Assembly: GCA_032117235.1 (NCBI GenBank) | Contig: JAULZW010000005.1 | Span: 31,264-95,263, forward strand | DNA length: 64,000 bases | Direction of reading: 5' to 3' | Origin: Minisyncoccota bacterium | GTDB lineage: Bacteria > Patescibacteriota > Minisyncoccia > SW-4-49-11 | Shown here: piece by piece, positions 1-64,000 of the stretch | Layout: the number at the start of each line of letters is the position of its first letter | Position numbering within the stretch: position 1 is the first letter of the stretch | The notes under the pieces: model-generated | Told to the model about the DNA's origin: nothing | Seen by the model: only the letters and a program-made list of their open reading frames with translations | Databases searched by the model: none | Position numbers and translations under genes: made by a program

Positions 1-2
1 AT

Positions 3-647
3 ACATTGGTTTACTTTGATGCTAATAATAATCTTTACTTTACATTCCCAAGAGAAGCTTTAGAAGGTTATCAGGATATTAGTACAACTGCTGAATGTAA
101 GCTAAAGGAATACAATCCAAGAGAGTCAGATTTTTATGATGGGGTGGGGACAGTTTATGATCATTTTGTAGTAATGCCAGCACAAGAAGGTATAGGAAGC
201 GTATATTTAGGTAATGTGAGAGCAGCATTGAATGGGAATAAAGAATTTGAGACTTCCGTAATTGTAGAAAATAAAAAATTAATTTCAGCAGTCGATAAAA
301 TTAAGACTAATATTTATGGAGAGAATAAAGTTCTGGATAGTTTTTTATCAGAGGATAGAATGGAAATTAAAGATGCCCAAGGTAATTTAATAGGAGGATT
401 ACTAAAAGAGGAGGAGCAGAAAAAAGAAAATGATAAAGCACTAAGAAGTAAGTTTTTCAACGAACACCCTGATAATCCAACTGAAGAGCAATTTATAAAT
501 TATTTCATATATAATTTAGATAACTATAACTATTTAGGTAAAAGAATGCCATTTATAAAAAATACTAAGGATGAGCAAAAAGTAGCCTTTGCACAAAAAC
601 TGTGGGAGTCTGTAAAGGAAAAATATTCAAGCAATAGTCAGAGCTAA
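3..647 (+). CDS. hypothetical protein, 5' partial (runs off the window start)
   Basis: Open frame from the window edge. The ORF track starts at a TTG, so the true start lies upstream. No recognisable motif. Confidence 0.35.
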   Translation, partial: TLVYFDANNNLYFTFPREALEGYQDISTTAECKLKEYNPRESDFYDGVGTVYDHFVVMPAQEGIGSVYLGNVRAALNGNKEFETSVIVENKKLISAVDKIKTNIYGENKVLDSFLSEDRMEIKDAQGNLIGGLLKEEEQKKENDKALRSKFFNEHPDNPTEEQFINYFIYNLDNYNYLGKRMPFIKNTKDEQKVAFAQKLWESVKEKYSSNSQS

Positions 648-661
648 GTAAGTATACTTAA

Positions 662-1276
662 TTACAACCCCAAAATCTCTTTAACTTTCATAATAGTGAC
701 TTTTTCTTGGCGGGTGAGTTCATCTAGGGAGTTTTGTATGGATTTGAGATTGGTTTTCATCTCTGGGATGATAACATATTCTAGTGCATTGACTCGTCGT
801 CTAGTGGCTTCGATTTCCTCGGCTAGTAGTCTGGCGGTGAATTCTATCTCAGCTAATTTGACTAATAGAGGTAATATATTCTGCAAGGTTAAGAGGGCTT
901 GGTCTAAATCTTTGGGTGTGCCTAAAGTTCCATATTGGAAGGGGTCTCCTTGTAAATGGGGGATTATATGTGGGATAGTCACTCCCATAATGGATTTCTT
1001 TTGTAATTCTAGATAAGTCTTTGCTTGGGATAGATGTATTAGTTCATTGATGGCTTCGGTTGAGATTTTGGTCTGAGCAAATTGAAATAATTGTATGGCT
1101 TCTACAATTTTGGGAGTTAATTCTCCTCTTAGCTTGATTACTTCTTGGATAATGGCTAGAAATTCTTGTATCAGTCCATCTCTCTTGTCGGTGAGCAAAC
1201 TATGTCCGCGAGAAGCGGTTTTAATCTTCTTTTTAAGTTTGAGAGCTTCTTGTCTAGTCGGTTTGACGGCGGGCAT
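662..1276 (-). CDS. atpD: A/V-type ATP synthase subunit D
   Basis: 204 aa, coiled-coil central-stalk protein with an MPAVKPTRQEALKLKKKIK-type N-terminus. It is the last gene of the atpHIKECFABD-ordered operon. Confidence 0.8.
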   Translation of the reverse strand: MPAVKPTRQEALKLKKKIKTASRGHSLLTDKRDGLIQEFLAIIQEVIKLRGELTPKIVEAIQLFQFAQTKISTEAINELIHLSQAKTYLELQKKSIMGVTIPHIIPHLQGDPFQYGTLGTPKDLDQALLTLQNILPLLVKLAEIEFTARLLAEEIEATRRRVNALEYVIIPEMKTNLKSIQNSLDELTRQEKVTIMKVKEILGL

Positions 1277-1278
1277 AC

Positions 1279-2664
1279 TTATTTGGAGTATTTATCTATG
1301 AATTCGGGCTTGATTTTCTTGAGTTCTTTTCTTGGTAATATGGATAATAAGTCCCAAGATAAATCTAGTGTGTCTAGAATGGTTCGGTTTTCTTTTCGTC
1401 CTTGTCTAATATATCTATTCTCAAAGGCTTCAGCGAATTTAATATAGGCTTTATCTGTCTCAGATAGGGCAGATTCTCCTAAAATTAGGGCTAATTCTTT
1501 GATTTCTATACCTTTGGCATAGGAGGAGGCCATTTGCTCTTTGACAGCGGATAAATCTTCTCGGCTGTATTTTTTATTAACTCCAATTCGTGATAATGAT
1601 CCAATTGGTTGTATTGGAGGGTATATTCCTTGATTATGTAGCTCTCTGTTGACCATAATTTGCCCCTCTGTGATGTATCCGGTCAAATCCGGTATTGGAT
1701 GCTGCTTATCATCATCTGGCATTGTAAGGATAGGAATTTGGGTTAATGACCCTGTGGAGCCTTTGACTATTCCTGCTCTTTCATACAATGTTGCAAGGTC
1801 GGTGTATAGATATCCTGGATATCCTCGTCGTCCTGGAATTTCTTTTCTAGAAGCGGATACTTCTCTTAAGGCATCTGCATAATTTGTCATATCGGTTAAT
1901 ATAACTAATACATGCATATTTTTCTCAAAGGCAAGATATTCTCCGAGAGTAAGTGCTAATCTTGGTAGGGTAATTCTCTCTACAATTGGGTCGCTAGCGG
2001 TGTTGATAAATAAAGCAGCTCTCTCCATTGCTCCAGTTTTCTCAAAGGAGTCGATGAAGAATTGTGCTTCCTCAAAAGTCACTCCCATAGCTGCAAAAAT
2101 CACTACAAAAGGTTCTTCAGCTTGTATTAATTCTTTTCCATTTTGTAGGGCTACAACTTGGGCTTGTTCAGCAATTTGGGTGGCTATTTCAGAATGTGGT
2201 AGTCCTGAGCCTGAGAAAATTGGTAACTTTTGTCCTCTTACTAGGGCATTTAGGCCATCTATGGTGGAAATTCCAGTTTGAATAAATTCGCTAGGGAATT
2301 GTCTCATTCCTGGGTTAATAGGGGATCCATTAATATCTAAATATTTCTCAGCTATAATTTCGGGGCCTCCATCTTTGACTTTCCCAGCTCCGGTGAATAC
2401 TCGTCCTAACATACTGTCAGATACTCCGAATTTCAAAGTTTCTCCTAAGAAAGCTATTTCTGCTGTGTCTATATCTAATCCTTCGGTATTAGTGAATAAT
2501 TGTACGATAGCTTGGTCTTCCCCAGCTTCTAGAACTCGTCCTTGTCGGATATTACCTTTGGAATCTCTAATCTCCACGATTTCCTCGAAGGCGACTTGAG
2601 GTACTTTTTCCACTACTACTAATGGTCCAGCAATTTCTTTGATTGTATTATACCATTTCTTCAT
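1279..2664 (-). CDS. atpB: A/V-type ATP synthase subunit B (non-catalytic)
   Basis: 461 aa of F1/V1 alpha-beta fold immediately downstream of subunit A. Carries a degenerate P-loop region typical of B subunits. Confidence 0.9.
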
Positions 2665-2673
2665 ATTATTATC

Positions 2674-4506
2674 CTAAATTCCACTTATTACTTTATTGAT
2701 ACCAAAATCCTCAGGTTTATCATTGTCTTTTAGGTTCTGAATAGTGCTTGAAATTTTCTCAATTAGAGGTACTATGGTCTCAATTTCAGCTTCGGGAGTG
2801 TTCTTGAGTCTAGATATTTCTTCTCGGATTGGTAACTCTAATATGTCATTGGTCTCAACTTGGGTATCTTTTTTAGCTAATTCAGTAGCTTCTTTATGGA
2901 AGGTGAGCATAGCTTTTAGCATCAAATACATTTTGCGAGTGGAGGCAAAAGCATCAATTTCATCGAAGGCATTTTGTTGTAAATAATCTTCTCTTAGGCC
3001 ACGGGCAGTGTCTAGTAGAATTTTCTCCGAAGTGGAGAGTGCATCCATACCAACTAATTTAATAATATCATCAAGTTCATTTTCTTTTTGTAGAATTTGC
3101 ATAGCTAAGTCTCGTAATTCTTTCCAATCGGCATCGGTTTTATTTATAAAATATTCTTCCACATTTTCCTTATAAAGACTGTAACTATTAAGCCAATGAA
3201 TAGATGGGAAATGTTTTTTAGCAGCAAGAGAGGCATCTAATCCCCAAAAAGCTTTGGTCACTTTGAGGGTAGCTTGGCTAACAGGTTCGGATAAATCTCC
3301 TCCTGGAGGCGATACAGCTGCAATAATGGTGGCTGACCCAGTTCTTCCCTCAGAACCAAGAGTTGTCACAATACCCGCTCTTTCATAAAAAGCTGAAATT
3401 CGAGATCCAAGATAAGCAGGATATCCTTCTTCTCCGGGCATTTCTTCTAATCTTCCTGACATTTCACGCATAGCTTCAGCCCAACGAGAGGTAGAATCGG
3501 CCATCATAGCCACATTATATCCCATATCTCGATAATATTCAGCAAGAGTAATACCTGTATATACAGAGGCTTCACGAGCGGCAATTGGCATATTGGATGT
3601 ATTGGCTACAAGAATTGTTCTTTCCATCAATGGTCGGCCTGAATTTGGATCTTTAAGATGTGGGAATTCTACTAATACATCGGTAATCTCATTTCCTCTC
3701 TCTCCGCAGCCAACATAAACCACAACATCGGCATCTGACCATTTTGCCAATTGATGCTGAATAACTGTCTTTCCAGCTCCGAATGGTCCTGGTACGGCAG
3801 CCGCTCCTCCTTTGGGAATTGGGAAAAAGGTATCTATAATTCTCTGCTGGGTAATAAGTGGAGTAGTGGGGATTTGTTTAGCTTTGTATGGTCTTGGAGT
3901 TCGAACTGGCCATTTATGCATCAATTGTACAGATGTGTCTCCAATCTTAGCTACTGTCTCGGTAACAGTGAATTCTCCTGCTTTAATCTCAGTGATTGTT
4001 CCCTCAACTCCAAAAGGCACTAGAATTTTATGAGTGATTAGCTCAGTTTCTTGTACTGTTCCTAGTATATCTCCAGCTTGAACTTGAGCGCCTTTTTGTA
4101 CTGATGGCTTAAACTCCCATTTTATCTCTCTATCCAAACTAGGAGCTGTTAAACCTTTTGTTATATATTCAGAATTGAGACCTTGGGCAGCTGTTTTCTC
4201 GGCAATTACATTGAGTGGTCTTAAAATTCCATCAAATAATCCAGCAGTCAAAAGTCCTGGGCCTAACTCTATACTAAGGGGCTCTCCAGTAGAAACAACT
4301 GGTTCTCCAACTACCAATCCAGAAGTGTCTTCATAGACTTGAATAGAGGCGGTATTGCCTTTGAGTTCAATAATTTCTCCCATTAATTCTAAGTTTCCAA
4401 CTCTGACCAAATCATACATTTTAGCTCCAATCATAGAGTCAGCTATAACTAAGGGTCCTGAGATTTTGATAATAGTTCCGGTATTCATAGTCATTATTTT
4501 AATCAA
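2674..4506 (-). CDS. atpA: A/V-type ATP synthase catalytic subunit A
   Basis: 610 aa. Walker A GPFGAGKT. Conserved V1-A blocks [15 protein letters not shown] and [11 protein letters not shown]. Confidence 0.92.
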
Positions 4507-4826
4507 GAGGCGAATAATTTGTCTAGGCTCATCCCTACTGCTTTTTCGGTGAGATGTTTTAATTCCTCAACGGAATTACTATCTGAGCTAATAGGTAGCT
4601 GTGAGATAGGTATATTGAGTGAGTTCAAGACTTTTTTTTGTTTAGAGGTAAGAATTATATTGGAGGCTATAAATATAATAGCATACATTTCGGCATCTTT
4701 TTGAATAGTATCTATAATTTGGTCTATTTCTAATTCATTACTATTCAAAGTCTCAAATCCAAATAATTGAAATAAGAGATTAATGTCTGATTCAGCTATT
4801 ATAACTGGTTTTTTATAGTCTAACAT
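4503..4826 (-). CDS. atpF: A/V-type ATP synthase subunit F
   Basis: 107 aa with a subunit-F-like N-terminus ([19 protein letters not shown]). Position is between C and A, as in A-type operons. Confidence 0.6.
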
Positions 4827-5761
4827 ATATTGGAATAATCTATAAATCTTAATTTAGCTTGCTTGGAATCAAATTCCTTAGAATGCTGTAAAATCAGTAA
4901 TTTAAAGTTTGAAATAGCATATTGTAATCTCTCGGTATATTGAATAATTCTATCTCCGGACATACCGCTAAATTGAGCTCTATTTATGGTCTTGATTTCA
5001 TTTTTAATAAGGGTGTTTTCAATATTGATGGTATTTATATCTACAGGAGCTAAATTTAAATATTGACCAATATCTCCTAACACGTCTCCAAAACTAAATC
5101 CTTTTACCGCATTGATAGCCAAACTTCCTTGAATTGGTAATAAGTGTCGTAAAATATGTTCTTTAGATTGCCCTTTTTGAGTTCTAGCTAAAACATTGAG
5201 TAGGGTATAGCTATCTATTTTAGCTAAGACAAAGTCTCTCATAATATCACTACTATAGTCCAAATTTTCAAAAAGTAAGGTCAAGAATATCTCCTCTAAA
5301 TAGGAAATAATGCTAAAGCTATCTTTAGAGTGTATTAGCTTCTCTTCTTTAATTAGTAATTTTGTTTTAAACTTGGAGCCATAATATAGTTGAGTTGTCG
5401 TACCATCTAAAATCTGTTCAAATGATTTTTCTCCCAAATTTTCACCATAAATAGTTTTATTCAAAGCTAGGGTTTTTAATTTTTCAAAGTCTTTAGTAAG
5501 GGTTAAGTAAATAAAAGGAGATGTATTTTCTGGTAAAAGAGACAAGATTTCATCCAATTGTTTACTATAGTGATGATTTAGATTTGTAATAGCATTTCCT
5601 TGGTTAATATCTATCAATCCAAATGAATCTCGAATCATATTCAAAATAACATCAATATTACCTGTATTGAGTAAATTTTTGGTCTCAGTAGAAACGGGTA
5701 AATGCCCTAATCGAGAGACATATCTACTAGTAACACCAATTAGAGGAACTTGTAAACTCAT
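4820..5761 (-). CDS. atpC: A/V-type ATP synthase subunit C (V0 d-like)
   Basis: 313 aa soluble protein between E and F. Assigned mainly by operon position and size. Confidence 0.55.
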   Translation of the reverse strand: MSLQVPLIGVTSRYVSRLGHLPVSTETKNLLNTGNIDVILNMIRDSFGLIDINQGNAITNLNHHYSKQLDEILSLLPENTSPFIYLTLTKDFEKLKTLALNKTIYGENLGEKSFEQILDGTTTQLYYGSKFKTKLLIKEEKLIHSKDSFSIISYLEEIFLTLLFENLDYSSDIMRDFVLAKIDSYTLLNVLARTQKGQSKEHILRHLLPIQGSLAINAVKGFSFGDVLGDIGQYLNLAPVDINTINIENTLIKNEIKTINRAQFSGMSGDRIIQYTERLQYAISNFKLLILQHSKEFDSKQAKLRFIDYSNIC

Positions 5762-6294
5762 ATTTCCTTTATTACGGAGGCTAATGTTGTTTTTTTGACT
5801 TTATCCAAAATATCCTCAACAGTAATTTCTAGGCTGATATTCTCTAACTTGCCATTAATGGCCCCTAAATTAGAGTTTTGATTGCTTTTACTGTTTTTAT
5901 AGCCAAGACTTGAAATTATATCTTTTAATTCTTCGGTATATTTTCCAGTAATAGTTAAAGTTGTGTTCTGTGGGATACCCTGAAGAGTGTCTTGAATTAA
6001 AGTTTTGACAAAGTTAGAAGCTAGAATTTCTGGTAAAGATTCAATATAAATAACTTCTAATTGAGATTGTATAGCATAGCCAGAATTGAATTTACTAGTT
6101 TTACTGTTTTGGAATTTCTGAAAATTAACTTGAGTAGCAACGGCTTCTTCAATTTTTTCAGTATGTAGCTTTTTGGTCTCAGACAAAGCAGTATTCCATG
6201 TATCTTTGTTTTCTTTCAAGTCTGCTTTATATTGAGCTTCTAATTTCTCAATATCTTTATTCATCTGAGATTGTATTAAATCTGCTAAAGTCAT
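5758..6294 (-). CDS. atpE: A/V-type ATP synthase subunit E (peripheral stalk)
   Basis: 178 aa with a charged coiled-coil N-terminus and a globular C-terminus. Position after subunit K. Confidence 0.6.
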   Translation of the reverse strand: MTLADLIQSQMNKDIEKLEAQYKADLKENKDTWNTALSETKKLHTEKIEEAVATQVNFQKFQNSKTSKFNSGYAIQSQLEVIYIESLPEILASNFVKTLIQDTLQGIPQNTTLTITGKYTEELKDIISSLGYKNSKSNQNSNLGAINGKLENISLEITVEDILDKVKKTTLASVIKEI

Positions 6295-6296
6295 AT

Positions 6297-6776
6297 TTAT
6301 CCTACTGATACTCCGTTAATAATTAGAATAGAAACTAGCAATCCGAAAACAGCAAAAGTCTCTACTAAAGCGGCTAAGATAATTACTTGTCCAATCTTAG
6401 ATTTATCTCTAGCGATCAATTGAACTCCACTAGCAATTACATCACCCTGATATTTTCCAGAAGCTAAACAAGTAAGTCCTACAGGAATTCCAGCAAAAGC
6501 TAATATCATACCATTTTGCCAACTAACATTTGCAAACTCACCAGATAATACTCCAGTATTTTGCAGAATTAAAACAGCTGCTAAAAGACCATAAATAGCT
6601 TGTGATCCAGGCAGAGCTGATAATAAAAGTATATTCCCAAATTGAGAATCATCCTCAGCAACTAACCCAGCTCCAGTTTTACCAGCGGTAGAAACTCCGA
6701 TTGATGAGCCAGCTCCAGCTAAGCCGGCAGCTAGAGCAGCACCTAATACTGCTAAACTTATACCTAATACTTCCAT
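6297..6776 (-). CDS. atpK: A/V-type ATP synthase proteolipid subunit K (duplicated 4-TM c subunit)
   Basis: 159 aa and Gly/Ala-rich with four predicted TM helices (LAAGLAGAGSSIGVSTAGKTGAG). This matches a double-hairpin V-type c subunit. Confidence 0.85.
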   Translation of the reverse strand: MEVLGISLAVLGAALAAGLAGAGSSIGVSTAGKTGAGLVAEDDSQFGNILLLSALPGSQAIYGLLAAVLILQNTGVLSGEFANVSWQNGMILAFAGIPVGLTCLASGKYQGDVIASGVQLIARDKSKIGQVIILAALVETFAVFGLLVSILIINGVSVG

Positions 6777-6879
6777 ATATTCAACTTTAACTTTTAATTA
6801 GGGACAGAGCTTCTTACCACTGCTATCCTTTTCGCTATACTCCTAAATTTTTAAGAATATAATGAAAAAGATAACAGTA

Positions 6880-8916
6880 TTATTCAATAACACTATAATC
6901 TTGAGATCGAGAAACCTCCTGTAAGGGTCTTCCTCCAGATTGGAAGAATTTACTAAAGAATTCTACAAAGTGCAATCTACCTACATTGATATAAGTACCT
7001 AAGACATTCAGAGCAATATTAAATATATTTCCTGCTACAAAAATAACAATCATAATAATATATCCAATAACAATCCAAGCACCACCTTTTTCTACTAATC
7101 CGCTACCAGCTAGGTTTGCTAAGGTTCCTACTACTCCAGCAATAATTCCAGTTGCAAGACCTAGAGCAACTAACCTAGTATAAGATAGTATATCTGACAA
7201 ATATCCTACTACTCCAAAAAATACATCATAGGCTCCTTTACCAAACTTAGCAAATATAGACTTCATATCTCTACCCAAAAGATATATCATTGTAAATACA
7301 TAGCCAATATATATATATATCAGAGGATCAATGAGTAATTGAAGTCCATTTCCTAATAATCCAAAATTAATAAGCAATAATAATATTCCAAAGATCAAAG
7401 CTAAAGCCCAAAGAATAGAATCTAGACTAGCATCCCAGAATGACTTTTGATTGAATGCTTGTACAATGTTGAGAGATAACCCAAATAAAAGATGAATAAC
7501 TCCAAGTACAATAGTGAATCCCATCAAAGTAATTACACTGTCCATAGGATTGATAACTTGTAATTGCTGCAAGAAAGGAATTAGTCCAATACTAATTAAG
7601 AATTTCATATGAGGTGACGCTGTAGCAGGGTCAATTGCATCTGGAGTAATTCCAAACCAACTACCAAATAAAGCTCCTACAATCAAAGTAGAGATAGAAG
7701 CAATAAACACTACTGCAAAAATATCTCTTACACCTGATTTTAATCTAGAATTTAATAATCCAAGCCCAGTCAAAATAATTAGAATCAGCGCATATCCAGC
7801 CTCAGATAAAGCTAATCCGAACATAAAGGTGAAGAATATAGCAATAGATAAAGTCGGATCAATTTTGCCAGCCTGCGGATAACCCATAATTTTTGTTACA
7901 GTTTCAAAATGTCTTACAATAGGCAAGTTTTTGAATATAACTGGAGTGTCTTCAGATACAGATGGTAATTCTACAATTTTAATATCATTTGAAATGTCTA
8001 AAATATCTTTTTTATATAAATTAAACTTTTCTTCATCTACCCATAACTTTATAGAAGAATTTGTTTCAGATTCTGGATTAAAAGAATGTAAATAAGAAAT
8101 CAAATTTAGTTGAGAATTTAATACATCTGCTAAAATAGCCAAATCCTTGAGCTGAATAGGGGATTTTTTGAGCTCAAGATTTATTTTATTGATGATTTTG
8201 GCATTAACACTAAATTCTTGTTTACTTTTATGATAAATATCATAAAAAGATCCTGTAACTTCAGCTGGAAATTGAATGAAGGTAGCTTGATTTTGAATTA
8301 TATCTAGTCCAATTTTAACCTGATTTTTTGAAACGGCTAAAATATAAACATAATCAGTCCCAATTTTTTTAACAGACTCCAATACAATAGGAGATAAACT
8401 TTGCTCCAACTGCTCTACTAAATAATGGGCTCTAGATTCATCAACTAAAAATGGTAAAAATTTAATATAAGAATAGGGTTTAAAAATATTAAGTTCGATG
8501 TCTTTTAGAGGTTCTGATTTAGCAATAATATCTTGTAAAACTTCTTGTCTAGTTGTTAAATCATCTTTCAGTCCAGCTTTTTCTACAATCTCTTGAGCTT
8601 TTTTGATAATTTCTCCTTGCTCTGTATTATAATGTTCAAAAATGTCTTCAGTGATTAAAAATCTATCATCTAACACAGCTGAGAACATGGATTTTTTAAC
8701 AGTATGATACCCTTTGTATATATCCAAAGATTTATTTACTATATCTAGATTTTCTAATAGATCCTCTTGTTTATGTAAATAATTTTTAGCTAAAGGAGTT
8801 CTTTCTAGTTTTTCTATAATTTCTCCAACTTGACGCTTTTGAATATAAGCTAATAAGTTTAATTGAGTATTGTTTGGAACAGTGATTTGAATTAGTTTAG
8901 ACGCTTTAACTCCCAT
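6880..8916 (-). CDS. atpI: A/V-type ATP synthase subunit I (a-subunit, membrane)
   Basis: 678 aa with a soluble N-terminal half and a polytopic C-terminal half. Position between the atpH-like gene and K. Confidence 0.8.
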   Translation of the reverse strand: MGVKASKLIQITVPNNTQLNLLAYIQKRQVGEIIEKLERTPLAKNYLHKQEDLLENLDIVNKSLDIYKGYHTVKKSMFSAVLDDRFLITEDIFEHYNTEQGEIIKKAQEIVEKAGLKDDLTTRQEVLQDIIAKSEPLKDIELNIFKPYSYIKFLPFLVDESRAHYLVEQLEQSLSPIVLESVKKIGTDYVYILAVSKNQVKIGLDIIQNQATFIQFPAEVTGSFYDIYHKSKQEFSVNAKIINKINLELKKSPIQLKDLAILADVLNSQLNLISYLHSFNPESETNSSIKLWVDEEKFNLYKKDILDISNDIKIVELPSVSEDTPVIFKNLPIVRHFETVTKIMGYPQAGKIDPTLSIAIFFTFMFGLALSEAGYALILIILTGLGLLNSRLKSGVRDIFAVVFIASISTLIVGALFGSWFGITPDAIDPATASPHMKFLISIGLIPFLQQLQVINPMDSVITLMGFTIVLGVIHLLFGLSLNIVQAFNQKSFWDASLDSILWALALIFGILLLLINFGLLGNGLQLLIDPLIYIYIGYVFTMIYLLGRDMKSIFAKFGKGAYDVFFGVVGYLSDILSYTRLVALGLATGIIAGVVGTLANLAGSGLVEKGGAWIVIGYIIMIVIFVAGNIFNIALNVLGTYINVGRLHFVEFFSKFFQSGGRPLQEVSRSQDYSVIE

Positions 8917-8949
8917 ATAAATTTATCTATTTACAAGTATGACTATTAA

Positions 8950-9216
8950 TTATAACTGACTCAAAATAAGTTCTTTGATTTTTTTAGTATCTAATTTAAT
9001 TTCAGCTGAGCTAGAACCATTAGATTGTTTTTCATAAGCAACTAGCCTCTCATTAACAATCTGATTCTTATTCAAAATCTCTTTTTTAAGAACTGCAATA
9101 TTCTCTTTAGCTTGAATAATATAGTTCTGAGATAAGGTGTTATAGTCTTTTTGTAAAGATTTTTTCTTACTATTAAAAGACTTTTCAATTTCAATCAGTT
9201 CAACAAGTTTTTTCAT
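8950..9216 (-). CDS. small coiled-coil protein, probably the A/V-ATPase stator subunit H/G-like first gene of the operon
   Basis: 88 aa, entirely heptad-like. Sits directly upstream of atpI in the same orientation. Confidence 0.35.
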   Translation of the reverse strand: MKKLVELIEIEKSFNSKKKSLQKDYNTLSQNYIIQAKENIAVLKKEILNKNQIVNERLVAYEKQSNGSSSAEIKLDTKKIKELILSQL

Positions 9217-9473
9217 ACATATTTATAATTACAATTCATTATAGTCTAGAGAATTTTATTTGTCAATGATTTGTATGGGATTGGAGTGGGTTTAGAGGGT
9301 TTAGCTCCCAGCTTACAGGATTATTAATAATATATTCTTGAATTTTTAGTAAATCAGTATCATTACAAAAATACACTTCATATTATCTACACACACTGTA
9401 ACAAAATACCAATAACCTCCAAGATATAATTCTTTTGACAATCTTTTTATTTGCCTTTTCATAAAAAATATCC

Positions 9474-10928
9474 CTACACAAAGAATTTTTTACGAATTAT
9501 TTCATCTTGTTCTCTTTGCTTATCTTCAATTAAATTGATGGCCTTTATTTTCAAGTCTTTGAGGTCCTGTACGGCTAATATTTGAGCTTGTGATTTGAGA
9601 TAGTTGGGATTATTTTTACTTGGGTTCTCTAATATTTCGGCTAATAAAACATTTAGAATCATACCTATCATAGGTCCTGCTGGGATTTTTAATTCCTTAA
9701 TTAAAGTATTTCCATCTATTTTGAGCATAGATAAATCTATTGGGTCTAATAAAACTTTTTCTGTCATATATTCAAAATGCCGTAGGCGATAGGGGCGAGC
9801 CTTAGGAGTTCCAGAACCAATACGGTCACATTCTCTTAGCTTAATCAAGTCCTTGATATTCTCAACTCCTACATTACGGATAAGCTTACGAATAGAGGAT
9901 TCAGTCACTTCATTGGTATCATAATAAAACATATGATAACGCACTAATTTTGAAATTCGGGCTGCAAATTTTTTAGGATAATGAAGTCTATTGAGAATTT
10001 CATAAGCCATACTAGCGCCTACAACTTCATGATTATGAAAAGTACAGGTTTTCCCTACGCCTTCTTTAGTACGAGGTTTTGCAATATCATGTAATAGTCC
10101 AGCCATTCTCAAATCAAAGCTCCAAGACATATCACAAGCATGTTGCATAGTCCTCAAAAGATGTTCCCAAACATCATAAATATGATGTCCATTTTGTTCT
10201 ACTCCTATACCTTCTAATAATTCGGGCATTATGAAAGGTAATAAATGAGTATCTCTTAGTAATATATAGCCATTCATTGCTCGCGGGGTTAGCATCATTT
10301 TGGTGAGCTCATCTCGAATTCGCTCCTGCGCAATATGCTCGAGATTAGGAGCTAAATCTTGAATAGCTTGCAAGGTTTTAGGCTCAATGGTGAAATCTAA
10401 TTGCACTGCAAATCTCACAGCTCGCATTAGTCTCAAGGCATCTTCCCCAAATCTATCTTTTGGCTCACCCACAGTACGAATAATACCTTTTTCTAAGTCA
10501 GATAAACCTTCAAAGAAATCTTGTATTTCTAATTTAGCATTCATCGCCAGAGTATTAACAGTAAAATCTCGGCGAGCAAGGTCAAGAGAGAGTTCAGAGA
10601 CGAATTCAATTTGTTCAGGATGCCTCTTATCGGTATATTGAGATTCTTTGCGATAAGTGGTAACTTCAATAATCTCTGTCGTATCATCCGGACGGCGATA
10701 CTTGACCCCTACAGTTCCAAAACTATTCTCATAAACAGAGTCAGGAAATAATTCTTGAATTTGATTCGGAAGAGCATTAGTAGTAATATCCCAATCTACG
10801 GGATTTGAACCTCTCACAAGATCACGAACACTACCTCCAACAATAAAAGCTTCATATCCAGCTTGTTCGAGTGTATTCAATATTAAAATAATATGATTAG
10901 GTATAGAATAAGACATAATTTTTTTCAT
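9474..10928 (-). CDS. cca: CCA-adding tRNA nucleotidyltransferase with HD domain
   Basis: Class II polymerase-beta motif GGSVRDLVRGSNPVDWDITT and an HD motif LLHDIAKP. The start is set at the internal MKKIMSYS because the longer ORF would overlap the tRNA gene. Confidence 0.85.
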   Translation of the reverse strand: MKKIMSYSIPNHIILILNTLEQAGYEAFIVGGSVRDLVRGSNPVDWDITTNALPNQIQELFPDSVYENSFGTVGVKYRRPDDTTEIIEVTTYRKESQYTDKRHPEQIEFVSELSLDLARRDFTVNTLAMNAKLEIQDFFEGLSDLEKGIIRTVGEPKDRFGEDALRLMRAVRFAVQLDFTIEPKTLQAIQDLAPNLEHIAQERIRDELTKMMLTPRAMNGYILLRDTHLLPFIMPELLEGIGVEQNGHHIYDVWEHLLRTMQHACDMSWSFDLRMAGLLHDIAKPRTKEGVGKTCTFHNHEVVGASMAYEILNRLHYPKKFAARISKLVRYHMFYYDTNEVTESSIRKLIRNVGVENIKDLIKLRECDRIGSGTPKARPYRLRHFEYMTEKVLLDPIDLSMLKIDGNTLIKELKIPAGPMIGMILNVLLAEILENPSKNNPNYLKSQAQILAVQDLKDLKIKAINLIEDKQREQDEIIRKKFFV

Positions 10929-10936
10929 ATAAATAA

Positions 10937-11014
10937 TGGAGCCAATGGTGGGGATCGAACCCACGACCTATGCGTTACGAATGCATTGCTCTACCAGAAC
11001 TAAGCTACATTGGC
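10937..11014 (-). tRNA. tRNA-Thr (anticodon CGU), CCA encoded
   Basis: The reverse complement folds into a cloverleaf with a 7-bp acceptor stem GCCAATG/CATTGGC, T-loop TTCGATC and anticodon loop TTCGTAA with U33 and A37. One A-C mismatch closes the anticodon stem. The 3' end is TCCA. Confidence 0.88.
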
Positions 11015-11067
11015 ATAAGCATAGTATAGTCTAAAATGGCTGTAAGAGCAATACCAGAAAGAAAAAA

Positions 11068-11087
11068 CCCCACTTAGCTAAGTGGGG
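11068..11087 (-). terminator. rho-independent terminator-like hairpin (minus-strand transcript)
   Basis: ccccactt-agct-aagtgggg is a perfect 8-bp stem. The minus strand follows it with a UUUUUUCUUUC run. Confidence 0.5.
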
Positions 11088-11394
11088 TGGAGTGTTGGGA
11101 TCTGATTAAGTTGCATAAAGCTCGAGGGAGTATTATTGTTAAAACATCTCTGTTGGCTCGACCCTTGCACCGAATAGATATTTGTCTAATCGTATTTGGA
11201 ACTATTTTTCTGTGTCGTTCAGGTATTTTGTGTCGGCTTAATAGTATTGCATTAGTATAAACTCTCGTTTTGTTTAATCCTTTCAATCTAGAAAATGATT
11301 TTTCTGTATTTATATTTAATCCCTCTAAGATAATGATGATATTTCTCCATTCTTCTACAGACAGAACCCAAGTCTCCATCAGAAAATTCCTCAA
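11074..11394 (-). CDS. questionable 106-aa basic ORF (possibly non-coding)
   Basis: The ORF ends inside the terminator hairpin and has no recognisable domain. It lies in a long non-coding-looking spacer. Confidence 0.15.
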   Translation of the reverse strand: MRNFLMETWVLSVEEWRNIIIILEGLNINTEKSFSRLKGLNKTRVYTNAILLSRHKIPERHRKIVPNTIRQISIRCKGRANRDVLTIILPRALCNLIRSQHSTPLS

Positions 11395-11441
11395 GTGAAA
11401 GTAGTATATAAAATATCAAATTCTATTATTATTGTCAAATT

Positions 11442-11680
11442 GGGGACGGAGCTAAATTCCCCTCTTGAGGGGTGGACAGCTTTGCTGGACGGGGTGGAAA
11501 AGAAAATATTTATACATAACATAAAAATACTCCACCCCGTATCCCCGCTGTAAACATATCAGGGATACACCCCTCAAGAGGGGAGTTGAAAGCCAGAAAA
11601 GTAAAAGCCCTACGAAAACTATGTCGGCGGGTCGCCGACTCTACGAATAATGGAGGGGTAAACCCTCCGCTACGAAAAAG
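11442..11680. ncRNA. candidate structured RNA of unknown class (GC-rich, nested long-range helices)
   Basis: The span is about 50% GC against a 30% GC genome. Three sets of pairings are visible. (1) Outer pairing 11457-11475 (ttcccctcttgaggggtg) with 11568-11585 (cacccctcaagaggggag). (2) Inner pairing 11487-11499 (ggacggggtggaa) with 11541-11555 (ctccaccccgtatcc). (3) Hairpins gtcggcg-ggt-cgccgac and ggaggg-gtaaa-ccctcc, separated by three CUACGAA repeats. Confidence 0.35.
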
Positions 11681-11683
11681 AAA

Positions 11684-11717
11684 AAAGCCCCGCTGAGTGC
11701 AGGGCTTGGTGAGAAAC
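11684..11717 (-). terminator. rho-independent terminator of the 11723..12166 gene
   Basis: Hairpin aagccc-cgctgagtgca-gggctt. The minus strand follows it with UUUUUUCUUUUUC. Confidence 0.5.
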
Positions 11718-11722
11718 GAGAG

Positions 11723-12166
11723 TCAGGAGAGAAACTCGTACTGAGTGACGATGCCCCAGTGAATCGTTGCCATTAAAGGTGGCAACATATAATTCTTATC
11801 CTGATAGGCTTGAGCCCATAACAAAATAATGGGCTTCAATTCTTGCTCCTGTTCAGTCAGGAACCAGAACTTTGCCTCAGTCTCCTCGACTGTTTCTAGC
11901 AAGGTAATTGCTATAAATATCTGAACCACACTCCCATACTTTTTGGATTCCTCCAAGATCTCAGGGAGTAGAGCTTCTACTCCAGCTACCAATTTCTTTA
12001 GAGGGAATTGTCGGGAGCTGAGATCCGTCGGGATGGGAGGGGGAGCAACCTCAGCCTCAGGAATTTCGCCTGGTTTCATCTCTGCCAAACTCTGAATATT
12101 GTCCAGAGTTTGGGGGAAGAGTGAACGAATGCGTTCAAGGATTCGGAAGGGGGTGAGGGAGGGCAT
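11723..12166 (-). CDS. hypothetical protein encoded in a GC-rich island
   Basis: 147-aa ORF at about 48% GC with CGG/GGG/CCC-type codons that are rare elsewhere in the window. No recognisable motif. Confidence 0.45.
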   Translation of the reverse strand: MPSLTPFRILERIRSLFPQTLDNIQSLAEMKPGEIPEAEVAPPPIPTDLSSRQFPLKKLVAGVEALLPEILEESKKYGSVVQIFIAITLLETVEETEAKFWFLTEQEQELKPIILLWAQAYQDKNYMLPPLMATIHWGIVTQYEFLS

Positions 12167-12240
12167 AAGCCAAACCTTGTGAAATGAACAAAAATAATCA
12201 TATCACAAAACCACCAAAATGTCAATAGGTGTAGGTAGTT

Positions 12241-13659
12241 TTATTTTGTCTTGATAATCACACTTTTCCCGTCTTTATCCTGGATAATGTAGCCTGATTT
12301 AGATAATTCTTGTCTTAATTTGTCAGCTTGGTCAAAGTCTTTATTGGCTCTAGCTTGATTGCGATTATTGAAAATAAGCATTATATCAGCGGGGATTGAG
12401 GTTTTGGTGAGGGGTAAATTGAGAGCCAGAACTCGCTCTAATCTTTGGAATAATTTGATTATATGGCGTCTTGGTATGGGGTCTCCAGCATCTATTGAGC
12501 TATTGATTTCTTTGATAAAATCAAACATAAAGGCAATGGCCTTGGGGGAGTCAAGATCAGAGAAAAGAGATTTTTTGAAATTATTATAGGTATCTCGGAT
12601 CAGCTTTTGTAGCTTTAGGTTTTTGCGATGTGGCTTGATAGTATTCACTCTATTGATAAAATCTATTATCCGCTGGCGGGTTTGTTTGGCTTGAGTTAGG
12701 GAGTCCCAAGAAAAATCTATATCAGAGCGATAATGTGCCATTAAAACTAATAATCTCAAGTCTAGTGGAGAATAGTCTTTATCAACAATATCATCTAGGG
12801 TGATAAAAGTTCCCGCTGATTTGGACATTTTGGCGGTATTGACGGTGAGAAAATAACTGTGCAGCCAATAATGTGCCATTGGCTTACCAGTATCTGCTTT
12901 GAACTGAGCTATTTCATTGGTGTGATGAATTGGAATATGATCTTTACCTCCTGTATGTATATCAAAGGGTGCATGGAGTAGTGAGTCTGCCATTACTACA
13001 CATTCAGAATGCCAACCAGGGAAGCCAATTCCCCAAGGGCTATCCCATTCCATTTGTCTTGTCTCATCTTTAGGGGAGAATTTCCATAAAGCAAAATCTG
13101 AGGGCGATTTTTTATCTCCCATATTTACTCGAGCTCCGGCTTCCTGAGCTTTGAGATTGAGATGGGCAAAATCAGCATATTCTGGGAATTTGGTAGTATC
13201 AAAATATACTCCATCACTGATAATATAGGTATATCCTTTGCGCTCTAATCTCTTGATAAGATTAATTTGCTCTTTTATATATTCAGTTGCTTTCGGGTAA
13301 TGGTCTGAAGAAAGAATATTCAGTTTTTCTAAATCTTCTTGCCAAAGTTTGGTGTATTTCTCGGCGATTTCTAATGCTGTGAGATTTTCTCTTTTGGCTC
13401 CTTTTTCTAATTTATCCTCTCCGGTATCCTCATCACTAACCAGATGGCCAACATCTGTAATATTAGTAACTGAATAAATAGTATAGCCATGTAATTGCAG
13501 AGTTCTTTTGAGTAAATCATCAAATAAACTTTTTCGTAAATTTCCAATATGCTGTCTATCATATACGGTTGGTCCACAACTATATAGGGACACTCTTTTT
13601 AGGTGTATGGATTTGAAAGGGACTATTGCCTTGGCTGGGGTATTATATAGTTTTATCAT
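12241..13659 (-). CDS. cysS: cysteinyl-tRNA synthetase
   Basis: Class I aaRS with a HIGN (HIGH) motif at the N-terminus and a KMSKS motif (TAKMSKSAGT). Length 472 aa. Confidence 0.9.
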   Translation of the reverse strand: MIKLYNTPAKAIVPFKSIHLKRVSLYSCGPTVYDRQHIGNLRKSLFDDLLKRTLQLHGYTIYSVTNITDVGHLVSDEDTGEDKLEKGAKRENLTALEIAEKYTKLWQEDLEKLNILSSDHYPKATEYIKEQINLIKRLERKGYTYIISDGVYFDTTKFPEYADFAHLNLKAQEAGARVNMGDKKSPSDFALWKFSPKDETRQMEWDSPWGIGFPGWHSECVVMADSLLHAPFDIHTGGKDHIPIHHTNEIAQFKADTGKPMAHYWLHSYFLTVNTAKMSKSAGTFITLDDIVDKDYSPLDLRLLVLMAHYRSDIDFSWDSLTQAKQTRQRIIDFINRVNTIKPHRKNLKLQKLIRDTYNNFKKSLFSDLDSPKAIAFMFDFIKEINSSIDAGDPIPRRHIIKLFQRLERVLALNLPLTKTSIPADIMLIFNNRNQARANKDFDQADKLRQELSKSGYIIQDKDGKSVIIKTK

Positions 13660-13665
13660 ATAATA

Positions 13666-15309
13666 TTATTGAAGAGGATTAGAGGTTGATTTATTGGGTG
13701 GTCGATAAGTTGAATAAAAAGCGTCTCTTTTTATCATATTTTCTCCCTCATAAATTTCACGATAGGCTACGGTTTTCATAGATCCGTCTGGGCTTGATTC
13801 TAACACGACGGGCTCAATAGTTTTGGCGGTTTTGCCAGTTGAGGTTCCATAAATTTCATAATACAGAATAGTCCCTACAATATAATGTTGAATCAAAATA
13901 TGATGATTTGTATCATTTTGGAATTTAAAGTCAGGTTTTGGTAAGTAGATTGTAGCATCAAGCCCAGGTTTTCCATAATAATTTACAACATAAGAATGGT
14001 TTCTCCTCTCAATAATTGGTAATCCAGCATTTAGAGCGGCTCTAAATAGAGTAGTTGAAACTTGGCAAATACCTCCTCCATATTCGGGTATGGTTTTATT
14101 GCCTTTAATTACTAACTCAGGTAAATATCCATTACGGGCATCTACTTTACCCAAGGTATTTACAAAAGAGAACTCCTCTCCAGGTTTCAAAAGAGTGCTA
14201 GAAATTTTATTAGCAGCTACATTTATATTTTTAACCCTACTTTTGCTTGATCCTCTAAAGTTAGACTCTCCTTTTCCCAATAGTATTTTAAGACCTAGTG
14301 CATCGAATTGGGATTCATCAATCAGGGGAGAGGTGACCGCTACGAATAATTCTGTTTTTGCTTTTCCATCTAAAATATCATTTTTAATTCTTTTAGAACT
14401 TTCTTCCATCATTAACTTAGCCCCTTCTTTTCCAGGCTCTAAAATTTGAATTTGTTGAGTGTCAGGATTGAATCTTAATTTTGCATTCACAGGTTGGCTA
14501 GTCAGAGTTTTTTGCACTGATTCTAAATATTCTTTGACTGTATCTTGAGAGATGTCAATTTTTTTGGTTGTCTGATCAATAGTAATCCAAGTAACAATTT
14601 CTTCAGGAGGGATAGTGATATTAGTTTTATTAAAAAATATTTCATGTTCTACTATCAAGGCTTCTAAATCTGATTTTTGAGCTTCCCAAGAAGCAGTTGT
14701 AATGCTAGGGATCTCTTTTTTAAGTGGGACTTCTAATTTTATTTCCTCATCTTTCATCTTAGCAGTAATAGCTGGAGTTATTTTTTCGACATCTAATCTT
14801 TCTCCAACCTGTTCTGGAATAATAATAACTTCACCTTCTTTATAATCTAATTTAGCATTAGCAAGAGTTTTTAGAGCTGGATTTATTTTAGCACCGAGTG
14901 CAGATTCCAAGACTTCAGGATCACTTGTATATAGCCAATTTATATCGGTATTTTGAAATAGGTGGCTTAAAATAGCAAGAATATTGTTTTTTCTCTTAAC
15001 TCTATAAGCTTGTACTAAAGTTTCATCAGTATTGAGTTTTATGCCCAACTCTTCTAATGTAGTAGTATATTCTTGATTTTCATAAGTGAGTATAATATTT
15101 TTAACACTTAGATTTTTATTCTTTTCATCCAATATGTCGAAGGCTTCCTTTAAGCTTTTAGAACTAATATCAAGCCCTTGCACTGCAACATTAGGATAAA
15201 CTGACTCACGATAAGCAAAAGAAAACCATCCAGCTATAATGGACAATATTAAGAATATAGAAGTTATAATGATTAATGGTAGCTTAACTTTTTGCCAAAA
15301 TAATTTCAT
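13666..15309 (-). CDS. VanW-domain membrane-anchored protein (YoaR-like)
   Basis: N-terminal TM helix. C-terminal VanW-like block GGGICQVSTTLFRAALNAGLPIIERRNHS. Confidence 0.7.
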   Translation of the reverse strand: MKLFWQKVKLPLIIITSIFLILSIIAGWFSFAYRESVYPNVAVQGLDISSKSLKEAFDILDEKNKNLSVKNIILTYENQEYTTTLEELGIKLNTDETLVQAYRVKRKNNILAILSHLFQNTDINWLYTSDPEVLESALGAKINPALKTLANAKLDYKEGEVIIIPEQVGERLDVEKITPAITAKMKDEEIKLEVPLKKEIPSITTASWEAQKSDLEALIVEHEIFFNKTNITIPPEEIVTWITIDQTTKKIDISQDTVKEYLESVQKTLTSQPVNAKLRFNPDTQQIQILEPGKEGAKLMMEESSKRIKNDILDGKAKTELFVAVTSPLIDESQFDALGLKILLGKGESNFRGSSKSRVKNINVAANKISSTLLKPGEEFSFVNTLGKVDARNGYLPELVIKGNKTIPEYGGGICQVSTTLFRAALNAGLPIIERRNHSYVVNYYGKPGLDATIYLPKPDFKFQNDTNHHILIQHYIVGTILYYEIYGTSTGKTAKTIEPVVLESSPDGSMKTVAYREIYEGENMIKRDAFYSTYRPPNKSTSNPLQ

Positions 15310-15387
15310 ATATAATATATATATTTATTAGTATATTTTACTACAGCTTAATTATATTATCAAATAAATTTGTTAATTATTATATTA

Positions 15388-16389
15388 TCAAATTGACTTA
15401 CCTCTTATTTTACGAAATATATTATATAAATTAAAAATAAATCTTTTATGAATAAAAATTTGGCTACTTGGGTAATCAATAGTCTTTCCTCCAAACTGCA
15501 TTTTGAATTTTGAGATTCCCTGCCAAGATTTTTTTGTAGTAGATACTCCCCAAAAGTCATAGATTTTTTTACCAAGATTTTTAGCTTCCAAAATAGATTG
15601 CCATTGAAGAAGTGGTGGAGCCATTAGGTTGCGATATTGATTGCTAGAAGCTCCATGTAAATAAATTCTTTGATCCAAGGTATCCAAGATGATATTGGTG
15701 GCTAAAACATTATCTTCATACTCAGCTATAATTAAAGATACTTCAATCTCATCTAAATCATTTTTTAATATATTTTTGTAATGTTTCTTGGAATGAATAG
15801 CAAATTTCCCTCTTTGGCTGGTATCTTTCATTAAATTAAAGAATATATCAAAGTATTTATTAAATTCAGGATGTTTGTTGGGTATGGTTTTAATTTCAAC
15901 GCCTTTTTTTTGAGCTAATTTAATATTATATCTCATTTTAGAATGCATATTTTTTAATAAATCATTTTCTGATAGATTTAAATCTAATATTTGAGTTTGA
16001 TGGGGTAGTCTTTCTAATTCACTAGGTTGGGTATATTTCTTAAAAATCTGACTATAATCATGATATATATCTTGAGCTGGCTCAATTAAAGTAAATATTG
16101 CATTATACTTTTGGGCTATTTCTTTCATATTATCCCAAAATTCTTGAATTATCTCTTGAGATATATTTGTTGAGTATAAAATCGGCCCTCTCGGTATATG
16201 TAATTGAGTGTATTTTGAAATTAAATTATAAACATAAACTTGAGCAAAGATTACAGTATGACCATCTTTATTATTTATAACAACTCTTTCTACGGCAAGA
16301 TAATCTTTGCTAATTAATTCTGCCCAATCTAATAGTTGATAGTACTCGGATATATTGTTTGCGAATTTCTGATCAGCTGATAATATCAT
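15388..16389 (-). CDS. FemAB-family peptidoglycan bridge aminoacyltransferase
   Basis: FemA/FemX-like blocks RYNIKLAQKKGVE and LHGASSNQYRNLMAPPLLQW. The start is set at the internal MILSADQ, which overlaps the upstream gene by ATGA. Confidence 0.65.
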   Translation of the reverse strand: MILSADQKFANNISEYYQLLDWAELISKDYLAVERVVINNKDGHTVIFAQVYVYNLISKYTQLHIPRGPILYSTNISQEIIQEFWDNMKEIAQKYNAIFTLIEPAQDIYHDYSQIFKKYTQPSELERLPHQTQILDLNLSENDLLKNMHSKMRYNIKLAQKKGVEIKTIPNKHPEFNKYFDIFFNLMKDTSQRGKFAIHSKKHYKNILKNDLDEIEVSLIIAEYEDNVLATNIILDTLDQRIYLHGASSNQYRNLMAPPLLQWQSILEAKNLGKKIYDFWGVSTTKKSWQGISKFKMQFGGKTIDYPSSQIFIHKRFIFNLYNIFRKIRGKSI

Positions 16390-17345
16390 ATTAGATGAGG
16401 TTCTAATGTTGTCGCTATTTCCATAACTTCTTCCATAGAACTTAATCCATTTACAGATCCTATTTCTCTTAGTACTGATGAGGATTGTATAATACCCCAT
16501 TTTAGAGCTTGTGACAAATCGTTAGATTGAATAAAACTAGCTAAAAAACCAGCTGCAAAGGCATCTCCAGCTCCAGTGGTTTCTAGTTTTTTAACTATTC
16601 TTGCTGGTAAATATAGGGTGTTATTACTGTTGCTTACATAAGCTCCATTATTACCATCAGTAATAGCTACAATTTTGGCTCCCAGACTGTGTAATCCTTT
16701 AATTAAATTAGCCACATCCTCATCAGTATTATTGATAATATATTGAGCCTCCTCCTTATTCACGAATAAAATTTCAGTTTTCGGTACAATTTGATGAATT
16801 AAATCTAAATTATACTTTAACAAATAAGATCCCGGGTTTAAAACTAATTTATAACTATTAGAATTAGCTAGTATATTATCTAATATAGTCTCTGAACCCT
16901 TGCTAAGAGAGGTAATATATAGCCATTCGCTTGTAGGTAAGTTTAAATTAGTATAATCCTTTGGCTGATGATGAGAAAAAACTATTCTCTCCCCATTGAT
17001 AGATAAAATTGTCGATTGATTAACTCCAGAATTAACTGTTTTGACTATATGTTCAGTATTGAGATTAAGATTATTTATAGAGTCTATAATATAATTTGAT
17101 AAATTATCCTCTCCAATTGAGGATACTAAAGCTGTATTTATACCGAGTAAGCTTAACCCATAAGTTATATTATAGGCATTTCCACCAATAGAATCATAAA
17201 CTTGCGAAACTGGAACTTTATGTCCAATTTCTAAGTTCAAAATAAAGTTACCAGGATTAGAAGGGGAGGGTAATATAGGTATATCTGGAGCTAATAAAAA
17301 TCTATCAAGGGCAATGTCTCCAATTACAATACATTGATAATTCAT
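16386..17345 (-). CDS. PfkB-family carbohydrate kinase (ribokinase-like)
   Basis: C-terminal anion-hole motif TTGAGDAFAAGF and an N-terminal GG dipeptide region. Length 319 aa. Confidence 0.8.
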   Translation of the reverse strand: MNYQCIVIGDIALDRFLLAPDIPILPSPSNPGNFILNLEIGHKVPVSQVYDSIGGNAYNITYGLSLLGINTALVSSIGEDNLSNYIIDSINNLNLNTEHIVKTVNSGVNQSTILSINGERIVFSHHQPKDYTNLNLPTSEWLYITSLSKGSETILDNILANSNSYKLVLNPGSYLLKYNLDLIHQIVPKTEILFVNKEEAQYIINNTDEDVANLIKGLHSLGAKIVAITDGNNGAYVSNSNNTLYLPARIVKKLETTGAGDAFAAGFLASFIQSNDLSQALKWGIIQSSSVLREIGSVNGLSSMEEVMEIATTLEPHLI

Positions 17346-17358
17346 ATTAATTTATTAT

Positions 17359-17793
17359 TTAAGGATTAATAATAATAGCTCTGTCTGTGGCATTAAGCAC
17401 CTCAAACTCAATTTTAGTGTGATATATGCTTTTCCATAGGTTTGGAGTTTTGCTAGCCCATTCTACTAATAATATGTTATGTGGGTTTTGTAATAAATCC
17501 ATAATGCCTAAATTTAAAACCTCCCATTCTTGCTCTAATCGATATAAATCTAAATGATAAACTTTAAATTTTGAATTTGGTATTAGATAAGTTTTCATAA
17601 TCACAAAAGTAGGACTAGTGACATTTTGTATAACTCCCAATCCCGCTAAAAAACCTTGACTAAAAGTAGTTTTTCCACCACCTAGCTCACCTTCTAATAA
17701 AACTAAATTAGCTCTTTTAGTTGCTAGAATTTCCTGAGCAATATTTGTGGCTAAGTCTTTAGTTTCATTTACAGATTTAGATATAATCTCCAT
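17359..17793 (-). CDS. tsaE: tRNA t6A biosynthesis ATPase TsaE (YjeE)
   Basis: 144 aa with P-loop LEGELGGGKTTF. Size and motif are typical of TsaE. Confidence 0.8.
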   Translation of the reverse strand: MEIISKSVNETKDLATNIAQEILATKRANLVLLEGELGGGKTTFSQGFLAGLGVIQNVTSPTFVIMKTYLIPNSKFKVYHLDLYRLEQEWEVLNLGIMDLLQNPHNILLVEWASKTPNLWKSIYHTKIEFEVLNATDRAIIINP

Positions 17794-17800
17794 ATAATAA

Positions 17801-20800
17801 TTATAATACTTTTATTCCTAGCACTCTTTCCAGCTCCGCAAAATCAGTTGTATGATCTAATACCTTTAGAATACCAGAAACTTCTAAAGTTGTCATGCCT
17901 TCCTCAATAGCCAACTTTTTAATATTAGAGGTGGAAGCATTAGCTATAATAGTCTCCTTGATTTTAGGAGTCAGCACTAACACTTCAAATATAGCGGTAA
18001 TTCCATTATATCCATTAGGGTGATCTGGACTTTCATTAGACTTAAGAATAGTGTCAGGGATTTGACTATGATATCTTTCTGGTAATTTAGATTTTATAAT
18101 ATCTTTTTGTTCATTAGAAAGAGTAATAGTGATTGCATTGGCAGGATCTATCTTTCTAATAATTCTTTGAGCTATAGTTACATTAACAAAAGTAGCTATC
18201 TCAGATATACCAATTCCGAGATCATATAGTCTTAATATTGCTGACGCTGCATCATTGGTATGTAGAGTAGATAGTAATAAATGTCCAGTGGCTGCAGTTT
18301 GCATAGCTACCTTAGCTGTTTCTGTATCTCTTATCTCTCCAATTAAGACTATATTTGGATTCTGCCTTAACAGAGCTCTAATAGCATTAGGAAAGCTATA
18401 CCCCGTCGCTTCATTTACACTAGTCTGTAAAATGCCAGATAATTTGTATTCAATAGGGTCTTCTATAGTTATTATTTTGACACCAGGTTGATTAAGCGCA
18501 TTAAGAGTTGCATAGAGAGTAGTAGATTTACCAGCGCTAGTAGGTCCTGTTACTAAAATTAGTCCTGTAGTAGCTTGGAGTTGGTCTTGTAACAAGTTTA
18601 TATTATATATATCCATTCCTAAATCATGTAATTTGAGCTTAGCAATATCGGAGCGTAATATTCTCATAACTATGGTCTGACCATAACCTCCTGGAATTAT
18701 AGAAACTCTCACATCAAAATTTTTATCACTAAATATAGTAAAGCGACCCTCTTGAATATTGTTGGCAATATCCAAAGGTAATCCAGAGAAAATTTTAATT
18801 TGATTTAAAATTTGAGGATATAAAGACTTTGGTACACGAGCTTCTTCATATAAAACCCCATCAATTCTAAATCTAATAATCAATTCAGTCATATCAGGTT
18901 CAAGGTGAATGTCGGTAGCTCTTTTATTTAAAGCAGTATTGGTAATAGCTGTTAATTGATCCTGGATAGACATTGACTCAGATATATGAGTAATCTCAGG
19001 TGTAGGAGTCTCTGATTTTTTAATATGAATTCCACGAGATAAGGCAGAAGTCAAAGTAGATTCATAAATTTCATCTATATAAGATATATCTCCTGCAACA
19101 GACAATACTTCTTCTATAGAAGTTTCACCGTCTATTACATGCAAAACTCCATCTTGAAATAGGGTTATCATTCCATTTTCAATAGCTTTCCTAAATACTT
19201 TAAACTCAGGAGTCCCGTTGATAATTAAATCTTTAACATTATCACGAGTCTCAAATAATTCATATAAAGCTAGTCTTCCTTTATATCCAATTCCATAACA
19301 TTTCTCACATCCTTTGGGACGATATAATTTATTGATTTTTTGTGGAATGGTTAAGTTGGATTTAGGAGATATAATAGCTAATGCTTTTTTTATAGAATCT
19401 AATTCCTGTTCTGTAGGAATATATTCTTCTTTACAGTCACAAAATTTTCTTACCAATCTTTGAGCCACAAAAAGATTCATCGCTGAAATTATTAATTGTG
19501 GACTGGAACCAAATTCTTTAAGTCTAGTAATAATACCCACTGAATCATTTGTATGAATAGTAGAAAATACCAAATGCCCAGTTATGGCAGCATTCATAGA
19601 TATACTGGCAGTATCATTATCTCGAACTTCTCCAATCATAATTACATCAGGATCTTGTCTTACAATAGCTTTTAACCCATTAGCAAAGGTATAGCCTTTT
19701 TTTGCATCAACTTGAGTTTGATTAATATTTTGTAATCTATACTCAATTGGATCTTCAATGGTAATAATATTAGTTTCAGTTCTGTTTACGTAATTAAGAA
19801 AAGAGTATAGACTGGTAGTTTTTCCCGAACCAGTAGGTCCAGATAACATAATCATACCCTGAGGCTTGTCGAGATTTCTAACTATAATATCTAAAAAAGT
19901 CTCTCTAATACCAAAACTATAAATATCTAGATTGTGAATTTCTGTATTGAGAAGTCTCATTACAATAATCTCACCAGTTTTGCTAGGTAAAATTGAAACC
20001 CTTACATCAATTGACTGGTTTATATTGCTAGAATTCTCTTTTATAATAATACTAAATCTACCATCTTGAGCAGTAGTCTTTACGTTTAATACAAGAGAAG
20101 CTAAATTTTTTACTCTTGAGATTAATAATTTATACATTTCATTGTCAAAATTCAAAATATCCTGTAAAACTCCATCTATGCGATATCTAAGTCTAGTAAT
20201 ATCACCTTTTGGTTCTATATGTATGTCACTAGCTAAAGAAGAAATAGCCCCGGCACAAATGATTTGCATTAATTCGGAAGTTTCAACTGAATTAATTTTG
20301 TGAGCAAAATCTTCTAAAGCAATAACACTTTGCTTAACTTCTTGTAGCATCTGAAGTGGTATTATGAGGTTGTCTTTTACCACCTCACTTCTTTCCTGTA
20401 AAAATTCATATGCATTATATCCCTTCTCTAAGCTATATCCCGAGACCAGATATAAATCTACTTCATAATTACTTTGATATAATTTTTGCAATATAATTTT
20501 AGCTATAGAGTTATTTATATCTTGTAGGGCTACTTTTAGATTTAATCCAGACCTTTGAAAAATTATCATCTGGGCTTTTTTGGCCTGTTCTTGACTTAGT
20601 ATTTTAAGGGCATCTGGGTTAATTGGAACAAGTTTTAGATTGAGATAAGCCATCCCAAGCTCATTTGCCAATCTTTGAGTTAGTAACTCTTCTTCCCTTT
20701 TATGAATGGCAGCTAAGTTTAAGTCTACTACTTTATCTGAATGTAGTTTGTTTCTAAAACTTTGACGATTATAATTTTTTTGTTTTAGTATTGAACTCAT
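17801..20800 (-). CDS. tandem-duplicated PilB/GspE-family secretion ATPase (two complete modules in one polypeptide)
   Basis: Module 1 has Walker A SGPTGSGKTT, Asp box IITIEDPIEY, Walker B DVIMIGEVRD, His box GHLVFSTIHTND and a tetracysteine CDC...CEKC. Module 2 has TGPTSAGKSTT, IITIEDPIEYKL, IVLIGEIRDTE and GHLLLSTLHTNDA without the cysteines. There is no stop between the modules. Confidence 0.85.
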   Translation of the reverse strand: MSSILKQKNYNRQSFRNKLHSDKVVDLNLAAIHKREEELLTQRLANELGMAYLNLKLVPINPDALKILSQEQAKKAQMIIFQRSGLNLKVALQDINNSIAKIILQKLYQSNYEVDLYLVSGYSLEKGYNAYEFLQERSEVVKDNLIIPLQMLQEVKQSVIALEDFAHKINSVETSELMQIICAGAISSLASDIHIEPKGDITRLRYRIDGVLQDILNFDNEMYKLLISRVKNLASLVLNVKTTAQDGRFSIIIKENSSNINQSIDVRVSILPSKTGEIIVMRLLNTEIHNLDIYSFGIRETFLDIIVRNLDKPQGMIMLSGPTGSGKTTSLYSFLNYVNRTETNIITIEDPIEYRLQNINQTQVDAKKGYTFANGLKAIVRQDPDVIMIGEVRDNDTASISMNAAITGHLVFSTIHTNDSVGIITRLKEFGSSPQLIISAMNLFVAQRLVRKFCDCKEEYIPTEQELDSIKKALAIISPKSNLTIPQKINKLYRPKGCEKCYGIGYKGRLALYELFETRDNVKDLIINGTPEFKVFRKAIENGMITLFQDGVLHVIDGETSIEEVLSVAGDISYIDEIYESTLTSALSRGIHIKKSETPTPEITHISESMSIQDQLTAITNTALNKRATDIHLEPDMTELIIRFRIDGVLYEEARVPKSLYPQILNQIKIFSGLPLDIANNIQEGRFTIFSDKNFDVRVSIIPGGYGQTIVMRILRSDIAKLKLHDLGMDIYNINLLQDQLQATTGLILVTGPTSAGKSTTLYATLNALNQPGVKIITIEDPIEYKLSGILQTSVNEATGYSFPNAIRALLRQNPNIVLIGEIRDTETAKVAMQTAATGHLLLSTLHTNDAASAILRLYDLGIGISEIATFVNVTIAQRIIRKIDPANAITITLSNEQKDIIKSKLPERYHSQIPDTILKSNESPDHPNGYNGITAIFEVLVLTPKIKETIIANASTSNIKKLAIEEGMTTLEVSGILKVLDHTTDFAELERVLGIKVL

Positions 20801-21049
20801 AAATATAAGAATATATAATTATATTATACCATAATATGTTAAAAACAATAAATAGTAATTTTTTTAAAAGATGAGTATTTAGTATAAATGGTTACAGTAT
20901 AGATAGATTAAATATAATATATTACTATCTATTTTATATATAGACATATGGTCTATGATCAAACGACATAGCTTATTTAAACCGCAACCTAACAAGCACT
21001 TAGTTTTTATTCTGGTAAGTCTCTATAAAATATGTTATTATTAATTAAT

Positions 21050-22120
21050 ATGAGGTATATAAAAGATTATACAAGTTCGCTAGAAGGTAAACGTGTTCTA
21101 GTGAGAATAGATGTGAATGAACCAGTGGATTATAAGGGCTATCCACAAGATACCTTTAGAATACAAAAAGCATTGCATACTATTAACTTCCTAAGACAGG
21201 CAAAAGCTAAGATTATTTTGATTGCTCATCTTGGAGATCCTCAAAAAGAAGGTAAAGATGGCTTTTCTTTAGAGCTCATATCAAAAGTATTGGGACAGTT
21301 AGGCGGGTTTGATATTACATTTATAGGTAAAAACATTGAGGGTATCGACTCTAATATAATCAACAATATGTCAGATGGTGAGGTTGTATTCTTAGAGAAT
21401 TTAAGGTTTGATATTAGAGAGGAAGAGAATAGTATAGAATTTGCTAAAAAACTAGCTCAATTTGCTGATTTGTATGTTAGTGACGCTTTTTCAGTAATGC
21501 ATCGTAATCATAGCTCAGTAGTTGCTATTACAGAGATCCTACCTTCCTTTGGAGGTTTGGTAGTGGAGCAGGAATTAGAAGCTTTAAATTATATCTTAAA
21601 TAATCCAACTAAACCAGCTGTAGCTATTATTGGAGGTGCTAAAATATCTACTAAATTACCAGTTATACAGACTTTAGAGCTGATTTTTGATTATATCCTC
21701 GTTGGTGGCAAAATAGCAAATGAATATATTGATGAATATAGGGACTCTAAAAGCGATAAGATTATTTTACCAGTAGATTTTGTTGATGCAAAAAGATATG
21801 ATATTGGCCCTAAAACCAGAGAGTTGTTTGCTGGTTATATTGCTAAAGCCTCTACTGTGATTTGGAATGGTCCAATGGGTTGGTTTGAACAAAAACCTTA
21901 TGATGAAGGCACTAGTTTTATTGCTATGGCTGTTGCTCAGAATGAAGATAGCTATTCAGTAATAGGGGGAGGAGAAACAGTAGATGAAGTCCATAATTTA
22001 TATCAAGATTCTAAAATAGATTTTATTTCTACTGGTGGTGGTGCTATGTTGGAATATATAGCAACTAAGGGGAATCTGCCAGGAATAATAGCTTTACAAA
22101 ATAATACATTAGAACTATGA
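21050..22120 (+). CDS. pgk: phosphoglycerate kinase
   Basis: PGK N-terminal block GKRVLVRIDVNEPV and a C-terminal glycine-rich hinge. The start is taken at MRYIKDY. Confidence 0.9.
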   Translation: MRYIKDYTSSLEGKRVLVRIDVNEPVDYKGYPQDTFRIQKALHTINFLRQAKAKIILIAHLGDPQKEGKDGFSLELISKVLGQLGGFDITFIGKNIEGIDSNIINNMSDGEVVFLENLRFDIREEENSIEFAKKLAQFADLYVSDAFSVMHRNHSSVVAITEILPSFGGLVVEQELEALNYILNNPTKPAVAIIGGAKISTKLPVIQTLELIFDYILVGGKIANEYIDEYRDSKSDKIILPVDFVDAKRYDIGPKTRELFAGYIAKASTVIWNGPMGWFEQKPYDEGTSFIAMAVAQNEDSYSVIGGGETVDEVHNLYQDSKIDFISTGGGAMLEYIATKGNLPGIIALQNNTLEL

Positions 22121-23235
22121 AAATAGCGGTGCACGGCTCTCATTTGTGTCAAGAAAGAGAGGATGGGAATCAGACTTACATTTTGAACTTATTTAGAGCA
22201 ATCCGAGAGATTGATACTGAAAATAAGTATACTTTTTATTATAATAAACCCAATGCTAAAATAGTAGAGGCATCTAATTTTGAGCATAAGGTACATAAAT
22301 CTTATTTTATGTGGACCCAGAGGGTATTTCCATTTTTATTACGTCAAGATAAGCCAGATGTGCTTTTTATGCCAATTCAAATGTTACCTTTTTTGAAGTC
22401 AAGAAGACAAAAATCCGTGGTTACAATTCATGATTTAGCCTTTCTTTTGTATCCTGAAACTTTTCCAGCTAAAGATGCTTTTTTGCATAAACTTTATGTC
22501 AGAGAGGCTATTATTAAGGCTGACCATTTAATTGCTATTACTGAGGCTACTAAACAAGATATCATCCGATTTTATAATGTGGACCCAGGGAAAATTACAG
22601 TTGTATATCACGGGGTGGATAAAAACAGATTTAGATTAATACAGGAGGGTGAAGATATTTTAGTTAATAATGTTAAAAATAAATATAATATTAGCAAGCC
22701 ATATATTTTGTATATTGGAAATGTGCAACCTCGTAAAAATATTCAAGGTTTGATTAAGGCTTATCAGAAGCTCAGAAATACCAAAGACCATAATTATCAA
22801 TTAGTTATAGCTGGAGCTAAGGCTTGGTTGGTAGAAGATGTAATGAAAGAAATAGGGGATGAGTATAGGGATGATATAATCTTTACAGGGAGGTTTGAAG
22901 ATTCAGAATTATCTCCACTTTTATGGGGAGCAGATTTATTTGTATTACCTAGCTTTTATGAAGGTTTTGGTCTGCCAGTTTTAGAAGCTATGGCTTGTGG
23001 AGTACCTACTTTAGTTTCAAATACTCCAAGTTTAGTTGAGGTTGGTGGGAATGCATCTCTTGCCTTTGACCCACACAATGTTGACGATATGGCAAAAGTA
23101 TTAGACAATATAATAAGTGATCCTAATTTAAGGCAAGAAATGAGAATAAAGGGATTAAAAAGAGCAAGAGAATTTTCTTGGATTCGTTGTGCTCAGGAGA
23201 CTGTAAATGTAATTCAAAAAATCAATTTATTATGA
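22117..23235 (+). CDS. glycosyltransferase family 1 (GT4-like, GT-B fold)
   Basis: EX7E-type motif EGFGLPVLEAMACGVPTLVSN. Confidence 0.8.
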   Translation: MKIAVHGSHLCQEREDGNQTYILNLFRAIREIDTENKYTFYYNKPNAKIVEASNFEHKVHKSYFMWTQRVFPFLLRQDKPDVLFMPIQMLPFLKSRRQKSVVTIHDLAFLLYPETFPAKDAFLHKLYVREAIIKADHLIAITEATKQDIIRFYNVDPGKITVVYHGVDKNRFRLIQEGEDILVNNVKNKYNISKPYILYIGNVQPRKNIQGLIKAYQKLRNTKDHNYQLVIAGAKAWLVEDVMKEIGDEYRDDIIFTGRFEDSELSPLLWGADLFVLPSFYEGFGLPVLEAMACGVPTLVSNTPSLVEVGGNASLAFDPHNVDDMAKVLDNIISDPNLRQEMRIKGLKRAREFSWIRCAQETVNVIQKINLL

Positions 23236-24290
23236 GAAAAATTATACCTAATGACACGCAATTACAAAAAAAGAAATTGAAGCCTTGGAAAAAAAACATT
23301 CTTATTTTTATTGGGGTTTTATTTTTAATAGGAATTTCGGTGTTTGGATACTTTGCTTATAAAGCTAATAAATCCATTAACAATATTACTGGCGAGAATC
23401 AGTCGATTTTTGATACAGCTAAATCATTATTGTCTGTTGCCCCTACTAAGCAATTAAAATCAGATAATGGTGTAACTAATATAGTATTATTAGGAATGCG
23501 TGGTAAAGACGATCCAAATGGAGGTTTACTATCTGACTCTATAATGGTTGTTTCAATACAGCAAGAATCTAAAAAGGTTGCTATGATTTCAATCCCTCGA
23601 GATTTGAGAGTTGAGGTACCTGAAACTAAGGGGTATAGTAAACTGAACTCAGCACATGCTATTGGTTCTCAACAACAACCACCTCAAGGTTTACAATATA
23701 CTATGAAAGTATTAGAAAATGTTACAGGGCTGCCTATGCATTATGGAGTAAGCGTAGACTTTATAGCTTTTAAGGGGATTATTGATTCTTTAGGTGGAAT
23801 TACAGTTAATGCAGCTAGTGATTTTTATGATCCTAATTATGAAGGAGGAATTAAAGTTTCAAAGGGTCTGAATGATTTGAATAGTGATAGAGCTCTTAAG
23901 TATGTTTGGGCTAGATTAACTACTAATGATTTTGATCGTTCTAGACGACAAAGAGAGGTATTGACAGCTATTAAAGATAAAGCTGAAAAAAATGGTTCTC
24001 TAAAAAACCCATTGTTTATGATTGATTTATTAGATAATTTGGGAAATCATGTTAAAACCACTATGACTGTAGATGAATTAAAAACAACAGTTGATACAAT
24101 AAATACCTTAGATATGAATAATATTATTCAAAAAGGTTATGATACCTCTGCTGATGGACCATTTACTTCTAAAAATGATCCAGTTATTGGTTATGTGATA
24201 ATTCCAAAGTCTGGAAACTTTAATGTTTTCCAAAAAGATATTCAAGGTATATTTGGTGCTTCTGATAAAGAAAATGTACAAAATCCTTAA
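23232..24290 (+). CDS. LytR-CpsA-Psr (LCP) family cell-envelope phosphotransferase
   Basis: N-terminal TM helix followed by an LCP core IVLLGMRGKDDPNGGLLSDSIMVVSI. The start overlaps the GT1 stop (ATGA). Confidence 0.8.
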   Translation: MRKIIPNDTQLQKKKLKPWKKNILIFIGVLFLIGISVFGYFAYKANKSINNITGENQSIFDTAKSLLSVAPTKQLKSDNGVTNIVLLGMRGKDDPNGGLLSDSIMVVSIQQESKKVAMISIPRDLRVEVPETKGYSKLNSAHAIGSQQQPPQGLQYTMKVLENVTGLPMHYGVSVDFIAFKGIIDSLGGITVNAASDFYDPNYEGGIKVSKGLNDLNSDRALKYVWARLTTNDFDRSRRQREVLTAIKDKAEKNGSLKNPLFMIDLLDNLGNHVKTTMTVDELKTTVDTINTLDMNNIIQKGYDTSADGPFTSKNDPVIGYVIIPKSGNFNVFQKDIQGIFGASDKENVQNP

Positions 24291-24291
24291 T

Positions 24292-25119
24292 ATGTATAAA
24301 TATAAAGTAGCTCTTACAATTGTAAACTATAATACTAAAGATTTACTTTTATATTGTTTAAAAAAAATTTATCAATCTAAAATAAGTATCCCATTTCAAG
24401 TTATAGTTTTAGACAATGCTTCTAAGGACTCAGATGATACAGAGGAAGAGGTTAAGAATAAATATCCTTTAGTAGAGTTTTTGAAACAATCTAAGAATTG
24501 TGGATATACTAAGGGTGTAAATATATGTGCTAAATATTCCCAAGCTAAATATATATTTAATTTGAATACAGATGCTTTTTTGGATGAAGGAGTTGTTGAA
24601 TCGATGGTACAATGCATGGAAGATAACCCCTCATTTGGACTTATTGGCCCACAGTTACTAAATTTTGACAGTACAATACAAGAATCAACTTATCAATTTC
24701 TAACTCCATTATTAGCTTTATATCGTAGAACTCCAATAGGTTTGCTACCTTTTGCGCAAAGAGCAATTAATCGTTTTAAAATGTCTGACTGGGATCATAA
24801 CTCTATTAAAGAAGTAGATTGGATTTTAGGCGCGGCCTATATGTTCCCTAAAGACTTATTAGAAAAAATTAATTATCTTGATGAAGATATGTTTTTATAC
24901 TTATCCGACACTTATTTTGCATGGCAAGTATGGTCAGCTGGATATAAAGTAGTTTACTACCCTAATGTTAAAATGTATCATTATCACCGCAAATCCAGTC
25001 AAAATGGATTTGTATTTAGTCTTTTATTTAAGAAAATTTATTGGATACATATTCAGGATGGAATTAAATTTTTTATAAAAACTTGGAACAAACCTAATCC
25101 ACATCGACAAATAACTTAA
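24292..25119 (+). CDS. glycosyltransferase family 2
   Basis: GT-A N-terminal block VALTIVNYNTKDLL with VIVLDNASKD, and a DxD-like DAF. The start is at the first ATG after the LCP stop. Confidence 0.75.
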   Translation: MYKYKVALTIVNYNTKDLLLYCLKKIYQSKISIPFQVIVLDNASKDSDDTEEEVKNKYPLVEFLKQSKNCGYTKGVNICAKYSQAKYIFNLNTDAFLDEGVVESMVQCMEDNPSFGLIGPQLLNFDSTIQESTYQFLTPLLALYRRTPIGLLPFAQRAINRFKMSDWDHNSIKEVDWILGAAYMFPKDLLEKINYLDEDMFLYLSDTYFAWQVWSAGYKVVYYPNVKMYHYHRKSSQNGFVFSLLFKKIYWIHIQDGIKFFIKTWNKPNPHRQIT

Positions 25120-25129
25120 AATATAAATT

Positions 25130-26311
25130 ATGAAATTATCTAACCTTGTATTTACAGCTATTCTTCTAATAATGTCATTTGTGTTGGGGGGATTTTATTT
25201 CCAAGACTATGCATATAGTTTTATTTCATCAAATGCTACATTATCTAATAATTTAGAGACTAATTCTTTACAAAAAGTATATAGTTTTTTAAGAGAAGAG
25301 TATTTTTATCCAGATAAAATTGAGGACAAATCTAAAGCTGAACTGGGAGCAGTGAAAGGATTAGTTGATTCACTTGATGACCCATATACAGTTTATTTCT
25401 CAAAGGATGAATATAAAGACTTCTCAGAGAGTTTAGACGGTAAGTTTCAAGGAATTGGAGCTGAAATTGGGCTTAGAGAAGGGCAGTTGATAATTATAAC
25501 TCCAATTATGGGTAATCCAGCTAGTAAAGCAGGATTGTTACCAGGAGATGCAATAATTACTATTAATGGTGAAAGTACATTTGGTTTTAGTATAGATAAA
25601 GCAGTTACTAAAATTAGAGGAGAAAAAGGAACTGAGGTGAAACTAGAAATTTCAAGAGAAGGTCAACCTGATATAAAGGAATTTAATATAATTAGAGATA
25701 TTATAGATGTACCAAATATCAAGGTTAAAGAAAAAGAAGGAGTTGGTGTTATTTCATTATCTCAATTTCAGGTAGAAACTGCTCAAGAATTAGATCAAGA
25801 GATAATGAGTATTAAAGAGAAAGGTATTAATAATATAGTTTTAGATTTAAGGAATAATCCTGGAGGATATTTGCAAGCAGCGGTTGAAGTTGTTGAGTTG
25901 TTTTCACCCAAGGGATCAATTGCAGTTATAGAAAAAGAGAAGGATTCTAATTCAATGAAAGAGTTGAAAACTAAAAAGAATCCTAAATATGAAGATATAA
26001 ACTTAATAGTTTTAGTTAATCAGGGATCAGCTAGTGCATCTGAAATAGTAGCAGGAGCTTTAAGAGATTTAAGATATATTAAATTAGTTGGTCAACAGAC
26101 TTTTGGTAAAGGTGTAGTACAAAGCACCAAAGAGTTCTCTGATGGCTCAGTTTTGAAGTATACTATTGCAGAATGGTTCACTCCTTCAGGAACTGCTATT
26201 AATAAGGAGGGTATTAAACCGGACTTTGAAGTTAAGTTGACATCAGATGATATGAAATCAGAAAGAGACCCTCAATTAGACAAAGCAATATCAATTATTA
26301 AATCAGAATAA
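25130..26311 (+). CDS. carboxy-terminal processing peptidase (S41) with PDZ domain
   Basis: Signal/TM N-terminus, a PDZ-like region, and an S41 catalytic block GSASASEIVAGAL with a downstream K. Confidence 0.8.
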   Translation: MKLSNLVFTAILLIMSFVLGGFYFQDYAYSFISSNATLSNNLETNSLQKVYSFLREEYFYPDKIEDKSKAELGAVKGLVDSLDDPYTVYFSKDEYKDFSESLDGKFQGIGAEIGLREGQLIIITPIMGNPASKAGLLPGDAIITINGESTFGFSIDKAVTKIRGEKGTEVKLEISREGQPDIKEFNIIRDIIDVPNIKVKEKEGVGVISLSQFQVETAQELDQEIMSIKEKGINNIVLDLRNNPGGYLQAAVEVVELFSPKGSIAVIEKEKDSNSMKELKTKKNPKYEDINLIVLVNQGSASASEIVAGALRDLRYIKLVGQQTFGKGVVQSTKEFSDGSVLKYTIAEWFTPSGTAINKEGIKPDFEVKLTSDDMKSERDPQLDKAISIIKSE

Positions 26312-26320
26312 ATTAAGTCT

Positions 26321-27535
26321 TTATATTTGATCAAATTTAACTATTTCTCCATTGATCTCCACTCCATTTTGAGATAGTGTTTTAGAGCTAATAATAACTC
26401 TTTTATTAATTCCTAATAAGTCAGCTTCTGCAAACTTTACTCCAGGTCTTTCATTGCGATTATCAAATAAAACAGTTTGGTTGTTGCTTTGAATTTGCAG
26501 GTATAATTCTTCGGCTTTTCTCATAACATCCTCAGAGTCTGTATTTAAGGCAATAAGATGAATACGGAATGGAGTAACTGATTCTGGCCATATCATTTTA
26601 GACTCATTTTCAGCAAAAACTTCTACCAAAGTTCCCATTAATCTAGAAATTCCAATTCCATAACATCCCATAATTACTGGTTTATTAAACCCATTTTCAT
26701 CAGTAAACTCCAAATTAAATGCCTCAGAGTATTTTGTTTCTAATTTAAATATGTTTCCAACCTCAATAGACTGCTTTTGAATTAAGTTAGAATTATTACA
26801 TTCAGGACAAGTTTTTTGTTCCTCTATAATTTCTTTATTTATAGCAATATTACATTTTTCACATATAAAAATTGTATCTTCTCCGATATCAGATACAGTC
26901 TGGAACTCATGTGAATATTTGCTAAATGTGCCACCAGAAGCATAAGTTTTAAAAGTTATATCTCCGATACCAAGTCTTTTATAAATATTGATATAGGCTT
27001 GAGTTGCAAGTTCATAATATCTATCTAAATCTGCAGAGGAGCTGTGGAAAGAATATAGATCTTTCATAATAAATTCTCTACCTCTTAAAATTCCTGATTT
27101 AGCTCTTTTTTCGTCTCTAAACTTAGTTTGAATTTGATAAGCAGCTAAAGGTAAATCTTGATATGACTGAATAAAGTTTTTCGCAATAGGTGTTATAATT
27201 TCTTCGTGAGTAGATCCTAGCGCTAGCTCTGTTGAAGTATAGTAAGAAGTAAATTTGTATAATACATCTAAACTATTCCATCTACCAGTCTTTTCCCAAT
27301 AAGATTTTGGTTGAAGCGCTGGCAATAATAATTCTTGGGCTGAGATTTTGCTTAACTCTTCTCTTACTATATTCTCTATGTTTTTTATGACACGATACCC
27401 TAAAGGTAAATAAGCATAAACACCAGCCATAACTTGTTCTATATACCCAGCTTTGATTAAAATTTTAGCATTTAGGGATTCTTCTGTTTGAGAGATTTGT
27501 TTTCTAGTTTTGGAAATTAGGTTAGACTGATACAT
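26321..27535 (-). CDS. proS: prolyl-tRNA synthetase, minimal form lacking the INS editing domain
   Basis: Class II motif 1 LLPALQPKSYWEKTGRW, motif 2 FRDEKRAKSGILRGREFIMKDLYSF and motif 3 GCYGIGISRLMG. A C-terminal anticodon-binding domain is present. Between motifs 2 and 3 there are only about 33 aa (CEKC...CPEC), not the roughly 180-aa INS domain. Confidence 0.8.
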   Translation of the reverse strand: MYQSNLISKTRKQISQTEESLNAKILIKAGYIEQVMAGVYAYLPLGYRVIKNIENIVREELSKISAQELLLPALQPKSYWEKTGRWNSLDVLYKFTSYYTSTELALGSTHEEIITPIAKNFIQSYQDLPLAAYQIQTKFRDEKRAKSGILRGREFIMKDLYSFHSSSADLDRYYELATQAYINIYKRLGIGDITFKTYASGGTFSKYSHEFQTVSDIGEDTIFICEKCNIAINKEIIEEQKTCPECNNSNLIQKQSIEVGNIFKLETKYSEAFNLEFTDENGFNKPVIMGCYGIGISRLMGTLVEVFAENESKMIWPESVTPFRIHLIALNTDSEDVMRKAEELYLQIQSNNQTVLFDNRNERPGVKFAEADLLGINKRVIISSKTLSQNGVEINGEIVKFDQI

Positions 27536-27543
27536 ATTAAGAT

Positions 27544-28095
27544 TTAATTATTAAGTAATGCAGTAATTTTATTTTGAGGGAAATATTTCATAACAATATG
27601 CCAGACTGGTTTACGGTATTCATGTAGAAATTTCTCAATTTTATCTTGTGAAACCCATAAAAATCCACCCAACTCTCTACGGTCTACTTTAATTGACTGG
27701 GTGCTACCATTGTATTTAAGTAACATAATAGTTTGTTCTTGTCCTAAATTCTCGTCTCGAATAAGTCTCTTAGGGAAATAAAAGGTATGTTTTTCTGGGC
27801 ATTTATCTAAAATTGTAAAATCAGTAGTATTTAACTCCTCCCCCAACTCTCTTATAATTGCTTCCTCATTAGTTTCATTCTCATTAACTCCACCCTGAGG
27901 AAACTGCCAATGCAAAGGGTCATTTGCTCTAGATACAATTAATACATTTTCATCTTTATCAAATATTATTGCTAGTACATTTTTCCTTAGTTTACCATAG
28001 GACATATATTTTAAAATTAAACCATTATCATAATTATATGTATTATAGCTTATATTTAGTATTTTGTATACAACATAAGTATTTTTATTAGACAA
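27544..28095 (-). CDS. Nudix hydrolase
   Basis: Nudix box GGVNENETNEEAIIRELGEELN (G-x5-E-x7-REUxEExGU pattern). It sits 8 nt upstream of proS on the same strand. Confidence 0.8.
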   Translation of the reverse strand: MSNKNTYVVYKILNISYNTYNYDNGLILKYMSYGKLRKNVLAIIFDKDENVLIVSRANDPLHWQFPQGGVNENETNEEAIIRELGEELNTTDFTILDKCPEKHTFYFPKRLIRDENLGQEQTIMLLKYNGSTQSIKVDRRELGGFLWVSQDKIEKFLHEYRKPVWHIVMKYFPQNKITALLNN

Positions 28096-28146
28096 AAATA
28101 TAAAAATATGATATTATTTTTATATATTAATATAATATCATATAAT

Positions 28147-28386
28147 ATGAGTAAAAAACTATTAGAAAAATACCCAAATCATAAAGAATTTATCTACAAG
28201 ACTGAAATCATAACAAGATATGTTTTTAAAGCTATGATTATGTTGGTGGCTGTTACATTGGTCTTATATCAAGTATTATTTGCACTATCATATCTTGGTC
28301 TAAGCTCGTATCAAGAATATAAGCAAGAACAGCAACAAAATAAGCAACAAAAAGCTTTAGAAAAACTACAAGGAGATAAGAAATAA
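28147..28386 (+). CDS. small membrane protein, hypothetical
   Basis: One predicted TM helix and a Gln/Lys-rich tail. Followed by a terminator hairpin. Confidence 0.3.
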   Translation: MSKKLLEKYPNHKEFIYKTEIITRYVFKAMIMLVAVTLVLYQVLFALSYLGLSSYQEYKQEQQQNKQQKALEKLQGDKK

Positions 28387-28417
28387 TAATAGTCTGCTTT
28401 AGTTTTACTATAATAAA

Positions 28418-28440
28418 AGCCGGTAAATCCGGTTTTTATT
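28418..28440 (+). terminator. rho-independent terminator
   Basis: agccgg-taaat-ccgguu stem-loop followed by UUUUAUU. Confidence 0.45.
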
Positions 28441-28502
28441 GTAAATATATTTAATATAGTATAAACTAAATATAGGTTAACAAATTATATTTTTATTTAA
28501 AT

Positions 28503-29564
28503 ATGAACATCATAGAATTTAAGTCTGAGTTTCAGTCTGTATTGGCACAAGCTATTGAATATAAATTTGAAGAATATAGTGCATATACTAAAGACGCAGA
28601 AATCTTAGACATTATCAGTTACGCTAAGTCTATTATAGGTGGTGGCAAATGTATTCGTCCCTATATGGCATATACCTTGTATGAAACTTTAGGATGCGAC
28701 AACAGAGAAACTATTATGGATTTATTGGTCTCTCTGGAAATTTTTCATGCCTTTGCACTGATACATGACGATGTTATTGATGAGGGTAAACTGCGTCACA
28801 AAGTAGATACTGTGCATACTTTTGTATCTAAAAGAATACAAAAAGATCACAGAAGCTTTAAAAATAGGGTTCACTATGGTAATTCACAAGCTATATTAGT
28901 AGGTGATCTATTATTCTCATGGGCAATTAGTAGATTTCATAAATTCAGTTATTTACCGCATTATAATGAAGCTTGGAAGGTTTTTTATACAATGATAGAT
29001 GAGGTAGCTATAGGACAAATGATAGATGTGAATGTAATTACTAGAGATAAAATTAGCTCTCAACTTATAGAAACTAAAATGAGACTAAAAACAGCTGGAT
29101 ATACTTTTGTAAGACCAATGCAAATCGGAGTGACTTTAGCTGGAAAGGAAAAAGAGCTAACAAAATTTTGTTTAGATTTCGGAATAGCTCTGGGACTTGC
29201 TTTTCAGACACAAGATGATATTCTGGATATTATTGCTGACCCAAAAACAATTAAAAAATCTATTCTGTCCGATATAAGAGAACATCAACATACTTTTTTG
29301 ACCCAATATGTATTGGATAATGGGACAGACGAAGACGTTTTAGAGTTAGAGAAGTATTGGGGTAACTCTGAAATTACTGATAATGATCAAGTTGCTATTG
29401 TTAATCTTTTTGAAAAGACTGGGGCTTTATCATATACTAGATCAAAAGTACAAGAATATTTAGCCCAGGCTAAACAAATTACTATAGAGGAGACAAATAT
29501 TACAGATAAAACCAAACTGGCATTGAATCAATTGATTAAGTATATTGAGGATAGGGGATATTAA
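28503..29564 (+). CDS. trans-polyprenyl diphosphate synthase (GGPP/FPP synthase-like)
   Basis: First aspartate-rich motif LIHDDVIDEG and second motif FQTQDDILD. Confidence 0.8.
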   Translation: MNIIEFKSEFQSVLAQAIEYKFEEYSAYTKDAEILDIISYAKSIIGGGKCIRPYMAYTLYETLGCDNRETIMDLLVSLEIFHAFALIHDDVIDEGKLRHKVDTVHTFVSKRIQKDHRSFKNRVHYGNSQAILVGDLLFSWAISRFHKFSYLPHYNEAWKVFYTMIDEVAIGQMIDVNVITRDKISSQLIETKMRLKTAGYTFVRPMQIGVTLAGKEKELTKFCLDFGIALGLAFQTQDDILDIIADPKTIKKSILSDIREHQHTFLTQYVLDNGTDEDVLELEKYWGNSEITDNDQVAIVNLFEKTGALSYTRSKVQEYLAQAKQITIEETNITDKTKLALNQLIKYIEDRGY

Positions 29565-29568
29565 AAAT

Positions 29569-30423
29569 ATGGATAAACATACTCAAGCAGTAGAGTCTAT
29601 AACTAAACAATTTGGAACTAGTTACTATTTTGCGACTAGGTTCTTACCTCTTGATTTGAGACAAGCAACATATGCGCTATATAGTTTTTTTCGTATTCCA
29701 GATGAAATTGTAGATAACTCTAGTTATTATGCAGAAGAAGATATTTTAATTGAACTAGAAGATTGGATGCAAATGTGGCAAAAAGCTTATTTGGGTGAAG
29801 CAACAGTATATCCAATCTTAGACTTAACAGCTAAAGTTTTTAATAAATATAATATCCCTTATCAATATAGCTTAGATTTTTTAGATGCAATGAAGCAAGA
29901 TGTCTATGTTTCAAGATATGAGACATATAAAAATTTACAGGAATATATGTATGGATCGGCTTCAGTAGTCGGTCTAATGATGAGTTATATCATAGGTTTC
30001 AACAATAAAAAAGCCTTAGATTATGCTCCATATTTGGGTGAAGCTATGCAACTAACTAATTTTATTAGAGATATAGGAGAGGATTATAAAGATAGAGGTA
30101 GAATTTATTTACCGCAGGAAGATATGAATAAATATAATGTAAAAGAAAAAGATATCAAAGAGAATAAGGTTACTTCAGCCTTTGTTGATTTAATGAAATT
30201 TGAAATTCAAAGAGCGCGTAGCCTATATAGGAAGTCTGATAAAGGTCTTAAATATCTTAATAAAAGAGGTAGGTTTTCGGTAATAATGGCAAGCCGGATG
30301 TATGAGGCTATTTTAGATAAAGTAGAACAAAATAACTATGATGTCTTAACGAAAAGAGCCAGAACATCGAAGAGAGAAAAAATATATATACTAGGTAAGT
30401 CTGCTCTAGAGTACGGATTTTAA
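29569..30423 (+). CDS. squalene/phytoene synthase family enzyme (CrtB/CrtM/HpnD-like)
   Basis: Conserved block YALYSFFRIPDEIVD, plus the second Asp-rich region and the RAR...YRKSD region typical of the family. Confidence 0.7.
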   Translation: MDKHTQAVESITKQFGTSYYFATRFLPLDLRQATYALYSFFRIPDEIVDNSSYYAEEDILIELEDWMQMWQKAYLGEATVYPILDLTAKVFNKYNIPYQYSLDFLDAMKQDVYVSRYETYKNLQEYMYGSASVVGLMMSYIIGFNNKKALDYAPYLGEAMQLTNFIRDIGEDYKDRGRIYLPQEDMNKYNVKEKDIKENKVTSAFVDLMKFEIQRARSLYRKSDKGLKYLNKRGRFSVIMASRMYEAILDKVEQNNYDVLTKRARTSKREKIYILGKSALEYGF

Positions 30424-30494
30424 GGATTGATTTTTGTATTTGAATATACTTAATCTATATGATATAATTAATTTAATATTAAATAATAAGTAAT

Positions 30495-31568
30495 ATGGCA
30501 AAGAATAAATCCAAATCTACAGACAATGTTAGTAAGAGTGATAAAATACAATCAGTATTAGAAGATATCAAAAGTAAATTCGGAGATGAGTCCATGATGA
30601 AGTTGGGTGATGTTAAGAAAGTTGATATAAAGGCTTACTCAACAGGTTCTATATCCCTTGATAGAGCTCTTGGAATTGGAGGAATGCCACAAGGTAGAAT
30701 TATAGAAATTTATGGGCCAGAATCTAGTGGTAAAACTACTATTTGTTTGCAAGTTATTGCTAATGCTCAGAAAGAAGGAGGTGTTGCAGCCTTTATCGAT
30801 ACAGAACATGCGCTAGACCCTGAATATGCGAAAAAATTAAAAGTTAATACTAATGATTTATTGATTTCACAACCTAATACTGGAGAAGAAGCTTTATCCA
30901 TTGTAGAGGCATTAGTGCATTCTGGTAATGTAGATATTATTGTATTAGATTCAGTAGCTGCTATTGTTCCTAAGGCAGAAATTGAAGGAGATATGGGAGA
31001 TTCTCATGTCGCAATTCAAGCAAGATTAATGTCTCAAGCTCTCCGTAAATTAACTGCAATTTCCGCAAAAGCTAATACTACAATTGTTTTCACCAATCAA
31101 ACTCGTATGAAAATTGGAATGATGGGATATGGTAGTCCGGTAGAAACTCCTGGAGGAAAAGCTTTAAAATTTTATGCTTCAGTTAGAATAGAAATTAAAA
31201 GAGTAGCTCAAATTAAGAAAGGAGAAGAAGTTATAGGAGCTAGAACTAAAGCAAAAATTGTCAAAAACAAAGTTGCAGCACCGTTCAAAGTTGCTGAATT
31301 TGATATTATGTATAATGAAGGAGTGTCTCTTGAGACAGATCTCATTAATTTAGCTCTTAAAGTAGGTGTTTTGAAGAAAAAAGGAACATATATCCAAGAT
31401 TTAGATGGCAATACTTTAGGTCAGGGACTGGAGTCAGCTAGAAAAAGTTTAAGAGATAATCCTGAGCTATTGCAACAATTATATTCTGATGTCTTGGCTA
31501 AAGAAGATGCTAATATCGAGGGGTCTGATACAATTGATAGCGTTGTTACTAATCAGCTTGAGGATTAA
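30495..31568 (+). CDS. recA: recombinase RecA
   Basis: Walker [10 protein letters not shown] and RecA loop regions. 357 aa. Confidence 0.95.
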
Positions 31569-31570
31569 TT

Positions 31571-32329
31571 ATGGCTTACACCTTAGTTTTAATGCGACAT
31601 GGAGAAAGTTTATGGAATCAATTGGATAAATTTACTGGTTGGACAGATGTAGAGTTGTCTGACAAAGGTATTCAAGAAGCAAAAGCAGCAGGTTTAGTAT
31701 TGTTTCAAAATGGATTTGAATTTGATTTTGCATATACTTCCGTATTGGACAGAGCTATAGATACCTTGCAATATGTCTTAGAAGGAGCTCATATGACTTG
31801 GATTCCAGTTACAAAAGACTGGCACCTTAATGAAAGGCATTATGGAGGCTTACAGGGTAAAAATAAAGATGAAGCTGTAGATGAATTCGGTGAGTATCAA
31901 GTGAAAGTTTGGAGAAGGACATTTGCTATTAAGCCTCCATTGCTATCAGAATATGACTCTAGATATCCTGCTAATGATGATAGATATACTAACATACCAA
32001 CAGAACAGTTGCCTATTGGGGAATCTCTTAAAGATACTTTAGATAGAGTGCATCCGTATTGGGAGACAGAATTAAAGCCAGCTATTCTTTCTGGAAAAAG
32101 GCTTATTATATCAGCTCATGGCAATAGTTTAAGAGCTTTATTGAAGTTTTTAGAAAATATTTCAGATAAAAAAATTATTGATATAGAAATACCAACTGGT
32201 AATCCATTAATATATGAACTAGAAGAGAATACTTTAAAGGTTTTAAAAAAGTATTATTTAATGGGTAATACAATTAAAAATAATAAAAATATATTTAGTA
32301 AATTTAAATCTATTTTTAAATTAAATTAA
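31571..32329 (+). CDS. gpmA: 2,3-bisphosphoglycerate-dependent phosphoglycerate mutase
   Basis: Histidine phosphatase motif LMRHGESLWN, and a second His region ISAHGNSLRAL. Confidence 0.85.
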   Translation: MAYTLVLMRHGESLWNQLDKFTGWTDVELSDKGIQEAKAAGLVLFQNGFEFDFAYTSVLDRAIDTLQYVLEGAHMTWIPVTKDWHLNERHYGGLQGKNKDEAVDEFGEYQVKVWRRTFAIKPPLLSEYDSRYPANDDRYTNIPTEQLPIGESLKDTLDRVHPYWETELKPAILSGKRLIISAHGNSLRALLKFLENISDKKIIDIEIPTGNPLIYELEENTLKVLKKYYLMGNTIKNNKNIFSKFKSIFKLN

Positions 32330-32332
32330 ATT

Positions 32333-33013
32333 ATGTCAAAAATTATTTTAGTAAGACATGGAGATAGTCAATGGGACCAAGAAAATAGATATATAGGTTG
32401 GATAGATGTTCCTTTATTAGAACAAAGGGATGAATTAAAAAAAATTGGGAACACATTACTTAATAATAACACAGATATAGACATAATTATTACTTCAGTG
32501 CTAGAAAGATCAATTGTCAGTGCTTGGACTATTATGAACAGTATGTATCATTCCTGGATTCCAGAAATACATGACTGGAGATTAAACCCAAGACATTATG
32601 GAGTAATACAAGGTTTAACTTATCAAGATGTATTGGTAAAATATAATAATATTAACGAAATTAATCTGAGTTGGGATAAAACTGTTAGCCCAATTACATT
32701 AGATGATAAAAGTCATCCTAAGTATGATAGAAGATATGCTACTATATCGCCAGAGAGTTTACCTTCTGTGGAAAGTTTAAAGGATGTTTATGAAAGGGTG
32801 GAGAGTTTCATTGTAGATACATTATTACCTATTTTGTCTAGAAATGAGAATATTCTAATTGTAGCCCATCATGATAGTATAAGATCTATATTAAAATATT
32901 TTGAAAAATTATCGATTGAAGATACTATTAAATTTAATATTAATCCTTCTCAAGCTATAGTAATAAATTATGATTATAATACGGGCTTATCTACACAGAC
33001 AGTATTTGAATAG
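32333..33013 (+). CDS. histidine-phosphatase (dPGM-like) paralogue, divergent
   Basis: LVRHGDSQWDQENRYIGW and VAHHDSIRSI. It lies directly downstream of gpmA. Confidence 0.7.
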   Translation: MSKIILVRHGDSQWDQENRYIGWIDVPLLEQRDELKKIGNTLLNNNTDIDIIITSVLERSIVSAWTIMNSMYHSWIPEIHDWRLNPRHYGVIQGLTYQDVLVKYNNINEINLSWDKTVSPITLDDKSHPKYDRRYATISPESLPSVESLKDVYERVESFIVDTLLPILSRNENILIVAHHDSIRSILKYFEKLSIEDTIKFNINPSQAIVINYDYNTGLSTQTVFE

Positions 33014-33070
33014 TTAGATTACATCTAAAATTAATATGTGATATAATTTCCTAATTAAACAGTTAATATT

Positions 33071-36049
33071 ATGTATAACCACAGAACTATTGAACAAAAA
33101 TGGATTAAAAAATGGGCTGAAGGCTTTGTAGATTATAGGGTTGACAATGCTTCAGATAAAGAAAGTAAATATATTTTAGTTGAATTCCCTTTTCCTTCAG
33201 GTGCTGGACTTCATGTAGGACATATCCGTAGCTATGTAGCACAGGATATAAAGGCAAGAATGTATCGTATGCAGGGACAAAATGTACTTTATCCTCTAGG
33301 CTGGGATGCTTTTGGGCTACCAACAGAAAATTATGCTATTCAGAATAATATATCTCCTGTTATTGCAACAGAAAATAATATTAATACCTTCAAAAAACAA
33401 TTAGCATTATTAGGATTATCTTTTGATTGGAGTCGTGAAATTAATACTACTGATCCACAATATTATCGCTGGACGCAATGGATATGGCTACAAATGTATA
33501 AAGCTGGACTTGCTTATCAAGATACCACTAAGGTTTGGTGGTGTGATGAATTAAAAACTGTTCTTGCTAATGAAGAGGTTATTGATGGGAAATCAGAGCG
33601 TGGGGGATATCCTTGTGAGAGAGTGTCCTTAACACAATGGATGTTAGCAATTACCAAATATGCAGATAGATTGGATAAAGATTTAGATACTGTTGATTAT
33701 TTGCCCATTATCAAAACACAACAGAGAAATTGGATTGGTCGTAGTGAGGGAGTTCAATTAAAATTCCAAATTCTAGACTCAGATGCGTCTGTGGAAGTCT
33801 TTACTACTCGAATAGATACCGTATTTGGCGTTACCTTTTTGGTATTAGCACCAGAAAATCCAATTTTAGATAATATTGTAACAACAGAGTATAAGGAGGT
33901 AATACAAGCCTATCAAAAGCAAACGAAATCTAAAAGTGATTTAGATCGTCAGCAAGAAAAAGAAAAAACTGGAGTCTTTACGGGAACTTATGCTCTACAT
34001 CCATTAACAGGGGAGCAAATTCCTATTTGGACTGCCGATTATATATTAATGAATTATGGAACTGGAGCCGTAATGGCAGTACCTGCTCATGATGAGAGAG
34101 ACAGAGAATTTGCTGAAAAATTTGAATTACCTATTAAACAGGTAATTGCTGAATATGCTACTCTTACAGGGCAAGATGCTCCAAAGAGTGATGAAAATAT
34201 TATTAAGTTTGATGCAGCAACTGTAATTGTTAAACATTGGGAAGAAGAATTATATTATGTAATACAATTTAATGATGGACGAAATGGTTTTGTCGGGGGA
34301 CATGTTGAATTAGGTGAGACAACAGAAGAAACTGCAATTCGTGAGACGGCAGAAGAATCTAGATATGTAGATATTAAAAAGATTGAGCAGCTTATTGAGC
34401 ATGTATATAGTCGTGGTTATAAACATCGTAAATTGAGAGAGGAAGAATGTCATGATTCTCTATTTGTAGTAACATTAGGTAGTGACAAACAATTAGAGGT
34501 GATTGATGAGGAGACACAAAAAGGCCGTTGGGTGACTGCAGAAGAAATTATTAAATCAAGACTAGTAGATGACATATATCTATTCCAAACTTTTTTTGAA
34601 TATTATCTTAATCAAAAACCATTTACAGGGTATGGAAAACTTGTAAATTCAGATCAATTTGATGGATTATTCTCAGAAGAAGCTAAAGAATCACTTATTA
34701 CTATATTAGAAGAGAAAAATATCGGGCAAAGAAAAATTCAATATAAACTCCGAGATTGGGTATTCTCACGTCAGCGCTATTGGGGAGAACCTTTCCCTAT
34801 TGTTTGGATTAGCGAACAGTCCTATGGGCAAATATCAGATGAAATTACTGAGTTTCTACCAGCAAATCCTGTTACTCGACAAAAAAATAATAATACGGAA
34901 TATGCGGCTCCCTTGGCTCCTACAGAATTACCTCTCGAATTACCAGAAGTAGAATCATATATTCCACAAGGTTTGGGAGAAGGTCCTTTAGCTCAAACTA
35001 AAGATTGGGTAGAGATTTGGTATCATATTGAAACAGGAAAAACACTATCTCGTAGTGAAACTAAACCCGATGAGAATTGGGTAGAGGGTGTTAGAGAAAC
35101 TGATACTATGCCCAATTGGGCAGGAAGCTCTTGGTATTATCTTAGATATGCTGACCCTCATAATACTCAAGAATTAGCAAGCAAAGCTGCTTTAAAGCAA
35201 TGGCTACCAGTGGACTTATATAATGGGGGTATGGAGCAGGTAACTGTACATTTACTCTATTCTAGGTTTTGGCATAAATTCCTCTATGATATTGGTGTAG
35301 TCCCTACAATAGAGCCCTATCAGAAGCGCATTGCTCATGGAATGATTTTGGCTGAAGGAGGAGTTAAAATGTCAAAATCCAAAGGTAATACCGTGGATCC
35401 GGTAGAAATGGTAGAGTCATTTGGAGCAGATGCTCTCAGAATTTATGAGATGTTTATGGGACCTTATGATGAGGCAATTGCTTGGGATACAAGTGGTCTT
35501 ATTGGATGTAGTCGATTTTTGAAGCGAGTATATCAGTGGATTATGGATATGCAAACTCAAACATTAGAAAAAGCCGTAGACACAATCAAATTAGATTATG
35601 ATACCCATTTATTGATACGTAAAATTACTGAAGATATTGAAAATCAAAAATATAATACCTGTATTAGTAGTTTAATGGAATATCTCAATACCTATATTAA
35701 TAAAGATATTGGTATTGAGTATATTAAGATATATATTACTCTCTTAGCTCCATTTGCTCCACATATTGCGGAAGAATTATGGGAAATATTAGGGGAGAAA
35801 GAATCTGTGCATAAAGCTACTTGGCCACAATTTGATGAATCAAAATTAATTCAGACAGAAGTAGATTATCAAATTCATATTAATGGAAAAATGCGAGATA
35901 TTATTACCGTTAATGCGGAATTAGACAATGAGGCTATTCAACAAAAAGCTTTGGAATCATATAAAGTAAGTACTATTATCACGGATAAAAATACTATTAA
36001 GAAAATTATAGTAAATCAAACTAAAAAAATAGTTATAATTATAAGTTAG
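33071..36049 (+). CDS. leuS: leucyl-tRNA synthetase carrying an inserted Nudix hydrolase domain
   Basis: HVGH (HIGH) and KMSKS motifs. CP1 editing motifs TTRIDT (aa 247-252) and GTGAVMAVPAHDERD are intact. An extra domain of about 140 aa at aa 376-515 begins with a Nudix-type strand and carries the Nudix box GGHVELGETTEETAIRETAEESRY. Confidence 0.9.
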   Translation: MYNHRTIEQKWIKKWAEGFVDYRVDNASDKESKYILVEFPFPSGAGLHVGHIRSYVAQDIKARMYRMQGQNVLYPLGWDAFGLPTENYAIQNNISPVIATENNINTFKKQLALLGLSFDWSREINTTDPQYYRWTQWIWLQMYKAGLAYQDTTKVWWCDELKTVLANEEVIDGKSERGGYPCERVSLTQWMLAITKYADRLDKDLDTVDYLPIIKTQQRNWIGRSEGVQLKFQILDSDASVEVFTTRIDTVFGVTFLVLAPENPILDNIVTTEYKEVIQAYQKQTKSKSDLDRQQEKEKTGVFTGTYALHPLTGEQIPIWTADYILMNYGTGAVMAVPAHDERDREFAEKFELPIKQVIAEYATLTGQDAPKSDENIIKFDAATVIVKHWEEELYYVIQFNDGRNGFVGGHVELGETTEETAIRETAEESRYVDIKKIEQLIEHVYSRGYKHRKLREEECHDSLFVVTLGSDKQLEVIDEETQKGRWVTAEEIIKSRLVDDIYLFQTFFEYYLNQKPFTGYGKLVNSDQFDGLFSEEAKESLITILEEKNIGQRKIQYKLRDWVFSRQRYWGEPFPIVWISEQSYGQISDEITEFLPANPVTRQKNNNTEYAAPLAPTELPLELPEVESYIPQGLGEGPLAQTKDWVEIWYHIETGKTLSRSETKPDENWVEGVRETDTMPNWAGSSWYYLRYADPHNTQELASKAALKQWLPVDLYNGGMEQVTVHLLYSRFWHKFLYDIGVVPTIEPYQKRIAHGMILAEGGVKMSKSKGNTVDPVEMVESFGADALRIYEMFMGPYDEAIAWDTSGLIGCSRFLKRVYQWIMDMQTQTLEKAVDTIKLDYDTHLLIRKITEDIENQKYNTCISSLMEYLNTYINKDIGIEYIKIYITLLAPFAPHIAEELWEILGEKESVHKATWPQFDESKLIQTEVDYQIHINGKMRDIITVNAELDNEAIQQKALESYKVSTIITDKNTIKKIIVNQTKKIVIIIS

Positions 36050-36178
36050 TATTTTAGCGTGTTTCAATTAGTATAAATGGAAAATTACTACAAACTTAAA
36101 TTATAATTCCTACAGGAGATATGTGGGAATGTAGTAAAATATTGATATTATTGGCGTTGAGATATATTTAATTTTAAC

Positions 36179-37798
36179 TCATTCTTTATATCCCTTACGG
36201 ATATATTCGAGCACCATTCTTTGGGTGTTATAATAACTACCAATTAAAGATATTGCTGATCTTTGCATTTTGCTAAATTTATCCCTATCATTATAAAATA
36301 TATCAATAGCATTATTAATATTGTCATACATACTATTTATTTCTTGATATTCATCATTACCAGAAATTGTCCATCCATTTACATTATGAATTCCACTTTC
36401 TGGCCACCAACCATCATAAGTAGAAATATTCAAAACCCCATTTAATGAGGCTTTCATCCCACTTGTACCAGAGGCTTCATATGAAATTCTAGGTGTATTT
36501 AGCCATACATCAACTCCACTAACTAAAAGTTTAGCCATCTCTATACTATAATTTGGCAAATAAATTATTTTAAAATATTCATTATTATTTTCTTTTGCAA
36601 TAGTTAATATTCTTTTTATAATATCAAAGCCAACAATATCTGTATGATAAGCCTTACCGGCAAAAACTATATTTATACCTTTATATTTTTCAGCTAATTT
36701 CTTAAGGCGCTCTATATCTGAAAAAATCAAATGAGCTCTTTTATATTCTGTAGCTCTTCTGGCAAAACCAATGGTAAAGGCATCGGGTAAAAAGTCTATA
36801 TTGGGTTGAGCTTGTAAATATTTAGCGAAAATATCTTTATTAACTTGATGTGCTTCCTGAATTTCTTTTGCTGGAATTCCTTCAACATATCTCAAAATTT
36901 CTGGATGAATTTGCCAGCTTGGAAAATATGACTTTAATACTTTATCAATAGAATTAGAAACCCATGTAGGACTATGAATACCATTTGTAATATAATCTAT
37001 TGAATGTTCCGGGAACATCTCTTGCGATACTTCTTGATGTTTGGATGAAACAGCATTAGAATAATCAGCTAAAGTTAAAGCTAATCTAGTTAAATTGATA
37101 TTGTAATTATCCTCAAAAGCTTCTCTAGGTATTTTTTGTAACTGTTCTGGTTTACAAATATTCTGTAACCATTCTAATGGAAGTCTAGTATGTCCGCCTA
37201 AAAGTGGAGTATGAGTAGTGAAAACCACTTGGGCTATGGGGTGATTGATTTCAATAGCTATCAGTGCACTATGGCTTTCATTTAGATGAAAGGTACTAAT
37301 TTCGGTACACCCTAAGCTATCAAGTGCATATTTACTGCCCAAGCCTAAAACTAATAATTGTCGTCGAAATATTTCCGAGTCAGGAGAATATACCTTGTCA
37401 GACACAGATCTAAATTGCTCTGAATTTTCAGGTAAATCAGTATCTAATAATAATATAGAAACAGATTTGTTGGATAGTGGAGAAGTATAAATATATTCCC
37501 AAATATTTACCTTAACTATTTCATTAGCAAGTGGTATAGTTGTTTTTCCAATTAAATTCAGTATTTTAGTATAATCCCATTTTTGTGGAGTAGTAATCTG
37601 ACCATCCATATAATCCAGAGTTTGATCTAAATATCCATTTTTATACAAAATACCTACGCCTACTACAGGCAAACCAAGGTCAGCAAAGCTTTTCATTGTA
37701 TCTCCTGCTAATATTCCAAGTCCCCCTGTATATAACTTGACATCATCAGATAGGCCAAACTCCATACAAATATAAGCTATTTTGGGTATGTAATTCAT
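36179..37798 (-). CDS. glgP: alpha-glucan (glycogen/maltodextrin) phosphorylase, short GT35 form
   Basis: N-terminal block AYICMEFGL...GGLGILAGD and the PLP-lysine region EASGTSGMKASLNG. Confidence 0.85.
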   Translation of the reverse strand: MNYIPKIAYICMEFGLSDDVKLYTGGLGILAGDTMKSFADLGLPVVGVGILYKNGYLDQTLDYMDGQITTPQKWDYTKILNLIGKTTIPLANEIVKVNIWEYIYTSPLSNKSVSILLLDTDLPENSEQFRSVSDKVYSPDSEIFRRQLLVLGLGSKYALDSLGCTEISTFHLNESHSALIAIEINHPIAQVVFTTHTPLLGGHTRLPLEWLQNICKPEQLQKIPREAFEDNYNINLTRLALTLADYSNAVSSKHQEVSQEMFPEHSIDYITNGIHSPTWVSNSIDKVLKSYFPSWQIHPEILRYVEGIPAKEIQEAHQVNKDIFAKYLQAQPNIDFLPDAFTIGFARRATEYKRAHLIFSDIERLKKLAEKYKGINIVFAGKAYHTDIVGFDIIKRILTIAKENNNEYFKIIYLPNYSIEMAKLLVSGVDVWLNTPRISYEASGTSGMKASLNGVLNISTYDGWWPESGIHNVNGWTISGNDEYQEINSMYDNINNAIDIFYNDRDKFSKMQRSAISLIGSYYNTQRMVLEYIRKGYKE

Positions 37799-37850
37799 TT
37801 TTATTAATTTTAATATGATTATTTTTTAATAATAACACATTATCAAAAAT

Positions 37851-37877
37851 AAAAAAACCCCCAAATGGGGAGTTTTT
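37851..37877 (-). terminator. rho-independent terminator after rpmA (possibly bidirectional)
   Basis: ccccc-aaat-gggg hairpin flanked by an A-run and a T-run. Confidence 0.45.
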
Positions 37878-37906
37878 AAAGAATGATGTAAGTTAAGTTA
37901 AAAGTA

Positions 37907-38176
37907 TTATATGACAGAAACAGTTTTAACCATTTTTTTCTTTCCAGTAAAAGATGTTTTACGAGTGTCTTTAAATGCAATAACACCATTAGCTATAGAA
38001 TACAAAGTATCATCAGCTCCTCGGGCTACATTTGATCCAGGATAAAATTTGGTTCCTCTTTGTCTAATAATAATTTGTCCTTTTTCTACTTTTTGTCCAG
38101 CATATAATTTAACTCCAAGATATTTTGGATTTGAGTCTCGTCCTAATGCTGTAGAACCACCAGCTTTTCTATGTGC
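37907..38176 (-). CDS. rpmA: 50S ribosomal protein L27
   Basis: [24 protein letters not shown] matches the L27 N-terminus. The longer ORF-track start is an upstream extension. Not paired with rplU here. Confidence 0.85.
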
Positions 38177-38216
38177 CATATCGAATATTATTACTATATA
38201 TGATATAATAATACAT

Positions 38217-38609
38217 ATGAAACACAAATTTGTCAAGCATATTGAGGGTTTTTTACTAATTATTTCAGCTATACTAATAGGTGGCAGTGCCTATCTTATT
38301 GGGAATATTAATGCTCTTGAATCTAATCTGAGTGAAATACAGGTTGTTTATCCAGATTCTATTGCTATTAAATCTGATACCAAGATTGAGGAAATTAAGT
38401 CAAATAAAGACATAATTATACCTACTGATAATAAAACTTCTACCATATCTACGGGTAAAATAATAGCTAGTAAAAATGGGAAAAGATATTATTATCAAAA
38501 TTGTGCTGGCATTAATAGGATTAAACTAGAAAATCGTATATACTTTGAAACAAAGGAGCAAGCTGAGTTGAAGGGCTTAACTCTTGCTTCAGGATGTAAA
38601 GAATTATGA
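38217..38609 (+). CDS. membrane-anchored hypothetical protein
   Basis: Start set at the internal MKHKFV. One TM helix. The C-terminal block [41 protein letters not shown] is unassigned. Confidence 0.35.
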
Positions 38610-39436
38610 GAAAAACTTATATACCAAAAACATATCATAGAAATAAACATATAGTTTCTAATTCTAAATCTAGAAATTTAACTATAGCTTTGTTAAAATT
38701 TACAATGTGCATATTAATTATAGGTGGAATTGTGTATCTATTCTATTCGTCAATTTTGAATACAATTCGTTTTGAAGTTAGAGTAGAAGGTGAGGTATTA
38801 AGAGATGATATTATCTCTAGCACACAAAATTTTGTAGAAGATAAAACTTATTGGTGGTATAATAATAAGAATATACTTCTATTAAGAGTCAATAATTTGG
38901 AAAAAGACTTATTACAAAAATTTCCACAAATTAAAAATATTGAAATTAAAAGAAATTTATTTGATAGAATTATAAATCTAAATATTACTCTTAGAACTCC
39001 GACTTTTTATAGTTGCTATGATGAAATATGTTATAATGTGGGGGAGGATGGTTTCAATATGGGTGTTAGTTCGAGTTTAGATGGGAATCTAATTGAAATA
39101 AAAGGACTGTCTACTCAAAAAGTTGGAGAAACTGTTCTCTCAGAAAGAGAGATGAGTTGGCTAAAAAATATTTTGCAAGAATATAATAAAATAGATAATA
39201 TTAAAATTACTTCCTTTGATATTCAGCAAAAAGCGGAAGATAAAGATAGTATAGTCAGTATTTTTGTATATACAGAAAAAGGATATTATATTATGCTAGA
39301 TTTAGATACAGATGTAAGTTATCAGGCACAAGTATTAAAGCAAATATTTATCTCTCAAATTCCTTTAGAGAAGCAAAACTCATTGGAATATATTGATTTG
39401 AGGATAAAAGATAGAGCTTACTATAAATTTAAATAA
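38606..39436 (+). CDS. FtsQ/DivIB-like cell-division protein (TM + POTRA)
   Basis: Cytoplasmic basic N-terminus, a single TM helix, then a POTRA-like IRFEVRVEGEVLRDD...NIEIKRNLFDRIINLNI. Confidence 0.45.
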   Translation: MRKTYIPKTYHRNKHIVSNSKSRNLTIALLKFTMCILIIGGIVYLFYSSILNTIRFEVRVEGEVLRDDIISSTQNFVEDKTYWWYNNKNILLLRVNNLEKDLLQKFPQIKNIEIKRNLFDRIINLNITLRTPTFYSCYDEICYNVGEDGFNMGVSSSLDGNLIEIKGLSTQKVGETVLSEREMSWLKNILQEYNKIDNIKITSFDIQQKAEDKDSIVSIFVYTEKGYYIMLDLDTDVSYQAQVLKQIFISQIPLEKQNSLEYIDLRIKDRAYYKFK

Positions 39437-39439
39437 TCT

Positions 39440-41230
39440 ATGTTTAATAAATTAGTTCAATTTTATAATAGAACTCCATTGTGGATTTTTGTTTTATGTA
39501 TAACTCTCGCTTTAGGAGTTTTGGCTTTTTGGTCTAGTTTTGGGGACTCTTTAACAGTAGATGAAAGCCCACATATTGTAGCAGGTTATTCTTATGTGGT
39601 TGAAGGAGATTATCGTTTAAATCCAGAGCATCCACCGTTGCTAAAATTATTATCGGGGATATCTATTTGGATAGGAGATAAATTAACTTCTCAAGATATA
39701 TATTTTCCTAACAATATTCCATCTTGGACTGAAAAAGTAAATGCTCAGTGGGATATGGGATATGCTTTTTTATTTAAATCTGGTAATGATGCCAATACTG
39801 TGATCTGGTGGGCTAGATTACCTACTATTCTAATATTATTATTGGGAGTTATATACATTGCTTACTCAGTTAATTATCATACAAATAGTAAAAATATTGC
39901 TATTATTAGTAGTATTTTATATGCATTTTCACCCAATGTAATTGCTCATGGCAGATTAGTTACTACTGATTTAATTGCAAGCCTTGCTTTTTTAGTTGTA
40001 ATAGATTTCTGGATCAGATACCTTAAACATCCTAATTGGAAGCATATTTTTTATTTAACATTATCTATAGGATTTGCTTTTCTATCGAAATTCTCTACTA
40101 TATTATTAATTCCACTACTCTTCTTAACAGGGATTAGTTATATATTTATAAAATATTGGCAAGATAAAAAATTACTTTCTAAAAACTTTATTTTAATACG
40201 GGACTTTATAATTATTGGTCTTGGGGTTTTTTTCATAATAAATTTATTTTATTTTATTACAATGCGAAATATGAGTATAGATACTCAGCTTGTTTTGATT
40301 AAAGAATCTTTTCCTCAAGAAAATCAAATTTCCGATTTAACTAAACAAACATTATCTCAGATTATTCAAACTCCAGGTCTCAGATACTTCGGACACTATC
40401 TTTTAGGTCAGGCTATGGTTGTTCAGAGAGTGGGAGGTGGAAACACAACCTTTTTGTTGGGTGAGTTTACAAATAAAAGTTTTATCGAATATTTCCCATT
40501 GTCATACTTGCTAAAAGAGAATTTAGTCATTATTTTAAGTTTAATTACTATATCATTAACTTTTATTGGTGGATTAATTTATGCATTTAAGGCAAAGAAT
40601 ATTAATCTAAAGTCTAAAATTCTTGATAACTGGTATATTGTTACAATTGTTACTATGATAATAATATACTGGATAATTAGTATTAAAGGTAATCTAAATC
40701 TAGGGATTAGACATATTTTGCCAGCTGTTATTTTAACTTATATTGTGATTGCATTTGGAATTGTAAAATTATTAATCCCACTTAAATTTTCCAGATTGAT
40801 ATTAAGTATATTTCTATCTTGGTATGTAGTAAGCACAATATTGACATATCCAAATTATATTTCGAATTTGAATATATTGGCTGGGCAAAATCAAGGTTAT
40901 CAAATTTTCACAGACTCTAATCTAGATTGGGGACAGGATTTAAAAAGATTAAGTAATTGGACTAAACAGAAAAATATTGATACACTATATATAGATTACT
41001 TTGGCACTGGGGATGTAAATTATTACTTGCCTGATACTAGAATTATCCCAGTAAAATCAACTGATGGACCTCAAATTGGATATACTGCAATTAGTGCTAC
41101 TATGTTTCAGGATTCTTTCTATAATAAGCGTGTTAAACCAGAATATCAAGAATACTGGTGGTTAAAATGGAAAAAACCAGATTATACTATAGGGGATTCA
41201 ATTCTAATTTATTATAACGATAAATATTAA
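39440..41230 (+). CDS. polytopic membrane glycosyltransferase, GT39/GT83 (PMT/ArnT)-like
   Basis: First-loop block SLTVDESPHIVAGYSYVVEGDYRLNPEHPPLLKLL with at least 10 predicted TM helices. Confidence 0.6.
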   Translation: MFNKLVQFYNRTPLWIFVLCITLALGVLAFWSSFGDSLTVDESPHIVAGYSYVVEGDYRLNPEHPPLLKLLSGISIWIGDKLTSQDIYFPNNIPSWTEKVNAQWDMGYAFLFKSGNDANTVIWWARLPTILILLLGVIYIAYSVNYHTNSKNIAIISSILYAFSPNVIAHGRLVTTDLIASLAFLVVIDFWIRYLKHPNWKHIFYLTLSIGFAFLSKFSTILLIPLLFLTGISYIFIKYWQDKKLLSKNFILIRDFIIIGLGVFFIINLFYFITMRNMSIDTQLVLIKESFPQENQISDLTKQTLSQIIQTPGLRYFGHYLLGQAMVVQRVGGGNTTFLLGEFTNKSFIEYFPLSYLLKENLVIILSLITISLTFIGGLIYAFKAKNINLKSKILDNWYIVTIVTMIIIYWIISIKGNLNLGIRHILPAVILTYIVIAFGIVKLLIPLKFSRLILSIFLSWYVVSTILTYPNYISNLNILAGQNQGYQIFTDSNLDWGQDLKRLSNWTKQKNIDTLYIDYFGTGDVNYYLPDTRIIPVKSTDGPQIGYTAISATMFQDSFYNKRVKPEYQEYWWLKWKKPDYTIGDSILIYYNDKY

Positions 41231-41238
41231 ACAAATTT

Positions 41239-41700
41239 ATGCCAGAAATATACAATAATTCCGAAAATAATACCTCAATAGAACTAAATCGACCTCAATC
41301 AGTAGAAAGTCTTACACCAGAAAATTATGTAGAAAATATTTCAAATAGTGAAACACAAATAGAGCATATAACTCCAATAACTGAGCAATATAAAGCTGAA
41401 CAACATATTAAGCAAGTAGTAGAAACTCAGAAGAACATATATAACAATTCTACTTCTGTTAGCCCTATTTCCCCTAAATTACAAGAAAAATATGGTTGGT
41501 TATTAAATATTCCAGAAGAAAATAGGGTGGAGATATCAGTTAAATTAATTACTACAAAAGGGAAAGATATTTTGGATGTAATTCATGCTTTTTTAGCTAT
41601 AGAAGACTATGTATCTCTAGATAGATTAGAGGAAAATTTGAACTACATATATCCAACTTTAGTAGAAGAAGGTTTGTTACCAGATATAAATAATAAATAA
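41239..41700 (+). CDS. hypothetical protein
   Basis: 153 aa with an Asn/Ser/Glu-rich N-terminus. No motif recognised. Confidence 0.35.
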   Translation: MPEIYNNSENNTSIELNRPQSVESLTPENYVENISNSETQIEHITPITEQYKAEQHIKQVVETQKNIYNNSTSVSPISPKLQEKYGWLLNIPEENRVEISVKLITTKGKDILDVIHAFLAIEDYVSLDRLEENLNYIYPTLVEEGLLPDINNK

Positions 41701-41708
41701 ATACTAAT

Positions 41709-44132
41709 ATGCTAACTTTTTTATATATTATTCTTTTAATTTGGATAATAGCAATGGTATTTATAATTTTTACTGTTATAATTCATCCATTTTGGGAAAA
41801 AAGAAGAGTTAATAGGGGGCTATCTATGACTCAATATCAGATTATTGTGCCAAGAAATATTCCTAATCCCGAAGCTAATATTAAAGATCTTATTAGTATA
41901 ATGGAGCAAGTTTATGCTGGATTTTCTTATCTTAAATTTGAAAGTTTTATTAATAGATTAAAATATGGTAATCCTTATATTTCTCTTGAAATTGTAAGTC
42001 CCACTGAAAGAGATGAAATAAATTTTTATATTGGTGTACCTAAGGGATATGAGTCTATCTTTGAAAAGCAAATTCATGGAGTGTATCCTGAGGCTGAATT
42101 AAAAAAAATTATAGATTATAATGTTTTAGTTCCAGGGTCTGAAGTTAGAGCTGGGTATCTTAAGTTAAAAAAACCTTATATTTTGCCAGTCAGAACTTAT
42201 AAAGAATTAGAAGCTAACCCTCTTAACGTTATTACTTCTGCCTTATCAAAAATTCAAGAAGATGAAAGTGCTGTAGTTCAAATTCTAATTCAAAGAGTAT
42301 CTGATAATTGGATTGATGATGGTAAAAAAGTGGTTAAAAAAATGCAAAAGGGGGAATCATTCAAGAACTCTTATAATGAAGTCTTTGGTAGTATAGATAA
42401 GCATTTTTTGAAAGCATTAGTTGAATTAACTAAATCTAAAAATTCTTCAGAAAATGAGTCTAAAATGCTTTTGCCCCAAGAGTCTATGATGTTGGAAAAA
42501 ATTAGTCAAAAAACTTCAAAAGTAGCATATGCTACTAATATTAGGCTTTTAACTATATCAAAAGATAAGCAGAGAGCAGACATTTTATTTGATCAATTAG
42601 AGGGGGCTTTCTCACAGTTTGCAAACGGAGATCTGAATGAATTTAAGGTGATAAAATATCCTAAACAAAATATTAAGCAATTTATATATACCTTTATTTT
42701 TAGATTATTTGATGAAAAAGAATCTATGATTTTAAATACAGAAGAGTTGACTAGTATATATCATATTCCAGCAGTAGGAGTGGAAACCCCTAAAGTTACT
42801 TGGATTACCTCTAAAACCTCTCATCCACCAGTAGATTTACCAAAAGAAGGCTTGTTGATAGGTAAAAATGTATATCGTGGTGAAGAATCTGAAGTTAGAA
42901 TTAAGCAAGAAGACCGTAGAAGGCATATGTATTTAATCGGGCAAACTGGTACTGGTAAAAGCTCTTTGATGAAAAAAATGATTCAAGAGGATTTGCAAGC
43001 TGGACACGGTTTGGCTTTGTTAGACCCAAATGGAGATTTTGCTGTTGAAGTTTTAGGTATGATACCGCCACATCGTATGGATGATGTAATCTATTTTAAC
43101 CCAGCTGACACAAATTATCCAATGGGACTTAATATTCTAGAAGCTCGTAGTCATGAAGAAAAAGACTTTTTAATTCAAGAAATGATTTCTATTTTCTATA
43201 AATTAGTTTCAGATCCTAGTATGATCGGTCCAATTTTCGAGCATAATATGCGAATGGCAATGTCAGCTTTGATGTCTGATGTAAATAATCCAAGAACTCT
43301 AGTAGAAATTCCTATGATGTTTACTGATGAAAATTTTCGCCGAGAAGTTTTGCTGACGGTTGACGATCCTGTTATTAGGCATTTTTGGGAGAAAGAATTT
43401 CCAGCCACTCAAAAAGGCTCACAAGCAGGAGATACTTTGGGATATCTCTTGAGTAAATTAGGTAGATTTATTGAAAATGAAATGGTTAGAAATATAATTG
43501 GGCAATCAAGGTCATCCTTTGATTTTCAAGACATTATGAATTCAGGTAAAATATTGATTGGAAATTTATCCAAAGGAGGGTTGGGTGAGCAAAATAGTAA
43601 CTTGTTAGGTATGTTATTAGTCTCCAAATTACAGATGGCAGCCTTTAAGCGAAATGAAATTCCAGAAGAACAGAGAGTAGATTTTTATCTATATTTGGAT
43701 GAGTTTCAAAACTTTACTACAGACAGTATTTCAACTATTTTGTCTGAGGCTCGTAAATATAGATTATGTTTGATTTTAGCTCATCAATATATAGGACAAT
43801 TATCTGATGGAATTCGTAATGCTGTCTTTGGAAATGTAGGGACGGTAGGGAGTTTTCGCATTAGCTCTGACGATGCTGAAATTATAGCTCAAAGAATGCA
43901 ACCATATTATACGGCTGAGGATTTAGTTTTAATAGATAACTTAAAGGCAGTTATAACATTGATGATTAATGGAAAAACTAGTAAAGCCTTTAATCTGGAA
44001 GTTATTTTTGCTGATAGGTCAAATTTAGCTTTGCAACAACAAGTAATAATGCAGTCAAGACAAAAATATGCCAATCCAGTAGCTGCAGTCAGGGCTGATA
44101 TTGAAAGTCGCACTCATAGTATGTTACAATAG
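41709..44132 (+). CDS. membrane-anchored P-loop ATPase of the VirB4/VirD4 (type IV secretion) superfamily, VirB3-VirB4-fusion-like
   Basis: N-terminal TM helix. Walker A YLIGQTGTGKSS near aa 410, Walker B DFYLYLDEFQNF and the C-terminal block EARKYRLCLILAHQYIGQL. 807 aa. Confidence 0.5.
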   Translation: MLTFLYIILLIWIIAMVFIIFTVIIHPFWEKRRVNRGLSMTQYQIIVPRNIPNPEANIKDLISIMEQVYAGFSYLKFESFINRLKYGNPYISLEIVSPTERDEINFYIGVPKGYESIFEKQIHGVYPEAELKKIIDYNVLVPGSEVRAGYLKLKKPYILPVRTYKELEANPLNVITSALSKIQEDESAVVQILIQRVSDNWIDDGKKVVKKMQKGESFKNSYNEVFGSIDKHFLKALVELTKSKNSSENESKMLLPQESMMLEKISQKTSKVAYATNIRLLTISKDKQRADILFDQLEGAFSQFANGDLNEFKVIKYPKQNIKQFIYTFIFRLFDEKESMILNTEELTSIYHIPAVGVETPKVTWITSKTSHPPVDLPKEGLLIGKNVYRGEESEVRIKQEDRRRHMYLIGQTGTGKSSLMKKMIQEDLQAGHGLALLDPNGDFAVEVLGMIPPHRMDDVIYFNPADTNYPMGLNILEARSHEEKDFLIQEMISIFYKLVSDPSMIGPIFEHNMRMAMSALMSDVNNPRTLVEIPMMFTDENFRREVLLTVDDPVIRHFWEKEFPATQKGSQAGDTLGYLLSKLGRFIENEMVRNIIGQSRSSFDFQDIMNSGKILIGNLSKGGLGEQNSNLLGMLLVSKLQMAAFKRNEIPEEQRVDFYLYLDEFQNFTTDSISTILSEARKYRLCLILAHQYIGQLSDGIRNAVFGNVGTVGSFRISSDDAEIIAQRMQPYYTAEDLVLIDNLKAVITLMINGKTSKAFNLEVIFADRSNLALQQQVIMQSRQKYANPVAAVRADIESRTHSMLQ

Positions 44133-44287
44133 ATAATATTAGAGACATAGTGGACAAAATATTTAACTTATTAATATTCTGTTTTATTTTGCCAATAAGT
44201 TCCACAATATAAAACTAAAACTTATGATTTCACTTCTTTTCCTAATCCAGTCAATATTTTGCGCCATTCTCTGCGCGTTTATGGTGT

Positions 44288-44708
44288 AATGCTTGTCTTA
44301 GTACCATCTACCTTCTTTCTTTTTCCAGATTTGTCACGCTGGTATCCATACAATGTCGCTTATGAACATATGTTTACTGTTATTTTTTTCGCGTGGGGTT
44401 TGTATTTGTATCTCGCAGCAAATAATCCCTCTGCAAACATCGGCCTCATCAACTTCACTGCCTTGCAAGGCCTGCTACACGGTGGGGTGATGTTTGTTCA
44501 CGTGTTTATGGGGATGCATCACAGCTATTGGCATCTTGTGGGGGATGTGCCTTTTCATCTTTCTATGTTTTTTGTGTTAGGCTATCTTCGTAACTACTCA
44601 CCAATAGCTACTGATGAGGTTATAACCTCTAGAGCGAGGCTCTGGACAATAGTGATATTTTCCAGTATTGCAGTACTTGTGGTGTACACTGTGTTTATTC
44701 GCTTGTAG
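44288..44708 (+). CDS. hypothetical polytopic membrane protein in a GC-rich patch
   Basis: About 43% GC with GCG/CGC codons. 3-4 TM helices. Start uncertain: the ORF track uses TTG at 44259, and the first in-frame ATG is at 44288. Confidence 0.35.
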
Positions 44709-44979
44709 GAAATCTTTTAGAAATATGAATGCAGTAGCATTATGTAACATATCCTATAGTTAGTTGCTAAACTTTATCCGATTTTTAATGAAATGTTTTT
44801 ACTGTAAAATGGGGTTTATATTACAATTAGAACCCCTCTAAAAAATCTCTCCATTATTAAAGCTTTAAATATTTATTAGATGTTGATTAATTCATATTTA
44901 TCTTTAAAGAATAAGTTATTTATTAGAAATATAGGAGTTATATGATATACTTAATAATATATTGATATTAATAAATATT

Positions 44980-45957
44980 ATGAGCAATATTTGTCTTACA
45001 GGAATTCAGCCTACAGGAAAATTACATATTGGTAATTATTTTGGTGCTATGCAACCAATTTTAGAGTTATCTAAACAAACTGAATTTGATAAAATTTTAG
45101 TCTTTGTAGCTAATTTACATTCTCTTAATAGTATTAAAGATGGAGATACTCTTAGAACTTATACTAAAGATATAGCATTAGATTATCTAGCATTAGATTT
45201 AGATCTAGCTAAAACAAGTCTATTTTTACAATCAGACATTAAACCACTTACTGAACTAACTTGGATATTAAATAATTTAGTTACAGTGGCTTATTTGGAG
45301 AGATCCCATGCTTATAAAGATGCTTTAGATAATGGCAAAGAATCTAATATGGGATTGTTTAACTATCCAATTTTGATGGCGGCAGATATTCTGCTATATC
45401 AATCTAATGTAGTTCCAGTCGGACAAGATCAAAAACAACATATTGAAATTGCTCAGGCTATAGCCAAAAAATTCAATTCCCAATACGGTAAAACCTTTAA
45501 TATTCCCAAACCCTATATTCAATCTAACACATCTATAGTGAAAGGATTAGATGGACGCAAAATGAGTAAATCTTACAAGAATACTATTGAAATTTTTGAG
45601 CCAGCCGACTCAATCCGAGCTAAAGTAATGAAAATCACCACCGACTCCAAAGCTCCCAATGAACCAAAAGATCCAGACAACTGTAATATAGTGGCAATTT
45701 ATAGATTATTAGCTAATCCAGCAGATTTAACTATAATGGAAAATAAATATAGGGAAGGTAAGATTTCTTATAAAGAAGCTAAAGAAATATTGGCAGAGAC
45801 AATCTTAGAATATTTTCAACCTATGCGAAATCGTCGTCAGGAATTATCTCAAAATCCAGAATATGTAGCTGAAATTCTAGCTAAAGGAGCAAAAGAAGCT
45901 AATTTAATAGCTGAAAAAACTATTAAACAAGTTAGAGAACTTGTAGGTATAAGTTGA
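44980..45957 (+). CDS. trpS: tryptophanyl-tRNA synthetase
   Basis: Class I motifs QPTGKLHIGNYFGA (HIGH) and KMSKS. Start taken at MSNICLTG. Confidence 0.9.
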   Translation: MSNICLTGIQPTGKLHIGNYFGAMQPILELSKQTEFDKILVFVANLHSLNSIKDGDTLRTYTKDIALDYLALDLDLAKTSLFLQSDIKPLTELTWILNNLVTVAYLERSHAYKDALDNGKESNMGLFNYPILMAADILLYQSNVVPVGQDQKQHIEIAQAIAKKFNSQYGKTFNIPKPYIQSNTSIVKGLDGRKMSKSYKNTIEIFEPADSIRAKVMKITTDSKAPNEPKDPDNCNIVAIYRLLANPADLTIMENKYREGKISYKEAKEILAETILEYFQPMRNRRQELSQNPEYVAEILAKGAKEANLIAEKTIKQVRELVGIS

Positions 45958-46033
45958 TATATTGTTCTTCTTGCTTAAAATTTAAATTTATGATATAATT
46001 AAATTAATTATAAAAATAATATAAATATAAACA

Positions 46034-47416
46034 ATGGTAACTATTCAATTTTGTGGAGGAGCGGGCTCAGTAACAGGTGCTAATTATGTTATAGATAACG
46101 GCAGAATTAGATTTGTAGTTGATTGTGGTCTCATACAAGGAAATAAAGAAGCGGATGAATTGAATTATGTTCCCTTTGTGTATGACCCAAAGAATATTGA
46201 CTTTATGATAGCTACACATACACATATAGATCATATAGGTCGTATTCCAAAATTAGTAAAAGAAGGTTTTAGAGGAGAAATATATTCTACATATCCTACC
46301 CAAGAATTTTCTGAGATATCCCTAAGAGACACCGTTTCTATTATGGAGCATGACCATACTCAATTGCCTTTATTTAGTAATATGGATGTTGATCAAGCCG
46401 TGTCTCAGTGGAGAGGGCGAGAATATCATGAAATATATGAAATTAATGAAAGTATTTCATTCAGATTTCAGGATGCGGGCCATATTTTGGGTTCTGCTAT
46501 TACTGAAGTTTGGGTTCTTAATCCAGAAAATGGAAAGAGAGTTAAGCTTGTCTTCTCTGGTGATTTAGGAAATGTACCATCTGTTTTATTGCGAAAATAT
46601 GATTATATTCAAGAGGCTGATTATGTTATTGTAGAGTCTTGTTATGGAGATAGGATTCATCAAAAATTATCTGAGAGAAAAGCTATCTTAAAGCAAGCTA
46701 TCAAGGATACTATTGAAAGAAAATCGGTTTTGATTATGCCTACTTTTTCTATCGAGAGAACTCAAGATATTTTGTACGAATTAAATGATATTATAGAAAA
46801 TCATTCAGGCGATGGACTACAAAGAGGCAAAGTAGGTAAAATTGATGTTTATCTAGACTCTCCTTTGGCTATTAAAGCCACTAATATCCATGCTAAATAT
46901 ACCCAATATTATAATCAAGAGGCAAAACAGTTAGCTAAAAAAGATAAAATATTTGACTTTCCATTTTTAACTTTAACCGAAAGTAGAGAAGATTCTATGA
47001 AGATAAATAGCCAGCCTCAACCTAAGATGATAATGGCTGGTTCTGGTATGTCTACAGGAGGTAGAGTATTGTATCATGAAGAAAGATATTTATCCAACCC
47101 AAATAATATTATACTTTTTGTTGGTTATCAGGCTCCCTATACTTTGGGTAGAAGAATTCTAGAAGGTGAAAGCTCAGTTTATATACATAATCATACAATA
47201 GAAAATAGAATAGAGGTTAGAAGGGTAGAAGGTTACTCAGCGCATGCCGACCAAGAAATGTTATTAGATTGGATTTCTAATATTAAAAATTCCAAAAATA
47301 TATTTGTAGTTCAAGGGGAGCAAGAAGCATCACAAACTTTAGCTAATGCAATCAAGGACAATTTACATCTGCAAGCACAAGTACCCACAGAAAATGAAAT
47401 AGTTATCTTAAATTAA
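46034..47416 (+). CDS. MBL-fold beta-CASP ribonuclease (RNase J/CPSF-like)
   Basis: Metallo-beta-lactamase motif HTHIDHIG, downstream beta-CASP His/Asp residues and a C-terminal EGYSAHAD. Confidence 0.75.
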   Translation: MVTIQFCGGAGSVTGANYVIDNGRIRFVVDCGLIQGNKEADELNYVPFVYDPKNIDFMIATHTHIDHIGRIPKLVKEGFRGEIYSTYPTQEFSEISLRDTVSIMEHDHTQLPLFSNMDVDQAVSQWRGREYHEIYEINESISFRFQDAGHILGSAITEVWVLNPENGKRVKLVFSGDLGNVPSVLLRKYDYIQEADYVIVESCYGDRIHQKLSERKAILKQAIKDTIERKSVLIMPTFSIERTQDILYELNDIIENHSGDGLQRGKVGKIDVYLDSPLAIKATNIHAKYTQYYNQEAKQLAKKDKIFDFPFLTLTESREDSMKINSQPQPKMIMAGSGMSTGGRVLYHEERYLSNPNNIILFVGYQAPYTLGRRILEGESSVYIHNHTIENRIEVRRVEGYSAHADQEMLLDWISNIKNSKNIFVVQGEQEASQTLANAIKDNLHLQAQVPTENEIVILN

Positions 47417-47421
47417 TAATT

Positions 47422-49476
47422 ATGCAAGAATTATTTTATCCAGAAAGTATTGCTATTATAGGAGCGTCTCGTAATAAATCTAAAATAGGCTCACTCATCT
47501 TTCATAATATTCTCAAGACTAACTATAAAGGAGAATTATTTTTGGTTAATCCTTCGGCTAGGCAAATTGAAGGTTTTCCAGTTTATAAAAGTATCAGTCA
47601 ATTGCCTCAGGGAATAAAAGTTGCTATCGTTGTTATTCCAGCTCAATTTGTATTAGATGCAGTAAAAGATTTGGGTATAAAAGGTATAAAATATGCAGTC
47701 ATTATATCTGCTGGATTTAAAGAATCAGGAACTGAAGGTAAATCTAGAGAAAAGTCACTAGCTAAAATTGCTAAAGTATATGGTATTAAAATTATTGGGC
47801 CAAATTGTCTAGGAATAATAAATAATGATTCAAATCGGTATGCTTATAATGGTTCTTTCAGTTTATTATCTCACTGCACTGGTAATGTCTCTTTAATTTC
47901 ACAATCAGGAGCTTTAATATCAGCCTTTATTGATAGAGCCGATAGTTTGAATATAGGCTTTAATAAACTTATTAGCCTAGGCAATAAGTTAGATTTAGAC
48001 GAAGTAGATAGTATCGAGTATTTAGAAAAAGATTCTAAAACCAAAGTAATTAGTCTTTATCTAGAAGGTATAGCCAGACCAATAGAATTTATCAAAGCTA
48101 TTAAAAATTCTAATAAACCAATTATTATTCTTAAAGCTGGTAGATCAGAAAAAGCTAAGAAAACCATTCAATCTCATACTGGTTCATTAGCTGGAGATGA
48201 AGTAATTATAGATACTTTGTTAAAAGAAGCAGGGGCAATCATAGTATATTCTCTAGAAGAGCTATTTGATACAGTACAATTATTTTCTAGATTTCAAAAT
48301 GTCTCTAGATTTGGAACATCTATTCTAACTAATGCTGGGGGATTGGGAGTCCTATCTGTTGATGCTAGTTCCGAGTATAATCTTAAACTGGCTAGTCTTG
48401 AAACAAAAGCTATTCAGCAACTGGAACAAGTTTTACCTTCTGCATCTAGTATTCATAACCCTGTAGATATTTTAGGAGACGCAGATTCAGTTAGATATCG
48501 TGAGGCCTTGCAAATTTTAATAAGAGAAAAATCAGTGGGCTCAGTAATTGTCTTGATTAGTCCTCAAGTTATGACTCCCTTGTCAGACATAGGTAGAGTT
48601 ATTCAAGAAATAGCTATCAAAATCCCTCATAAACCAATTCTAACCGTTATGGTAGGAGGGGATAAAACCACTCAAATAAAAAAAGAAATCAAAGACTTTC
48701 CTTTTTTTGAGACTCCAGAAAGAGCAATTAGAGCATTATCTAACTTGTATAAATATAATCATCAGTCACGTAATGCTAAACTTTGGGATGAACCAACGTC
48801 TTATGTTAAAAAATCATCAATTCAAAGTATTAATCAAGCCCTAGAAAAAGATAAATCCCAAGGACTACTTACCGCCTCTTTAGATACAATCAATTTAATG
48901 GCTAAAGAATTATCATTAGAACTTCCAAAAACTTTAGATATTAGATCTACTAAAGATATTAAAAAAATAGAAAAGCAATTACAATATCCTATAGTGTTAA
49001 AAGATGTAAATCCTAATATACTACATCGTACAGACTCAGGCCTAGTACGATTAGGAGTGAATAATTTAGATGAAGTCAAAAAATTCTATAAAGAACATAA
49101 AAATAGTCAAATTATAGCCCAAGAACAAGCTCAAAAAGGAATAGAAGTCTTCGTAGGAGTTAAAAGAGATCCTCAATTAGGCACGGTTTTATTACTAGGA
49201 TCTGGAGGAATTTATGCTGAAATTTTGAATGATATAACTTTTGCTAGTATGCCGATAAATAAACCTTACATTTTGAAATCTCTCAAAAAAACTAAAGTTT
49301 ACAAAATACTCAATGGAGCTAGAGGCACAAAATATGATATAAATTGGCTGATAGATAATATTTTTCAACTTAATTTATTAATTTACTCTATCTCAGAAAT
49401 TAAAGAACTAGATGTAAATCCAATCATAGTCTATCCAAAAGGAGGCTGTATTCTTGATCTAAAAGTTATTTTATAG
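47422..49476 (+). CDS. acetyl-CoA synthetase (ADP-forming), fused alpha/beta subunits
   Basis: N-terminal CoA-binding Rossmann SIAIIGASRNKSKIGS, a succinyl-CoA-ligase-like middle domain and a C-terminal ATP-grasp. 684 aa. Confidence 0.8.
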   Translation: MQELFYPESIAIIGASRNKSKIGSLIFHNILKTNYKGELFLVNPSARQIEGFPVYKSISQLPQGIKVAIVVIPAQFVLDAVKDLGIKGIKYAVIISAGFKESGTEGKSREKSLAKIAKVYGIKIIGPNCLGIINNDSNRYAYNGSFSLLSHCTGNVSLISQSGALISAFIDRADSLNIGFNKLISLGNKLDLDEVDSIEYLEKDSKTKVISLYLEGIARPIEFIKAIKNSNKPIIILKAGRSEKAKKTIQSHTGSLAGDEVIIDTLLKEAGAIIVYSLEELFDTVQLFSRFQNVSRFGTSILTNAGGLGVLSVDASSEYNLKLASLETKAIQQLEQVLPSASSIHNPVDILGDADSVRYREALQILIREKSVGSVIVLISPQVMTPLSDIGRVIQEIAIKIPHKPILTVMVGGDKTTQIKKEIKDFPFFETPERAIRALSNLYKYNHQSRNAKLWDEPTSYVKKSSIQSINQALEKDKSQGLLTASLDTINLMAKELSLELPKTLDIRSTKDIKKIEKQLQYPIVLKDVNPNILHRTDSGLVRLGVNNLDEVKKFYKEHKNSQIIAQEQAQKGIEVFVGVKRDPQLGTVLLLGSGGIYAEILNDITFASMPINKPYILKSLKKTKVYKILNGARGTKYDINWLIDNIFQLNLLIYSISEIKELDVNPIIVYPKGGCILDLKVIL

Positions 49477-49621
49477 TAAATTCTTGCTAAGATATCTTTA
49501 TTCTTAATAAGTTTTTATCTTCACTTACTTCCATCAACCAAAATTGTAACATTGAATTGATGTGTGTAAAATTAGAAATATGTTTTAGAGGGGTCTTTGG
49601 TTTAGATTATATCTTTACACT

Positions 49622-49858
49622 TTGTATTTTAATTATATCCCCTCCTTTCACAGATATAAAAAAGCAATATTTGAAGATGAAATATTTATGTCTCCTAGAT
49701 TATTCTTATCTAGCAATATATATGAACTTAATGCTATACTTTTTTCGTGGCTTATTGAATATTTATCTGTTCGTCCTCATACTTCTCTTAACTATCTTAC
49801 TCCTCTCCAATTCCTTGGCTCTATGTCTACGATCTCCTCATCTTATACAAACCCTTGA
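49622..49858 (+). pseudogene. relic of a DDE transposase/integrase (rve-domain C-terminus only)
   Basis: LIEYLSVRPHTSLNYLTPLQFL matches the YNxxRPHxxLxYxTPxEF signature at the end of IS3/IS481-type integrase cores. No catalytic domain remains. Confidence 0.45.
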
Positions 49859-49950
49859 CTAAATTATAGATATAGTTTATAATAGTTCAGAGTATGTTTG
49901 ACTCGTACGTGCTTTTATTAAGTTAAACAATAATAATTAAATACACTTCT

Positions 49951-51147
49951 ATGGCAACAGGGAAATATGAGCGCACAAAACCCCATGTAAACGTTGGAAC
50001 TATTGGTCACGTAGATCATGGTAAGACTACTTTGACAGCTGCTATTCTTAATGTTTTGAACTTAAGAGGTAATATGGTTACTAAAAAGGCAGTAAATGAA
50101 ATTGATGCTGCTCCTGAAGAAAAAGCAAGAGGAATTACTATTGCTGTAGCTCATGTTGAGTATGAATCAGACACAAGGCACTATGCTCATATTGATTGTC
50201 CGGGACATGCTGATTATATTAAAAATATGATCACTGGGGCAGCTCAAATGGATGGAGCTATTTTAGTGGTATCTGCAGCTGACGGACCTATGCCTCAAAC
50301 TCGTGAACATATTTTGTTAGCAAATCAAATTGGAGTACCTCAAATTGTTGTTTTCTTGAATAAAGTTGATCAAGTTGATGATGAAGAATTGGTAGAATTG
50401 GTAGAAGTAGAGGTTAGAGAATTATTGACCAAATATAGTTTTGATGGAGATAATGTTAGAATAGTTAGGGGGTCAGCTCTTAAGGCTCTTGAAGCTACTG
50501 ATGTTAATTCAGCAGAAGCAAAGCCTATTTTGGAATTAATTGACGCTTTAGATGAGGCTATTCCTGAACCAGTAAGAGAAATAGACAAGGATTTCTTAAT
50601 GCCAATTGAAGATATTTTCTCAATTGAAGGGAGAGGAACTGTTGTGACTGGAAGAATTGAAAAGGGTCTTATTAAAGTTAACTCTGAAGTAGAAATTGTA
50701 GGTCTAAAAGATACTCAAAAAACAGTTGTAACTGGAGTTGAAATGTTTAAAAAACTTCTTGATGAAGGTATGGCTGGAGATAATGTTGGTTTGCTTCTTC
50801 GTGGTGTGAAAAAAGAAGATGTAGAGAGAGGTCAGGTTCTTGCTAAGGTTGGTTCTATAACTCCTCACACTGAATTTGAAGCTGAAGTGTATGTTTTGAC
50901 TAAGGAAGAGGGTGGAAGGCATACTCCATTTGTATCTGGGTATAAGCCTCAGTTTTATATTAGAACTACTGATGTAACTGGTGAAATTACTTTACCTGAA
51001 GGTTCAGAGCTGGTTATGCCAGGGGATACTGTTACTGTAAAAGTTTCTTTGGTAGCTCCTATCGCTCTTACTGACCAGCAAAGATTTGCTATTAGAGAAG
51101 GTGGGCATACTGTTGGGGCTGGAGTTGTAACAAAAATTATTAAGTAG
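49951..51147 (+). CDS. tuf: elongation factor Tu
   Basis: [17 protein letters not shown] and NKVD GTPase motifs. 398 aa. Confidence 0.97.
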
Positions 51148-51167
51148 TCTCTGCGTAAGAAAAAGGT

Positions 51168-51500
51168 ATGTCATCTAAAAAAGAAGAGTATAAGTCAATA
51201 ATTAGGATTAAGATCAAAGCTTATGATTATAAGATTGCTGATCAATCCTCTGTGCAAATTATTAATACTGCTTTAAAATTTGGAGCTAATGTTGTGGGGC
51301 CTATTCCACTTCCTACCTCCATTAAAAAGTACACGGTATTAAAATCTACCTTTGTGCATAAAGACTCTAGAGATCAGTTTGAAATTAGAGTTCACAAAAG
51401 ATTGATAGATATTGCAGAGCCAAATTCTAAAGTTATTGACGCTCTTATGAATTTGAATTTACCAGTAGGAGTAGATATATCTATCAAATATTTGAATTAG
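51168..51500 (+). CDS. rpsJ: 30S ribosomal protein S10
   Basis: [17 protein letters not shown]...GPIPLPT. Confidence 0.9.
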
Positions 51501-51522
51501 TAGTTAAGATGAGAGTATAAGT

Positions 51523-52101
51523 ATGAAGTTTTCGTTTGCTAAAAAGATTGGGATGACTCAGGTGTTTGAGGGTGGTTTAGTAATCCCTGTAACTAGAGTT
51601 CAATTATATTCAGATGTGAAAATACAAGCTCTCATCAAAAACTCTAAAAATGGATATAATGCTGTTCAAATTGGATCTAAGTATACTAAAAAAGTAAAAG
51701 ACTCTGTTCTCCCAAGACTATTAAAAGAAGTTAGAGTCAATGAGTTGCCAGATTTAGAAGTGGGAAAGGTATTAGATATATCTCAATATGAAGTTGGGAA
51801 TTCCATAACAATAAAAGGAATATCTAAAGGTAAGGGTTTTGCTGGAGTTGTAAAGAGACATAATTTCTCAGGAGCTAATGCTACCCATGGTACTAAGCAC
51901 ACTGAAAGATCTGGAGGATCTATAGGTTCTGGTTATCCAGAGCATGTTTTGAAGGGTCGCAAGATGCCAGGTAGAGATGGATTTAAATCTCAAACTCTAA
52001 AAAATATAAGGATAGTTGATATTGATGTAGAAAATAATCAATTATTATTAAAAGGATCAATTCCTGGTCCTAATAATGGATTGTTACAAATTGTTGGTTA
52101 G
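51523..52101 (+). CDS. rplC: 50S ribosomal protein L3
   Basis: KKIGMTQVFEGG N-terminus, in the canonical position after S10. Confidence 0.9.
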   Translation: MKFSFAKKIGMTQVFEGGLVIPVTRVQLYSDVKIQALIKNSKNGYNAVQIGSKYTKKVKDSVLPRLLKEVRVNELPDLEVGKVLDISQYEVGNSITIKGISKGKGFAGVVKRHNFSGANATHGTKHTERSGGSIGSGYPEHVLKGRKMPGRDGFKSQTLKNIRIVDIDVENNQLLLKGSIPGPNNGLLQIVG

Positions 52102-52109
52102 ATAATTAT

Positions 52110-52739
52110 ATGAAGATTCAAGTTTTTAATACTAAGGGAGAAGCAAAAGAGCAATATGAATTGCCTTCTGAAATATTTGGGATTAGTACCAATGATACTT
52201 TAGTACATCAAGTGTATAGATATCAGGTTCTAAATACGATCTATCCGGTAGCTCATACTAAAGATAGATCTGAAGTTCGTGGAGGTGGTAAAAAACCTTG
52301 GAAACAAAAAGGAACTGGTCGTGCTCGTCACGGTTCAACCAGATCTCCGATATGGCGTACGGGAGGTATAACTTTTGGACCTACTAGTTTAAAAAACTTT
52401 GCTATATCAATTAACAAAAAAATGAAGAGAAGAGCTTTGCTTATGGTTTTGTCCTCAAGAGTTGCTAATAACAAATTTATTTTATTAGATGACTTTACAT
52501 TGTCTCAAATGAAGACTAAGAATGCTTTATCAATTCTTAGTAATTTAAAATTAGACTCTATTAAAACTCTAGTTGTATTTGATAGAAAAAATAAGAATAT
52601 TGAGAAATCTTTTTCTAATATCCCTAATGTTTCATTACTCCCTTTTGATTCATTGAACTTAATAGATATTCTAAAAGCAGATACAGTTTTAACCGACATA
52701 TCTTCAGTTGAAAGTATTAAGAATATTTATATCAATTAA
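52110..52739 (+). CDS. rplD: 50S ribosomal protein L4
   Basis: RGGGKKPWKQKGTGRARHGS block. Confidence 0.88.
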   Translation: MKIQVFNTKGEAKEQYELPSEIFGISTNDTLVHQVYRYQVLNTIYPVAHTKDRSEVRGGGKKPWKQKGTGRARHGSTRSPIWRTGGITFGPTSLKNFAISINKKMKRRALLMVLSSRVANNKFILLDDFTLSQMKTKNALSILSNLKLDSIKTLVVFDRKNKNIEKSFSNIPNVSLLPFDSLNLIDILKADTVLTDISSVESIKNIYIN

Positions 52740-52749
52740 TTTTTGAGTT

Positions 52750-53076
52750 ATGGCAAATAAGAAAGAAGTTAAAAGTGAATCCACACAAGAGCTAAGACAT
52801 AATATCAATTCTTATAAATTGTTGGTTAAGCCTATTATTACTGAAAAAAGTTATTCTTTATTTCAAAATAGAAAGTATTCATTTGAAGTAGTAAAAGAAT
52901 CTAACAAACAAGAGATTGCAAAAGCTGTAGAATTGTTGTATAATGTAAAGGTTTCTCAAGTTAGAGTTATTAATATTAAACCAAGAAATGTATTCGTTCG
53001 AGGTAAAAAGGGGAAAACTAGTAGTTATAAAAAAGCTATTGTTTCTCTACAAGAAGGATATAGTATCACTATTTAG
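52750..53076 (+). CDS. rplW: 50S ribosomal protein L23
   Basis: Size and position, with a KPIITEKS...YSFEV block. Confidence 0.85.
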   Translation: MANKKEVKSESTQELRHNINSYKLLVKPIITEKSYSLFQNRKYSFEVVKESNKQEIAKAVELLYNVKVSQVRVINIKPRNVFVRGKKGKTSSYKKAIVSLQEGYSITI

Positions 53077-53081
53077 TAAGT

Positions 53082-53909
53082 ATGATTAAGCACCGTAAAC
53101 CTACCACTCCAGGAAGAAGAAAAAGCTCAGTAGTTGATTATAGAGCTGTTTTGACTAAAACAATTCCAGAAAAATCTTTATTAGCTCCAATTAACTCTAT
53201 GTCAGGTAGAAATTCAAGAGGAGTTATTACTGTTAGACATAAAGGGGGACGTAATAAAAGAATGTATAGATTAGTAGACTTTAAGCAAAAAAGATTAGAT
53301 ATTGATGCTATTGTGAAGTCTATAGAGTATGATCCTAATCGTTCAGCTTTTATTGCATTGATTACTTATACTGATGGAATAAAGTCTTATATTTTAGCAT
53401 CATCAAAATTAGCTGTAGGTCAAAGACTTATCTTTAGTAAACAAGCTCCATTAGTGTCTGGAAATCGTTTAGCCATTGAATATATTCCGGTTGGAACTGA
53501 AATTTATAATTTAGAATTATTCCCAGGTAAGGGGGGGCAAATTATTCGCTCAGCTGGAAGTGCAGGACAAGTTCTTGCGGTAGAAGATAACTATGCTCTT
53601 GTTAAATTGCCTTCTGGGGAAGTAAGAAAAGTACATAAAACAGTATATGCTAGTATTGGTAGAGTTAGTAATGAGTCACATATGCTAGAAAATATTGGAA
53701 AAGCTGGACGAAACCGATGGCGAGGTGTTAGGCCTGCCGTGAGAGGAAGTGCTATGAACCCAGTGGATCATCCTCATGGGGGAGGAGAAGGAAGACAGCC
53801 AATTGGTCTGAAATCTCCTAAAACTCCTTGGGGTAAAATTGCTCTTGGAAAGAAGACTCGTAAGAAAAGCAAGTCTAGCAATAAGTTTATTATAAGTAGA
53901 AGAAAATAA
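53082..53909 (+). CDS. rplB: 50S ribosomal protein L2
   Basis: [19 protein letters not shown] and the HPHGGGEGR motif. Confidence 0.95.
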
Positions 53910-53919
53910 TTGTAAGTAT

Positions 53920-54186
53920 ATGTCAAGAAGTCTTAAAAAAGGTCCATATATTGATGAAAAGCTTATTGCTAAGGTTTTAGCTTTGAAACCAGGAGATTCT
54001 ACTATTATTAAAACTTGGGCTCGTCATAGTACAATTACTCCAGAAATGGTTGGATTTACTTTTGGAGTACATAATGGTAAGACTCATATTTCAGTTTATG
54101 TTAAAGAAGATATGGTAGGACATAAATTAGGAGAGTTTTCACCAACCCGTAAGTTTATTGGTCACGGAGGTAAGAAAGTTAAATAG
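53920..54186 (+). CDS. rpsS: 30S ribosomal protein S19
   Basis: [13 protein letters not shown]-terminus and [12 protein letters not shown]. Confidence 0.95.
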
Positions 54187-54193
54187 TATCTTT

Positions 54194-54712
54194 ATGGAAT
54201 GGAATGCAACTCTTAAAAACCTTAGAATAAGTCCAAGAAAAGCTCGTCTTGTAGTTGATGCTGTTCGTGGAAAATCAGTTCGTGAAGCTATTTTAATTTT
54301 AGATACTGTTTATAAAAAGTCTAGTTTACCAGTCAAAAAATTAATTCAATCAGCATTAGCTAATGCTAAAAAACAGGATTCTGTTTTGGAATCTCAGTTA
54401 AAAGTAGAAAAAATTTATGTAGATGCTGGGATAACATTAAAAAGATTTAGACCACGTGCATTTGGAAGAGCCTATACTATTCGTAAAAGAAGTTCACATA
54501 TTAGTTTGACTTTAGGGGAATTAGATATAGTAAAAAACCGTAAATTAAAATCAGAATTACATGAAACTTCAACCAAAGAAGATGTAGAGACTAAATCTTT
54601 AGATAAAGAATTAAAACCAAAAACTACACAAGCTAAAAGTACTAAGAAAGCTACCACACCTAAAAAGTCTGTTGATAGTAAAGCTACCAAAAAAACAGTT
54701 AGCGATAAATAA
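54194..54712 (+). CDS. rplV: 50S ribosomal protein L22 with Lys/Thr-rich C-terminal extension
   Basis: L22 core (ISPRKARLVVDAVRGKSV...RPRAFGRAYTIRKRSSHI), then a low-complexity lysine-rich tail of about 60 aa. Confidence 0.85.
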   Translation: MEWNATLKNLRISPRKARLVVDAVRGKSVREAILILDTVYKKSSLPVKKLIQSALANAKKQDSVLESQLKVEKIYVDAGITLKRFRPRAFGRAYTIRKRSSHISLTLGELDIVKNRKLKSELHETSTKEDVETKSLDKELKPKTTQAKSTKKATTPKKSVDSKATKKTVSDK

Positions 54713-54721
54713 TTTAGATAT

Positions 54722-55369
54722 ATGGGAAATAAGATTTCAGCAAATTTATATAGACTAGGAGTTACTAAAAACTGGAACTCTCGTTGGTTCGGTACTGCTC
54801 GTAATTTACCTAAAGATTTACAGGAAGATGCTAAAATACGTAAATTTATCAATAAATCACTACCTAAATCAGGTATAAGTCATATTGATATTGAAAGAAG
54901 CCCAAAACTTATTAATATTATTATACATACCTCAAGAGCCGGAATGATTATTGGAAGAGGTGGATCTGGAATTGAAACTTTGAAAAAGAATATTAAGCAA
55001 TTAATAGGAACTCAAATAGATTTGAGATTAACTGTAGAAGAAATTAAAAATCCTAATGAAAACGCTTCTATTATAGGTGAGAATATTGCTGAACAATTAG
55101 AAAAAAGAATTCCATTTAGAAGAATATTGAAGCAAACTATAGAGAATGTATATCAAAGTCATAATGTGAAGGGAGTAAAAATATTGCTTAGCGGTAGATT
55201 AGATGGAGCAGAAATGTCTAGAGCAGAGTATTTAACTAAAGGTAAGATTCCTTTAGCTACTCTTAGAGCTGATATTGATTTTGCTAAGAAAACTGCTTAT
55301 ACCAAATATGGAACTACTGGAATTAAGGTTTGGATATATAAGGGAGATGTAGTAGCAGATGAAAATTAA
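54722..55369 (+). CDS. rpsC: 30S ribosomal protein S3
   Basis: MGNKISANLYRLGVTKNW...GRGGSGIE KH-domain block. Confidence 0.95.
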   Translation: MGNKISANLYRLGVTKNWNSRWFGTARNLPKDLQEDAKIRKFINKSLPKSGISHIDIERSPKLINIIIHTSRAGMIIGRGGSGIETLKKNIKQLIGTQIDLRLTVEEIKNPNENASIIGENIAEQLEKRIPFRRILKQTIENVYQSHNVKGVKILLSGRLDGAEMSRAEYLTKGKIPLATLRADIDFAKKTAYTKYGTTGIKVWIYKGDVVADEN

Positions 55370-55388
55370 TTAACTTAAGAATAGGATT

Positions 55389-55808
55389 ATGTTATTAGCA
55401 CCAAGAAAGACCAAGCATAGAAAAGTTCATAAAGGAAAGCCTTCCGAAAAACTAACTGTTGCCTCTAGAGGAATAGAGTTGTCATTTGGCTCTTATGGAC
55501 TTAAAGCTACTGAAGCTAAGTGGATTACTGCAAGACAAATTGAGTCTGCCAGAAGAGCTATTACTAGATACACATCTAGAGGTGGTAAAGTTTGGATTAG
55601 AGTTTTCCCACATAAACCTATTACTGCTAAAAGTGCTGAAGTAGGTATGGGAAAAGGAAAAGGAGCGGTAGATCATTATGTGGTTAACCTTAAAGCTGGT
55701 AAAATTCTATTTGAGATTGATGGAGTTTCTGCTGAAGTAGCTTCTGAAGCTCTTAAAAGAGCTGGAGCTAAGTTGCCAGTTAAGACTAAGTTTATTAGCA
55801 AAGATTAG
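55389..55808 (+). CDS. rplP: 50S ribosomal protein L16
   Basis: MLLAPRKTKHRKVHKG N-terminus. Confidence 0.95.
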   Translation: MLLAPRKTKHRKVHKGKPSEKLTVASRGIELSFGSYGLKATEAKWITARQIESARRAITRYTSRGGKVWIRVFPHKPITAKSAEVGMGKGKGAVDHYVVNLKAGKILFEIDGVSAEVASEALKRAGAKLPVKTKFISKD

Positions 55809-55817
55809 TAAAAAGTA

Positions 55818-55846
55818 TTGACTAATGCTAAAAAATTAGATATAAT
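55818..55846 (+). promoter_or_regulatory. consensus sigma70-like promoter (TTGACT-17 nt-TATAAT) between rplP and rpmC
   Basis: TTGACT at 55818-55823, a 17-nt spacer, then TATAAT at 55841-55846. It lies in an unusual 79-nt gap and is followed by an RBS-like aggaacatagg before the rpmC ATG. Confidence 0.4.
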
Positions 55847-55887
55847 AGATTTTATGCTATATTAATGTGTTAAGAGGAACATAGGTT

Positions 55888-56079
55888 ATGAGTAAGAATA
55901 TATACAGTACTAAGTCACAGGAAGAATTACAAAATATTTTATCTGATAAAAAGATAGAATTAGGTAAGTTAGTATTTGTAAAAAATGATCCTTCTCAGAA
56001 GACTAATAGTGCTTCTTTAAAAACATTAAGAAAAGATATCTCTCGTATTAAAACATTATTGAATCAATCATCTAAATAA
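55888..56079 (+). CDS. rpmC: 50S ribosomal protein L29
   Basis: 63-aa helical protein at the L29 position, with an EELQNILSDKKIELGKL block. Confidence 0.8.
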   Translation: MSKNIYSTKSQEELQNILSDKKIELGKLVFVKNDPSQKTNSASLKTLRKDISRIKTLLNQSSK

Positions 56080-56081
56080 TT

Positions 56082-56339
56082 ATGTCCGATATTATAATCA
56101 CATCTAATACAGTTAACAAGAGAACTTTAAAAGGTAAAGTTACATCTATTGCTATGCAAAAAACAGTGGTTGTTGCTGTGAATAAAACTAAATTAGATCC
56201 TTTATATAAGAAAAGATATACAGTTACTAAAAAATATAAAGCACATAATGAGAACGATGCAATTCAAGTAGGTGATGAAGTAATGATCAGAGAATCAAAG
56301 CCTTTGTCTAAGCATAAAAGATGGGTAGTAATACAATAA
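56082..56339 (+). CDS. rpsQ: 30S ribosomal protein S17
   Basis: RTLKGKVTS...KTVVV OB-fold pattern. Confidence 0.9.
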
Positions 56340-56340
56340 T

Positions 56341-56709
56341 ATGATTCAGAAAGAGACTAAGTTGAAAGTAGCTGATAACTCAGGAGCAAAAATCATTGAA
56401 TGTTTCAATGTCTTGGGAGGAACTCGTAAAAGATATGCTCAATTGGGTGATATTATTGTGGCATCTGTTAAGAGTGCTGAGCCCCGAGCTACTGTTAAAA
56501 AGGGAGATGTAGTTAAAGCTGTTATCGTTAGACAATGTAAAGAATATCGTAGATCAGATGGATCTTATATTAGATTTAGCGAAAATGCAGCGGTAATTAT
56601 TAACAATAGTAAAGAGCCTGTAGGAACTCGTGTATTCGGGCCAATTGCTAGAGAAATCAGAGAGTCCGGATATATGAAAATTGTATCATTAGCACCAGAA
56701 GTGTTGTAA
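56341..56709 (+). CDS. rplN: 50S ribosomal protein L14
   Basis: [18 protein letters not shown]-terminus. Confidence 0.95.
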
Positions 56710-56722
56710 TTATAGTAATAGT

Positions 56723-57028
56723 ATGAAGATTCGTAAAAATGACATTGTAGAGGTTATCACTGGAAAGGATAAAGGCAAAAGAGGGAAAGTACTTGAAGTT
56801 ATTACTTCTAGAAACCGTCTTCGTGTTGAAGGTGTTATGTTAGTAAAAAAACATCAGAAACCTCGTCAAAATGGAGAAATTGGAACTATTATAGAGAAAC
56901 CATCTACTATACATATTTCTAATGTGGCTTTTGTTGATTCTGAAACTTCTACGAGAACTAAAGTTTCATATAAGTTATTAGAGGGTAAAAAAGTTAGATA
57001 TAGTCATAAGTTGAATAAAGAATTGTAA
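56723..57028 (+). CDS. rplX: 50S ribosomal protein L24
   Basis: MKIRKNDIVEVITGKDKGKRGKV KOW motif. Confidence 0.9.
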   Translation: MKIRKNDIVEVITGKDKGKRGKVLEVITSRNRLRVEGVMLVKKHQKPRQNGEIGTIIEKPSTIHISNVAFVDSETSTRTKVSYKLLEGKKVRYSHKLNKEL

Positions 57029-57029
57029 T

Positions 57030-57569
57030 ATGTCAAGTTTAAAAATACGTTATCAAGATAGTTTGAAGCCAGAGCTAATGAAAGAGTTTGCAATAAACAA
57101 TTCACTCGCTGCTCCTAAAATAGAGAAAATAACTCTAAATGTTGGTACTGGAAAAAACTTTCGTGATGTACAGAAGTTTGAAAAAGTAAAATCTATTTTA
57201 ACTACAATTGCTGCTCAGCAACCTATCTCAGTAGTTGCTAAAAGTTCTATAGCTCAATTTAAAACTAGAAAGGGTATGACTATAGCACTTAAAGTTACTT
57301 TAAGAGGAGAGAGGATGTATGACTTTTTAGATAGACTAATTAGTATTGCCCTACCTAGAACTAGAGATTTTCAAGGCATTGAATCTACTAAGATTGATGC
57401 TCAAGGAAATGTTAACTTTGGCATTAAAGAGCAAATTATTTTTCCAGAACTGTCTAATGAAGAGCTTGGTATTAACTTTGGACTACAAGTTAATATTACA
57501 GTTTCTAATTCTAATAAGGAAAAAAGTCTTTATCTATTAAAATCAATGGGATTCCCATTTAAGCAATAA
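57030..57569 (+). CDS. rplE: 50S ribosomal protein L5
   Basis: Position and an L5 block ([13 protein letters not shown]...[13 protein letters not shown]). Confidence 0.95.
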
Positions 57570-57580
57570 TATTATACTAT

Positions 57581-57766
57581 ATGGCTACAGAAGCACACAT
57601 CGCAAAATCTAAGAAGAAGCAAAAATTTACAACTAGAGGAGTAAATAGATGCTTTAGTTGTGGACGTCATAGAGGTTATATGCGAGACTTTGGATTGTGT
57701 AGAATTTGTTTCAGAGAAATGGCATCACAAAGAGTAATCCCAGGTGTTAAAAAATCTAGTTGGTAA
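57581..57766 (+). CDS. rpsN: 30S ribosomal protein S14, zinc-binding short type
   Basis: 61 aa with [10 protein letters not shown]...CRIC tetracysteine. Confidence 0.9.
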
Positions 57767-58167
57767 ATATAAGATATATGAATACTTCAGACCCTATCGC
57801 AGACATGTTAACAAGAATTAGAAACTCTCAGCTTGTAAATAAAAAAGAGGTATCTATTCCTTACTCTAAGCTTAAGTTTGAAATTGCTAAGTTATTAAAA
57901 ACAAGAAAATTCATATCAGCAGTTGAGAAGAAAGAGCAAGAAAACGCATTTCCTTTGATTGTTGTTACTCTAAAAAAAGATGGTATTAAAGGTATTGATA
58001 GAGTTAGCAAACCAGGTAGAAGAGTTTATTCTAAATCTCAAGATTTACCAACTCAATTTAAATATGGTAAAGGAACTGTAATAGTTTCCACTTCAAAAGG
58101 TATTATTGATGCTAATACTGCTAAGAGAGAAAAACTGGGGGGTGAAATTATCTGTCAAGTTTGGTAA
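57760..58167 (+). CDS. rpsH: 30S ribosomal protein S8
   Basis: [13 protein letters not shown]-terminus. Confidence 0.95.
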
Positions 58168-58185
58168 TAAGGTAAATATAATATT

Positions 58186-58722
58186 ATGTCAAGAGTAGGT
58201 AAAAAACCAATTCAAATTCCTAAAGAAGTATCAGTAATATTAGAAGATAATACTTTGAAAGTTACTGGTCCTAAAGGAACTTTGAAACAAGTAGTTAGTC
58301 ATCCAATTTCCTTTGAAATAGGAGAAAATGAGGTATTTGTAGCTCCAAAAGAGCAGATCAAAAATGTAAGTGCTTTTTGGGGTTTATATAGAGCTTTACT
58401 TCAAAATATGATTACTGGAGTAACTGAAGGCTTTACTAAAAAATTAAGAATTGAAGGGGTTGGATATAGAGTGGCCTTACAGGAACAAACTTTAATATTG
58501 AACTTGGGTTATTCTCATCCGATTGAAATTACTGCTCCAGAAGGAATTTCATTTGAAGTAGAAAAAAACACTATATCTGTTCAGGGTATTAGTAAAGAAT
58601 TAGTGGGACAGGTATCAGCTAATATAAGATCTACCAGACCTCCAGAACCATATAAAGGGAAAGGTGTTAGATATGATGATGAGTTTGTAAGAATGAAAGT
58701 AGGTAAGAAGACATCTTCTTAA
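58186..58722 (+). CDS. rplF: 50S ribosomal protein L6
   Basis: MSRVGKKPIQIPKEV N-terminus. Confidence 0.95.
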   Translation: MSRVGKKPIQIPKEVSVILEDNTLKVTGPKGTLKQVVSHPISFEIGENEVFVAPKEQIKNVSAFWGLYRALLQNMITGVTEGFTKKLRIEGVGYRVALQEQTLILNLGYSHPIEITAPEGISFEVEKNTISVQGISKELVGQVSANIRSTRPPEPYKGKGVRYDDEFVRMKVGKKTSS

Positions 58723-58775
58723 TACTTGAAATATTAAGTTAAATATGATATAGTATTGTTTATAATGTATATAGT

Positions 58776-59132
58776 ATGAAAGAAATTTTGGATAAACAGA
58801 GAAGATTAGCGAGAAGAAAAGTAAGAGTTAGAGGTAAAATCTCTGGTAGCTCTACTGTTCCTAGATTGGCTGTATCTAAAAGCAATACAAGTGTCTATGC
58901 TCAGTTAATAGATGATATTAAGGGTATTACTTTGGTAGGTGTGCATAGTAAATCAATTAATACTGGTAATAATGTTACTGTTGCTGATTCTGAAAAACTA
59001 GGTCAAAAATTAGCAGAGATGGCTCTTAAGAAAAATATTCATCGAGCTGTTTTTGATAGAAGAGGTAGAAAATATACAGGTAAAATAGCGGCTTTTGCTG
59101 AAGGAGTTCGTAAATCAGGATTAAGAGTTTAA
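58776..59132 (+). CDS. rplR: 50S ribosomal protein L18
   Basis: RLAVSKSNTSVYAQLIDD block. Confidence 0.9.
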   Translation: MKEILDKQRRLARRKVRVRGKISGSSTVPRLAVSKSNTSVYAQLIDDIKGITLVGVHSKSINTGNNVTVADSEKLGQKLAEMALKKNIHRAVFDRRGRKYTGKIAAFAEGVRKSGLRV

Positions 59133-59140
59133 TAATTATT

Positions 59141-59602
59141 ATGTCAAAAAGTCAACAACAATCACGACAGCCAGAAAAAAGAGAATATGACCACAAAGTT
59201 CTTGATATAGCTAGAGTAGCTCGTGTTATGGCAGGAGGAAGAAGATTTTCATTTAGAGCTGCGGTAGTTATAGGAGATAGAAATGGTAAGGTAGGAGTTG
59301 GGTTAGGAAAAGGAGCGGACACTGCTATTGCTATTGACAAGGCTATTAACTCAGCTAAGAAGAAATTAGTACAAATAGATGTTAGTACAGGTACTATTCC
59401 AGTTGATTCTACTGCAAAGTTTGGAAGTGCTCAAGTTATTTTAAAACCAGCAAAGGAAGGAAAAGGAATTGTAGCTGGAGGGGCTACTAGAACAGTAGTT
59501 GATTTAGTGGGTATTAAAAATATAACCTCTAAAATGTTAGGTGGTAACAATAAGCTTAATAATGCAAGGGCAACTGTAAAAGCTTTATTAAAGACACAAT
59601 AG
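59141..59602 (+). CDS. rpsE: 30S ribosomal protein S5
   Basis: dsRBD block RVARVMAGGRRFSFRAAVVIGD and a C-terminal domain. Confidence 0.95.
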   Translation: MSKSQQQSRQPEKREYDHKVLDIARVARVMAGGRRFSFRAAVVIGDRNGKVGVGLGKGADTAIAIDKAINSAKKKLVQIDVSTGTIPVDSTAKFGSAQVILKPAKEGKGIVAGGATRTVVDLVGIKNITSKMLGGNNKLNNARATVKALLKTQ

Positions 59603-59603
59603 T

Positions 59604-60068
59604 ATGCAAATTCACACATTATCTTCAAATTTATCTAAAAAATCTCGTAAGCGTATTGGTCGTGGTGGAAAGCGAGGAACATATAGTGGTAAAGGTCAAA
59701 AAGGACAAAAATCTAGATCAGGAGCTAAGATATCTCCTTTATTTACAGGAGGTAGTGCTGCTTTAGCTGGACAAGGAAGTCGTGTTATTCATAAAAGAAG
59801 AGGACAGTCTCCAGTACAAGGTCATCATAGAATAGGAAATGTTAAAGGTAAGGTTTCATATAAAGTAATCAATATAGAGTCTATTGCTAATTTGTTTGAT
59901 AATAAGGCTATTATTAATATGGAGAGCCTAGTTGAAGCTAAATTAGTATCTAATAACTCTATTAAGGTCAAGATCTTAGCTAAAAATACTGGAGATATTA
60001 TTAACAAAAAATTTACTTTTGAAAATTTAGTAACATCTAAAACAGTGCAAAATTTGTATAGCATCTAA
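59604..60068 (+). CDS. rplO: 50S ribosomal protein L15 (immediately after S5; no L30 gene)
   Basis: KKSRKRIGRGGKRGTYSGKGQKGQKSRSG glycine/arginine-rich N-terminus. Confidence 0.85.
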   Translation: MQIHTLSSNLSKKSRKRIGRGGKRGTYSGKGQKGQKSRSGAKISPLFTGGSAALAGQGSRVIHKRRGQSPVQGHHRIGNVKGKVSYKVINIESIANLFDNKAIINMESLVEAKLVSNNSIKVKILAKNTGDIINKKFTFENLVTSKTVQNLYSI

Positions 60069-60130
60069 ATATCTTAGATTGTTTATATTAAATAAATTGT
60101 AAGACTAATAATATATTATAAGATATAGAT

Positions 60131-61393
60131 ATGAAAAGATGGCTATATATAGCTAAAATCCCAGAGTTGAGAAATAAATTATTACTAGTTTTAGGACTTT
60201 TAGTTGTATATAGATTAATAGCATCAGTCCCAATTCCAGCAATTGATATAGACCGTATTAAAGAATTTGCCTCATCTAATCAAATCTTTGGTCTATTAGA
60301 TGTATTTTCTGGTGGTGGCTTTTCCAACTTTTCTTTAGTTGCTTTAGGTGTGGGGCCATATATTACAGCTTCAATTATAATGCAGTTGTTTACAATGGTA
60401 GTACCATCTCTGAATCGCCTATATAAGGAGGAAGGAGAACAAGGTCGTCAAATATTCAATCAATATACTAGAATGTTGACTGTTCCATTGTCTATTTTGC
60501 AAGCTATGTCTACATTAACAGTATTACGAAGTGCTGGAGTAATACAAGAAATTACAAGTTTGCAAGTTATTACAGTGATATCACTTATGACTGCTGGTAC
60601 CTTAGGTTTAATGTGGTTAGGTGAGATTATAACTAATCAAAAAGTAGGAAATGGAATATCTTTGATTATTTTTGCAGGTATAATATCATCTTTACCTACT
60701 ACTCTTAATCAATTTAGACTTAACTTTAATAGAGCAGATATGCCAACTTATTTGTTATATTTAGTAATTATAGTTGCCGTTATATATGCAATTATATTTA
60801 TTACAGAAGGTCAGAGAAATATCCCAATATCTTATAGTAAAAAATCAAGGGGGGCATTAGTTAATAGTCAGGTAGACACTTATTTACCAATGAAAGTAAA
60901 TCAAGCAGGTGTAATGCCAATAATTTTTGCCGTGTCCCTAGTATTGTTTCCTAAAATTATTTCAAGTTTACTATTGCAGACTAATATTGATTGGGTTAAG
61001 AATATTGCAACTAATATAAATACATTTTTAGATAACCAAGTGGTTTATGCTAGCATATATTTTATACTAGTATTAGTATTTACTTATGTATATACCACCA
61101 TAGTATTTGAGCCTAAGGCTGTAGCTGAAAACTTACAAAAACAAGGAGGCTTTGTTACAGGTATTAGACCTGGTGAAAAAACTGCCCAATATTTACAATA
61201 TGTATCCAATAGAATTATTATATTTGGAGCTATATTCCTAGGACTAATAGCAGTATTGCCATTTATAATGACTGGATTTACAGGTAATCTATCCATTGGA
61301 GGAACTAGTATGCTGATTGTAGTTTCAGTTATTCTTGAAACAATGAAACAAATAGATTCTCAGATTATTGTTAGAGATTACGACTCCTTGTAA
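60131..61393 (+). CDS. secY: preprotein translocase subunit SecY
   Basis: 420 aa with 10 predicted TM helices. SecY blocks GVGPYITASIIMQL and GGTSMLIVV. Confidence 0.95.
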   Translation: MKRWLYIAKIPELRNKLLLVLGLLVVYRLIASVPIPAIDIDRIKEFASSNQIFGLLDVFSGGGFSNFSLVALGVGPYITASIIMQLFTMVVPSLNRLYKEEGEQGRQIFNQYTRMLTVPLSILQAMSTLTVLRSAGVIQEITSLQVITVISLMTAGTLGLMWLGEIITNQKVGNGISLIIFAGIISSLPTTLNQFRLNFNRADMPTYLLYLVIIVAVIYAIIFITEGQRNIPISYSKKSRGALVNSQVDTYLPMKVNQAGVMPIIFAVSLVLFPKIISSLLLQTNIDWVKNIATNINTFLDNQVVYASIYFILVLVFTYVYTTIVFEPKAVAENLQKQGGFVTGIRPGEKTAQYLQYVSNRIIIFGAIFLGLIAVLPFIMTGFTGNLSIGGTSMLIVVSVILETMKQIDSQIIVRDYDSL

Positions 61394-61423
61394 TAAAATA
61401 TTTTAATTTTTAAGCTATAATCT

Positions 61424-62323
61424 TTAGATAACATCTCTACTTCTAAAATATAAATATAGACACAAAGATATTCCTAAGGCTATACATACAGCAACAAAAA
61501 AAGCTAAGTTATGATTAAGAAAATCCATTTTAGCATTTATCCCTAATAGTCCAATAAAAAGAGTAGATGGAGCTAGAGTAGTAGAAAAAGTAGTCAAGGT
61601 CTTTATGTTTTTATTCAATTTATGAGACAATAGTGTTTGATTCGTTTGGTCAAAAGCTTCAATGGCTTCCTTTAAGTTTTCTGTAATATTCCAAATATGG
61701 ATATTGCTAGAAATTATATCGGTAATATGTTTGGATTTAACCTGATTTTCAGGAAAATATTGTGGAATTAATCTGATTGAAGAATCTATGACTGATTTAT
61801 GTAATCTTATTGTTTTACGGAAATCTAAAACATCTCTTTTGACTATAGATATCTCAGAAATCATATTTTGTTCATTGCCTTTAAAAATTTCTTCCTCAAT
61901 AAAGTCAATTTTCTCAGCTATACGATTGAGAGGAGTCATACAAGAAGATAGCATTTTTTCAATCAAAAATATATACAAGTCTACAGGGCTATTAAATCTC
62001 GAAGTTTTTCCTTCTAAATTTGACATACTTACATTTATAAAATGAACGTTTTTCTTATGAGATGTCACAAAGTAACCTTGACTTAATATACAGTCTATTT
62101 CTACTGCTTGATTTTTTCTTAGCGTTTTATCATATAAAGGATAATGTAATATGACCGCCATATAATCTATGTATTCTTCTAATCTTTGCAAATGAATAGG
62201 TGACTTTAAAATTTGTTCAGTTGTATCCTTAAGGTTAATAATATTATCCAGATTATCCAAATCAGCTTGAACATCGGGATTAATATCAATCCAGACAAAG
62301 GAGGAAAATTGAATTTTTTTCAT
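61424..62323 (-). CDS. CorA-like divalent cation transporter with GIN in place of the canonical GMN loop
   Basis: Soluble N-terminal domain plus two C-terminal TM helices. The loop reads LLGINAKMDF where CorA proteins normally carry YGMNF. Confidence 0.55.
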   Translation of the reverse strand: MKKIQFSSFVWIDINPDVQADLDNLDNIINLKDTTEQILKSPIHLQRLEEYIDYMAVILHYPLYDKTLRKNQAVEIDCILSQGYFVTSHKKNVHFINVSMSNLEGKTSRFNSPVDLYIFLIEKMLSSCMTPLNRIAEKIDFIEEEIFKGNEQNMISEISIVKRDVLDFRKTIRLHKSVIDSSIRLIPQYFPENQVKSKHITDIISSNIHIWNITENLKEAIEAFDQTNQTLLSHKLNKNIKTLTTFSTTLAPSTLFIGLLGINAKMDFLNHNLAFFVAVCIALGISLCLYLYFRSRDVI

Positions 62324-62417
62324 ATATATATTAAACTATAACTAATATAAGTGTAACAGTTATCTCTTAAAAGTCAAGATTATTATGTTCAAAACACAGT
62401 ATCATAGAAACACTCCA

Positions 62418-63377
62418 ATGAGAATAGATAAATTCTTAGCAGAATTTTTGCAAGATATATCTAGACAACAAATTCAAGTTTTAATTAAAAATAATGTAGT
62501 CCTTAAAAATGGGAATATTATAAATAAAACAAAAGAATTAGTTTCATTAGGAGATATTATAGAAGTCAATACTCCCAAAATCAAACACCAACCAATTATA
62601 CTAGATGATAAACTCAAGCAAGACTTAGCAGAAAAAGTACAAATATTATTTGAGCATAAAGACTTTTTAATAGTAAATAAACCCGCAGGCTTATTGATAC
62701 ATAAAACTAATAATATAAACTCATACTCTCTTGTCGATATATTGATATTCAAGTACCCAGAAATTAAAGAGGCAGTAGATGATAATCAAAGTAAAGAATC
62801 TATATTACAAAATAGATATGGAATAGTACATCGTATAGACAAAGATACTAGTGGCTTAGTAATTGTAGCTCGTAATAAGAATGCTTTAATTAGATTGAAA
62901 CATTTATTTAAATACAGAAAAGTTTACAAAGAATATATTTGTTTAGTCAGGGGTATTATAAAAAGTGACTATGGCAATATTACATATCCAATTACTAGAT
63001 CTAAATTAGAGCATACTAAGAGAGTAGCAGTAATATCTGATAAACAATCACAAAATATTCAAAGAACAGCACATACTGAATATTGGGTTATACAAAGATA
63101 TCAAGATAGCACTCTATTAAAAGTAGTAATTCATACTGGCAGAACTCATCAAATTAGAGTACATATGCAAGCAATTGGACACTCAATAATAGGAGATAAA
63201 TTGTATGGAGGTAAATTAGAACACAAAGATAAAAACACAATACAAAGACAATTTTTACATTCATCAAAATTAAAGTTTGAATACTTAGGGCAAGAGTATG
63301 AGTTTTTATCAGATTTACCAAGTAATCTAATGTTCTATAAATCAACCAAAGCCGACTTATCCACAAATATAGGATAG
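62418..63377 (+). CDS. RluA-family 23S rRNA pseudouridine synthase (RluD-like, S4 domain + catalytic domain)
   Basis: S4-like MRIDKFLAEF N-terminus. Catalytic motif VHRIDKDTSGLVIVARNK. Confidence 0.8.
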   Translation: MRIDKFLAEFLQDISRQQIQVLIKNNVVLKNGNIINKTKELVSLGDIIEVNTPKIKHQPIILDDKLKQDLAEKVQILFEHKDFLIVNKPAGLLIHKTNNINSYSLVDILIFKYPEIKEAVDDNQSKESILQNRYGIVHRIDKDTSGLVIVARNKNALIRLKHLFKYRKVYKEYICLVRGIIKSDYGNITYPITRSKLEHTKRVAVISDKQSQNIQRTAHTEYWVIQRYQDSTLLKVVIHTGRTHQIRVHMQAIGHSIIGDKLYGGKLEHKDKNTIQRQFLHSSKLKFEYLGQEYEFLSDLPSNLMFYKSTKADLSTNIG

Positions 63378-63430
63378 ACAAAATATTATAAAAATGATAA
63401 TCTAAAATATATAACAATAGATAATAATAT

Positions 63431-64000
63431 ATGAAAAAACAATATAAAATATTAGGAATTTTAATAACAATAGGAATATTATTAAGTCCTCATATAATAG
63501 TAATTGCTCAAGAAGAGTCAGGTATCTTTATACCTGAAGAAAACCAAGCTGATCTGGATCTAAGAGCAAAAGTAAAATCAGGAGAGAAACTTACAAAAGA
63601 AGAGTTTGAACAATTGCAGAAGCTCATAAAAAATGGAAAAAGTACTGAGGTATCAAGTTGGCAATTAAAAGAAGATGAGATCCCAACTAAAGAACAAATA
63701 GATAAAATACAAAAAAATCAATCAACTCAACAAGCTTATACTTATAAAAGTCAATTAGAAACAGCAGGAGTAAAAATAGGCTCATTGGGTAATTGTATGG
63801 ATACATACAAATTTGGAAGTATTAAAATTAATATTACTCAAGATCAGCAAAAGTATAATCCAGGAGATATTATTCAATTAAAGGGAGCTATCAAGAATGA
63901 GAATGTCTACCCAGTAACAGGGCTAACTATCTCAGCTAGACTTGTTAAGAATATTCCTAATTCTAATGATCAAGCCTTTAGCACAACTCTAGATGAATTC
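63431..64000 (+). CDS. secreted/membrane-anchored hypothetical protein, 3' partial (runs off the window end)
   Basis: Not in the ORF track because it has no stop. ATG at 63431, then signal-peptide-like KILGILITIGILLSPHIIVIAQE. No in-frame stop through position 64000. Confidence 0.45.
   Translation, partial: MKKQYKILGILITIGILLSPHIIVIAQEESGIFIPEENQADLDLRAKVKSGEKLTKEEFEQLQKLIKNGKSTEVSSWQLKEDEIPTKEQIDKIQKNQSTQQAYTYKSQLETAGVKIGSLGNCMDTYKFGSIKINITQDQQKYNPGDIIQLKGAIKNENVYPVTGLTISARLVKNIPNSNDQAFSTTLDEF

Follow-up and report, generated by a model that had tools for sequence, protein, structure and literature searches.

The GC-rich island at positions 11440-12240 is probably a composite, in which two unrelated GC-rich parts lie side by side: a resident gene, here termed gene A, and a spacer filled with REP palindromes. 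Its host is an AT-rich Parcubacteria-like (CPR) genome, of which a stretch of 64,000 nucleotides (the window) was analysed.

Composition and codon usage of the island

The GC content of positions 11440-12240 is 0.466, as compared with 0.352 and 0.384 in the 800-nt flanks. Windows of 801 nt across the 64 kb have a mean GC content of 0.319 (sd 0.037); the top one begins at 11434, and the island lies about 4 sd over this mean. A 200-nt profile across the island peaks at 0.485-0.505. The island that the original prediction had put at 48-50% GC is thus real, and is the highest-GC 801 nt of the window, while the figure is slightly high for the whole interval (46.6%).

The codon usage of gene A is the most atypical in the window. 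Its GC3 is 0.52, against 0.216 ± 0.068 for the 53 ORFs of the window, and it has 70 G/C-ending codons where window usage would predict 27.2 for these amino acids (z 9.2). Sliding GC and codon usage, two of the checks proposed beforehand, therefore both single out the island. The further suggestion that its GGG, CGG and CCC codons are rare elsewhere holds for CCC, which is enriched (6 codons; 40.8 versus 3.4 per 1000), but not for GGG, which occurs in frame once and without enrichment, nor for CGG, which is unused in frame. Part of the excess of these triplets in the island is out of frame, and part falls within the non-coding spacer, whose palindromes make up about one third of the island (11440-11722, GC 0.491). 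An overlapping or antisense ORF was considered as the cause of the codon bias and rejected, as none is conserved; paralogy of gene A with the other GC-rich ORF, 44289-44708, was likewise rejected, none being found.

Gene A is a protein-coding gene

The features of gene A and of the adjoining tRNA-Thr neighbourhood are as follows:

12197-12225, minus strand: gene A promoter; TTGACA, 17-nt spacer and TG-extended TATGAT, with 11/12 consensus matches in the promoter scan
11723-12166, minus strand: gene A, a 147-aa orphan ORF, palindrome-dense and mosaic; GC 0.473, GC3 0.52
11965-11989, minus strand: intragenic GTAG-headed perfect palindrome, GTAG-CT-GGAGTAGA-AGC-TCTACTCC, 8-bp stem, in the conserved LVAGVEALLP block
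11685-11707, minus strand: intrinsic terminator of gene A; 9-bp stem, then a T-run
11410-11438, minus strand: promoter-like site of gene B; TTGACA, 17-nt spacer, TG-TATTTT
11074-11379, minus strand: gene B, a 101-aa basic small protein with an ATG start and a GAGGAA Shine-Dalgarno sequence; AT-typical GC3 of 0.29
11067-11088, minus strand: terminator of gene B
10937-11014, minus strand: tRNA-Thr(CGU), intact

The predicted 147-aa ORF is present on the minus strand at 11723-12166, and the terminator ascribed to it was found at 11707-11685; all related loci retain it, and its helix 14 is 98.8% paired. The promoter motif ATTGACATTTT...TTTTGTGATAT[GA]AT and the 5' UTR are likewise kept in 13/13 related loci. 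Only 74 nt separate cysS from gene A, and tRNA-Thr lies about 700 nt away with gene B in between; the placement of the island between tRNA-Thr/cca and cysS is thus accurate on the cysS side, which gene A adjoins, but passes over gene B and some 700 nt on the other.

Gene A is protein-coding, as is evident from the fraction of substitutions at codon positions 1, 2 and 3 (0.24, 0.14 and 0.40), from indels among alleles that preserve the reading frame, from the single frame that stays open in all 12 of the 12 alleles (52-95% identical), and from a confidently predicted folded domain. Residues 1-40 of protein A are disordered and include a basic N-terminal helix, and a PPPIP linker then leads into this domain, a predicted beta-alpha-beta-beta-alpha-beta arrangement of the generic ferredoxin-like fold. 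The protein is small, acidic overall and devoid of cysteine, and neither a signal peptide nor a membrane segment was found in it. Comparison with Pfam, NCBIfam, PHROGs, PADLOC and PDB sequences gave no credible match. The source name on homologue P0001, "NifB/MoaA-like Fe-S oxidoreductase", was rejected because the protein has no cysteine and no radical-SAM match. The best guess, a doubtful one at best, is that protein A could serve in the cytoplasm as a binding or immunity-type protein and be subject to diversifying selection.

Gene A occupies a fixed position after cysS

Homologues of gene A form about 35 clusters among 5.8 billion proteins, an extremely small and patchy family. In 13/13 Parcubacteria-like loci recovered with context, gene A directly follows VanW-cysS. 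Two of these relatives, L001 and L004, have gene A beside cysS without tRNA-Thr/cca downstream, and gene A is therefore tied to cysS and not to the tRNA. Furthermore, every allele has a GC content of 0.445-0.489 and a GC3 of 0.43-0.52, against 0.33-0.40 for the GC content of the locus, and yet third-position differences between alleles reach 0.5-0.57. A foreign composition that was not maintained should have decayed over such divergence. From its position and composition across these loci, gene A appears to have been resident after cysS since the common ancestor of the clade, and not to be a recent foreign insert.

The remote homologues P0031 and P0032 lie on contigs of 45-50% GC, matching the composition of gene A, at about 30% identity. 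The neighbours of P0031, P0032 and P0036 include a PF00144 beta-lactamase-family gene, a GH25 lysozyme and unannotated ORFs; a cell-wall role drawn from them is a faint hint at most, and too weak to use. No relatives of gene A were found in viral contigs, and a phage origin was rejected on this ground. A tblastn search for silent donor cassettes, covering a 9.5-kb oriented segment of the window and the fetched loci, returned only the gene itself, and the 5.8 billion proteins and the viral contigs yielded no close allele in a GC-rich donor.

The original prediction had taken the island for a small horizontally acquired insert beside tRNA-Thr, or the end of a larger degraded element; on this reading a recent islet would have brought in a foreign gene whose GC content had not yet decayed. 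The strongly atypical codon usage, the nearby tRNA gene and the matching composition of the P0031 and P0032 contigs would all agree with such an event. However, the position after cysS is constant in all related loci, including the two without a downstream tRNA, and the GC excess is equal in alleles differing at 50-57% of third positions. Homologues at the same locus in related AT-rich genomes had been named in advance, together with uniform read support, as what would count against an insert; the homologues were found, with the same GC excess, and the insert reading fails. Use of the tRNA gene as an integration site fares no better: the 25-nt 3' end of tRNA-Thr, allowing up to 3 mismatches, matches only itself, so that the direct repeat sought there is lacking, and no relevant direct repeats occur in 10800-13800. 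The island lies 5' of the tRNA, and between cysS and tRNA-Thr there are only gene A and gene B, neither with a significant match to an integrase or mobility gene in Pfam, NCBIfam, PHROGs or PADLOC. The far-boundary repeat and integrase of a tRNA island are thus missing, as are its patchy presence and empty sites, gene A following cysS in 13/13 loci, and gene A is absent from viral contigs. Recent insertion is largely refuted already and is scarcely tenable. There is still less to be said for an assembly chimera or contamination, in which a GC-richer fragment of another organism was joined into an AT-rich contig; the shift in composition is sharp and the genome of an uncultivated type, but the chance is next to nil. 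Both junctions, cysS/gene A and gene A/terminator/gene B, recur at 93-100% identity in independent JGI, ENA, Logan and NCBI assemblies, the metagenome contigs L016/L017 and L010 among them, and the promoter adjoins the cysS stop without a break, both being conserved. The island is therefore almost certainly not chimeric.

Alleles of gene A are block mosaics

Along gene A, identity to the counterparts in L006, L007 and L010 alternates between stretches of about 45% and of 97-100%, while that of cysS remains 90-100%; strain-mixing in metagenome assemblies could inflate some of the apparent mosaicism between distant variable blocks. Third-position differences from the window also run in opposite directions, being 0.12 in gene A versus 0.33 in cysS for L009, and 0.39 versus 0.13 for L006. 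The PHI statistic of gene A is 0.343, against 0.564 ± 0.009 in permuted data, and 0/2000 permutations were as low. The recombination signal is far stronger than in cysS, which also recombines and has a GC3 of 0.315. Alleles of gene A are thus block mosaics, and the discordance of their relationships with those of the adjacent cysS shows that they have been exchanged laterally between lineages by recombination. The term "horizontally acquired" in the original prediction therefore applies to the alleles, and not to gene A itself, which is resident. The positions of breakpoints and hairpins overlap roughly, but this comparison was set aside since it is inseparable from the borders of conserved and variable protein blocks.

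Gene B is found in relatives at the same position as three very divergent allelic classes, with a GC3 of 0.24-0.32. Its promoter-like site is conserved beside the variable spacer in L009, L010 and L016.

The spacer contains REP palindromes and a 133-nt element

Between the terminator of gene A and the promoter of gene B lie the following elements:

11652-11673, minus strand: REP1, a GTAG-headed GC-rich palindrome, GTAG-C-GGAGGG-TTTAC-CCCTCC; 6-bp stem, 5-nt loop
11623-11644, minus strand: REP2, a GTAG-headed GC-rich palindrome, GTAG-A-GTCGGCG-ACC-CGCCGAC; 7-bp stem, 3-nt loop
11610-11613, minus strand: a third GTAG head, ahead of a degenerate remnant that is not palindromic
11455-11587, no strand assigned: 133-nt element with 20-nt inverted repeats as its ends, each arm itself palindromic (CCCCTCTTGAGGGG); three-way junction fold

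REPs have been defined as elements of 20-40 bp with an unpaired GTAG head and stems of 5-13 bp, mostly located downstream of genes and often clustered (PMC3733652; PMC2817692). REP1 and REP2 are short palindromes whose GC-rich stems fall within the 5-13 bp of this definition (PMC3733652), and both carry the unpaired 5' GT[AG]G, the GTAG lying at 11673-11670 in REP1 and at 11644-11641 in REP2, in each case 1 nt ahead of the stem. All units are extragenic and clustered in the stretch that separates the terminator of gene A from the promoter of gene B. CTACG occurs at 11610, 11641 and 11670, and 13 times in the window as a whole. Dispersal of REPs in a genome means tens to hundreds of copies; within the 64-kb window and the related loci in which they were counted here, there is one cluster in the window, and GT[AG]G-headed hairpins across the window number 7 versus 4.1 ± 2.3, which is no enrichment.

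The REP1 module is found 3' of the gene A terminator in five related loci (L004/L005, L010 and L016/L017). For the REP2 pattern no chance matches are expected, and a second locus, in the RAYT-like gene described below, was found in L010 and L007. The pattern also has 14 scattered exact matches in viral contigs. The REP content of the spacer varies even with respect to the close relative L016, and REPs are absent from L002, L007, L008, L011 and L018. The spacer as a whole (11440-11722) folds with z values of -8.2 and -7.3. Four copies of the 133-nt element are known (one in the window, one in L010 and two in L004, both of the latter without the second arm), and it is absent from L002, L007 and L011. 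By its architecture it appears REPIN/MITE-like.

A RAYT-like gene lies beyond cca in relatives

In L010 and L007, a RAYT-like ORF beside cca contains two inverted copies of REP2. In a typical REP/RAYT association, the RAYT gene has an inverted pair of REPs, identical in sequence, at its borders; in these relatives the copies, 282 nt apart from start to start, are internal to the ORF instead of flanking it. The L010 ORF (L010:6712-7284) has a single relevant match, which is also its best, to NF047646, the REP-associated tyrosine transposase of NCBIfam (E 2.1e-16), at 60.1 bits and thus below the curated cut-off of 80; against PF01797 (Pfam Y1_Tnp) it reaches 18.7 bits (E 0.002), below the cut-off of 23. 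The designation "RAYT-like" is therefore justified, and strict RAYT membership is not. The ORFs of both relatives match this NCBIfam model and bear HFH and YDH motifs, and in L010 the HUH motif and the catalytic tyrosine can be read from the sequence as MPNHFHGII (H-F-H) and FWQKSFYDHII.

The window contains a remnant of this gene:

9263-9462, minus strand: RAYT-like gene remnant, retaining the N-terminal 33 and C-terminal 26 residues at 77-82% identity

The core of about 120 residues that carries the HUH motif and the catalytic tyrosine has been deleted, and the deletion begins where the GTAG of the first REP sits in L010. Jointly with the composite structure of the island as a whole, it is likely that the spacer REPs belong to a REP/RAYT system whose cognate RAYT-like gene is found just beyond cca in relatives. 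To judge from the shared REP2 sequence, the RAYT-like protein may have mobilised the spacer REPs; since only a remnant of its gene is left here, those of the window are probably immobile relics. The suggestion that the island is the end of a degraded element thus captures the mobile-type REPs near a degraded transposase gene, but the 147-aa gene is not a part of it.

The gene A sequence is unusually foldable

The gene A coding sequence folds with a z value of -5.4 in the window and of -1.7 to -7.2 in 10 other alleles, against -1.6 to +2.8 for other genes and -1.4 to +0.7 for cysS. The ORF 44289-44708 is GC-rich and yet has a z value of -1.6, and GC content alone therefore does not give the folding excess. 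The excess is weak in L006 (z -1.7), in L004 (z -2.3) and in P0032 (z -0.7), a remote homologue. Each allele contains 3-8 perfect hairpins whose stems measure 6 bp or more, compared with about 1.0 in shuffles. The conserved local helices are 92% paired versus 89.6 ± 0.5 in shuffles, and doubly changed cells in them number 21 versus 10.3 ± 2.6, with four compensatory pairs in helix 11, although related sequences can exceed this shuffle control without any structure. The RNAalifold covariation term is slightly unfavourable (+1.53), and most conserved pairs never vary.

The intragenic palindrome at 11965-11989 is present in 8/12 aligned alleles, among them L009 with two stem substitutions. It is REP-like in form and resembles the neighbouring REP1, a likeness that is unproven as kinship.

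Maintenance of the high GC content

Gene A is a resident monocistronic unit, comprising a near-consensus extended -10 promoter, the 147-aa ORF and an intrinsic terminator. It evolves fast, and its alleles pass from lineage to lineage, in whole or in part, through homologous replacement. The high GC content, mostly at third positions, is probably upheld at the locus and is not the waning trace of a foreign origin. What maintains it may be selection for many local hairpins in the transcript or in single-stranded DNA: in a 32%-GC genome hairpins need G/C at synonymous sites, and so gene A would become GC-rich by the same logic that makes GC islands of tRNAs and other structured RNAs. The strain-variable cluster of palindromes, probably of a REP/RAYT system, that extends from the terminator of gene A to the promoter of gene B makes up the remainder of the island. 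We infer hairpin selection as the reason for the maintained GC content; that gene A is both protein-coding and selected at the nucleic-acid level, with many conserved hairpins that include the GTAG-headed 8-bp palindrome at 11965-11989, is nevertheless rated as distinctly unlikely. It has two versions. The transcript of about 520 nt could be a dual-function structured RNA, or the hairpins could be REP-like or recombination substrates that generate block-mosaic diversity, in which case the ultra-small CPR genome would have in gene A a diversification cassette linked to REPs.

Other processes could also keep the GC content high. At a recombination hot spot, heteroduplex repair that favours G/C would raise GC3 and leave hairpins as a by-product. 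GC-biased gene conversion of this kind fits the very strong recombination signal, far above that of cysS, the concentration of the GC excess at third positions and the polarised singletons (5 S>W versus 1 W>S), which agree with AT-biased mutation and restoration of GC by other means, in a tiny sample of 6 usable sites that is underpowered for equilibrium GC3. It does not, however, predict the folding excess over composition-matched shuffles or the compensatory changes in helix 11. Moreover, gene B has also been replaced by very divergent alleles and cysS recombines too, yet their GC3 values are only 0.24-0.32 and 0.315. Biased conversion is thus rather unlikely.

Were the ORF incidental, or the RNA dual in function, the transcript of about 520 nt would itself be a structured RNA, which would account for a tRNA-like GC island in an AT-rich genome, for a monocistronic unit with strong promoter and terminator, for folding z values of -5.4 to -7.2 and for some covariation. 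Yet a search with the Rfam 15 covariance models, at gathering score and at E up to 10, passed only tRNA-Thr, and within 10900-12400 nothing besides tRNA-Thr was better than E 0.3, all being far below gathering scores. The single open frame, the confidently predicted domain and the clear coding signature also stand against this account; the signature excludes a purely non-coding reading and leaves room for a dual role. A structured RNA is improbable overall. More improbable still is repeated re-seeding of the locus from organisms or elements of 45-50% GC, so that gene A never decays to host composition. The discordance with cysS, the 45-50% GC background of the remote homologues and the extremely small, patchy family are what it would lead one to expect, but the close homologues with context all share the same AT-rich synteny, identity to the remote ones is only about 30%, and neither the 5.8 billion proteins nor the viral contigs include a GC-rich donor with a close allele.

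Implications

In AT-rich uncultivated genomes, a GC and codon-usage island beside a tRNA gene thus need not mean recent transfer or mis-assembly, and comparison of independent metagenome assemblies settles quickly whether it is an insert or resident. The likely REP/RAYT assignment extends GTAG-type REPs with a RAYT-like transposase to a Parcubacteria-like (CPR) lineage, where the system appears small and decaying. Gene A itself combines synonymous sites far from genomic equilibrium with reshuffling by recombination and an unusual capacity to fold. If selection for structure is the cause, it offers a tractable case, within a streamlined genome, of overlapping constraints on protein and nucleic acid; if biased gene conversion is, the locus is a local natural experiment for that process.

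Comparison with known systems

Like tRNA-linked genomic islands, the region deviates in composition and has a tRNA gene no more than about 1 kb away. It departs from them in lacking both an integrase and an att-type repeat and in being situated 5' of the tRNA; moreover, all relatives have it, and its linkage is to cysS and not to the tRNA.

The spacer REPs resemble GTAG-type REP/BIME clusters (PMC2817692; PMC3733652) in their unpaired GTAG head, GC-rich stem of 6-7 bp and loop of 3-5 nt, and in their clustered, strain-variable presence just downstream of a gene and its terminator. They differ in their very low apparent copy number, with one cluster in 64 kb, and in that all those of the window are in direct orientation. 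The 133-nt element recalls REPINs and MITEs (Bertels & Rainey 2011, PMC3116915) in having two inverted palindromic arms round a spacer, folding as one long hairpin and occurring in several copies among related loci; it differs in lacking a GTAG head, and its known copies are too few to show mobility. As in REPtrons (Nunvar et al. 2010, PMC2817692; Di Nocera et al. 2013, PMC3733652), an identical REP is tied to a homologue of IS200-like HUH/Tyr transposases. Unlike in REPtrons, the inverted REPs of the relatives lie within the RAYT-like ORF, for which the literature has parallels in REPs found within ORFs, the protein scores under the curated cut-offs, and the window copy is a deletion remnant. 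The hosts in the 2013 survey of REPs were Proteobacteria, Cyanobacteria, Chloroflexi and PVC (PMC3733652), unlike the CPR/Parcubacteria-like host here, and a literature search for RAYT in CPR found no paper linking them.

In its recombination, gene A is comparable to mosaic genes. Homologous recombination maintains, for example, the streptococcal pbp genes and Neisseria antigens as mosaics. Gene A likewise alternates near-identical and highly divergent blocks, and has a tree that disagrees with its flanks and a fixed chromosomal position. It differs from these genes in that its protein has no signal peptide or membrane segment, and in being an outlier in composition and folding. RNAIII/hld and SgrS/SgrT are dual-function regulatory RNAs that also code for protein. 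Like them, gene A is a monocistronic unit that has a promoter and a terminator to itself and a transcript of about 0.5 kb predicted to be strongly structured; unlike theirs, its ORF takes up about 85% of that length, and protein-level selection on it is clear.

Composition and layout of the island

The original prediction of a GC-rich island between the tRNA-Thr/cca locus and cysS is borne out by the composition of the window. Positions 11440-12240 contain 46.6% GC, compared with 35.2% and 38.4% in the 800-nt flanks and 31.9% in the entire window, and a 200-nt profile peaks at 48.5-50.5%. When the 64 kb is scanned in 801-nt windows (mean 31.9%, sd 3.7%), the highest value starts at 11434, which makes the island the most GC-rich stretch. 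Two parts make it up: an orphan gene for a 147-aa protein, termed gene A (GC 0.473), and a spacer at 11440-11722 that is non-coding (GC 0.491). The locus is arranged as follows.

Features of the island and its surroundings
13666-15309 (-), VanW-domain gene
12241-13659 (-), cysS
12225-12197 (-), gene A promoter (TTGACA, 17-nt spacer, TG-TATGAT)
12166-11723 (-), gene A
11707-11685 (-), gene A terminator
11680-11440 (-), GC-rich palindrome cluster
11438-11410 (-), gene B promoter-like site
11379-11074 (-), gene B, 101-aa ORF from ATG, Shine-Dalgarno GAGGAA
11088-11067 (-), gene B terminator
11014-10937 (-), tRNA-Thr
about 10928 down to 9474 (-), cca

The predicted 147-aa ORF and its own terminator are therefore both present. 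Gene A abuts cysS, which has a Pfam match to tRNA-synt_1e, while tRNA-Thr(CGU) lies approximately 700 nt away on the same strand. The longest cca ORF (GTG at 10964) overlaps tRNA-Thr; since relatives begin at MSYSIP, the true start lies at or after ATG 10928.

The GC3 of gene A is 0.52, against 0.216 ± 0.068 for 53 ORFs in the window, and its G/C-ending codons number 70, where window usage for the same amino acids predicts 27.2 (z 9.2). Enrichment is found for CCC, CTC, TTC, GAG and CAG. Of the rare codons that had been taken as foreign, CCC is thus confirmed, but in-frame GGG is not enriched and CGG is unused in frame.

Elsewhere in the window, V/A-type ATPase genes occur at 662-8916 in this CPR-like genome: ATP-synt_D at 662-1276 and a 678-aa ORF at 6880-8916, which has the size of a subunit-I-like gene called at the equivalent position in three related loci (L002, L010 and L011). 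GC is moderately raised across 662-4494 (0.39; GC3 0.26-0.37). A second GC3 outlier, at 44289-44708 (+) (GC 0.42, GC3 0.45), encodes a hydrophobic protein of 139 aa with a Pfam DUF6632 match (E 1.7e-09). It has no kinship to gene A and no excess folding (z -1.6), and it may be a better candidate than gene A for real horizontal acquisition.

Gene A is a resident of the cysS locus

Comparison of alleles indicates that gene A encodes a protein: pairwise differences at codon positions 1, 2 and 3 are 0.24, 0.14 and 0.40 (9 alleles), indels keep the reading frame, and the annotated frame is the only one open across 12 of 12 alleles. In an AlphaFold model (mean pLDDT 70.8), the 40 residues at the N-terminus are disordered and a confident beta-alpha-beta-beta-alpha-beta domain follows at residues 45-147. 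The sole name offered by a source, 'NifB/MoaA-like Fe-S oxidoreductase', is wrong, as the protein contains zero cysteines.

A search of 5.8 billion proteins returned 27 homologues of 52-95% identity, each roughly 150 aa long and lacking any Pfam domain. Profile searching of 1.84 billion cluster representatives contributed just a few remote relatives, and a further profile search put the family at 35 clusters in total. Three remote homologues (P0031, P0032 and P0036; approximately 30% identity across the domain) lie on contigs of 45-50% GC, with gene GC equal to that of the surroundings, and their neighbours, when examined, gave no clear functional lead.

Wherever the contig of a homologue is readable, gene A lies directly downstream of VanW-cysS, which FemAB, PfkB and TsaE genes precede, as in the window. 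Downstream, gene B, tRNA-Thr and cca follow in most loci, while MacB/FtsX is found in L001 and VKOR in L004, showing that the linkage of gene A is with cysS rather than with the tRNA. No second copy of the tRNA-Thr 3' end was found, protein family searches revealed no integrase, and the viral contigs searched held no relative of gene A. These observations speak against the recent insertion at the tRNA that the original prediction had proposed. Its alternative, a chimeric assembly, fails as well, as independent JGI, ENA, Logan and NCBI assemblies reproduce both the junction of gene A with cysS and that with its terminator; over both, L016 matches the window at 93-100% identity.

One locus, L007, comes from a MAG named 'Parcubacteria group bacterium' whose cysS differs from that of the window in 6% of residues. 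In all alleles, gene A has a GC of 0.445-0.489 and GC3 of 0.43-0.52 in loci of 0.33-0.40. Homologues at the equivalent locus in AT-rich relatives, together with uniform read support, were what the original prediction had named as the mark of an ancestral gene of biased composition, and on the homologues recovered gene A is such a gene. Lateral exchange of alleles and mobile-type palindromes are nevertheless truly present at the island.

The neighboring gene B encodes a basic protein of 101 aa, has a promoter and a terminator to itself, and matches no family. Relatives at its position form three allelic classes, which have in common W11, I14, L18, G34, K37, I67 and L91-I92. The 106-aa TTG ORF, as called, is probably five codons too long.

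Gene A alleles are mosaic

Divergence of gene A, whether at third positions or in amino acids, does not follow that of the adjacent cysS. Third-position differences in gene A and cysS are 0.12 and 0.33 between the window and L009, 0.39 and 0.13 between the window and L006, 0.21 and 0.51 between L008 and L018, and 0.57 and 0.21 between L002 and L008. In sliding comparisons with L006, L007 and L010, cysS remains at 90-100% identity, while gene A switches, every 100-150 nt or so, between stretches at about 45% and stretches at 97-100%. Relative to L009, high identity extends from about -40 to +380 from the gene A ATG, roughly the transcription unit. The PHI statistic for gene A is 0.343, whereas permuted sites give 0.564 ± 0.009 and none of the 2000 permutations falls that low; the signal in cysS is much weaker (0.393 against 0.421 ± 0.007). 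Strain-mixing in metagenome assembly could inflate the linkage of distant variable blocks of gene A; the block structure and the cysS discordance are based on junctions shorter than the read length and on alleles from several samples, one of which, P0015, occurs on 21 contigs. Alleles of gene A are thus block mosaics that are exchanged laterally.

The 3' end of the window allele (11723-11740) belongs to the 'HWGIVPQ*' class with its stop changed from TGA to TAC, which lengthens the protein by five residues (YEFLS) to the next in-frame stop, also found in L008 and L018.

The GC richness of gene A is maintained

Although third positions differ by up to 57% between alleles, GC3 remains at 0.43-0.52 in all of them, and the composition is therefore maintained rather than a relic. 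In foldability, too, the coding sequence stands apart. Against dinucleotide shuffles, the window allele gives a z of -5.4 (-5.7 with UTRs), and ten other alleles give -7.2, -6.5, -5.9, -4.7, -4.6, -4.1, -3.8, -2.5, -2.3 and -1.7, whereas 14 other gene segments of the window range from -1.6 (the other GC-rich ORF) to +2.8 and cysS controls from -1.4 to +0.7. Every allele contains 3-8 perfect hairpins whose stems reach 6 bp or more, where about 1.0 would be expected.

RNAalifold predicts 13 local helices and the terminator, with a slightly unfavourable covariation term (+1.53). On this structure, 92.0% of cells are paired (89.6 ± 0.5 in shuffles), 21 are doubly changed (10.3 ± 2.6), and the covariation score is 0.144, compared with 0.05-0.07 for slid partners; helix 11 has four compensatory pairs. 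These counts are suggestive, at values that related unstructured sequences sometimes reach.

What upholds the GC content may be selection for nucleic-acid structure, a reading that we favour tentatively. Hypervariability alone does not yield GC richness, as the gene B classes are only 17-25% identical yet have an ordinary GC3 of 0.24-0.32. GC-biased gene conversion ranks below structure selection in our weighing and is unlikely to be the driver, while re-seeding from a GC-richer pool, also placed below it, is quite improbable. Too few sites were available for a polarised-substitution test to discriminate among these causes.

Palindromes and a RAYT-like remnant

Read along the minus strand, the spacer runs terminator-TTTTTC-GTAG-C-GGAGGGTTTACCCCTCC-ATTATTC-GTAG-A-GTCGGCGACCCGCCGAC-ATAGTTTTC-GTAG-GGCTTTT. 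Two of its units, REP1 (11652-11673) and REP2 (11623-11644), have an unpaired GTAG head, a GC stem of 6-7 bp and a loop of 3-5 nt; a third GTAG-headed unit is degenerate. Beyond these lies a 133-nt element (11455-11587) whose inverted arms, 20 nt long, are each palindromic; it folds as a three-way junction. Folding z values for the spacer are -8.2 and -7.3 on the two strands.

Spacer content varies among relatives. The 133-nt element is present in L010 and twice in L004; in L007, L011 and L018 the promoter directly follows the terminator; in L002 and L008 the spacer is AT-rich; and the sets of GC hairpins differ among L009, L010, L016, L004 and L001. The L016 spacer is unlike that of the window, though the cysS segment differs in only 4% of residues. 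At L004:6460-7600, a block of a terminator-like hairpin and the 133-nt element occurs twice, about 790-900 nt apart, flanking a GC-rich stretch and a gene B homologue; a called 209-aa ORF that begins within the repeat is probably over-extended.

Few REP copies occur in the window. Hairpins headed by GT[AG]G show no overall enrichment (7 against 4.1 ± 2.3), though three of the seven, those with the most GC-rich stems, fall within 11623-11989 on one strand. One of the three, an 8-bp GTAG-headed palindrome at 11965-11989 inside the most conserved block of gene A, is a lead rather than a finding. Fourteen IMG/VR contigs (L020-L033) exactly match the REP2-type pattern GTAGAGTCGGC-N4-8-GCCGAC, which may represent related REPs in other hosts or may be coincidental.

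In L010, two inverted copies of the exact REP2 pattern (6808-6830 and 7090-7112) sit in frame inside a 190-aa ORF just past cca (6712-7284), and L007 is arranged likewise (around 6580-6890). The best family match of this ORF is NCBIfam 'REP-associated tyrosine transposase' (RAYT; E 2.1e-16, 60 bits, cut-off 80), with a weak Pfam Y1_Tnp match and the motifs HFH and YDH. At 9263-9462 (-), what survives of this ORF in the window is its first 33 residues, at 82% identity, and residues 156-181, at 77%. The catalytic core has been lost, from the site of the first REP's GTAG in L010 onward, and this genome thus carries a defunct RAYT-like gene together with a few REPs that have been orphaned.

Comparison with known systems

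GTAG-type REPs are 20-40 bp long, with the GTAG head outside the pairing and stems of 5-13 bp, and lie mostly downstream of coding regions, frequently in clusters, with intragenic copies known (PMC3733652). The spacer units of the window have this published form. Inverted REPs normally bound their cognate RAYT genes (PMC2817692). A literature search of limited coverage found no paper linking RAYTs to CPR/Patescibacteria.

The island thus combines two things: a resident orphan gene that recombines and is rich in GC and hairpins, and a small relic of a REP/RAYT system. A recent tRNA-targeted insert or a chimera is not supported as its reading, though alleles are exchanged laterally and palindromes of mobile type occur. 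The mosaic orphan gene and the GTAG REPs, here in a new lineage, each represent a known class.

Follow-up and report, generated by a model that had tools for sequence, protein, structure and literature searches.

An intergenic region that is rich in GC and folds back on itself, in the otherwise AT-rich genome of a Minisyncoccota bacterium, raises the question of whether it is the gene of a structural RNA or a piece of repetitive DNA. It lies in the window, which here means the whole 64-kb stretch of DNA that was analysed. The original prediction described nested long-range helices, two tight hairpins and three copies of CUACGAA, and assigned them to a structural RNA gene of open class. Most of that description is borne out. 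The outer pair (11455-11474 with 11568-11587; 20 nt, 95% complementary) and both hairpins (GTCGGCG-GGT-CGCCGAC at 11623-11639 and GGAGGG-GTAAA-CCCTCC at 11652-11668) are present in the sequence. So are the three heptamers, which are found as CTACGAA at 11610, 11641 and 11670, with just two more in the 64-kb window when both strands are counted. The inner helix is also real, with 10/10 complementary positions (11489-11498 with 11531-11540), but its 3' arm lies at 11530-11544 and not at 11541-11555, the sole error of coordinates.

The region has a GC content of 0.45-0.52, as opposed to about 0.3-0.4 in its surroundings. Its core of 131 nt (11456-11586), termed the doublet below, is non-coding and is overlapped only by phantom open reading frames (ORFs) of 41-52 codons. 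The predicted RNA fold of 11436-11720 reaches -111.2 kcal/mol on the plus strand (z = -7.1) and -114.8 kcal/mol on the minus strand (z = -7.0), and on either strand 0/200 shuffles were as stable. The DNA fold of the doublet gives -37.1 kcal/mol (z = -8.8).

When the whole window was searched against Rfam 15 at the gathering threshold, only a tRNA-Thr was returned. A permissive search of 11000-11800 (E <= 10) yielded only noise, with a maximum of 19.8 bits as compared to gathering thresholds of 35-80, and the single match inside the doublet was MIR1507 at 13.5 bits. The check by cmscan thus assigned the element to no family. RNase P and tmRNA, already set aside in the original prediction, are ruled out by Rfam together with SRP, 6S, riboswitches and the large non-coding RNAs, and ARAGORN also found no tmRNA. 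A T-box or other leader RNA for cysS was rejected because the element lies downstream, not upstream, of the minus-strand genes. Retrons, CRISPR and integron attC sites were rejected as well, there being no reverse transcriptase, array or integrase nearby, and the neighbouring 147-aa ORF is not a piece of a large RNA, since it has 27 protein homologues with 52-95% identity.

A mosaic of two repeat families

Each of the two "outer" arms is palindromic by itself (CCCCTC TT GAGGGG and CCCCTC AA GAGGGG). Both are copies of one repeat, and the long-range helix is therefore pairing between inverted copies. The block in which they lie is made up as follows.

11391..11522, minus strand: phantom 43-codon ORF, from the ORF list
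11410..11438, minus strand: promoter-like site of the next small ORF, TTGACA-17-TATTTT with TG, 10/12 matches in the scan
11456..11499, minus strand: arm 1 of the doublet, model R1, 64.3 bits, E 5e-20
11500..11529, no strand: AT-rich spacer of 30 nt between the arms, from the sequence
11530..11586, plus strand: arm 2, inverted relative to arm 1, model R1, 43.9 bits, E 5e-13
11596..11616, minus strand: truncated REP-like module c, TTCGTAG-GGCTTTTAC...
11623..11647, minus strand: REP-like module b, a hairpin, TTCGTAG-A-GTCGGCGACCCGCCGAC
11652..11676, minus strand: REP-like module a, a hairpin, TTCGTAG-C-GGAGGGTTTACCCCTCC
11675..11707, minus strand: intrinsic terminator of the upstream 147-aa gene, stem 11707-11685 plus T-run, from the terminator scan

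The model R1 is a covariance model built from 70 arms, all from other contigs; in the 64-kb window, the two arms of the doublet match it and nothing else does. On the minus strand, arm 1 reads TTCCACCCCGTC-CAGC AAA GCTG-TCCA-CCCCTCAAGAGGGG-AAT and is the canonical repeat unit, in which the CGTC tag is followed by a short variable hairpin, the CCA tail and the terminal palindrome. The identical 44-mer, with unrelated flanks, is found at eight other loci (L011, L012, L013, L018, L019, L020, L022 and L025). Arm 2 is the same unit with a long variable hairpin (TATCCCCG...CAGGGATA), which shows compensatory changes in L006b and L061. The spacer, which on the minus strand contains TATAAAT and an ATG, is conserved in this subtype of doublet: it is the same in L004, L016 and both copies of L006 (L006a and L006b, about 790 nt apart) and partly so in L061. 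The phantom ORF at 11391..11522 starts in the spacer and runs through arm 1 as ...STPSSKAVHPSRGE..., in the frame that the N-termini of DUF559 proteins show most often. Rather than a gene, it is probably a relic or by-product.

The CTACGAA hairpins are a second repeat family, namely GTAG-headed, REP-like modules. The GTAG head is present in all three small hairpins, and the four recurrent palindromes of this kind all begin with TTCGTAG. Module a recurs in L004, L012 and L019; module b has further copies in L004 (at least one more, 93-96% identity) and L103; and module c has its full-length form, TTCGTAG-GGCTTTTGTCCCTCCTATTA..., in L006, L012 and L019. TTCGTAG is not enriched overall (82 sites versus about 122 expected in 1 Mb) and matters only as the head of these four specific palindromes.

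The doublet and the three modules fill a hypervariable intergenic "landing pad" that extends from the terminator of the 147-aa gene to the promoter of the next small gene, both genes being on the minus strand. The terminator, which forms the upstream edge of the block, is conserved at every syntenic locus, even where the repeat block is missing. The promoter-like site forms the downstream edge, where homology to the repeat-less loci L002 and L003 resumes. In these two loci, the neighbouring protein is 86% identical, and the intergenic space holds 62 nt of other small palindromes as compared to 245 nt in the window.

The repeat unit and its dispersal

The unit, or "arm", comprises about 45 bases and can be written as TCCACCC-CGTC-[3-7 bp hairpin, any sequence]-CCA-CCCCTCAAGAGGGG-AAT. 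Arms were collected by an exact 20-mer match, so the terminal palindrome was unable to vary in that set; an nhmmer profile missed most variant arms, and the covariance model was used instead. CGTC precedes the variable hairpin in 50 of the 70 distinct arms, the remainder having CGGC or CGCC, and the CCA tail follows it in 62. The stems are 3-7 bp of free sequence, and the loops are 3-5 nt, longer in some copies. Among 145 arms, 76 distinct variable segments were found. All seven pairs of the hairpin change on both sides, with 127 compensatory cells versus 48 +/- 5 in shuffles and a covariation score of 0.264 versus 0.03-0.06 in slid controls. The inner pairs comprise 202 Watson-Crick, 2 G-U and 16 other combinations. 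The variable hairpin is thus maintained by almost strictly Watson-Crick compensation. Many variable hairpins have TTCG or TACG loops in one orientation, which hints at some selection at the RNA level.

The inverted doublet is the preferred arrangement. Among 144 arms, 33 doublets share the orientation of the window copy and have spacers of 0-44 nt, as opposed to five of opposite polarity and two in tandem; the CGTC-proximal ends hence face each other in 33/40 close pairs. Doublets end in ATT...AAT, often AATT...AATT. In most of them, the two terminal palindromes differ (CCCCTC/GAGGGG versus CTCCTC/GAGGAG), so that each is perfect alone while pairing between the arms would be mismatched. Of the intergenic arms, 28 have the same orientation as both neighbouring genes and 27 the opposite one. 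A further 41 arms are embedded in ORFs of 120 aa or more, and their reading frame is strongly biased, 27 of them reading ..ATPQEGN..; these ORFs include restriction-modification genes and a C-terminal domain of secreted proteins.

The arm is found in Paceibacteria/Parcubacteria MAGs, and its 20-mer occurs on at least 120 metagenome contigs. It can stand alone, pair up in an inverted doublet, run in frame through an ORF or flank a DUF559 gene on both sides, and it adjoins hundreds of unrelated genes. Within single MAGs, the arm 21-mer lies on several contigs with unrelated flanks (three of JBIKVS01, two of JBIKWJ01 and two of CAZYEN01). The copy number looks low: the 64 kb contain a single doublet, and one MAG has at least three arms. 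L061, a locus without synteny to the window, carries a doublet of the window's subtype (87% identity) that has a CofD-like gene on one side and typA on the other. At the syntenic position, the four copies (window, L004, L016 and L006a) share 98% identity versus 78-82% for the flanking coding DNA. Functional constraint at this site, and not a recent conversion or transfer, could be the reason. In several assemblies, the contig breaks off within the element or shortly before it. Neither a clean empty site nor a target-site duplication was identified; L002 has other repeats at that position. A 24-mer of spacer plus arm had no match in the genome collection, because even L004 differs there at one base. 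Matches of the 21-mer in Lachnospiraceae, Thiobacillus and Rhodocyclaceae fall within coding sequence, show none of the remaining arm features and are attributed to chance or to unrelated sequence. The phage and plasmid collections gave no arm match, and one IMG/VR contig carries arms.

Association with DUF559 nuclease genes

A gene for a DUF559 protein lies within about 130 nt of an arm in nine loci that had been selected by the arm, and in five of these (L013, L068, L079, L082 and L127) arms are present on both sides. The reverse approach agrees with this: arms bracket the DUF559 gene in two of three loci fetched by the protein alone. The arm is also part of the protein, as the arm-encoded peptide occurs in 92/120 of the closest DUF559 cluster representatives and HPSRGE in 50/120 homologues, and in L082 the DUF559 ORF starts in the spacer of just such a doublet. 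Five pairs of arms in the orientation of the window enclose 396-679 nt, with a DUF559 gene in three. These data suggest, and do not prove, that DUF559 is the mobilising nuclease. The polarity of the flanking arms varies, unlike in the simple terminal inverted repeats of a transposon. In the CPR, DUF559 genes are located in unrelated and even essential clusters, such as between adk and map, after rpoD and inside hsdS. DUF559 is matched by PDB 3hrl (E 1.6e-8) and is grouped with Vsr and the homing endonuclease I-Bth0305I in a PD-(D/E)XK clade (PMC3424549). The gene tables of the annotated loci contain no PF01797 protein (RAYT, Y1/HUH transposase). To our knowledge, DUF559 has never been shown to move DNA, and it is no known transposase. 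When a CPR DUF559 protein was searched by tblastn, no DUF559 gene was found in the 64-kb window and no coding trace downstream of the element.

Origin of the element and its relation to known repeats

The element is probably a MITE- or REPIN-like pair of inverted, non-coding copies of a palindromic DNA repeat that is dispersed in Patescibacteria (class Paceibacteria) and spreads as DNA with a DUF559 nuclease acting in trans. A scattered palindromic repeat that usually sits beside a small DUF559 gene looks like selfish DNA and not like a housekeeping RNA. The almost purely Watson-Crick covariation, the lack of orientation bias, the close relative without the block and the non-syntenic doublet together point to a repeat at the DNA level, of the MITE/REPIN kind. 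The fallback in the original prediction, a decayed inverted-repeat relic of a mobile element, is close to this evidence. The repeat may spread through single strands that form hairpins or cruciforms or through break-induced copying. A nuclease encoded elsewhere in the genome would act on it in trans, as RAYT is thought to act on REPINs. The copy in the window would then be a passenger without cargo, either mobilised as a doublet or left behind after loss of a DUF559 gene. A host effect, if any, would be secondary, for example if read-through transcripts gained additional hairpins or the two genes were insulated from each other.

The structural RNA gene of the original prediction is not supported. 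A stand-alone structured sRNA or cis-regulatory RNA of an undescribed class, as originally proposed, could claim the fold z of about -7, the high GC in an AT-rich genome and the strong sequence conservation at four syntenic loci. However, both strands fold equally well, as expected of a DNA palindrome, and the long-range helix is not conserved, as L006a, L006b and L061 are without the second terminal palindrome and the arms of most other doublets would pair with mismatches. There is no Rfam match, half units occur alone and inside ORFs, and no convincing pair of promoter and terminator was found around the element on either strand. An RNA gene is thus very unlikely. A role as protein-binding regulatory DNA, for example an operator or nucleoid-protein site controlling the downstream small ORF, is the least credible of the readings considered and would be a surprise. 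In the window, L004 and L016, the element does adjoin the same promoter on its upstream side, but about 250 nt of other repeats precede that promoter in L006a, no such ORF follows in L006b and L061, and the arm adjoins too many unrelated genes.

The remaining readings accept a repeat and dispute its mobility or its role. The doublet might never have been mobile and might represent a DUF559 cassette (arm, ATG spacer, arm, nuclease domain) that has lost its nuclease gene. This would fit the spacer ATG, which reads through arm 1 in the HPSRGE frame, the start of the L082 ORF in exactly such a spacer, and the gene-bearing pairs among the five of the same orientation. It fits poorly with the 33 short doublets in many unrelated contexts and with the lack of any DUF559 coding trace downstream in the window. 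Moreover, the subtype with the long hairpin is also found at the non-syntenic L061, and independent deletions would need to give an identical product each time. Such an immobile relic is an unlikely explanation, though not a negligible one. For REP and BIME sequences, a role as punctuation adopted by the host has been proposed. Here, the hairpins would stop read-through, protect the 3' end of the mRNA of the 147-aa gene or insulate a promoter. The block follows immediately on an intrinsic terminator, lies 17 nt ahead of the next -35 box and is co-oriented with both genes. This position is suggestive, and so are the identity of the orthologous copies, the UNCG-like loops in the repeat family and the two small hairpins, which by score are weak terminators on the minus strand. 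REPs are also common downstream of ORFs (PMC3733652). Yet L002 and L003 manage without the block, the repeat family has no orientation bias relative to genes, G-U pairs are nearly missing, and the 147-aa gene has its own strong terminator. Host punctuation is accordingly considered rather improbable as the primary explanation, and the mobile DNA repeat is preferred.

As a mobile DNA repeat, the doublet shares features with several known systems. REPIN-RAYT systems consist of REP doublets that form hairpins and of tyrosine transposases (PMC3337134). Here, too, inverted short palindromic units with a short spacer are the preferred form, single units occur, and the repeats lie on either side of a gene for a small enzyme that cuts DNA. 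In contrast, that enzyme is a PD-(D/E)XK nuclease and not an HUH/Y1 transposase, the arm lacks a GTAG head and carries CGTC instead, it is longer and composite (two conserved blocks, a free-sequence hairpin and a second palindrome), its copy number is apparently low, and it often lies within the ORF of the enzyme. The CGTC-tagged REPs described by Di Nocera et al. in 2013, which include RPE-4 and RPE-6 of Rickettsia and dRS3 of Neisseria, have CGTC at one end of a stem-loop and a short CCA tail at the other, and no dedicated transposase was reported for them (PMC3733652). The arms have this defining tag (50/70) and tail (62/70), form inverted dimers and occur in frame inside genes. They differ in their stems (3-7 bp of free sequence versus 8-9 bp starting with AT and a loop of 4-5 nt), in dimers with tags facing inward instead of mostly outward, in the additional invariant palindrome CCCCTCAAGAGGGG, and in their host phylum, Patescibacteria not being among those reported (PMC3733652).

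With MITEs (reviewed in PMC10969869), the doublet shares its small size (131 nt), non-coding nature, terminal inverted repeats, dispersal, presence or absence among strains, and putative gene-bearing relatives with the same ends. The candidate enzyme, however, is no known transposase, sharply bounded half units are common, and in the arm-DUF559-arm cassettes the polarity of the arms varies. The Rickettsia palindromic elements are a behavioural match only, being tolerated in frame in protein-coding genes, whereas the arm is another, shorter sequence (44 nt versus roughly 100-150 nt) from another phylum. Like the BIMEs of E. coli and the NIMEs of Neisseria, the block combines at least two repeat families in a mosaic that is bounded by a terminator and a promoter and varies in composition between strains; the sequences are unrelated, and any binding of the IHF or gyrase type would be hypothetical. 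Free-standing homing endonuclease genes of the Vsr fold (the I-Bth0305I family; PMC3424549, PMC3239194) belong to the same PD-(D/E)XK clade as DUF559, and the CPR DUF559 genes likewise occur in unrelated gene clusters. Unlike in these systems, there is no intron or intein, the element in the window has no nuclease gene, and the cleavage activity and target site of DUF559 are putative.

It is tempting to speculate that a class of REP-like palindromic repeats is served by dedicated enzymes, the DUF559 endonucleases, in an analogue of REPIN-RAYT on a different nuclease fold; this possibility is tentative and, on balance, doubtful. These repeats share one design, in which a hairpin is closely followed by a second copy of its 3' arm. 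The CPR version is CCCCTC-TT-GAGGGGTGG-[hairpin]-CGGGGTGGA with CGTC tag and CCA tail. Both flanks of a Neisseria meningitidis DUF559 gene carry CCGTC-CTCTCTCCC-CGT-GGGAGAGAG-TTAG-AGAGAGGG, and E. coli ycjD has CCCCTC-TGG-GGAGAGGG-TTA-GGGTGAGGGG about 170 nt downstream. If true, it would give DUF559 a function and answer the question, left over from 2013, of why the CGTC REPs, including RPEs and dRS3, have no known transposase. The tight link of arm and DUF559 is a concrete and testable candidate for how REP-type repeats without a transposase spread. No description of interspersed palindromic repeats in the streamlined genomes of Patescibacteria (about 1 Mb) was found in the searchable literature, and nothing relevant was found on DUF559 with repeats, on CPR with MITE or REPIN, or in follow-ups on the CGTC REPs.

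There are also practical consequences. In AT-rich Patescibacteria, GC-rich and strongly folding intergenic islands should be checked for repeats before they are called structural RNAs. The arm family breaks assemblies and pads ORF calls, and DUF559, restriction-modification and secreted proteins gain arm-encoded inserts of 15 residues.

Repeat block and neighbouring genes

The element is an inverted doublet, without cargo, of a palindromic repeat of the Patescibacteria (CPR) that is associated with DUF559, a family of Vsr-fold PD-(D/E)XK endonucleases, and it is not a structural RNA gene. GTAG-headed, REP-like hairpins adjoin the doublet, and the intergenic region is strain-variable. The repeat block lies between the terminator of a 147-aa protein gene and the next promoter-like site.

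Features in minus-strand gene order, with the two repeat units (arms) found by a covariance model
13659-12241, minus: cysS
12166-11723, minus: conserved 147-aa protein gene
11707-11685, minus: intrinsic terminator of the 147-aa gene
11530-11586, plus: arm 2 (43.9 bits, E 5e-13)
11456-11499, minus: arm 1 (64.3 bits, E 5e-20)
11438-11410, minus: promoter-like site
11379-11074, minus: conserved small ORF, ~101 aa
11088-11067, minus: second terminator
10937-11014, minus: tRNA-Thr gene (Rfam and ARAGORN)
9474-10964, minus: CCA-adding enzyme gene, as mechanical ORF

The 147-aa protein has 27 homologues with 52-95% identity and no Pfam domain. The GC content of its gene (0.46-0.54) is clearly above that of its neighbours, and the name "NifB/MoaA-like Fe-S oxidoreductase" given to one homologue in a JGI record looks like a mis-annotation. 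The ~101-aa ORF, which has an AGGA ribosome-binding site and its own promoter-like site and terminator, is likely a real small gene, hitherto undescribed. Its product has no Pfam match; identity is 61% in L003 and 92% in L004, and distant versions (18-23%) with invariant W, I, L, S, G and K occur in L006 and L016. The mechanical ORF of the CCA-adding enzyme begins at a GTG within the tRNA-Thr gene, and translation most likely starts at the ATG at ~10925 (MKKIMSYSIP...), as in L016. A 678-aa ORF (6880-8916, minus) matches V-type ATPase subunit I in its C-terminal part only (PF01496, E 7e-12) and is conserved beside the same genes in L004.

Relatives of the locus were collected by homology to the 147-aa protein. 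The locus is syntenic with L016 (MAG JBIKWJ01, Candidatus Paceibacteria), which places the window in a Paceibacteria (Patescibacteria/CPR) genome. In L004, L016 and L006/L007 the element occupies the same position with 98% identity, whereas the flanking coding DNA is 78-82% identical. Constraint, gene conversion or transfer could account for this. L006 carries a second copy, 90% identical, ~790 nt away. In L002/L003, where the neighbouring protein is 86% identical, the entire 245-nt block is absent, and 62 nt of different small palindromes stand between the same terminator and promoter. Several independent assemblies stop inside or just before the element, as is expected of repeats; one contig, L001, which matches the window at 100% identity, ends at 11469. 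Identity to L004 and L016 is a mosaic, 89-96% on the side of the tRNA-CCA enzyme (9364-12244) and 81% on the cysS-VanW side (12386-15962), a pattern suggestive of inter-strain recombination with a breakpoint close to the block.

Palindromic repeat and structural RNA

The pairing reported in the original prediction is present in the sequence. The outer pair joins 11455-11474 with 11568-11587 (20 nt, 95% complementary), and the inner pairing is also real (11489-11498 with 11531-11540), but its second arm had been placed ~11 nt too high. RNA folding is far above chance on either strand (z = -7.1 and -7.0), and the doublet (11456-11586) folded as DNA gives z = -8.8. An inverted DNA repeat was first suspected because the two strands fold equally well and each outer arm is a palindrome in its own right.

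The proposal of a structural RNA of open class could not be upheld. In the Rfam scan that had been proposed, tRNA was the sole match at the gathering threshold; a permissive scan of 11000-11800 returned only noise, and ARAGORN found no tmRNA. The pairing partners are instead inverted copies of a dispersed repeat. In species-representative genomes, a 21-mer from the element matches sixteen contigs. Ten of them are relevant, all from CPR MAGs and several per MAG, and most of the ten have just a half unit of 44 nt, TTCCACCCCGTCCAGCAAAGCTGTCCACCCCTCAAGAGGGGAAT, between unrelated flanks. A 20-mer from the terminal part of this half unit occurs in at least 120 metagenome contigs. Its only viral match, L026 (IMG/VR UViG_3300028588_000709, 4 kb, classed viral), carries two arms (3772-3809 and 3931-3968).

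The variable part of the arm takes 76 distinct forms in 145 arms, almost all of them short hairpins. When 70 distinct arms were aligned, this hairpin proved to covary: all seven pairs vary on both sides, compensatory cells number 127 against 48 +/- 5 after shuffling (reached by 0/500 shuffles), and a covariation score of 0.264 compares with 0.03-0.06 for slid partner columns. The four inner pairs comprise 202 Watson-Crick pairs, only 2 G-U pairs and 16 others, which argues against RNA. In a selected RNA, G-U pairs are expected far more often, while this does not hold for a palindrome that has to pair on both DNA strands. As a sequence feature the element is real; as a structural RNA gene it was rejected.

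A covariance model built from the 70-arm alignment found exactly two arms in the window. They stand in inverted orientation, and their TCCACC ends border the AT-rich spacer of 30 nt between them. A weak match at 22594-22620 (minus, 13.6 bits, E 0.011), which has ATCCACCCCG...AAT ends only, is probably due to chance.

Arm arrangement and association with DUF559 genes

Applied to 73 sources, the model found 144 arms, among them 33 window-type doublets with spacers of 0-44 nt, five doublets of opposite polarity, two tandem pairs and five window-type pairs spanning 396-679 nt. Most doublets pair one CCCCTC..GAGGGG-ended arm with one CTCCTC..GAGGAG-ended arm, so that each terminal palindrome is perfect alone and arm-to-arm pairing would be mismatched; local hairpins are therefore conserved, and not a long-range helix. 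Nor is the 20-bp outer helix conserved, since the second terminal palindrome is absent or replaced in both L006 copies (L006a, L006b) and in L061, where a doublet of the window subtype (long hairpin, related spacer) lies in a different genomic context, between a CofD-like gene and typA. Of the intergenic arms, 28 point the same way as both neighbouring genes and 27 the opposite way.

Arms also lie within ORFs of at least 120 aa (41 arms, 27 of which read ..ATPQEGN..), including a restriction-modification methyltransferase in L022, another ORF in L025 and a repeated C-terminal domain in L080, L081, L056 and L123. In this domain, which resembles a T9SS sorting domain, single in-frame arms (IPPRLTSSATPQEGN) share one position, ..VFGKK|arm|LRIDVSGLP.. 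(L080 3689-3732 and 6569-6612, L081 4022-4065, L056 465-508, L123 6657-6702); the arm seems to have become a fixed part of the domain and to have been copied with it afterwards. Six or seven arm-like units stand in tandem on one strand of L124 (6521-6960), mostly with a 70-nt period and one 114-nt step, and share an inter-unit sequence (..GGGCGACTTTTAAGAAA..); this looks like tandem amplification, not a CRISPR array. In L035, a 576-nt unit in three tandem copies (1611, 2187, 2763) adjoins an arm doublet.

The arms are associated with DUF559 genes. Two arms in L013 enclose a 149-aa DUF559 ORF (Pfam E 4.8e-20; PDB 3hrl, E 1.6e-8), and in nine loci selected by their arms, DUF559 genes found by tblastn lie at most ~130 nt from an arm, with 53-69% mutual identity. 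An arm-encoded peptide precedes the domain N-terminally in 92 of the 120 best cluster representatives homologous to the L013 protein (HPSRGE in 50, SPLEGW in 28, TPQEG in 14). Three further loci were picked by protein alone: in two, arms border the DUF559 domain on either side, and the third has arms 440-570 nt upstream. Their contexts are unrelated (between adk and map; after rpoD; beside a type ISP restriction system and an IS). Arm polarity around DUF559 genes differs between loci, and tblastn found no DUF559 gene in the 64-kb window. DUF559 has been grouped with Vsr and the group I intron homing endonuclease I-Bth0305I (PMC3424549). It is a candidate mobilising enzyme and may have a role in moving the arms.

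An arm-DUF559-arm cassette splits a type I restriction hsdS-like gene in its linker (L079 923-1509, L068 1857-2407, L128), with the junctions ...AIFKEWFVDFRFP | cassette | MQDSELGPIPKGW... The reading frame of the N-terminal half continues into the DUF559 ORF, while the second half restarts at an ATG directly after the last arm.

Relation to known repeats

REPs form two super-families, GTAG-tagged and CGTC-tagged (Di Nocera et al. 2013, PMC3733652). In the CGTC type, to which Rickettsia RPE-4/6 and Neisseria dRS3 belong, a stem-loop stands between a CGTC tag and a CCA tail; this type also occurs within genes and, according to the paper, "apparently lacks a dedicated transposase" (PMC3733652). 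The arm resembles it in having CGTC before the variable hairpin (50/70) and CCA after it (62/70). However, stem length, stem composition and dimer polarity differ, and the arm has an additional invariant palindrome. For these differences in stem, polarity and palindrome, the element was kept out of described families and is regarded as a REP/REPIN/MITE-like repeat of a new variety. Literature searches returned no paper tying such repeats to Patescibacteria or DUF559.

The two tight hairpins (11623-11639 and 11652-11668) and the three CTACGAA copies (11610, 11641, 11670) were confirmed; only two further copies occur in the window on both strands. On the minus strand each of the three reads TTCGTAG and heads a small palindrome, and four such modules recur in close relatives.

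Recurrent TTCGTAG modules
Module 1: TTCGTAG-CGGAGGGTTTAYCCCTCC
Module 2: TTCGTAG-AGTCGGCGACCYCGCCGAC
Module 3: TTCGTAG-GGCTTTTGTCCCTCC...
Module 4: TTCGTAG-GGGCGACC..GTCGCC

The heptamer showed no enrichment beyond these modules. The small hairpins share with classical REPs the signature of a GTAG head followed by a palindrome (PMC3733652).

Beyond CPR, palindromic modules also lie near the DUF559 genes of Neisseria and E. coli. The N. meningitidis gene, between carA and carB, has direct copies of CCGTC-CTCTCTCCC-CGT-GGGAGAGAG-TTAG-AGAGAGGG on either side, and ~170 nt downstream of E. coli ycjD lies CCCCTC-TGG-GGAGAGGG-TTA-GGGTGAGGGG. Modules like CCCTCTCC..GGAGAGGG-TTGGGGTGAGG adjoin arms in several CPR contigs. 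As a lead from three examples, the CPR, Neisseria and E. coli repeats may share one design, a hairpin with its 3' arm repeated downstream.

The N. meningitidis copies (L152, ~1400-1500 and 1990-2070) are a CGTC-containing palindrome, CCGTCCTCTCTCCCCGTGGGAGAGAGTTAGAGAGAGGG, of which N. sicca (L153) has the downstream copy only. In E. coli K-12 (L151 4180-4420), two GC-rich palindromic modules follow ycjD, CCCTCTCCCTGAAAGAGCGAGGGGG and then CCCCTCGCCCCTCTGGGGAGAGGGTTAGGGTGAGGGG; the second resembles arm-adjacent modules in the CPR contigs L063, L071, L131 and L132.

What the first reader, a model, noticed from the sequence alone, without database searches (positions are those of the whole stretch)
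17801..20800. Single 999-aa protein with two complete PilB/GspE secretion-ATPase modules
Both halves carry the full motif set: the N-terminal ATPase core IHIEP/IHLEP…RFRIDGVL, Walker A, Asp box IITIEDPIEY, Walker B and His box. Only the first half keeps the tetracysteine zinc motif. No stop or frameshift separates them. PilB/GspE ATPases normally work as homohexamers of single-module subunits. A covalent pseudo-dimer would force a trimer-of-dimers ring with intrinsically asymmetric sites, and the degenerate second module hints at subfunctionalisation. No pilin, pilC or pilM genes are adjacent, so this ATPase is an orphan.
Basis: seen in the sequence. Interest (0 to 1): 0.65.

Follow-up and report, generated by a model that had tools for sequence, protein, structure and literature searches.

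The report
Covalently doubled orphan PilB pilus ATPase
This gene from an ultrasmall (Patescibacteria/CPR) bacterium really does encode two complete pilus-motor ATPase units in one chain; the design is conserved in a small group of these bacteria and appears undescribed in the literature searched, and it would force the normally six-subunit motor ring to be built from alternating, non-identical units.

Summary
Window 17801-20800 (-) is one uninterrupted 999-aa ORF laid out as N1 - [N2D-CTD] - linker - [N2D-CTD]. Both modules are PilB/GspE-type, and neither is PilT-like. It is not an assembly artefact: the halves are 34-36% identical, share no DNA repeat, and the ~1,000-aa layout recurs in more than 100 protein clusters from independent assemblies, down to 40% identity.

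The "degenerate second module" reading is only partly right. Every catalytic residue is invariant in both modules across 112 relatives, and module 2 is as conserved as module 1. Only its zinc site is gone. That loss is specific to this clade, because 86 of 112 relatives keep four cysteines in module 2.

The "orphan" status is real and turns out to be the main new result. The protein belongs to a CPR-wide paralogue group, here called class B. These genes sit among PolA/TsaE/DHH/RuvB/YebC/RuvC and have no PilC within 10 kb in 0 of 17 loci. Canonical CPR PilBs sit in PilM…PilB-PilT-PilC-pilin clusters. Class B occurs with one, two or (once) three modules.

Most likely function: a trimer forming one six-module ring of alternating modules that matches a trimeric PilC platform encoded elsewhere. 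The oligomeric state and the partner are inferred, not shown. This is a new variant of a known kind.

The parts
17801..20800 (-). Whole ORF, 999 aa plus stop: doubled PilB/GspE-family ATPase (class B orphan)
20387..20800 (-). N1 domain (residues 1-138), GSPII_E_N/MshEN-like; one copy per chain
   Evidence: The MshEN hit covers residues 48-98 and is weak (E 0.0015, 18.9 bits, below the 23.1 cut-off). TIGR02538 PilB aligns across residues 24-569. MshEN is called in relatives. The AF2 model is folded here, pLDDT 80-90.
20276..20386 (-). Linker 1 (residues 139-175) between N1 and module 1
   Evidence: Low conservation; pLDDT dips at residues 135-142.
19901..20275 (-). Module 1 N2D (residues 176-300), containing DIHIEP and RYRIDG
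19091..19900 (-). Module 1 CTD (residues 301-570): Walker A 19814-19840, Asp box 19739-19768, Walker B 19619-19642, His box 19547-19582
19298..19441 (-). Module 1 tetracysteine zinc motif (C454, C456, C498, C501)
   Evidence: Invariant in 112 of 112 relatives.
18968..19090 (-). Inter-module linker (residues 571-611): conserved helix YIDEIYESTLTSALS (Y579 invariant), a short strand, then about 20 flexible residues
18608..18967 (-). Module 2 N2D (residues 612-731), containing DIHLEP and RFRIDG
17804..18607 (-). Module 2 CTD (residues 732-999): Walker A 18521-18547 (GPTSAGKST), Asp box 18446-18475, RQNPN plus Walker B 18326-18349, His box 18254-18289
18020..18148 (-). Former zinc site of module 2 (D885, N888, S924, H927), with all four Cys ligands replaced; still predicted to be folded
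17359..17793 (-). tsaE, 7 nt downstream on the same strand with no terminator between; the one neighbour shared with class B loci of other CPR lineages
20801..21031 (.). 231-nt AT-rich divergent intergenic region between the ATPase and pgk; presumed promoter region (TGgTATAAT-like element about 25 nt upstream of the ATG)
   Evidence: The number of promoter-like matches is not above chance.

Best explanation
This is a genuine, expressed-as-one-chain, doubled type IV filament extension ATPase. Its layout is N1 - [N2D-CTD with Zn site] - 41-residue linker - [N2D-CTD without Zn site].

It belongs to a Patescibacteria-wide paralogue group, here called class B. This group is phylogenetically and syntenically separate from the canonical PilB of the PilM…PilB-PilT-PilC-pilin clusters. 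Class B genes are always encoded away from pilus genes, among PolA/TsaE/DHH/RuvB/YebC/RuvC. Within class Minisyncoccia (Moranbacterales and the window's clade) the ATPase core was doubled once, long ago.

Shown:
- Both modules keep every catalytic residue and are under equally strong constraint, so both most likely bind and hydrolyse ATP.
- Module 1 is the conservative copy and module 2 the slightly derived one (family-wide RQNPN in place of RQDPD; in this clade also loss of the zinc site).

Inferred:
- Three chains assemble into one six-module ring with strictly alternating M1/M2. The ring would carry three N1 anchors and, in this clade, three zinc sites.
- This pseudo-hexamer has intrinsic C3 rather than C2/C6 symmetry.
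- It would dock chain for chain (3:3) on a trimeric PilC/GspF-type platform. That platform is itself an internal duplication presenting six alternating Cyto1/Cyto2 domains to six N2Ds.
- It drives pilin polymerisation for a type IV pilus or competence-type filament whose other parts are encoded elsewhere in the genome. This resembles TfpB, the second extension motor of Acinetobacter baylyi, which is also encoded away from pilC.
For: Real gene and real fusion:
- Uninterrupted ORF.
- More than 100 full-length homologue clusters of 984-1055 aa, at 88% down to 40% identity, from independent NCBI, JGI, ENA and Logan assemblies.
- Identical synteny in a relative at 78% identity.
- 13 double-length representatives in the library clustered at 50% identity.
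- Modules 34-36% identical with no DNA repeat between them.

Both modules are extension-type:
- Best solved relative is M. xanthus PilB for both (1.4e-96 and 1.6e-75), against PilT at about 1e-28.
- Fold TM 0.92 to G. metallireducens PilB.

Both modules are competent:
- Walker A G/K/T, Asp-box E/E, Walker B G-E-x-R and His-box H/H are invariant or nearly invariant in both modules of 112 sequences and in all 13 distant representatives.
- Within-clade identity: M2 N2D 88.5% and CTD 85.7%, against M1 85.2% and 86.3%.
- Only 5 positions are fixed differently between the modules.

Single origin:
- M1 is monophyletic in 82% of bootstraps and M2 in 61%.

Class B:
- The 11 single-module CPR proteins that cluster with M1 and M2 (68% bootstrap) are exactly the ones in the PolA/TsaE/DHH/RuvB/YebC/RuvC context.
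- PilC lies within 10 kb in 0 of 17 class B loci, but beside most other PilBs sampled.
- Class B singles score about 75 bits higher than other PilBs on both module HMMs.

One six-module ring:
- Orthologues exist with 1, 2 and 3 modules (431-699 aa, about 1,000 aa, 1,460 aa), and all three numbers divide six.
- A C3 'ocococ' ring has been solved for family members PilT4 and PilU (PMC6858323).
- PulF is modelled as a trimer with six alternating Cyto domains, each binding one N2D, at 6:3 stoichiometry (PMC10790770).

Orphan second extension motor as precedent:
- TfpB (PMC8213720).
- TM7x has a third PilB/GspE ATPase outside its two T4P loci (bioRxiv 10.1101/2022.03.25.485537).
Against: - The oligomeric state was not tested. 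The AF2 monomer has confident domains (pLDDT 84) but pTM 0.51, so the relative position of the two modules is undetermined. No multimer prediction was available.
- Tandem RecA-like or AAA+ ATPases such as KaiC, p97 and EccC usually form stacked rings, not alternating single rings (own knowledge).
- No PilC, pilin, PilM or prepilin peptidase was found in the 64 kb window plus 10 kb. I could not show that the genome has them at all.
- The conserved DNA-repair and recombination neighbourhood could point to a different substrate.
- The PulF trimer and the 6:3 complex are AlphaFold-based models supported by crosslinking, not solved structures.
- The three-module protein is known from a single contig.
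- The phylogeny is neighbour-joining only, and the deep order (whether M1 and M2 are sisters) is unresolved (16% bootstrap).
Confidence: 0.55

Rival explanations
1. Stacked double ring. Six chains assemble so that the six module 1 units form one hexameric ring, which carries the N1 domains and contacts the membrane platform. The six module 2 units form a second ring stacked beneath it, as in KaiC, p97/NSF, ClpB or EccC. The second tier would add power or regulation.
For: - This is the usual outcome of tandem duplication in ring ATPases (own knowledge).
- Only module 1 carries an N1 anchor domain.
- The 41-residue linker with about 20 flexible residues could span either geometry.
- The zinc site, reported as essential in single-module enzymes (PMC11656802), could be dispensable in a ring that never touches the platform.
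Against: - In this family the ring is held together by N2D(n)-CTD(n+1) packing, and both N2Ds are equally conserved.
- In the PulE6:PulF3 model every N2D contacts a platform Cyto domain, so a distal ring would leave six conserved N2Ds without a partner.
- One-, two- and three-module orthologues fit a constant six-module ring more economically than one, two or three tiers.
- No direct test was possible.
Confidence: 0.2
2. Not a pilus motor. The class B ATPase, single or doubled, has been recruited to another task, for example DNA uptake or translocation, or secretion linked to the DNA-repair and recombination genes that always flank it. It would work without a PilC platform.
For: - PilC or PilM lies within 10 kb in 0 of 17 class B loci.
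- Synteny with PolA, a DHH phosphoesterase, RuvB, YebC and RuvC is conserved from Saccharibacteria to Parcubacteria.
- Class B is a long-stemmed separate clade.
- CPR bacteria depend on imported DNA and nucleotides and are naturally competent (PMC10633639).
Against: - Sequence and fold are those of a bona fide PilB, including the N1 domain, the N2D arginines and, ancestrally, the zinc site.
- TsaE and bPH_2 in the same neighbourhood have no link to DNA, so the synteny may simply be frozen housekeeping gene order in small genomes.
- In two Saccharibacteria, a PilB-PilC-pilin-PilM cluster lies beside TsaE/RuvB (L057, L058). This suggests the locus is a stripped-down former pilus cluster.
- TfpB shows that an unlinked PilB paralogue can still serve the pilus.
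Confidence: 0.15
3. Module 2 is a degenerating, catalytically dead regulatory or scaffold module. The ring would then have three active and three inactive sites, like the alpha subunits of F1.
For: - Loss of all four zinc ligands.
- Variant Walker A GPTSAGKS in this clade.
- Family-wide D-to-N change in RQDPD.
- Singles score about 25-30 bits lower against the M2 profile than the M1 profile.
Against: - The P-loop still fits GxxxxGK[ST].
- K758, E780, E784, E822, R824, H840 and H847 are invariant or nearly invariant in 112 sequences and in 13 distant representatives.
- Module 2 is as conserved as module 1 within the clade.
- The region that replaced the zinc site is confidently folded.
Confidence: 0.07
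4. Artefact. The ORF would be two ordinary tandem pilB genes joined by a sequencing or assembly error, or a collapsed duplicate.
For: None found.
Against: - The same uninterrupted ~1,000-aa ORF occurs in more than 100 clusters from four data sources and in GTDB genome L006.
- The linker contains a conserved helix with an invariant Tyr.
- The halves are only 34-36% identical with no DNA repeat.
- The one apparent M2-only protein (P0148) is a contig-edge fragment.
Confidence: 0.01

Closest known systems
Canonical type IVa pilus extension ATPase PilB (M. xanthus 3JC8; G. metallireducens 5TSG/5TSH/6OLJ) and T2SS GspE/EpsE
   Same: - Each module has the N2D + CTD fold (TM up to 0.92).
- Each module has all four nucleotide-binding motifs.
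- The first 570 residues align end to end with the PilB equivalog model.
- An N1 domain and, in module 1, a CxC...CxxC zinc site are present.
   Different: - Two ATPase cores in one chain, so a homohexamer of identical sites is impossible.
- One N1 domain per two cores.
- Module 2 has lost the zinc site, which is reported as essential in EpsE.
- The gene is not linked to pilC, pilM or pilD.
- It belongs to a separate CPR-specific clade.
TfpB, the second extension motor of Acinetobacter baylyi (PMC8213720)
   Same: A PilB paralogue that is phylogenetically distinct from canonical PilB. It is not co-transcribed with pilC and coexists with a canonical PilB, yet it acts on the same pilus machine. 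This is the best functional analogy for an orphan class B ATPase.
   Different: - TfpB is single-module and gammaproteobacterial.
- The window protein scores 636.6 bits against the TfpB model, below the 850 cut-off, so it is not a member.
- The analogy concerns role only.
PilF of Thermus thermophilus (5IT5, 6F8L)
   Same: An enlarged PilB (about 890 aa) that serves both pili and DNA uptake. It shows that the family tolerates large N-terminal expansions.
   Different: PilF multiplies the N-terminal GSPII/MshEN domains and has a single ATPase core. Here the ATPase core itself is doubled.
Platform protein PulF/GspF/PilC (internal duplication; modelled trimer) and TadB/TadC (PMC10790770)
   Same: - A ring of six pseudo-equivalent domains built from three chains with two repeats each, or from a trimer of heterodimers in Tad.
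- This is the same trimer-of-pseudo-dimers logic proposed here for the motor, and PilC is its presumed partner.
   Different: A different protein family (a membrane protein, not an ATPase). Its trimeric state rests on models plus crosslinking.
Rings with alternating non-identical subunits (F1/V1 alpha3-beta3) and tandem-domain stacked rings (KaiC, p97, EccC)
   Same: They are precedents for the two possible assemblies of a doubled ring ATPase.
   Different: They are not homologous at the family level and are comparisons from general knowledge only. In F1 the alternate sites are non-catalytic, whereas here both sites look catalytic.

Membership tests
T2SSE / PilB-GspE secretion ATPase superfamily (Pfam PF00437) | Significant match to the family profile | tested here: met
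   PF00437 at 677.8 bits against a cut-off of 24.9, in two stretches. Each module on its own matches solved PilB at 1e-75 to 1e-96.
T2SSE / PilB-GspE secretion ATPase superfamily (Pfam PF00437) | Walker A, Asp box, Walker B (GE) and His box in the CTD | tested here: met
   Present in both modules. Invariant across 112 relatives and 13 distant representatives.
T2SSE / PilB-GspE secretion ATPase superfamily (Pfam PF00437) | N2D + CTD bilobed fold | tested here: met
   AF2 pLDDT 84. Foldseek TM 0.88-0.92 to 5TSH, 5OIU and 5ZFR.
PilB/GspE extension subclass (as opposed to PilT retraction subclass) | Closer to PilB/GspE than to PilT; N-terminal N1 (GSPII_E_N/MshEN) domain | tested here: met
   PilB/GspE at 1e-66 to 1e-96 against PilT at about 1e-27 to 1e-30, for both modules. 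TIGR02538 aligns across residues 24-569. The Pfam MshEN hit itself is sub-threshold here (18.9 against 23.1 bits), but the domain is called in relatives.
PilB/GspE extension subclass | Tetracysteine zinc-binding motif in the CTD (reported essential in EpsE) | tested here: not met
   Met in module 1 (C454, C456, C498, C501; 112 of 112). Not met in module 2 of this clade (D885, N888, S924, H927). Module 2 has CCCC in 86 of 112 relatives.
PilB/GspE extension subclass | One ATPase core per polypeptide, assembling as a homohexamer | tested here: not met
   Two cores per chain. The oligomeric state itself could not be tested with these tools.
Canonical T4aP PilB or T2SS GspE (equivalog level, TIGR02538 / TIGR02533) | Score above the curated equivalog cut-off | tested here: inconclusive
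   753.3 against 675.65 (PilB) and 772.6 against 630.25 (GspE). These whole-protein scores sum two modules, and both models pass, so they neither discriminate nor prove equivalence.
Canonical T4aP PilB or T2SS GspE (equivalog level) | Genomic linkage to pilC/gspF, pilM or gspL, pilD and pilins | tested here: not met
   None in the 64 kb window plus 10 kb. PilC lies within 10 kb in 0 of 17 class B loci, whereas it is adjacent in canonical CPR loci.
Canonical T4aP PilB or T2SS GspE (equivalog level) | Drives pilus or endopilus assembly through a PilC/GspF platform | not testable with these tools
   Needs genetics or biochemistry. The presence of PilC elsewhere in this genome could not be established.
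TfpB (NF053534) | Score above the curated cut-off | tested here: not met
   636.6 bits against a cut-off of 850.
CPR class B orphan PilB paralogue group (defined here) | Clusters with the PolA/TsaE/DHH/RuvB-linked CPR ATPases rather than with PilC-linked PilBs | tested here: met
   In the NJ tree M1, M2 and 11 class B singles form one clade (68% bootstrap). Class B singles score about 75 bits higher on the module HMMs than other PilBs.
CPR class B orphan PilB paralogue group (defined here) | Conserved housekeeping synteny (TsaE, DHH, PolA, RuvB, YebC, RuvC) | tested here: inconclusive
   The Moranbacterial doubles have the full set. The window's clade keeps only TsaE; the other neighbours are replaced by PGK, PfkB, FemAB and VanW.

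The most novel reading that the evidence does not exclude
The class B ATPases, and the doubled form in particular, are not auxiliary pilus motors. They would be the engine of a so far unrecognised Patescibacteria-specific machine, for example a DNA or nucleotide import or export device functionally tied to the flanking PolA/DHH/RuvB/YebC/RuvC genes. The covalent M1-M2 pair would enforce an obligate alternating-site (C3) catalytic cycle not used by any characterised PilB, GspE or PilT motor.
Probability: 0.12. Interest if true: 0.85.

Novelty: new variant of a known kind. Interest (0 to 1): 0.6.

Why it matters
**A natural test case for the motor mechanism.** PilB, GspE and PilT motors are among the strongest molecular machines known, and how they work is argued largely from ring symmetry. 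PilB has been solved as C2 'ccocco', while PilT and PilU have also been solved as C3 'ocococ' and as C6. A natural protein in which neighbouring ring positions are covalently different cannot have true C2 or C6 symmetry. It therefore shows what the motor really needs, much like the linked-subunit constructs that engineers build for other ring ATPases.

**What the zinc-site loss implies.** This clade lost the zinc site, reported essential in single-module enzymes, from every second position while keeping that module under strong constraint. If the alternating-ring model is right, three zinc domains per ring are enough, which gives a handle on what that domain does.

**Fit with the platform model.** The match between a doubled motor and the internally duplicated, reportedly trimeric PilC/GspF platform supports the 6:3 platform model and predicts a 3:3 complex.

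**An unstudied paralogue in CPR bacteria.** Type IV pili are essential for the episymbiotic lifestyle of these bacteria. This work shows that a third, unlinked PilB paralogue is conserved from Saccharibacteria to Parcubacteria, and it is unstudied even in the genetically tractable TM7x and Southlakia systems.

Tried and rejected
- **PilB-PilT fusion (bifunctional extension and retraction motor):** rejected. Both modules are PilB/GspE-type.
- **Recent duplication or assembly collapse:** rejected.
- **Split-gene variant (P0148, M2 alone):** it is a contig-edge fragment.
- **Doubled T2SSE proteins outside CPR:** none were found. Among 80 species-genome loci, several long tblastn matches in Planctomycetota, Actinomycetota and others turned out to be two adjacent genes or long N-terminal extensions. 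Only the Moraniibacteriota locus was a true double.
- **Regex counting of tetracysteine motifs:** it undercounted because spacer lengths vary. I replaced it with alignment columns.
- **Pilus genes on the rest of the 145 kb source contig:** the left flank was obtained and contains none. Three right-end proteins are not on record under their exact sequence.
- **M2 deriving from the 431-aa N1-less class B singles:** not supported. The singles lack the linker helix and score better against the M1 profile.
- **Literature searches for tandem, fused or duplicated PilB/GspE:** searches in general and in Patescibacteria papers found no description of the architecture. The library does not include most subscription journals.
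- **AF2 monomer model:** it does not resolve the inter-module geometry (pTM 0.51).
- **Promoter and terminator scan:** nothing above chance.


Full report
**1. Observation**

Window 17801-20800 on the minus strand is a single ATG-initiated ORF of 999 codons with no internal stop. Pfam finds the T2SSE secretion-ATPase domain twice (E 3.9e-204). NCBIfam PilB, GspE and ComGA models also match in two stretches.

- Walker A at residues 321 and 752.
- Asp box IITIEDPIEY at 345 and 776.
- Walker B at 387 and 818.
- His box at 407 and 838.
- N2D motifs DIHIEP…RYRIDG and DIHLEP…RFRIDG.

The CxC…CxxC zinc motif (C454, C456, C498, C501) exists only in the first module. The aligned positions of the second module are D885, N888, S924 and H927.

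The layout is N1 (1-138), linker (139-175), module 1 N2D+CTD (176-570), linker (571-611, nt 18968-19090), and module 2 N2D+CTD (612-999). The first 570 residues are a complete, full-length PilB; TIGR02538 aligns 24-569 to model positions 30-562 of 564. Module 2 is a second core without its own N1.

**2. Not an artefact**

- The halves are 34-36% identical in protein (E 1e-80). They share no DNA repeat beyond one 19-nt chance match, so a collapsed recent duplicate is excluded.
- The same uninterrupted ~1,000-aa architecture is found in more than 100 clusters (90% identity level) from NCBI, JGI, ENA and Logan assemblies. These run from 88% down to 40% identity at 95-100% coverage and are named Minisyncoccia, Moranbacteria or Parcubacteria where named.
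- A relative at 78% identity on a 167 kb contig has the same gene in the same neighbourhood.
- The linker holds a conserved helix with an invariant tyrosine (Y579).
- In a library of 1.84 billion representatives at 50% identity there are 13 double-length representatives, against 13,739 relatives at E ≤ 1e-30. The architecture is therefore real, old and rare.
- The one hit that looked like module 2 alone is a contig-edge fragment.

**3. What the modules are**

Both modules are extension-type. The best solved relative of each is M. xanthus PilB (1.4e-96 and 1.6e-75), followed by GspE and PilF, with PilT only near 1e-28. This is not a PilB-PilT fusion.

The AlphaFold2 model has mean pLDDT 84.2. 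It superposes on G. metallireducens, G. sulfurreducens and T. thermophilus PilB with TM 0.88-0.92. Its pTM is only 0.51, so the relative placement of the two modules is not predicted with confidence.

**4. Is module 2 degenerate? No**

- In an alignment of 112 family members, all catalytic residues are invariant or nearly invariant in both modules. These are the Walker A G, K and T, the Asp-box glutamates, the Walker B G-E-x-R, and both His-box histidines. The same holds in the 13 distant representatives.
- Within the window's own clade, module 2 is as conserved as module 1: N2D 88.5% against 85.2%, and CTD 85.7% against 86.3%.
- Only five positions are fixed differently in the two modules family-wide. 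The clearest is RQDPD in module 1 against RQNPN in module 2.
- All single-module relatives score 16-49 bits better against a module 1 profile than a module 2 profile. Module 1 is therefore the conservative copy and module 2 is mildly derived.

The zinc-site loss is clade-specific. Of the 112 aligned sequences:
- Module 2 has all four cysteines in 86 (the Moranbacteria-type clade, 40-43% identical to the query).
- It has two cysteines in the four sequences at 50-56% identity.
- It has none in the 22 sequences at 60% identity or more (the query plus 21 relatives).

All class B single-module relatives but one have CCCC. The replaced region is still confidently folded in the model. A recent review states that this zinc motif is essential for function in single-module enzymes (PMC11656802, citing work on EpsE), so its loss from a strongly constrained module is the most distinctive feature of this clade.

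**5. The orphan status is real and is a family trait**

Pfam scans of about 40 ORFs across the window found no T2SSF/PilC, PilM/N/O, prepilin peptidase or N-methyl pilin. Two pilin-signal scans found none, and 10 kb beyond the left end has none. The gene heads a co-directional string of tsaE (7 nt downstream, no terminator), pfkB, femAB, vanW and cysS, and is divergent from pgk.

Moranbacterial doubles also have no pilus genes within 10 kb. They lie in the order PolA < TsaE < DHH > [ATPase] > RuvB > bPH_2 > LTD > YebC > RuvC.

I clustered all ORFs of 87 fetched loci without supervision and labelled the clusters with Pfam. CPR genomes show two kinds of PilB locus:
- **Class A** is the canonical type: PilM…PilB (~575 aa)-PilT (~355 aa)-PilC-pilin, or PilB-PilC…PilM.
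- **Class B** is the orphan type, in the PolA/TsaE/DHH/RuvB/YebC/RuvC context. PilC lies within 10 kb in 0 of 17 loci.

Class B comprises:
- The doubles.
- N1-bearing singles of 546-699 aa in Saccharibacteria, Doudnabacteria and unclassified Patescibacteria.
- N1-less singles of 431-437 aa in Nealson-, Staskawicz- and Wildermuthbacteria.

The same 11 singles are exactly those that group with modules 1 and 2 in the module tree (68% bootstrap). They also score about 75 bits higher than other PilBs on both module profiles. Synteny and phylogeny therefore agree: class B is a CPR-wide paralogue group, and the double is one state of it. The window's clade has reshuffled the neighbourhood and keeps only tsaE.

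The TM7x transcriptome paper lists a third PilB/GspE ATPase, TM7x_02335, outside both T4P loci. The TM7x pilus study does not mention it. I infer, but did not verify, that it is the class B orthologue, which would show that classes A and B coexist in one genome.

**6. Origin of the doubling**

Module 1 sequences are monophyletic in 82% of bootstraps. Module 2 sequences, together with the third module of P0028, are monophyletic in 61%. This indicates a single origin of the fusion.

An exclusive sister relationship of M1 and M2 has only 16% support. Tandem duplication within class B and fusion of two class B paralogues therefore cannot be told apart with neighbour-joining. In Moranbacteria the two modules are still 52% identical, against 36% here.

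One protein, P0028 (1,460 aa, one JGI contig, same synteny), has three complete modules that are 46-59% identical to each other.

**7. How it most likely works**

Shown:
- One chain carries two catalytically intact PilB cores and one N1.
- The architecture is conserved.
- The gene is unlinked to pilus genes.

Inferred: three chains form one ring of six modules with alternating M1/M2. Four arguments support this:
- The family's ring is built from N2D(n)-CTD(n+1) contacts, and both N2Ds are equally conserved.
- Orthologues have one, two or three modules, all divisors of six. This is the pattern expected if the six-module ring is the constant (6×1, 3×2, 2×3).
- C3 'ocococ' rings have been solved for PilT4 and PilU alongside the C2 'ccocco' ring of PilB (PMC6858323), so an alternating state is physically accessible to the fold.
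- The platform PulF/GspF/PilC is itself an internal duplication. It is modelled, with crosslinking support, as a trimer presenting six alternating Cyto1/Cyto2 domains, each bound to one N2D (6:3). TadB/TadC are proposed to form a trimer of heterodimers (PMC10790770).

A trimer of doubled ATPases would pair with such a platform chain for chain. It would also allow N2D-1 and N2D-2 to specialise for Cyto1 and Cyto2. The ring would carry three N1 anchors and, in this clade, three zinc domains.

The partner machine is presumably a type IV pilus or competence-type filament encoded elsewhere. The precedent is TfpB of A. baylyi, an unlinked, phylogenetically distinct second extension motor that acts on the same pilus as PilB (PMC8213720).

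I give this composite model 0.55. Its components differ in strength:
- Real, conserved, doubly active ATPase: above 0.9.
- Single alternating ring: about 0.55-0.6.
- Works with a PilC platform: about 0.6-0.7.

**8. Rivals**

- **Stacked double hexamer (0.2).** This follows the KaiC, p97 and EccC precedent and fits N1 being present only on module 1. It would leave six conserved N2Ds without a platform partner.
- **A non-pilus role tied to the flanking DNA-processing genes (0.15).** The synteny is striking, but it also includes TsaE and bPH_2. In two Saccharibacteria a PilB-PilC-pilin-PilM cluster abuts TsaE/RuvB (L057, L058), which suggests a stripped-down former pilus locus.
- **Dead regulatory module 2 (0.07).** Contradicted by the invariant catalytic residues.
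- **Artefact (0.01).**

**9. Novelty and score**

Ten literature look-ups found no description of a doubled PilB or GspE, nor of the class B orphan. They covered tandem, fused and duplicated PilB/GspE, Patescibacteria T4P papers, the 2024 PilB review, and the TM7x and Southlakia genetics papers. Database records call these proteins simply 'GspE/PulE family protein' or 'PilB'. Most subscription journals are not in the library searched, so absence from it is not proof that nothing has been published.

The thing itself belongs to a very well known family, so I rate it a new variant of a known kind with interest 0.6. A pilus-motor specialist would find a natural covalent pseudo-dimer with a half-lost zinc site a useful and somewhat surprising test case for the symmetry and stoichiometry debate. 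The conserved orphan paralogue matters for CPR biology. No new biochemical principle has been demonstrated yet.

Noticed in passing
L004 10001-14383 (protein P0028): A 1,460-aa version of the same ATPase with three complete modules (Walker A at residues 314, 761 and 1211). The modules are 46-59% identical to each other, and the gene sits in the same TsaE-DHH-[ATPase] synteny. It is known from one JGI contig only.
   Followed up: partly
window 33071-36049 (+): A leucyl-tRNA synthetase of 992 aa with a NUDIX hydrolase domain (residues 394-494, Pfam E 7e-12) inserted just after the editing domain. A separate NUDIX gene lies at 27544-28095.
   Followed up: no
window 662-8916 (-): A complete V/A-type rotary ATPase operon in a Patescibacteria genome: subunit I, a double-hairpin c subunit, three unannotated small subunits, then A, B and D.
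   Followed up: no
window 38049-44132 (+): A TrwB/VirD4-like coupling ATPase (807 aa, 41709-44132). It follows three ORFs with no Pfam hit (38049-38609, 38606-39436 and 41239-41700) and a PMT-family glycosyltransferase (39440-41230). It may be part of the monoderm-type T4SS described for Patescibacteria (PMC12102498).
   Followed up: no
L057 and L058 (Saccharibacteria genomes): A PilB-PilC-pilin-PilM cluster without PilT lies directly beside TsaE, and in L058 also beside bPH_2 and RuvB. These are the marker genes of the orphan class B locus, which suggests the orphan locus is a stripped-down former pilus cluster.
   Followed up: partly
L086 1-205: In a relative at 78% identity, a 413-aa protein combines a pilin-type N-methylation signal (weak hit) with an FGE-sulfatase domain. 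It lies about 10 kb from the doubled ATPase. At the corresponding place the window has recA instead.
   Followed up: no
window 15388-16500 and 16386-17345 (-): The FemAB-family ORF as listed overlaps the upstream pfkB ORF by 115 nt. The orthologue in L086 is 329 aa rather than 370 aa, so the true start is probably further downstream.
   Followed up: no
window 31571-33013 (+): Two adjacent paralogous histidine-phosphatase (His_Phos_1) genes lie directly downstream of recA.
   Followed up: no
L021, L022, L023, L026, L034: Parcubacterial class B ATPases of only 431-437 aa. They lack the N1 domain entirely but keep the zinc motif, and they occupy the same TsaE-DHH-[ATPase]-RuvB-YebC-RuvC slot as the doubles.
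   Followed up: partly
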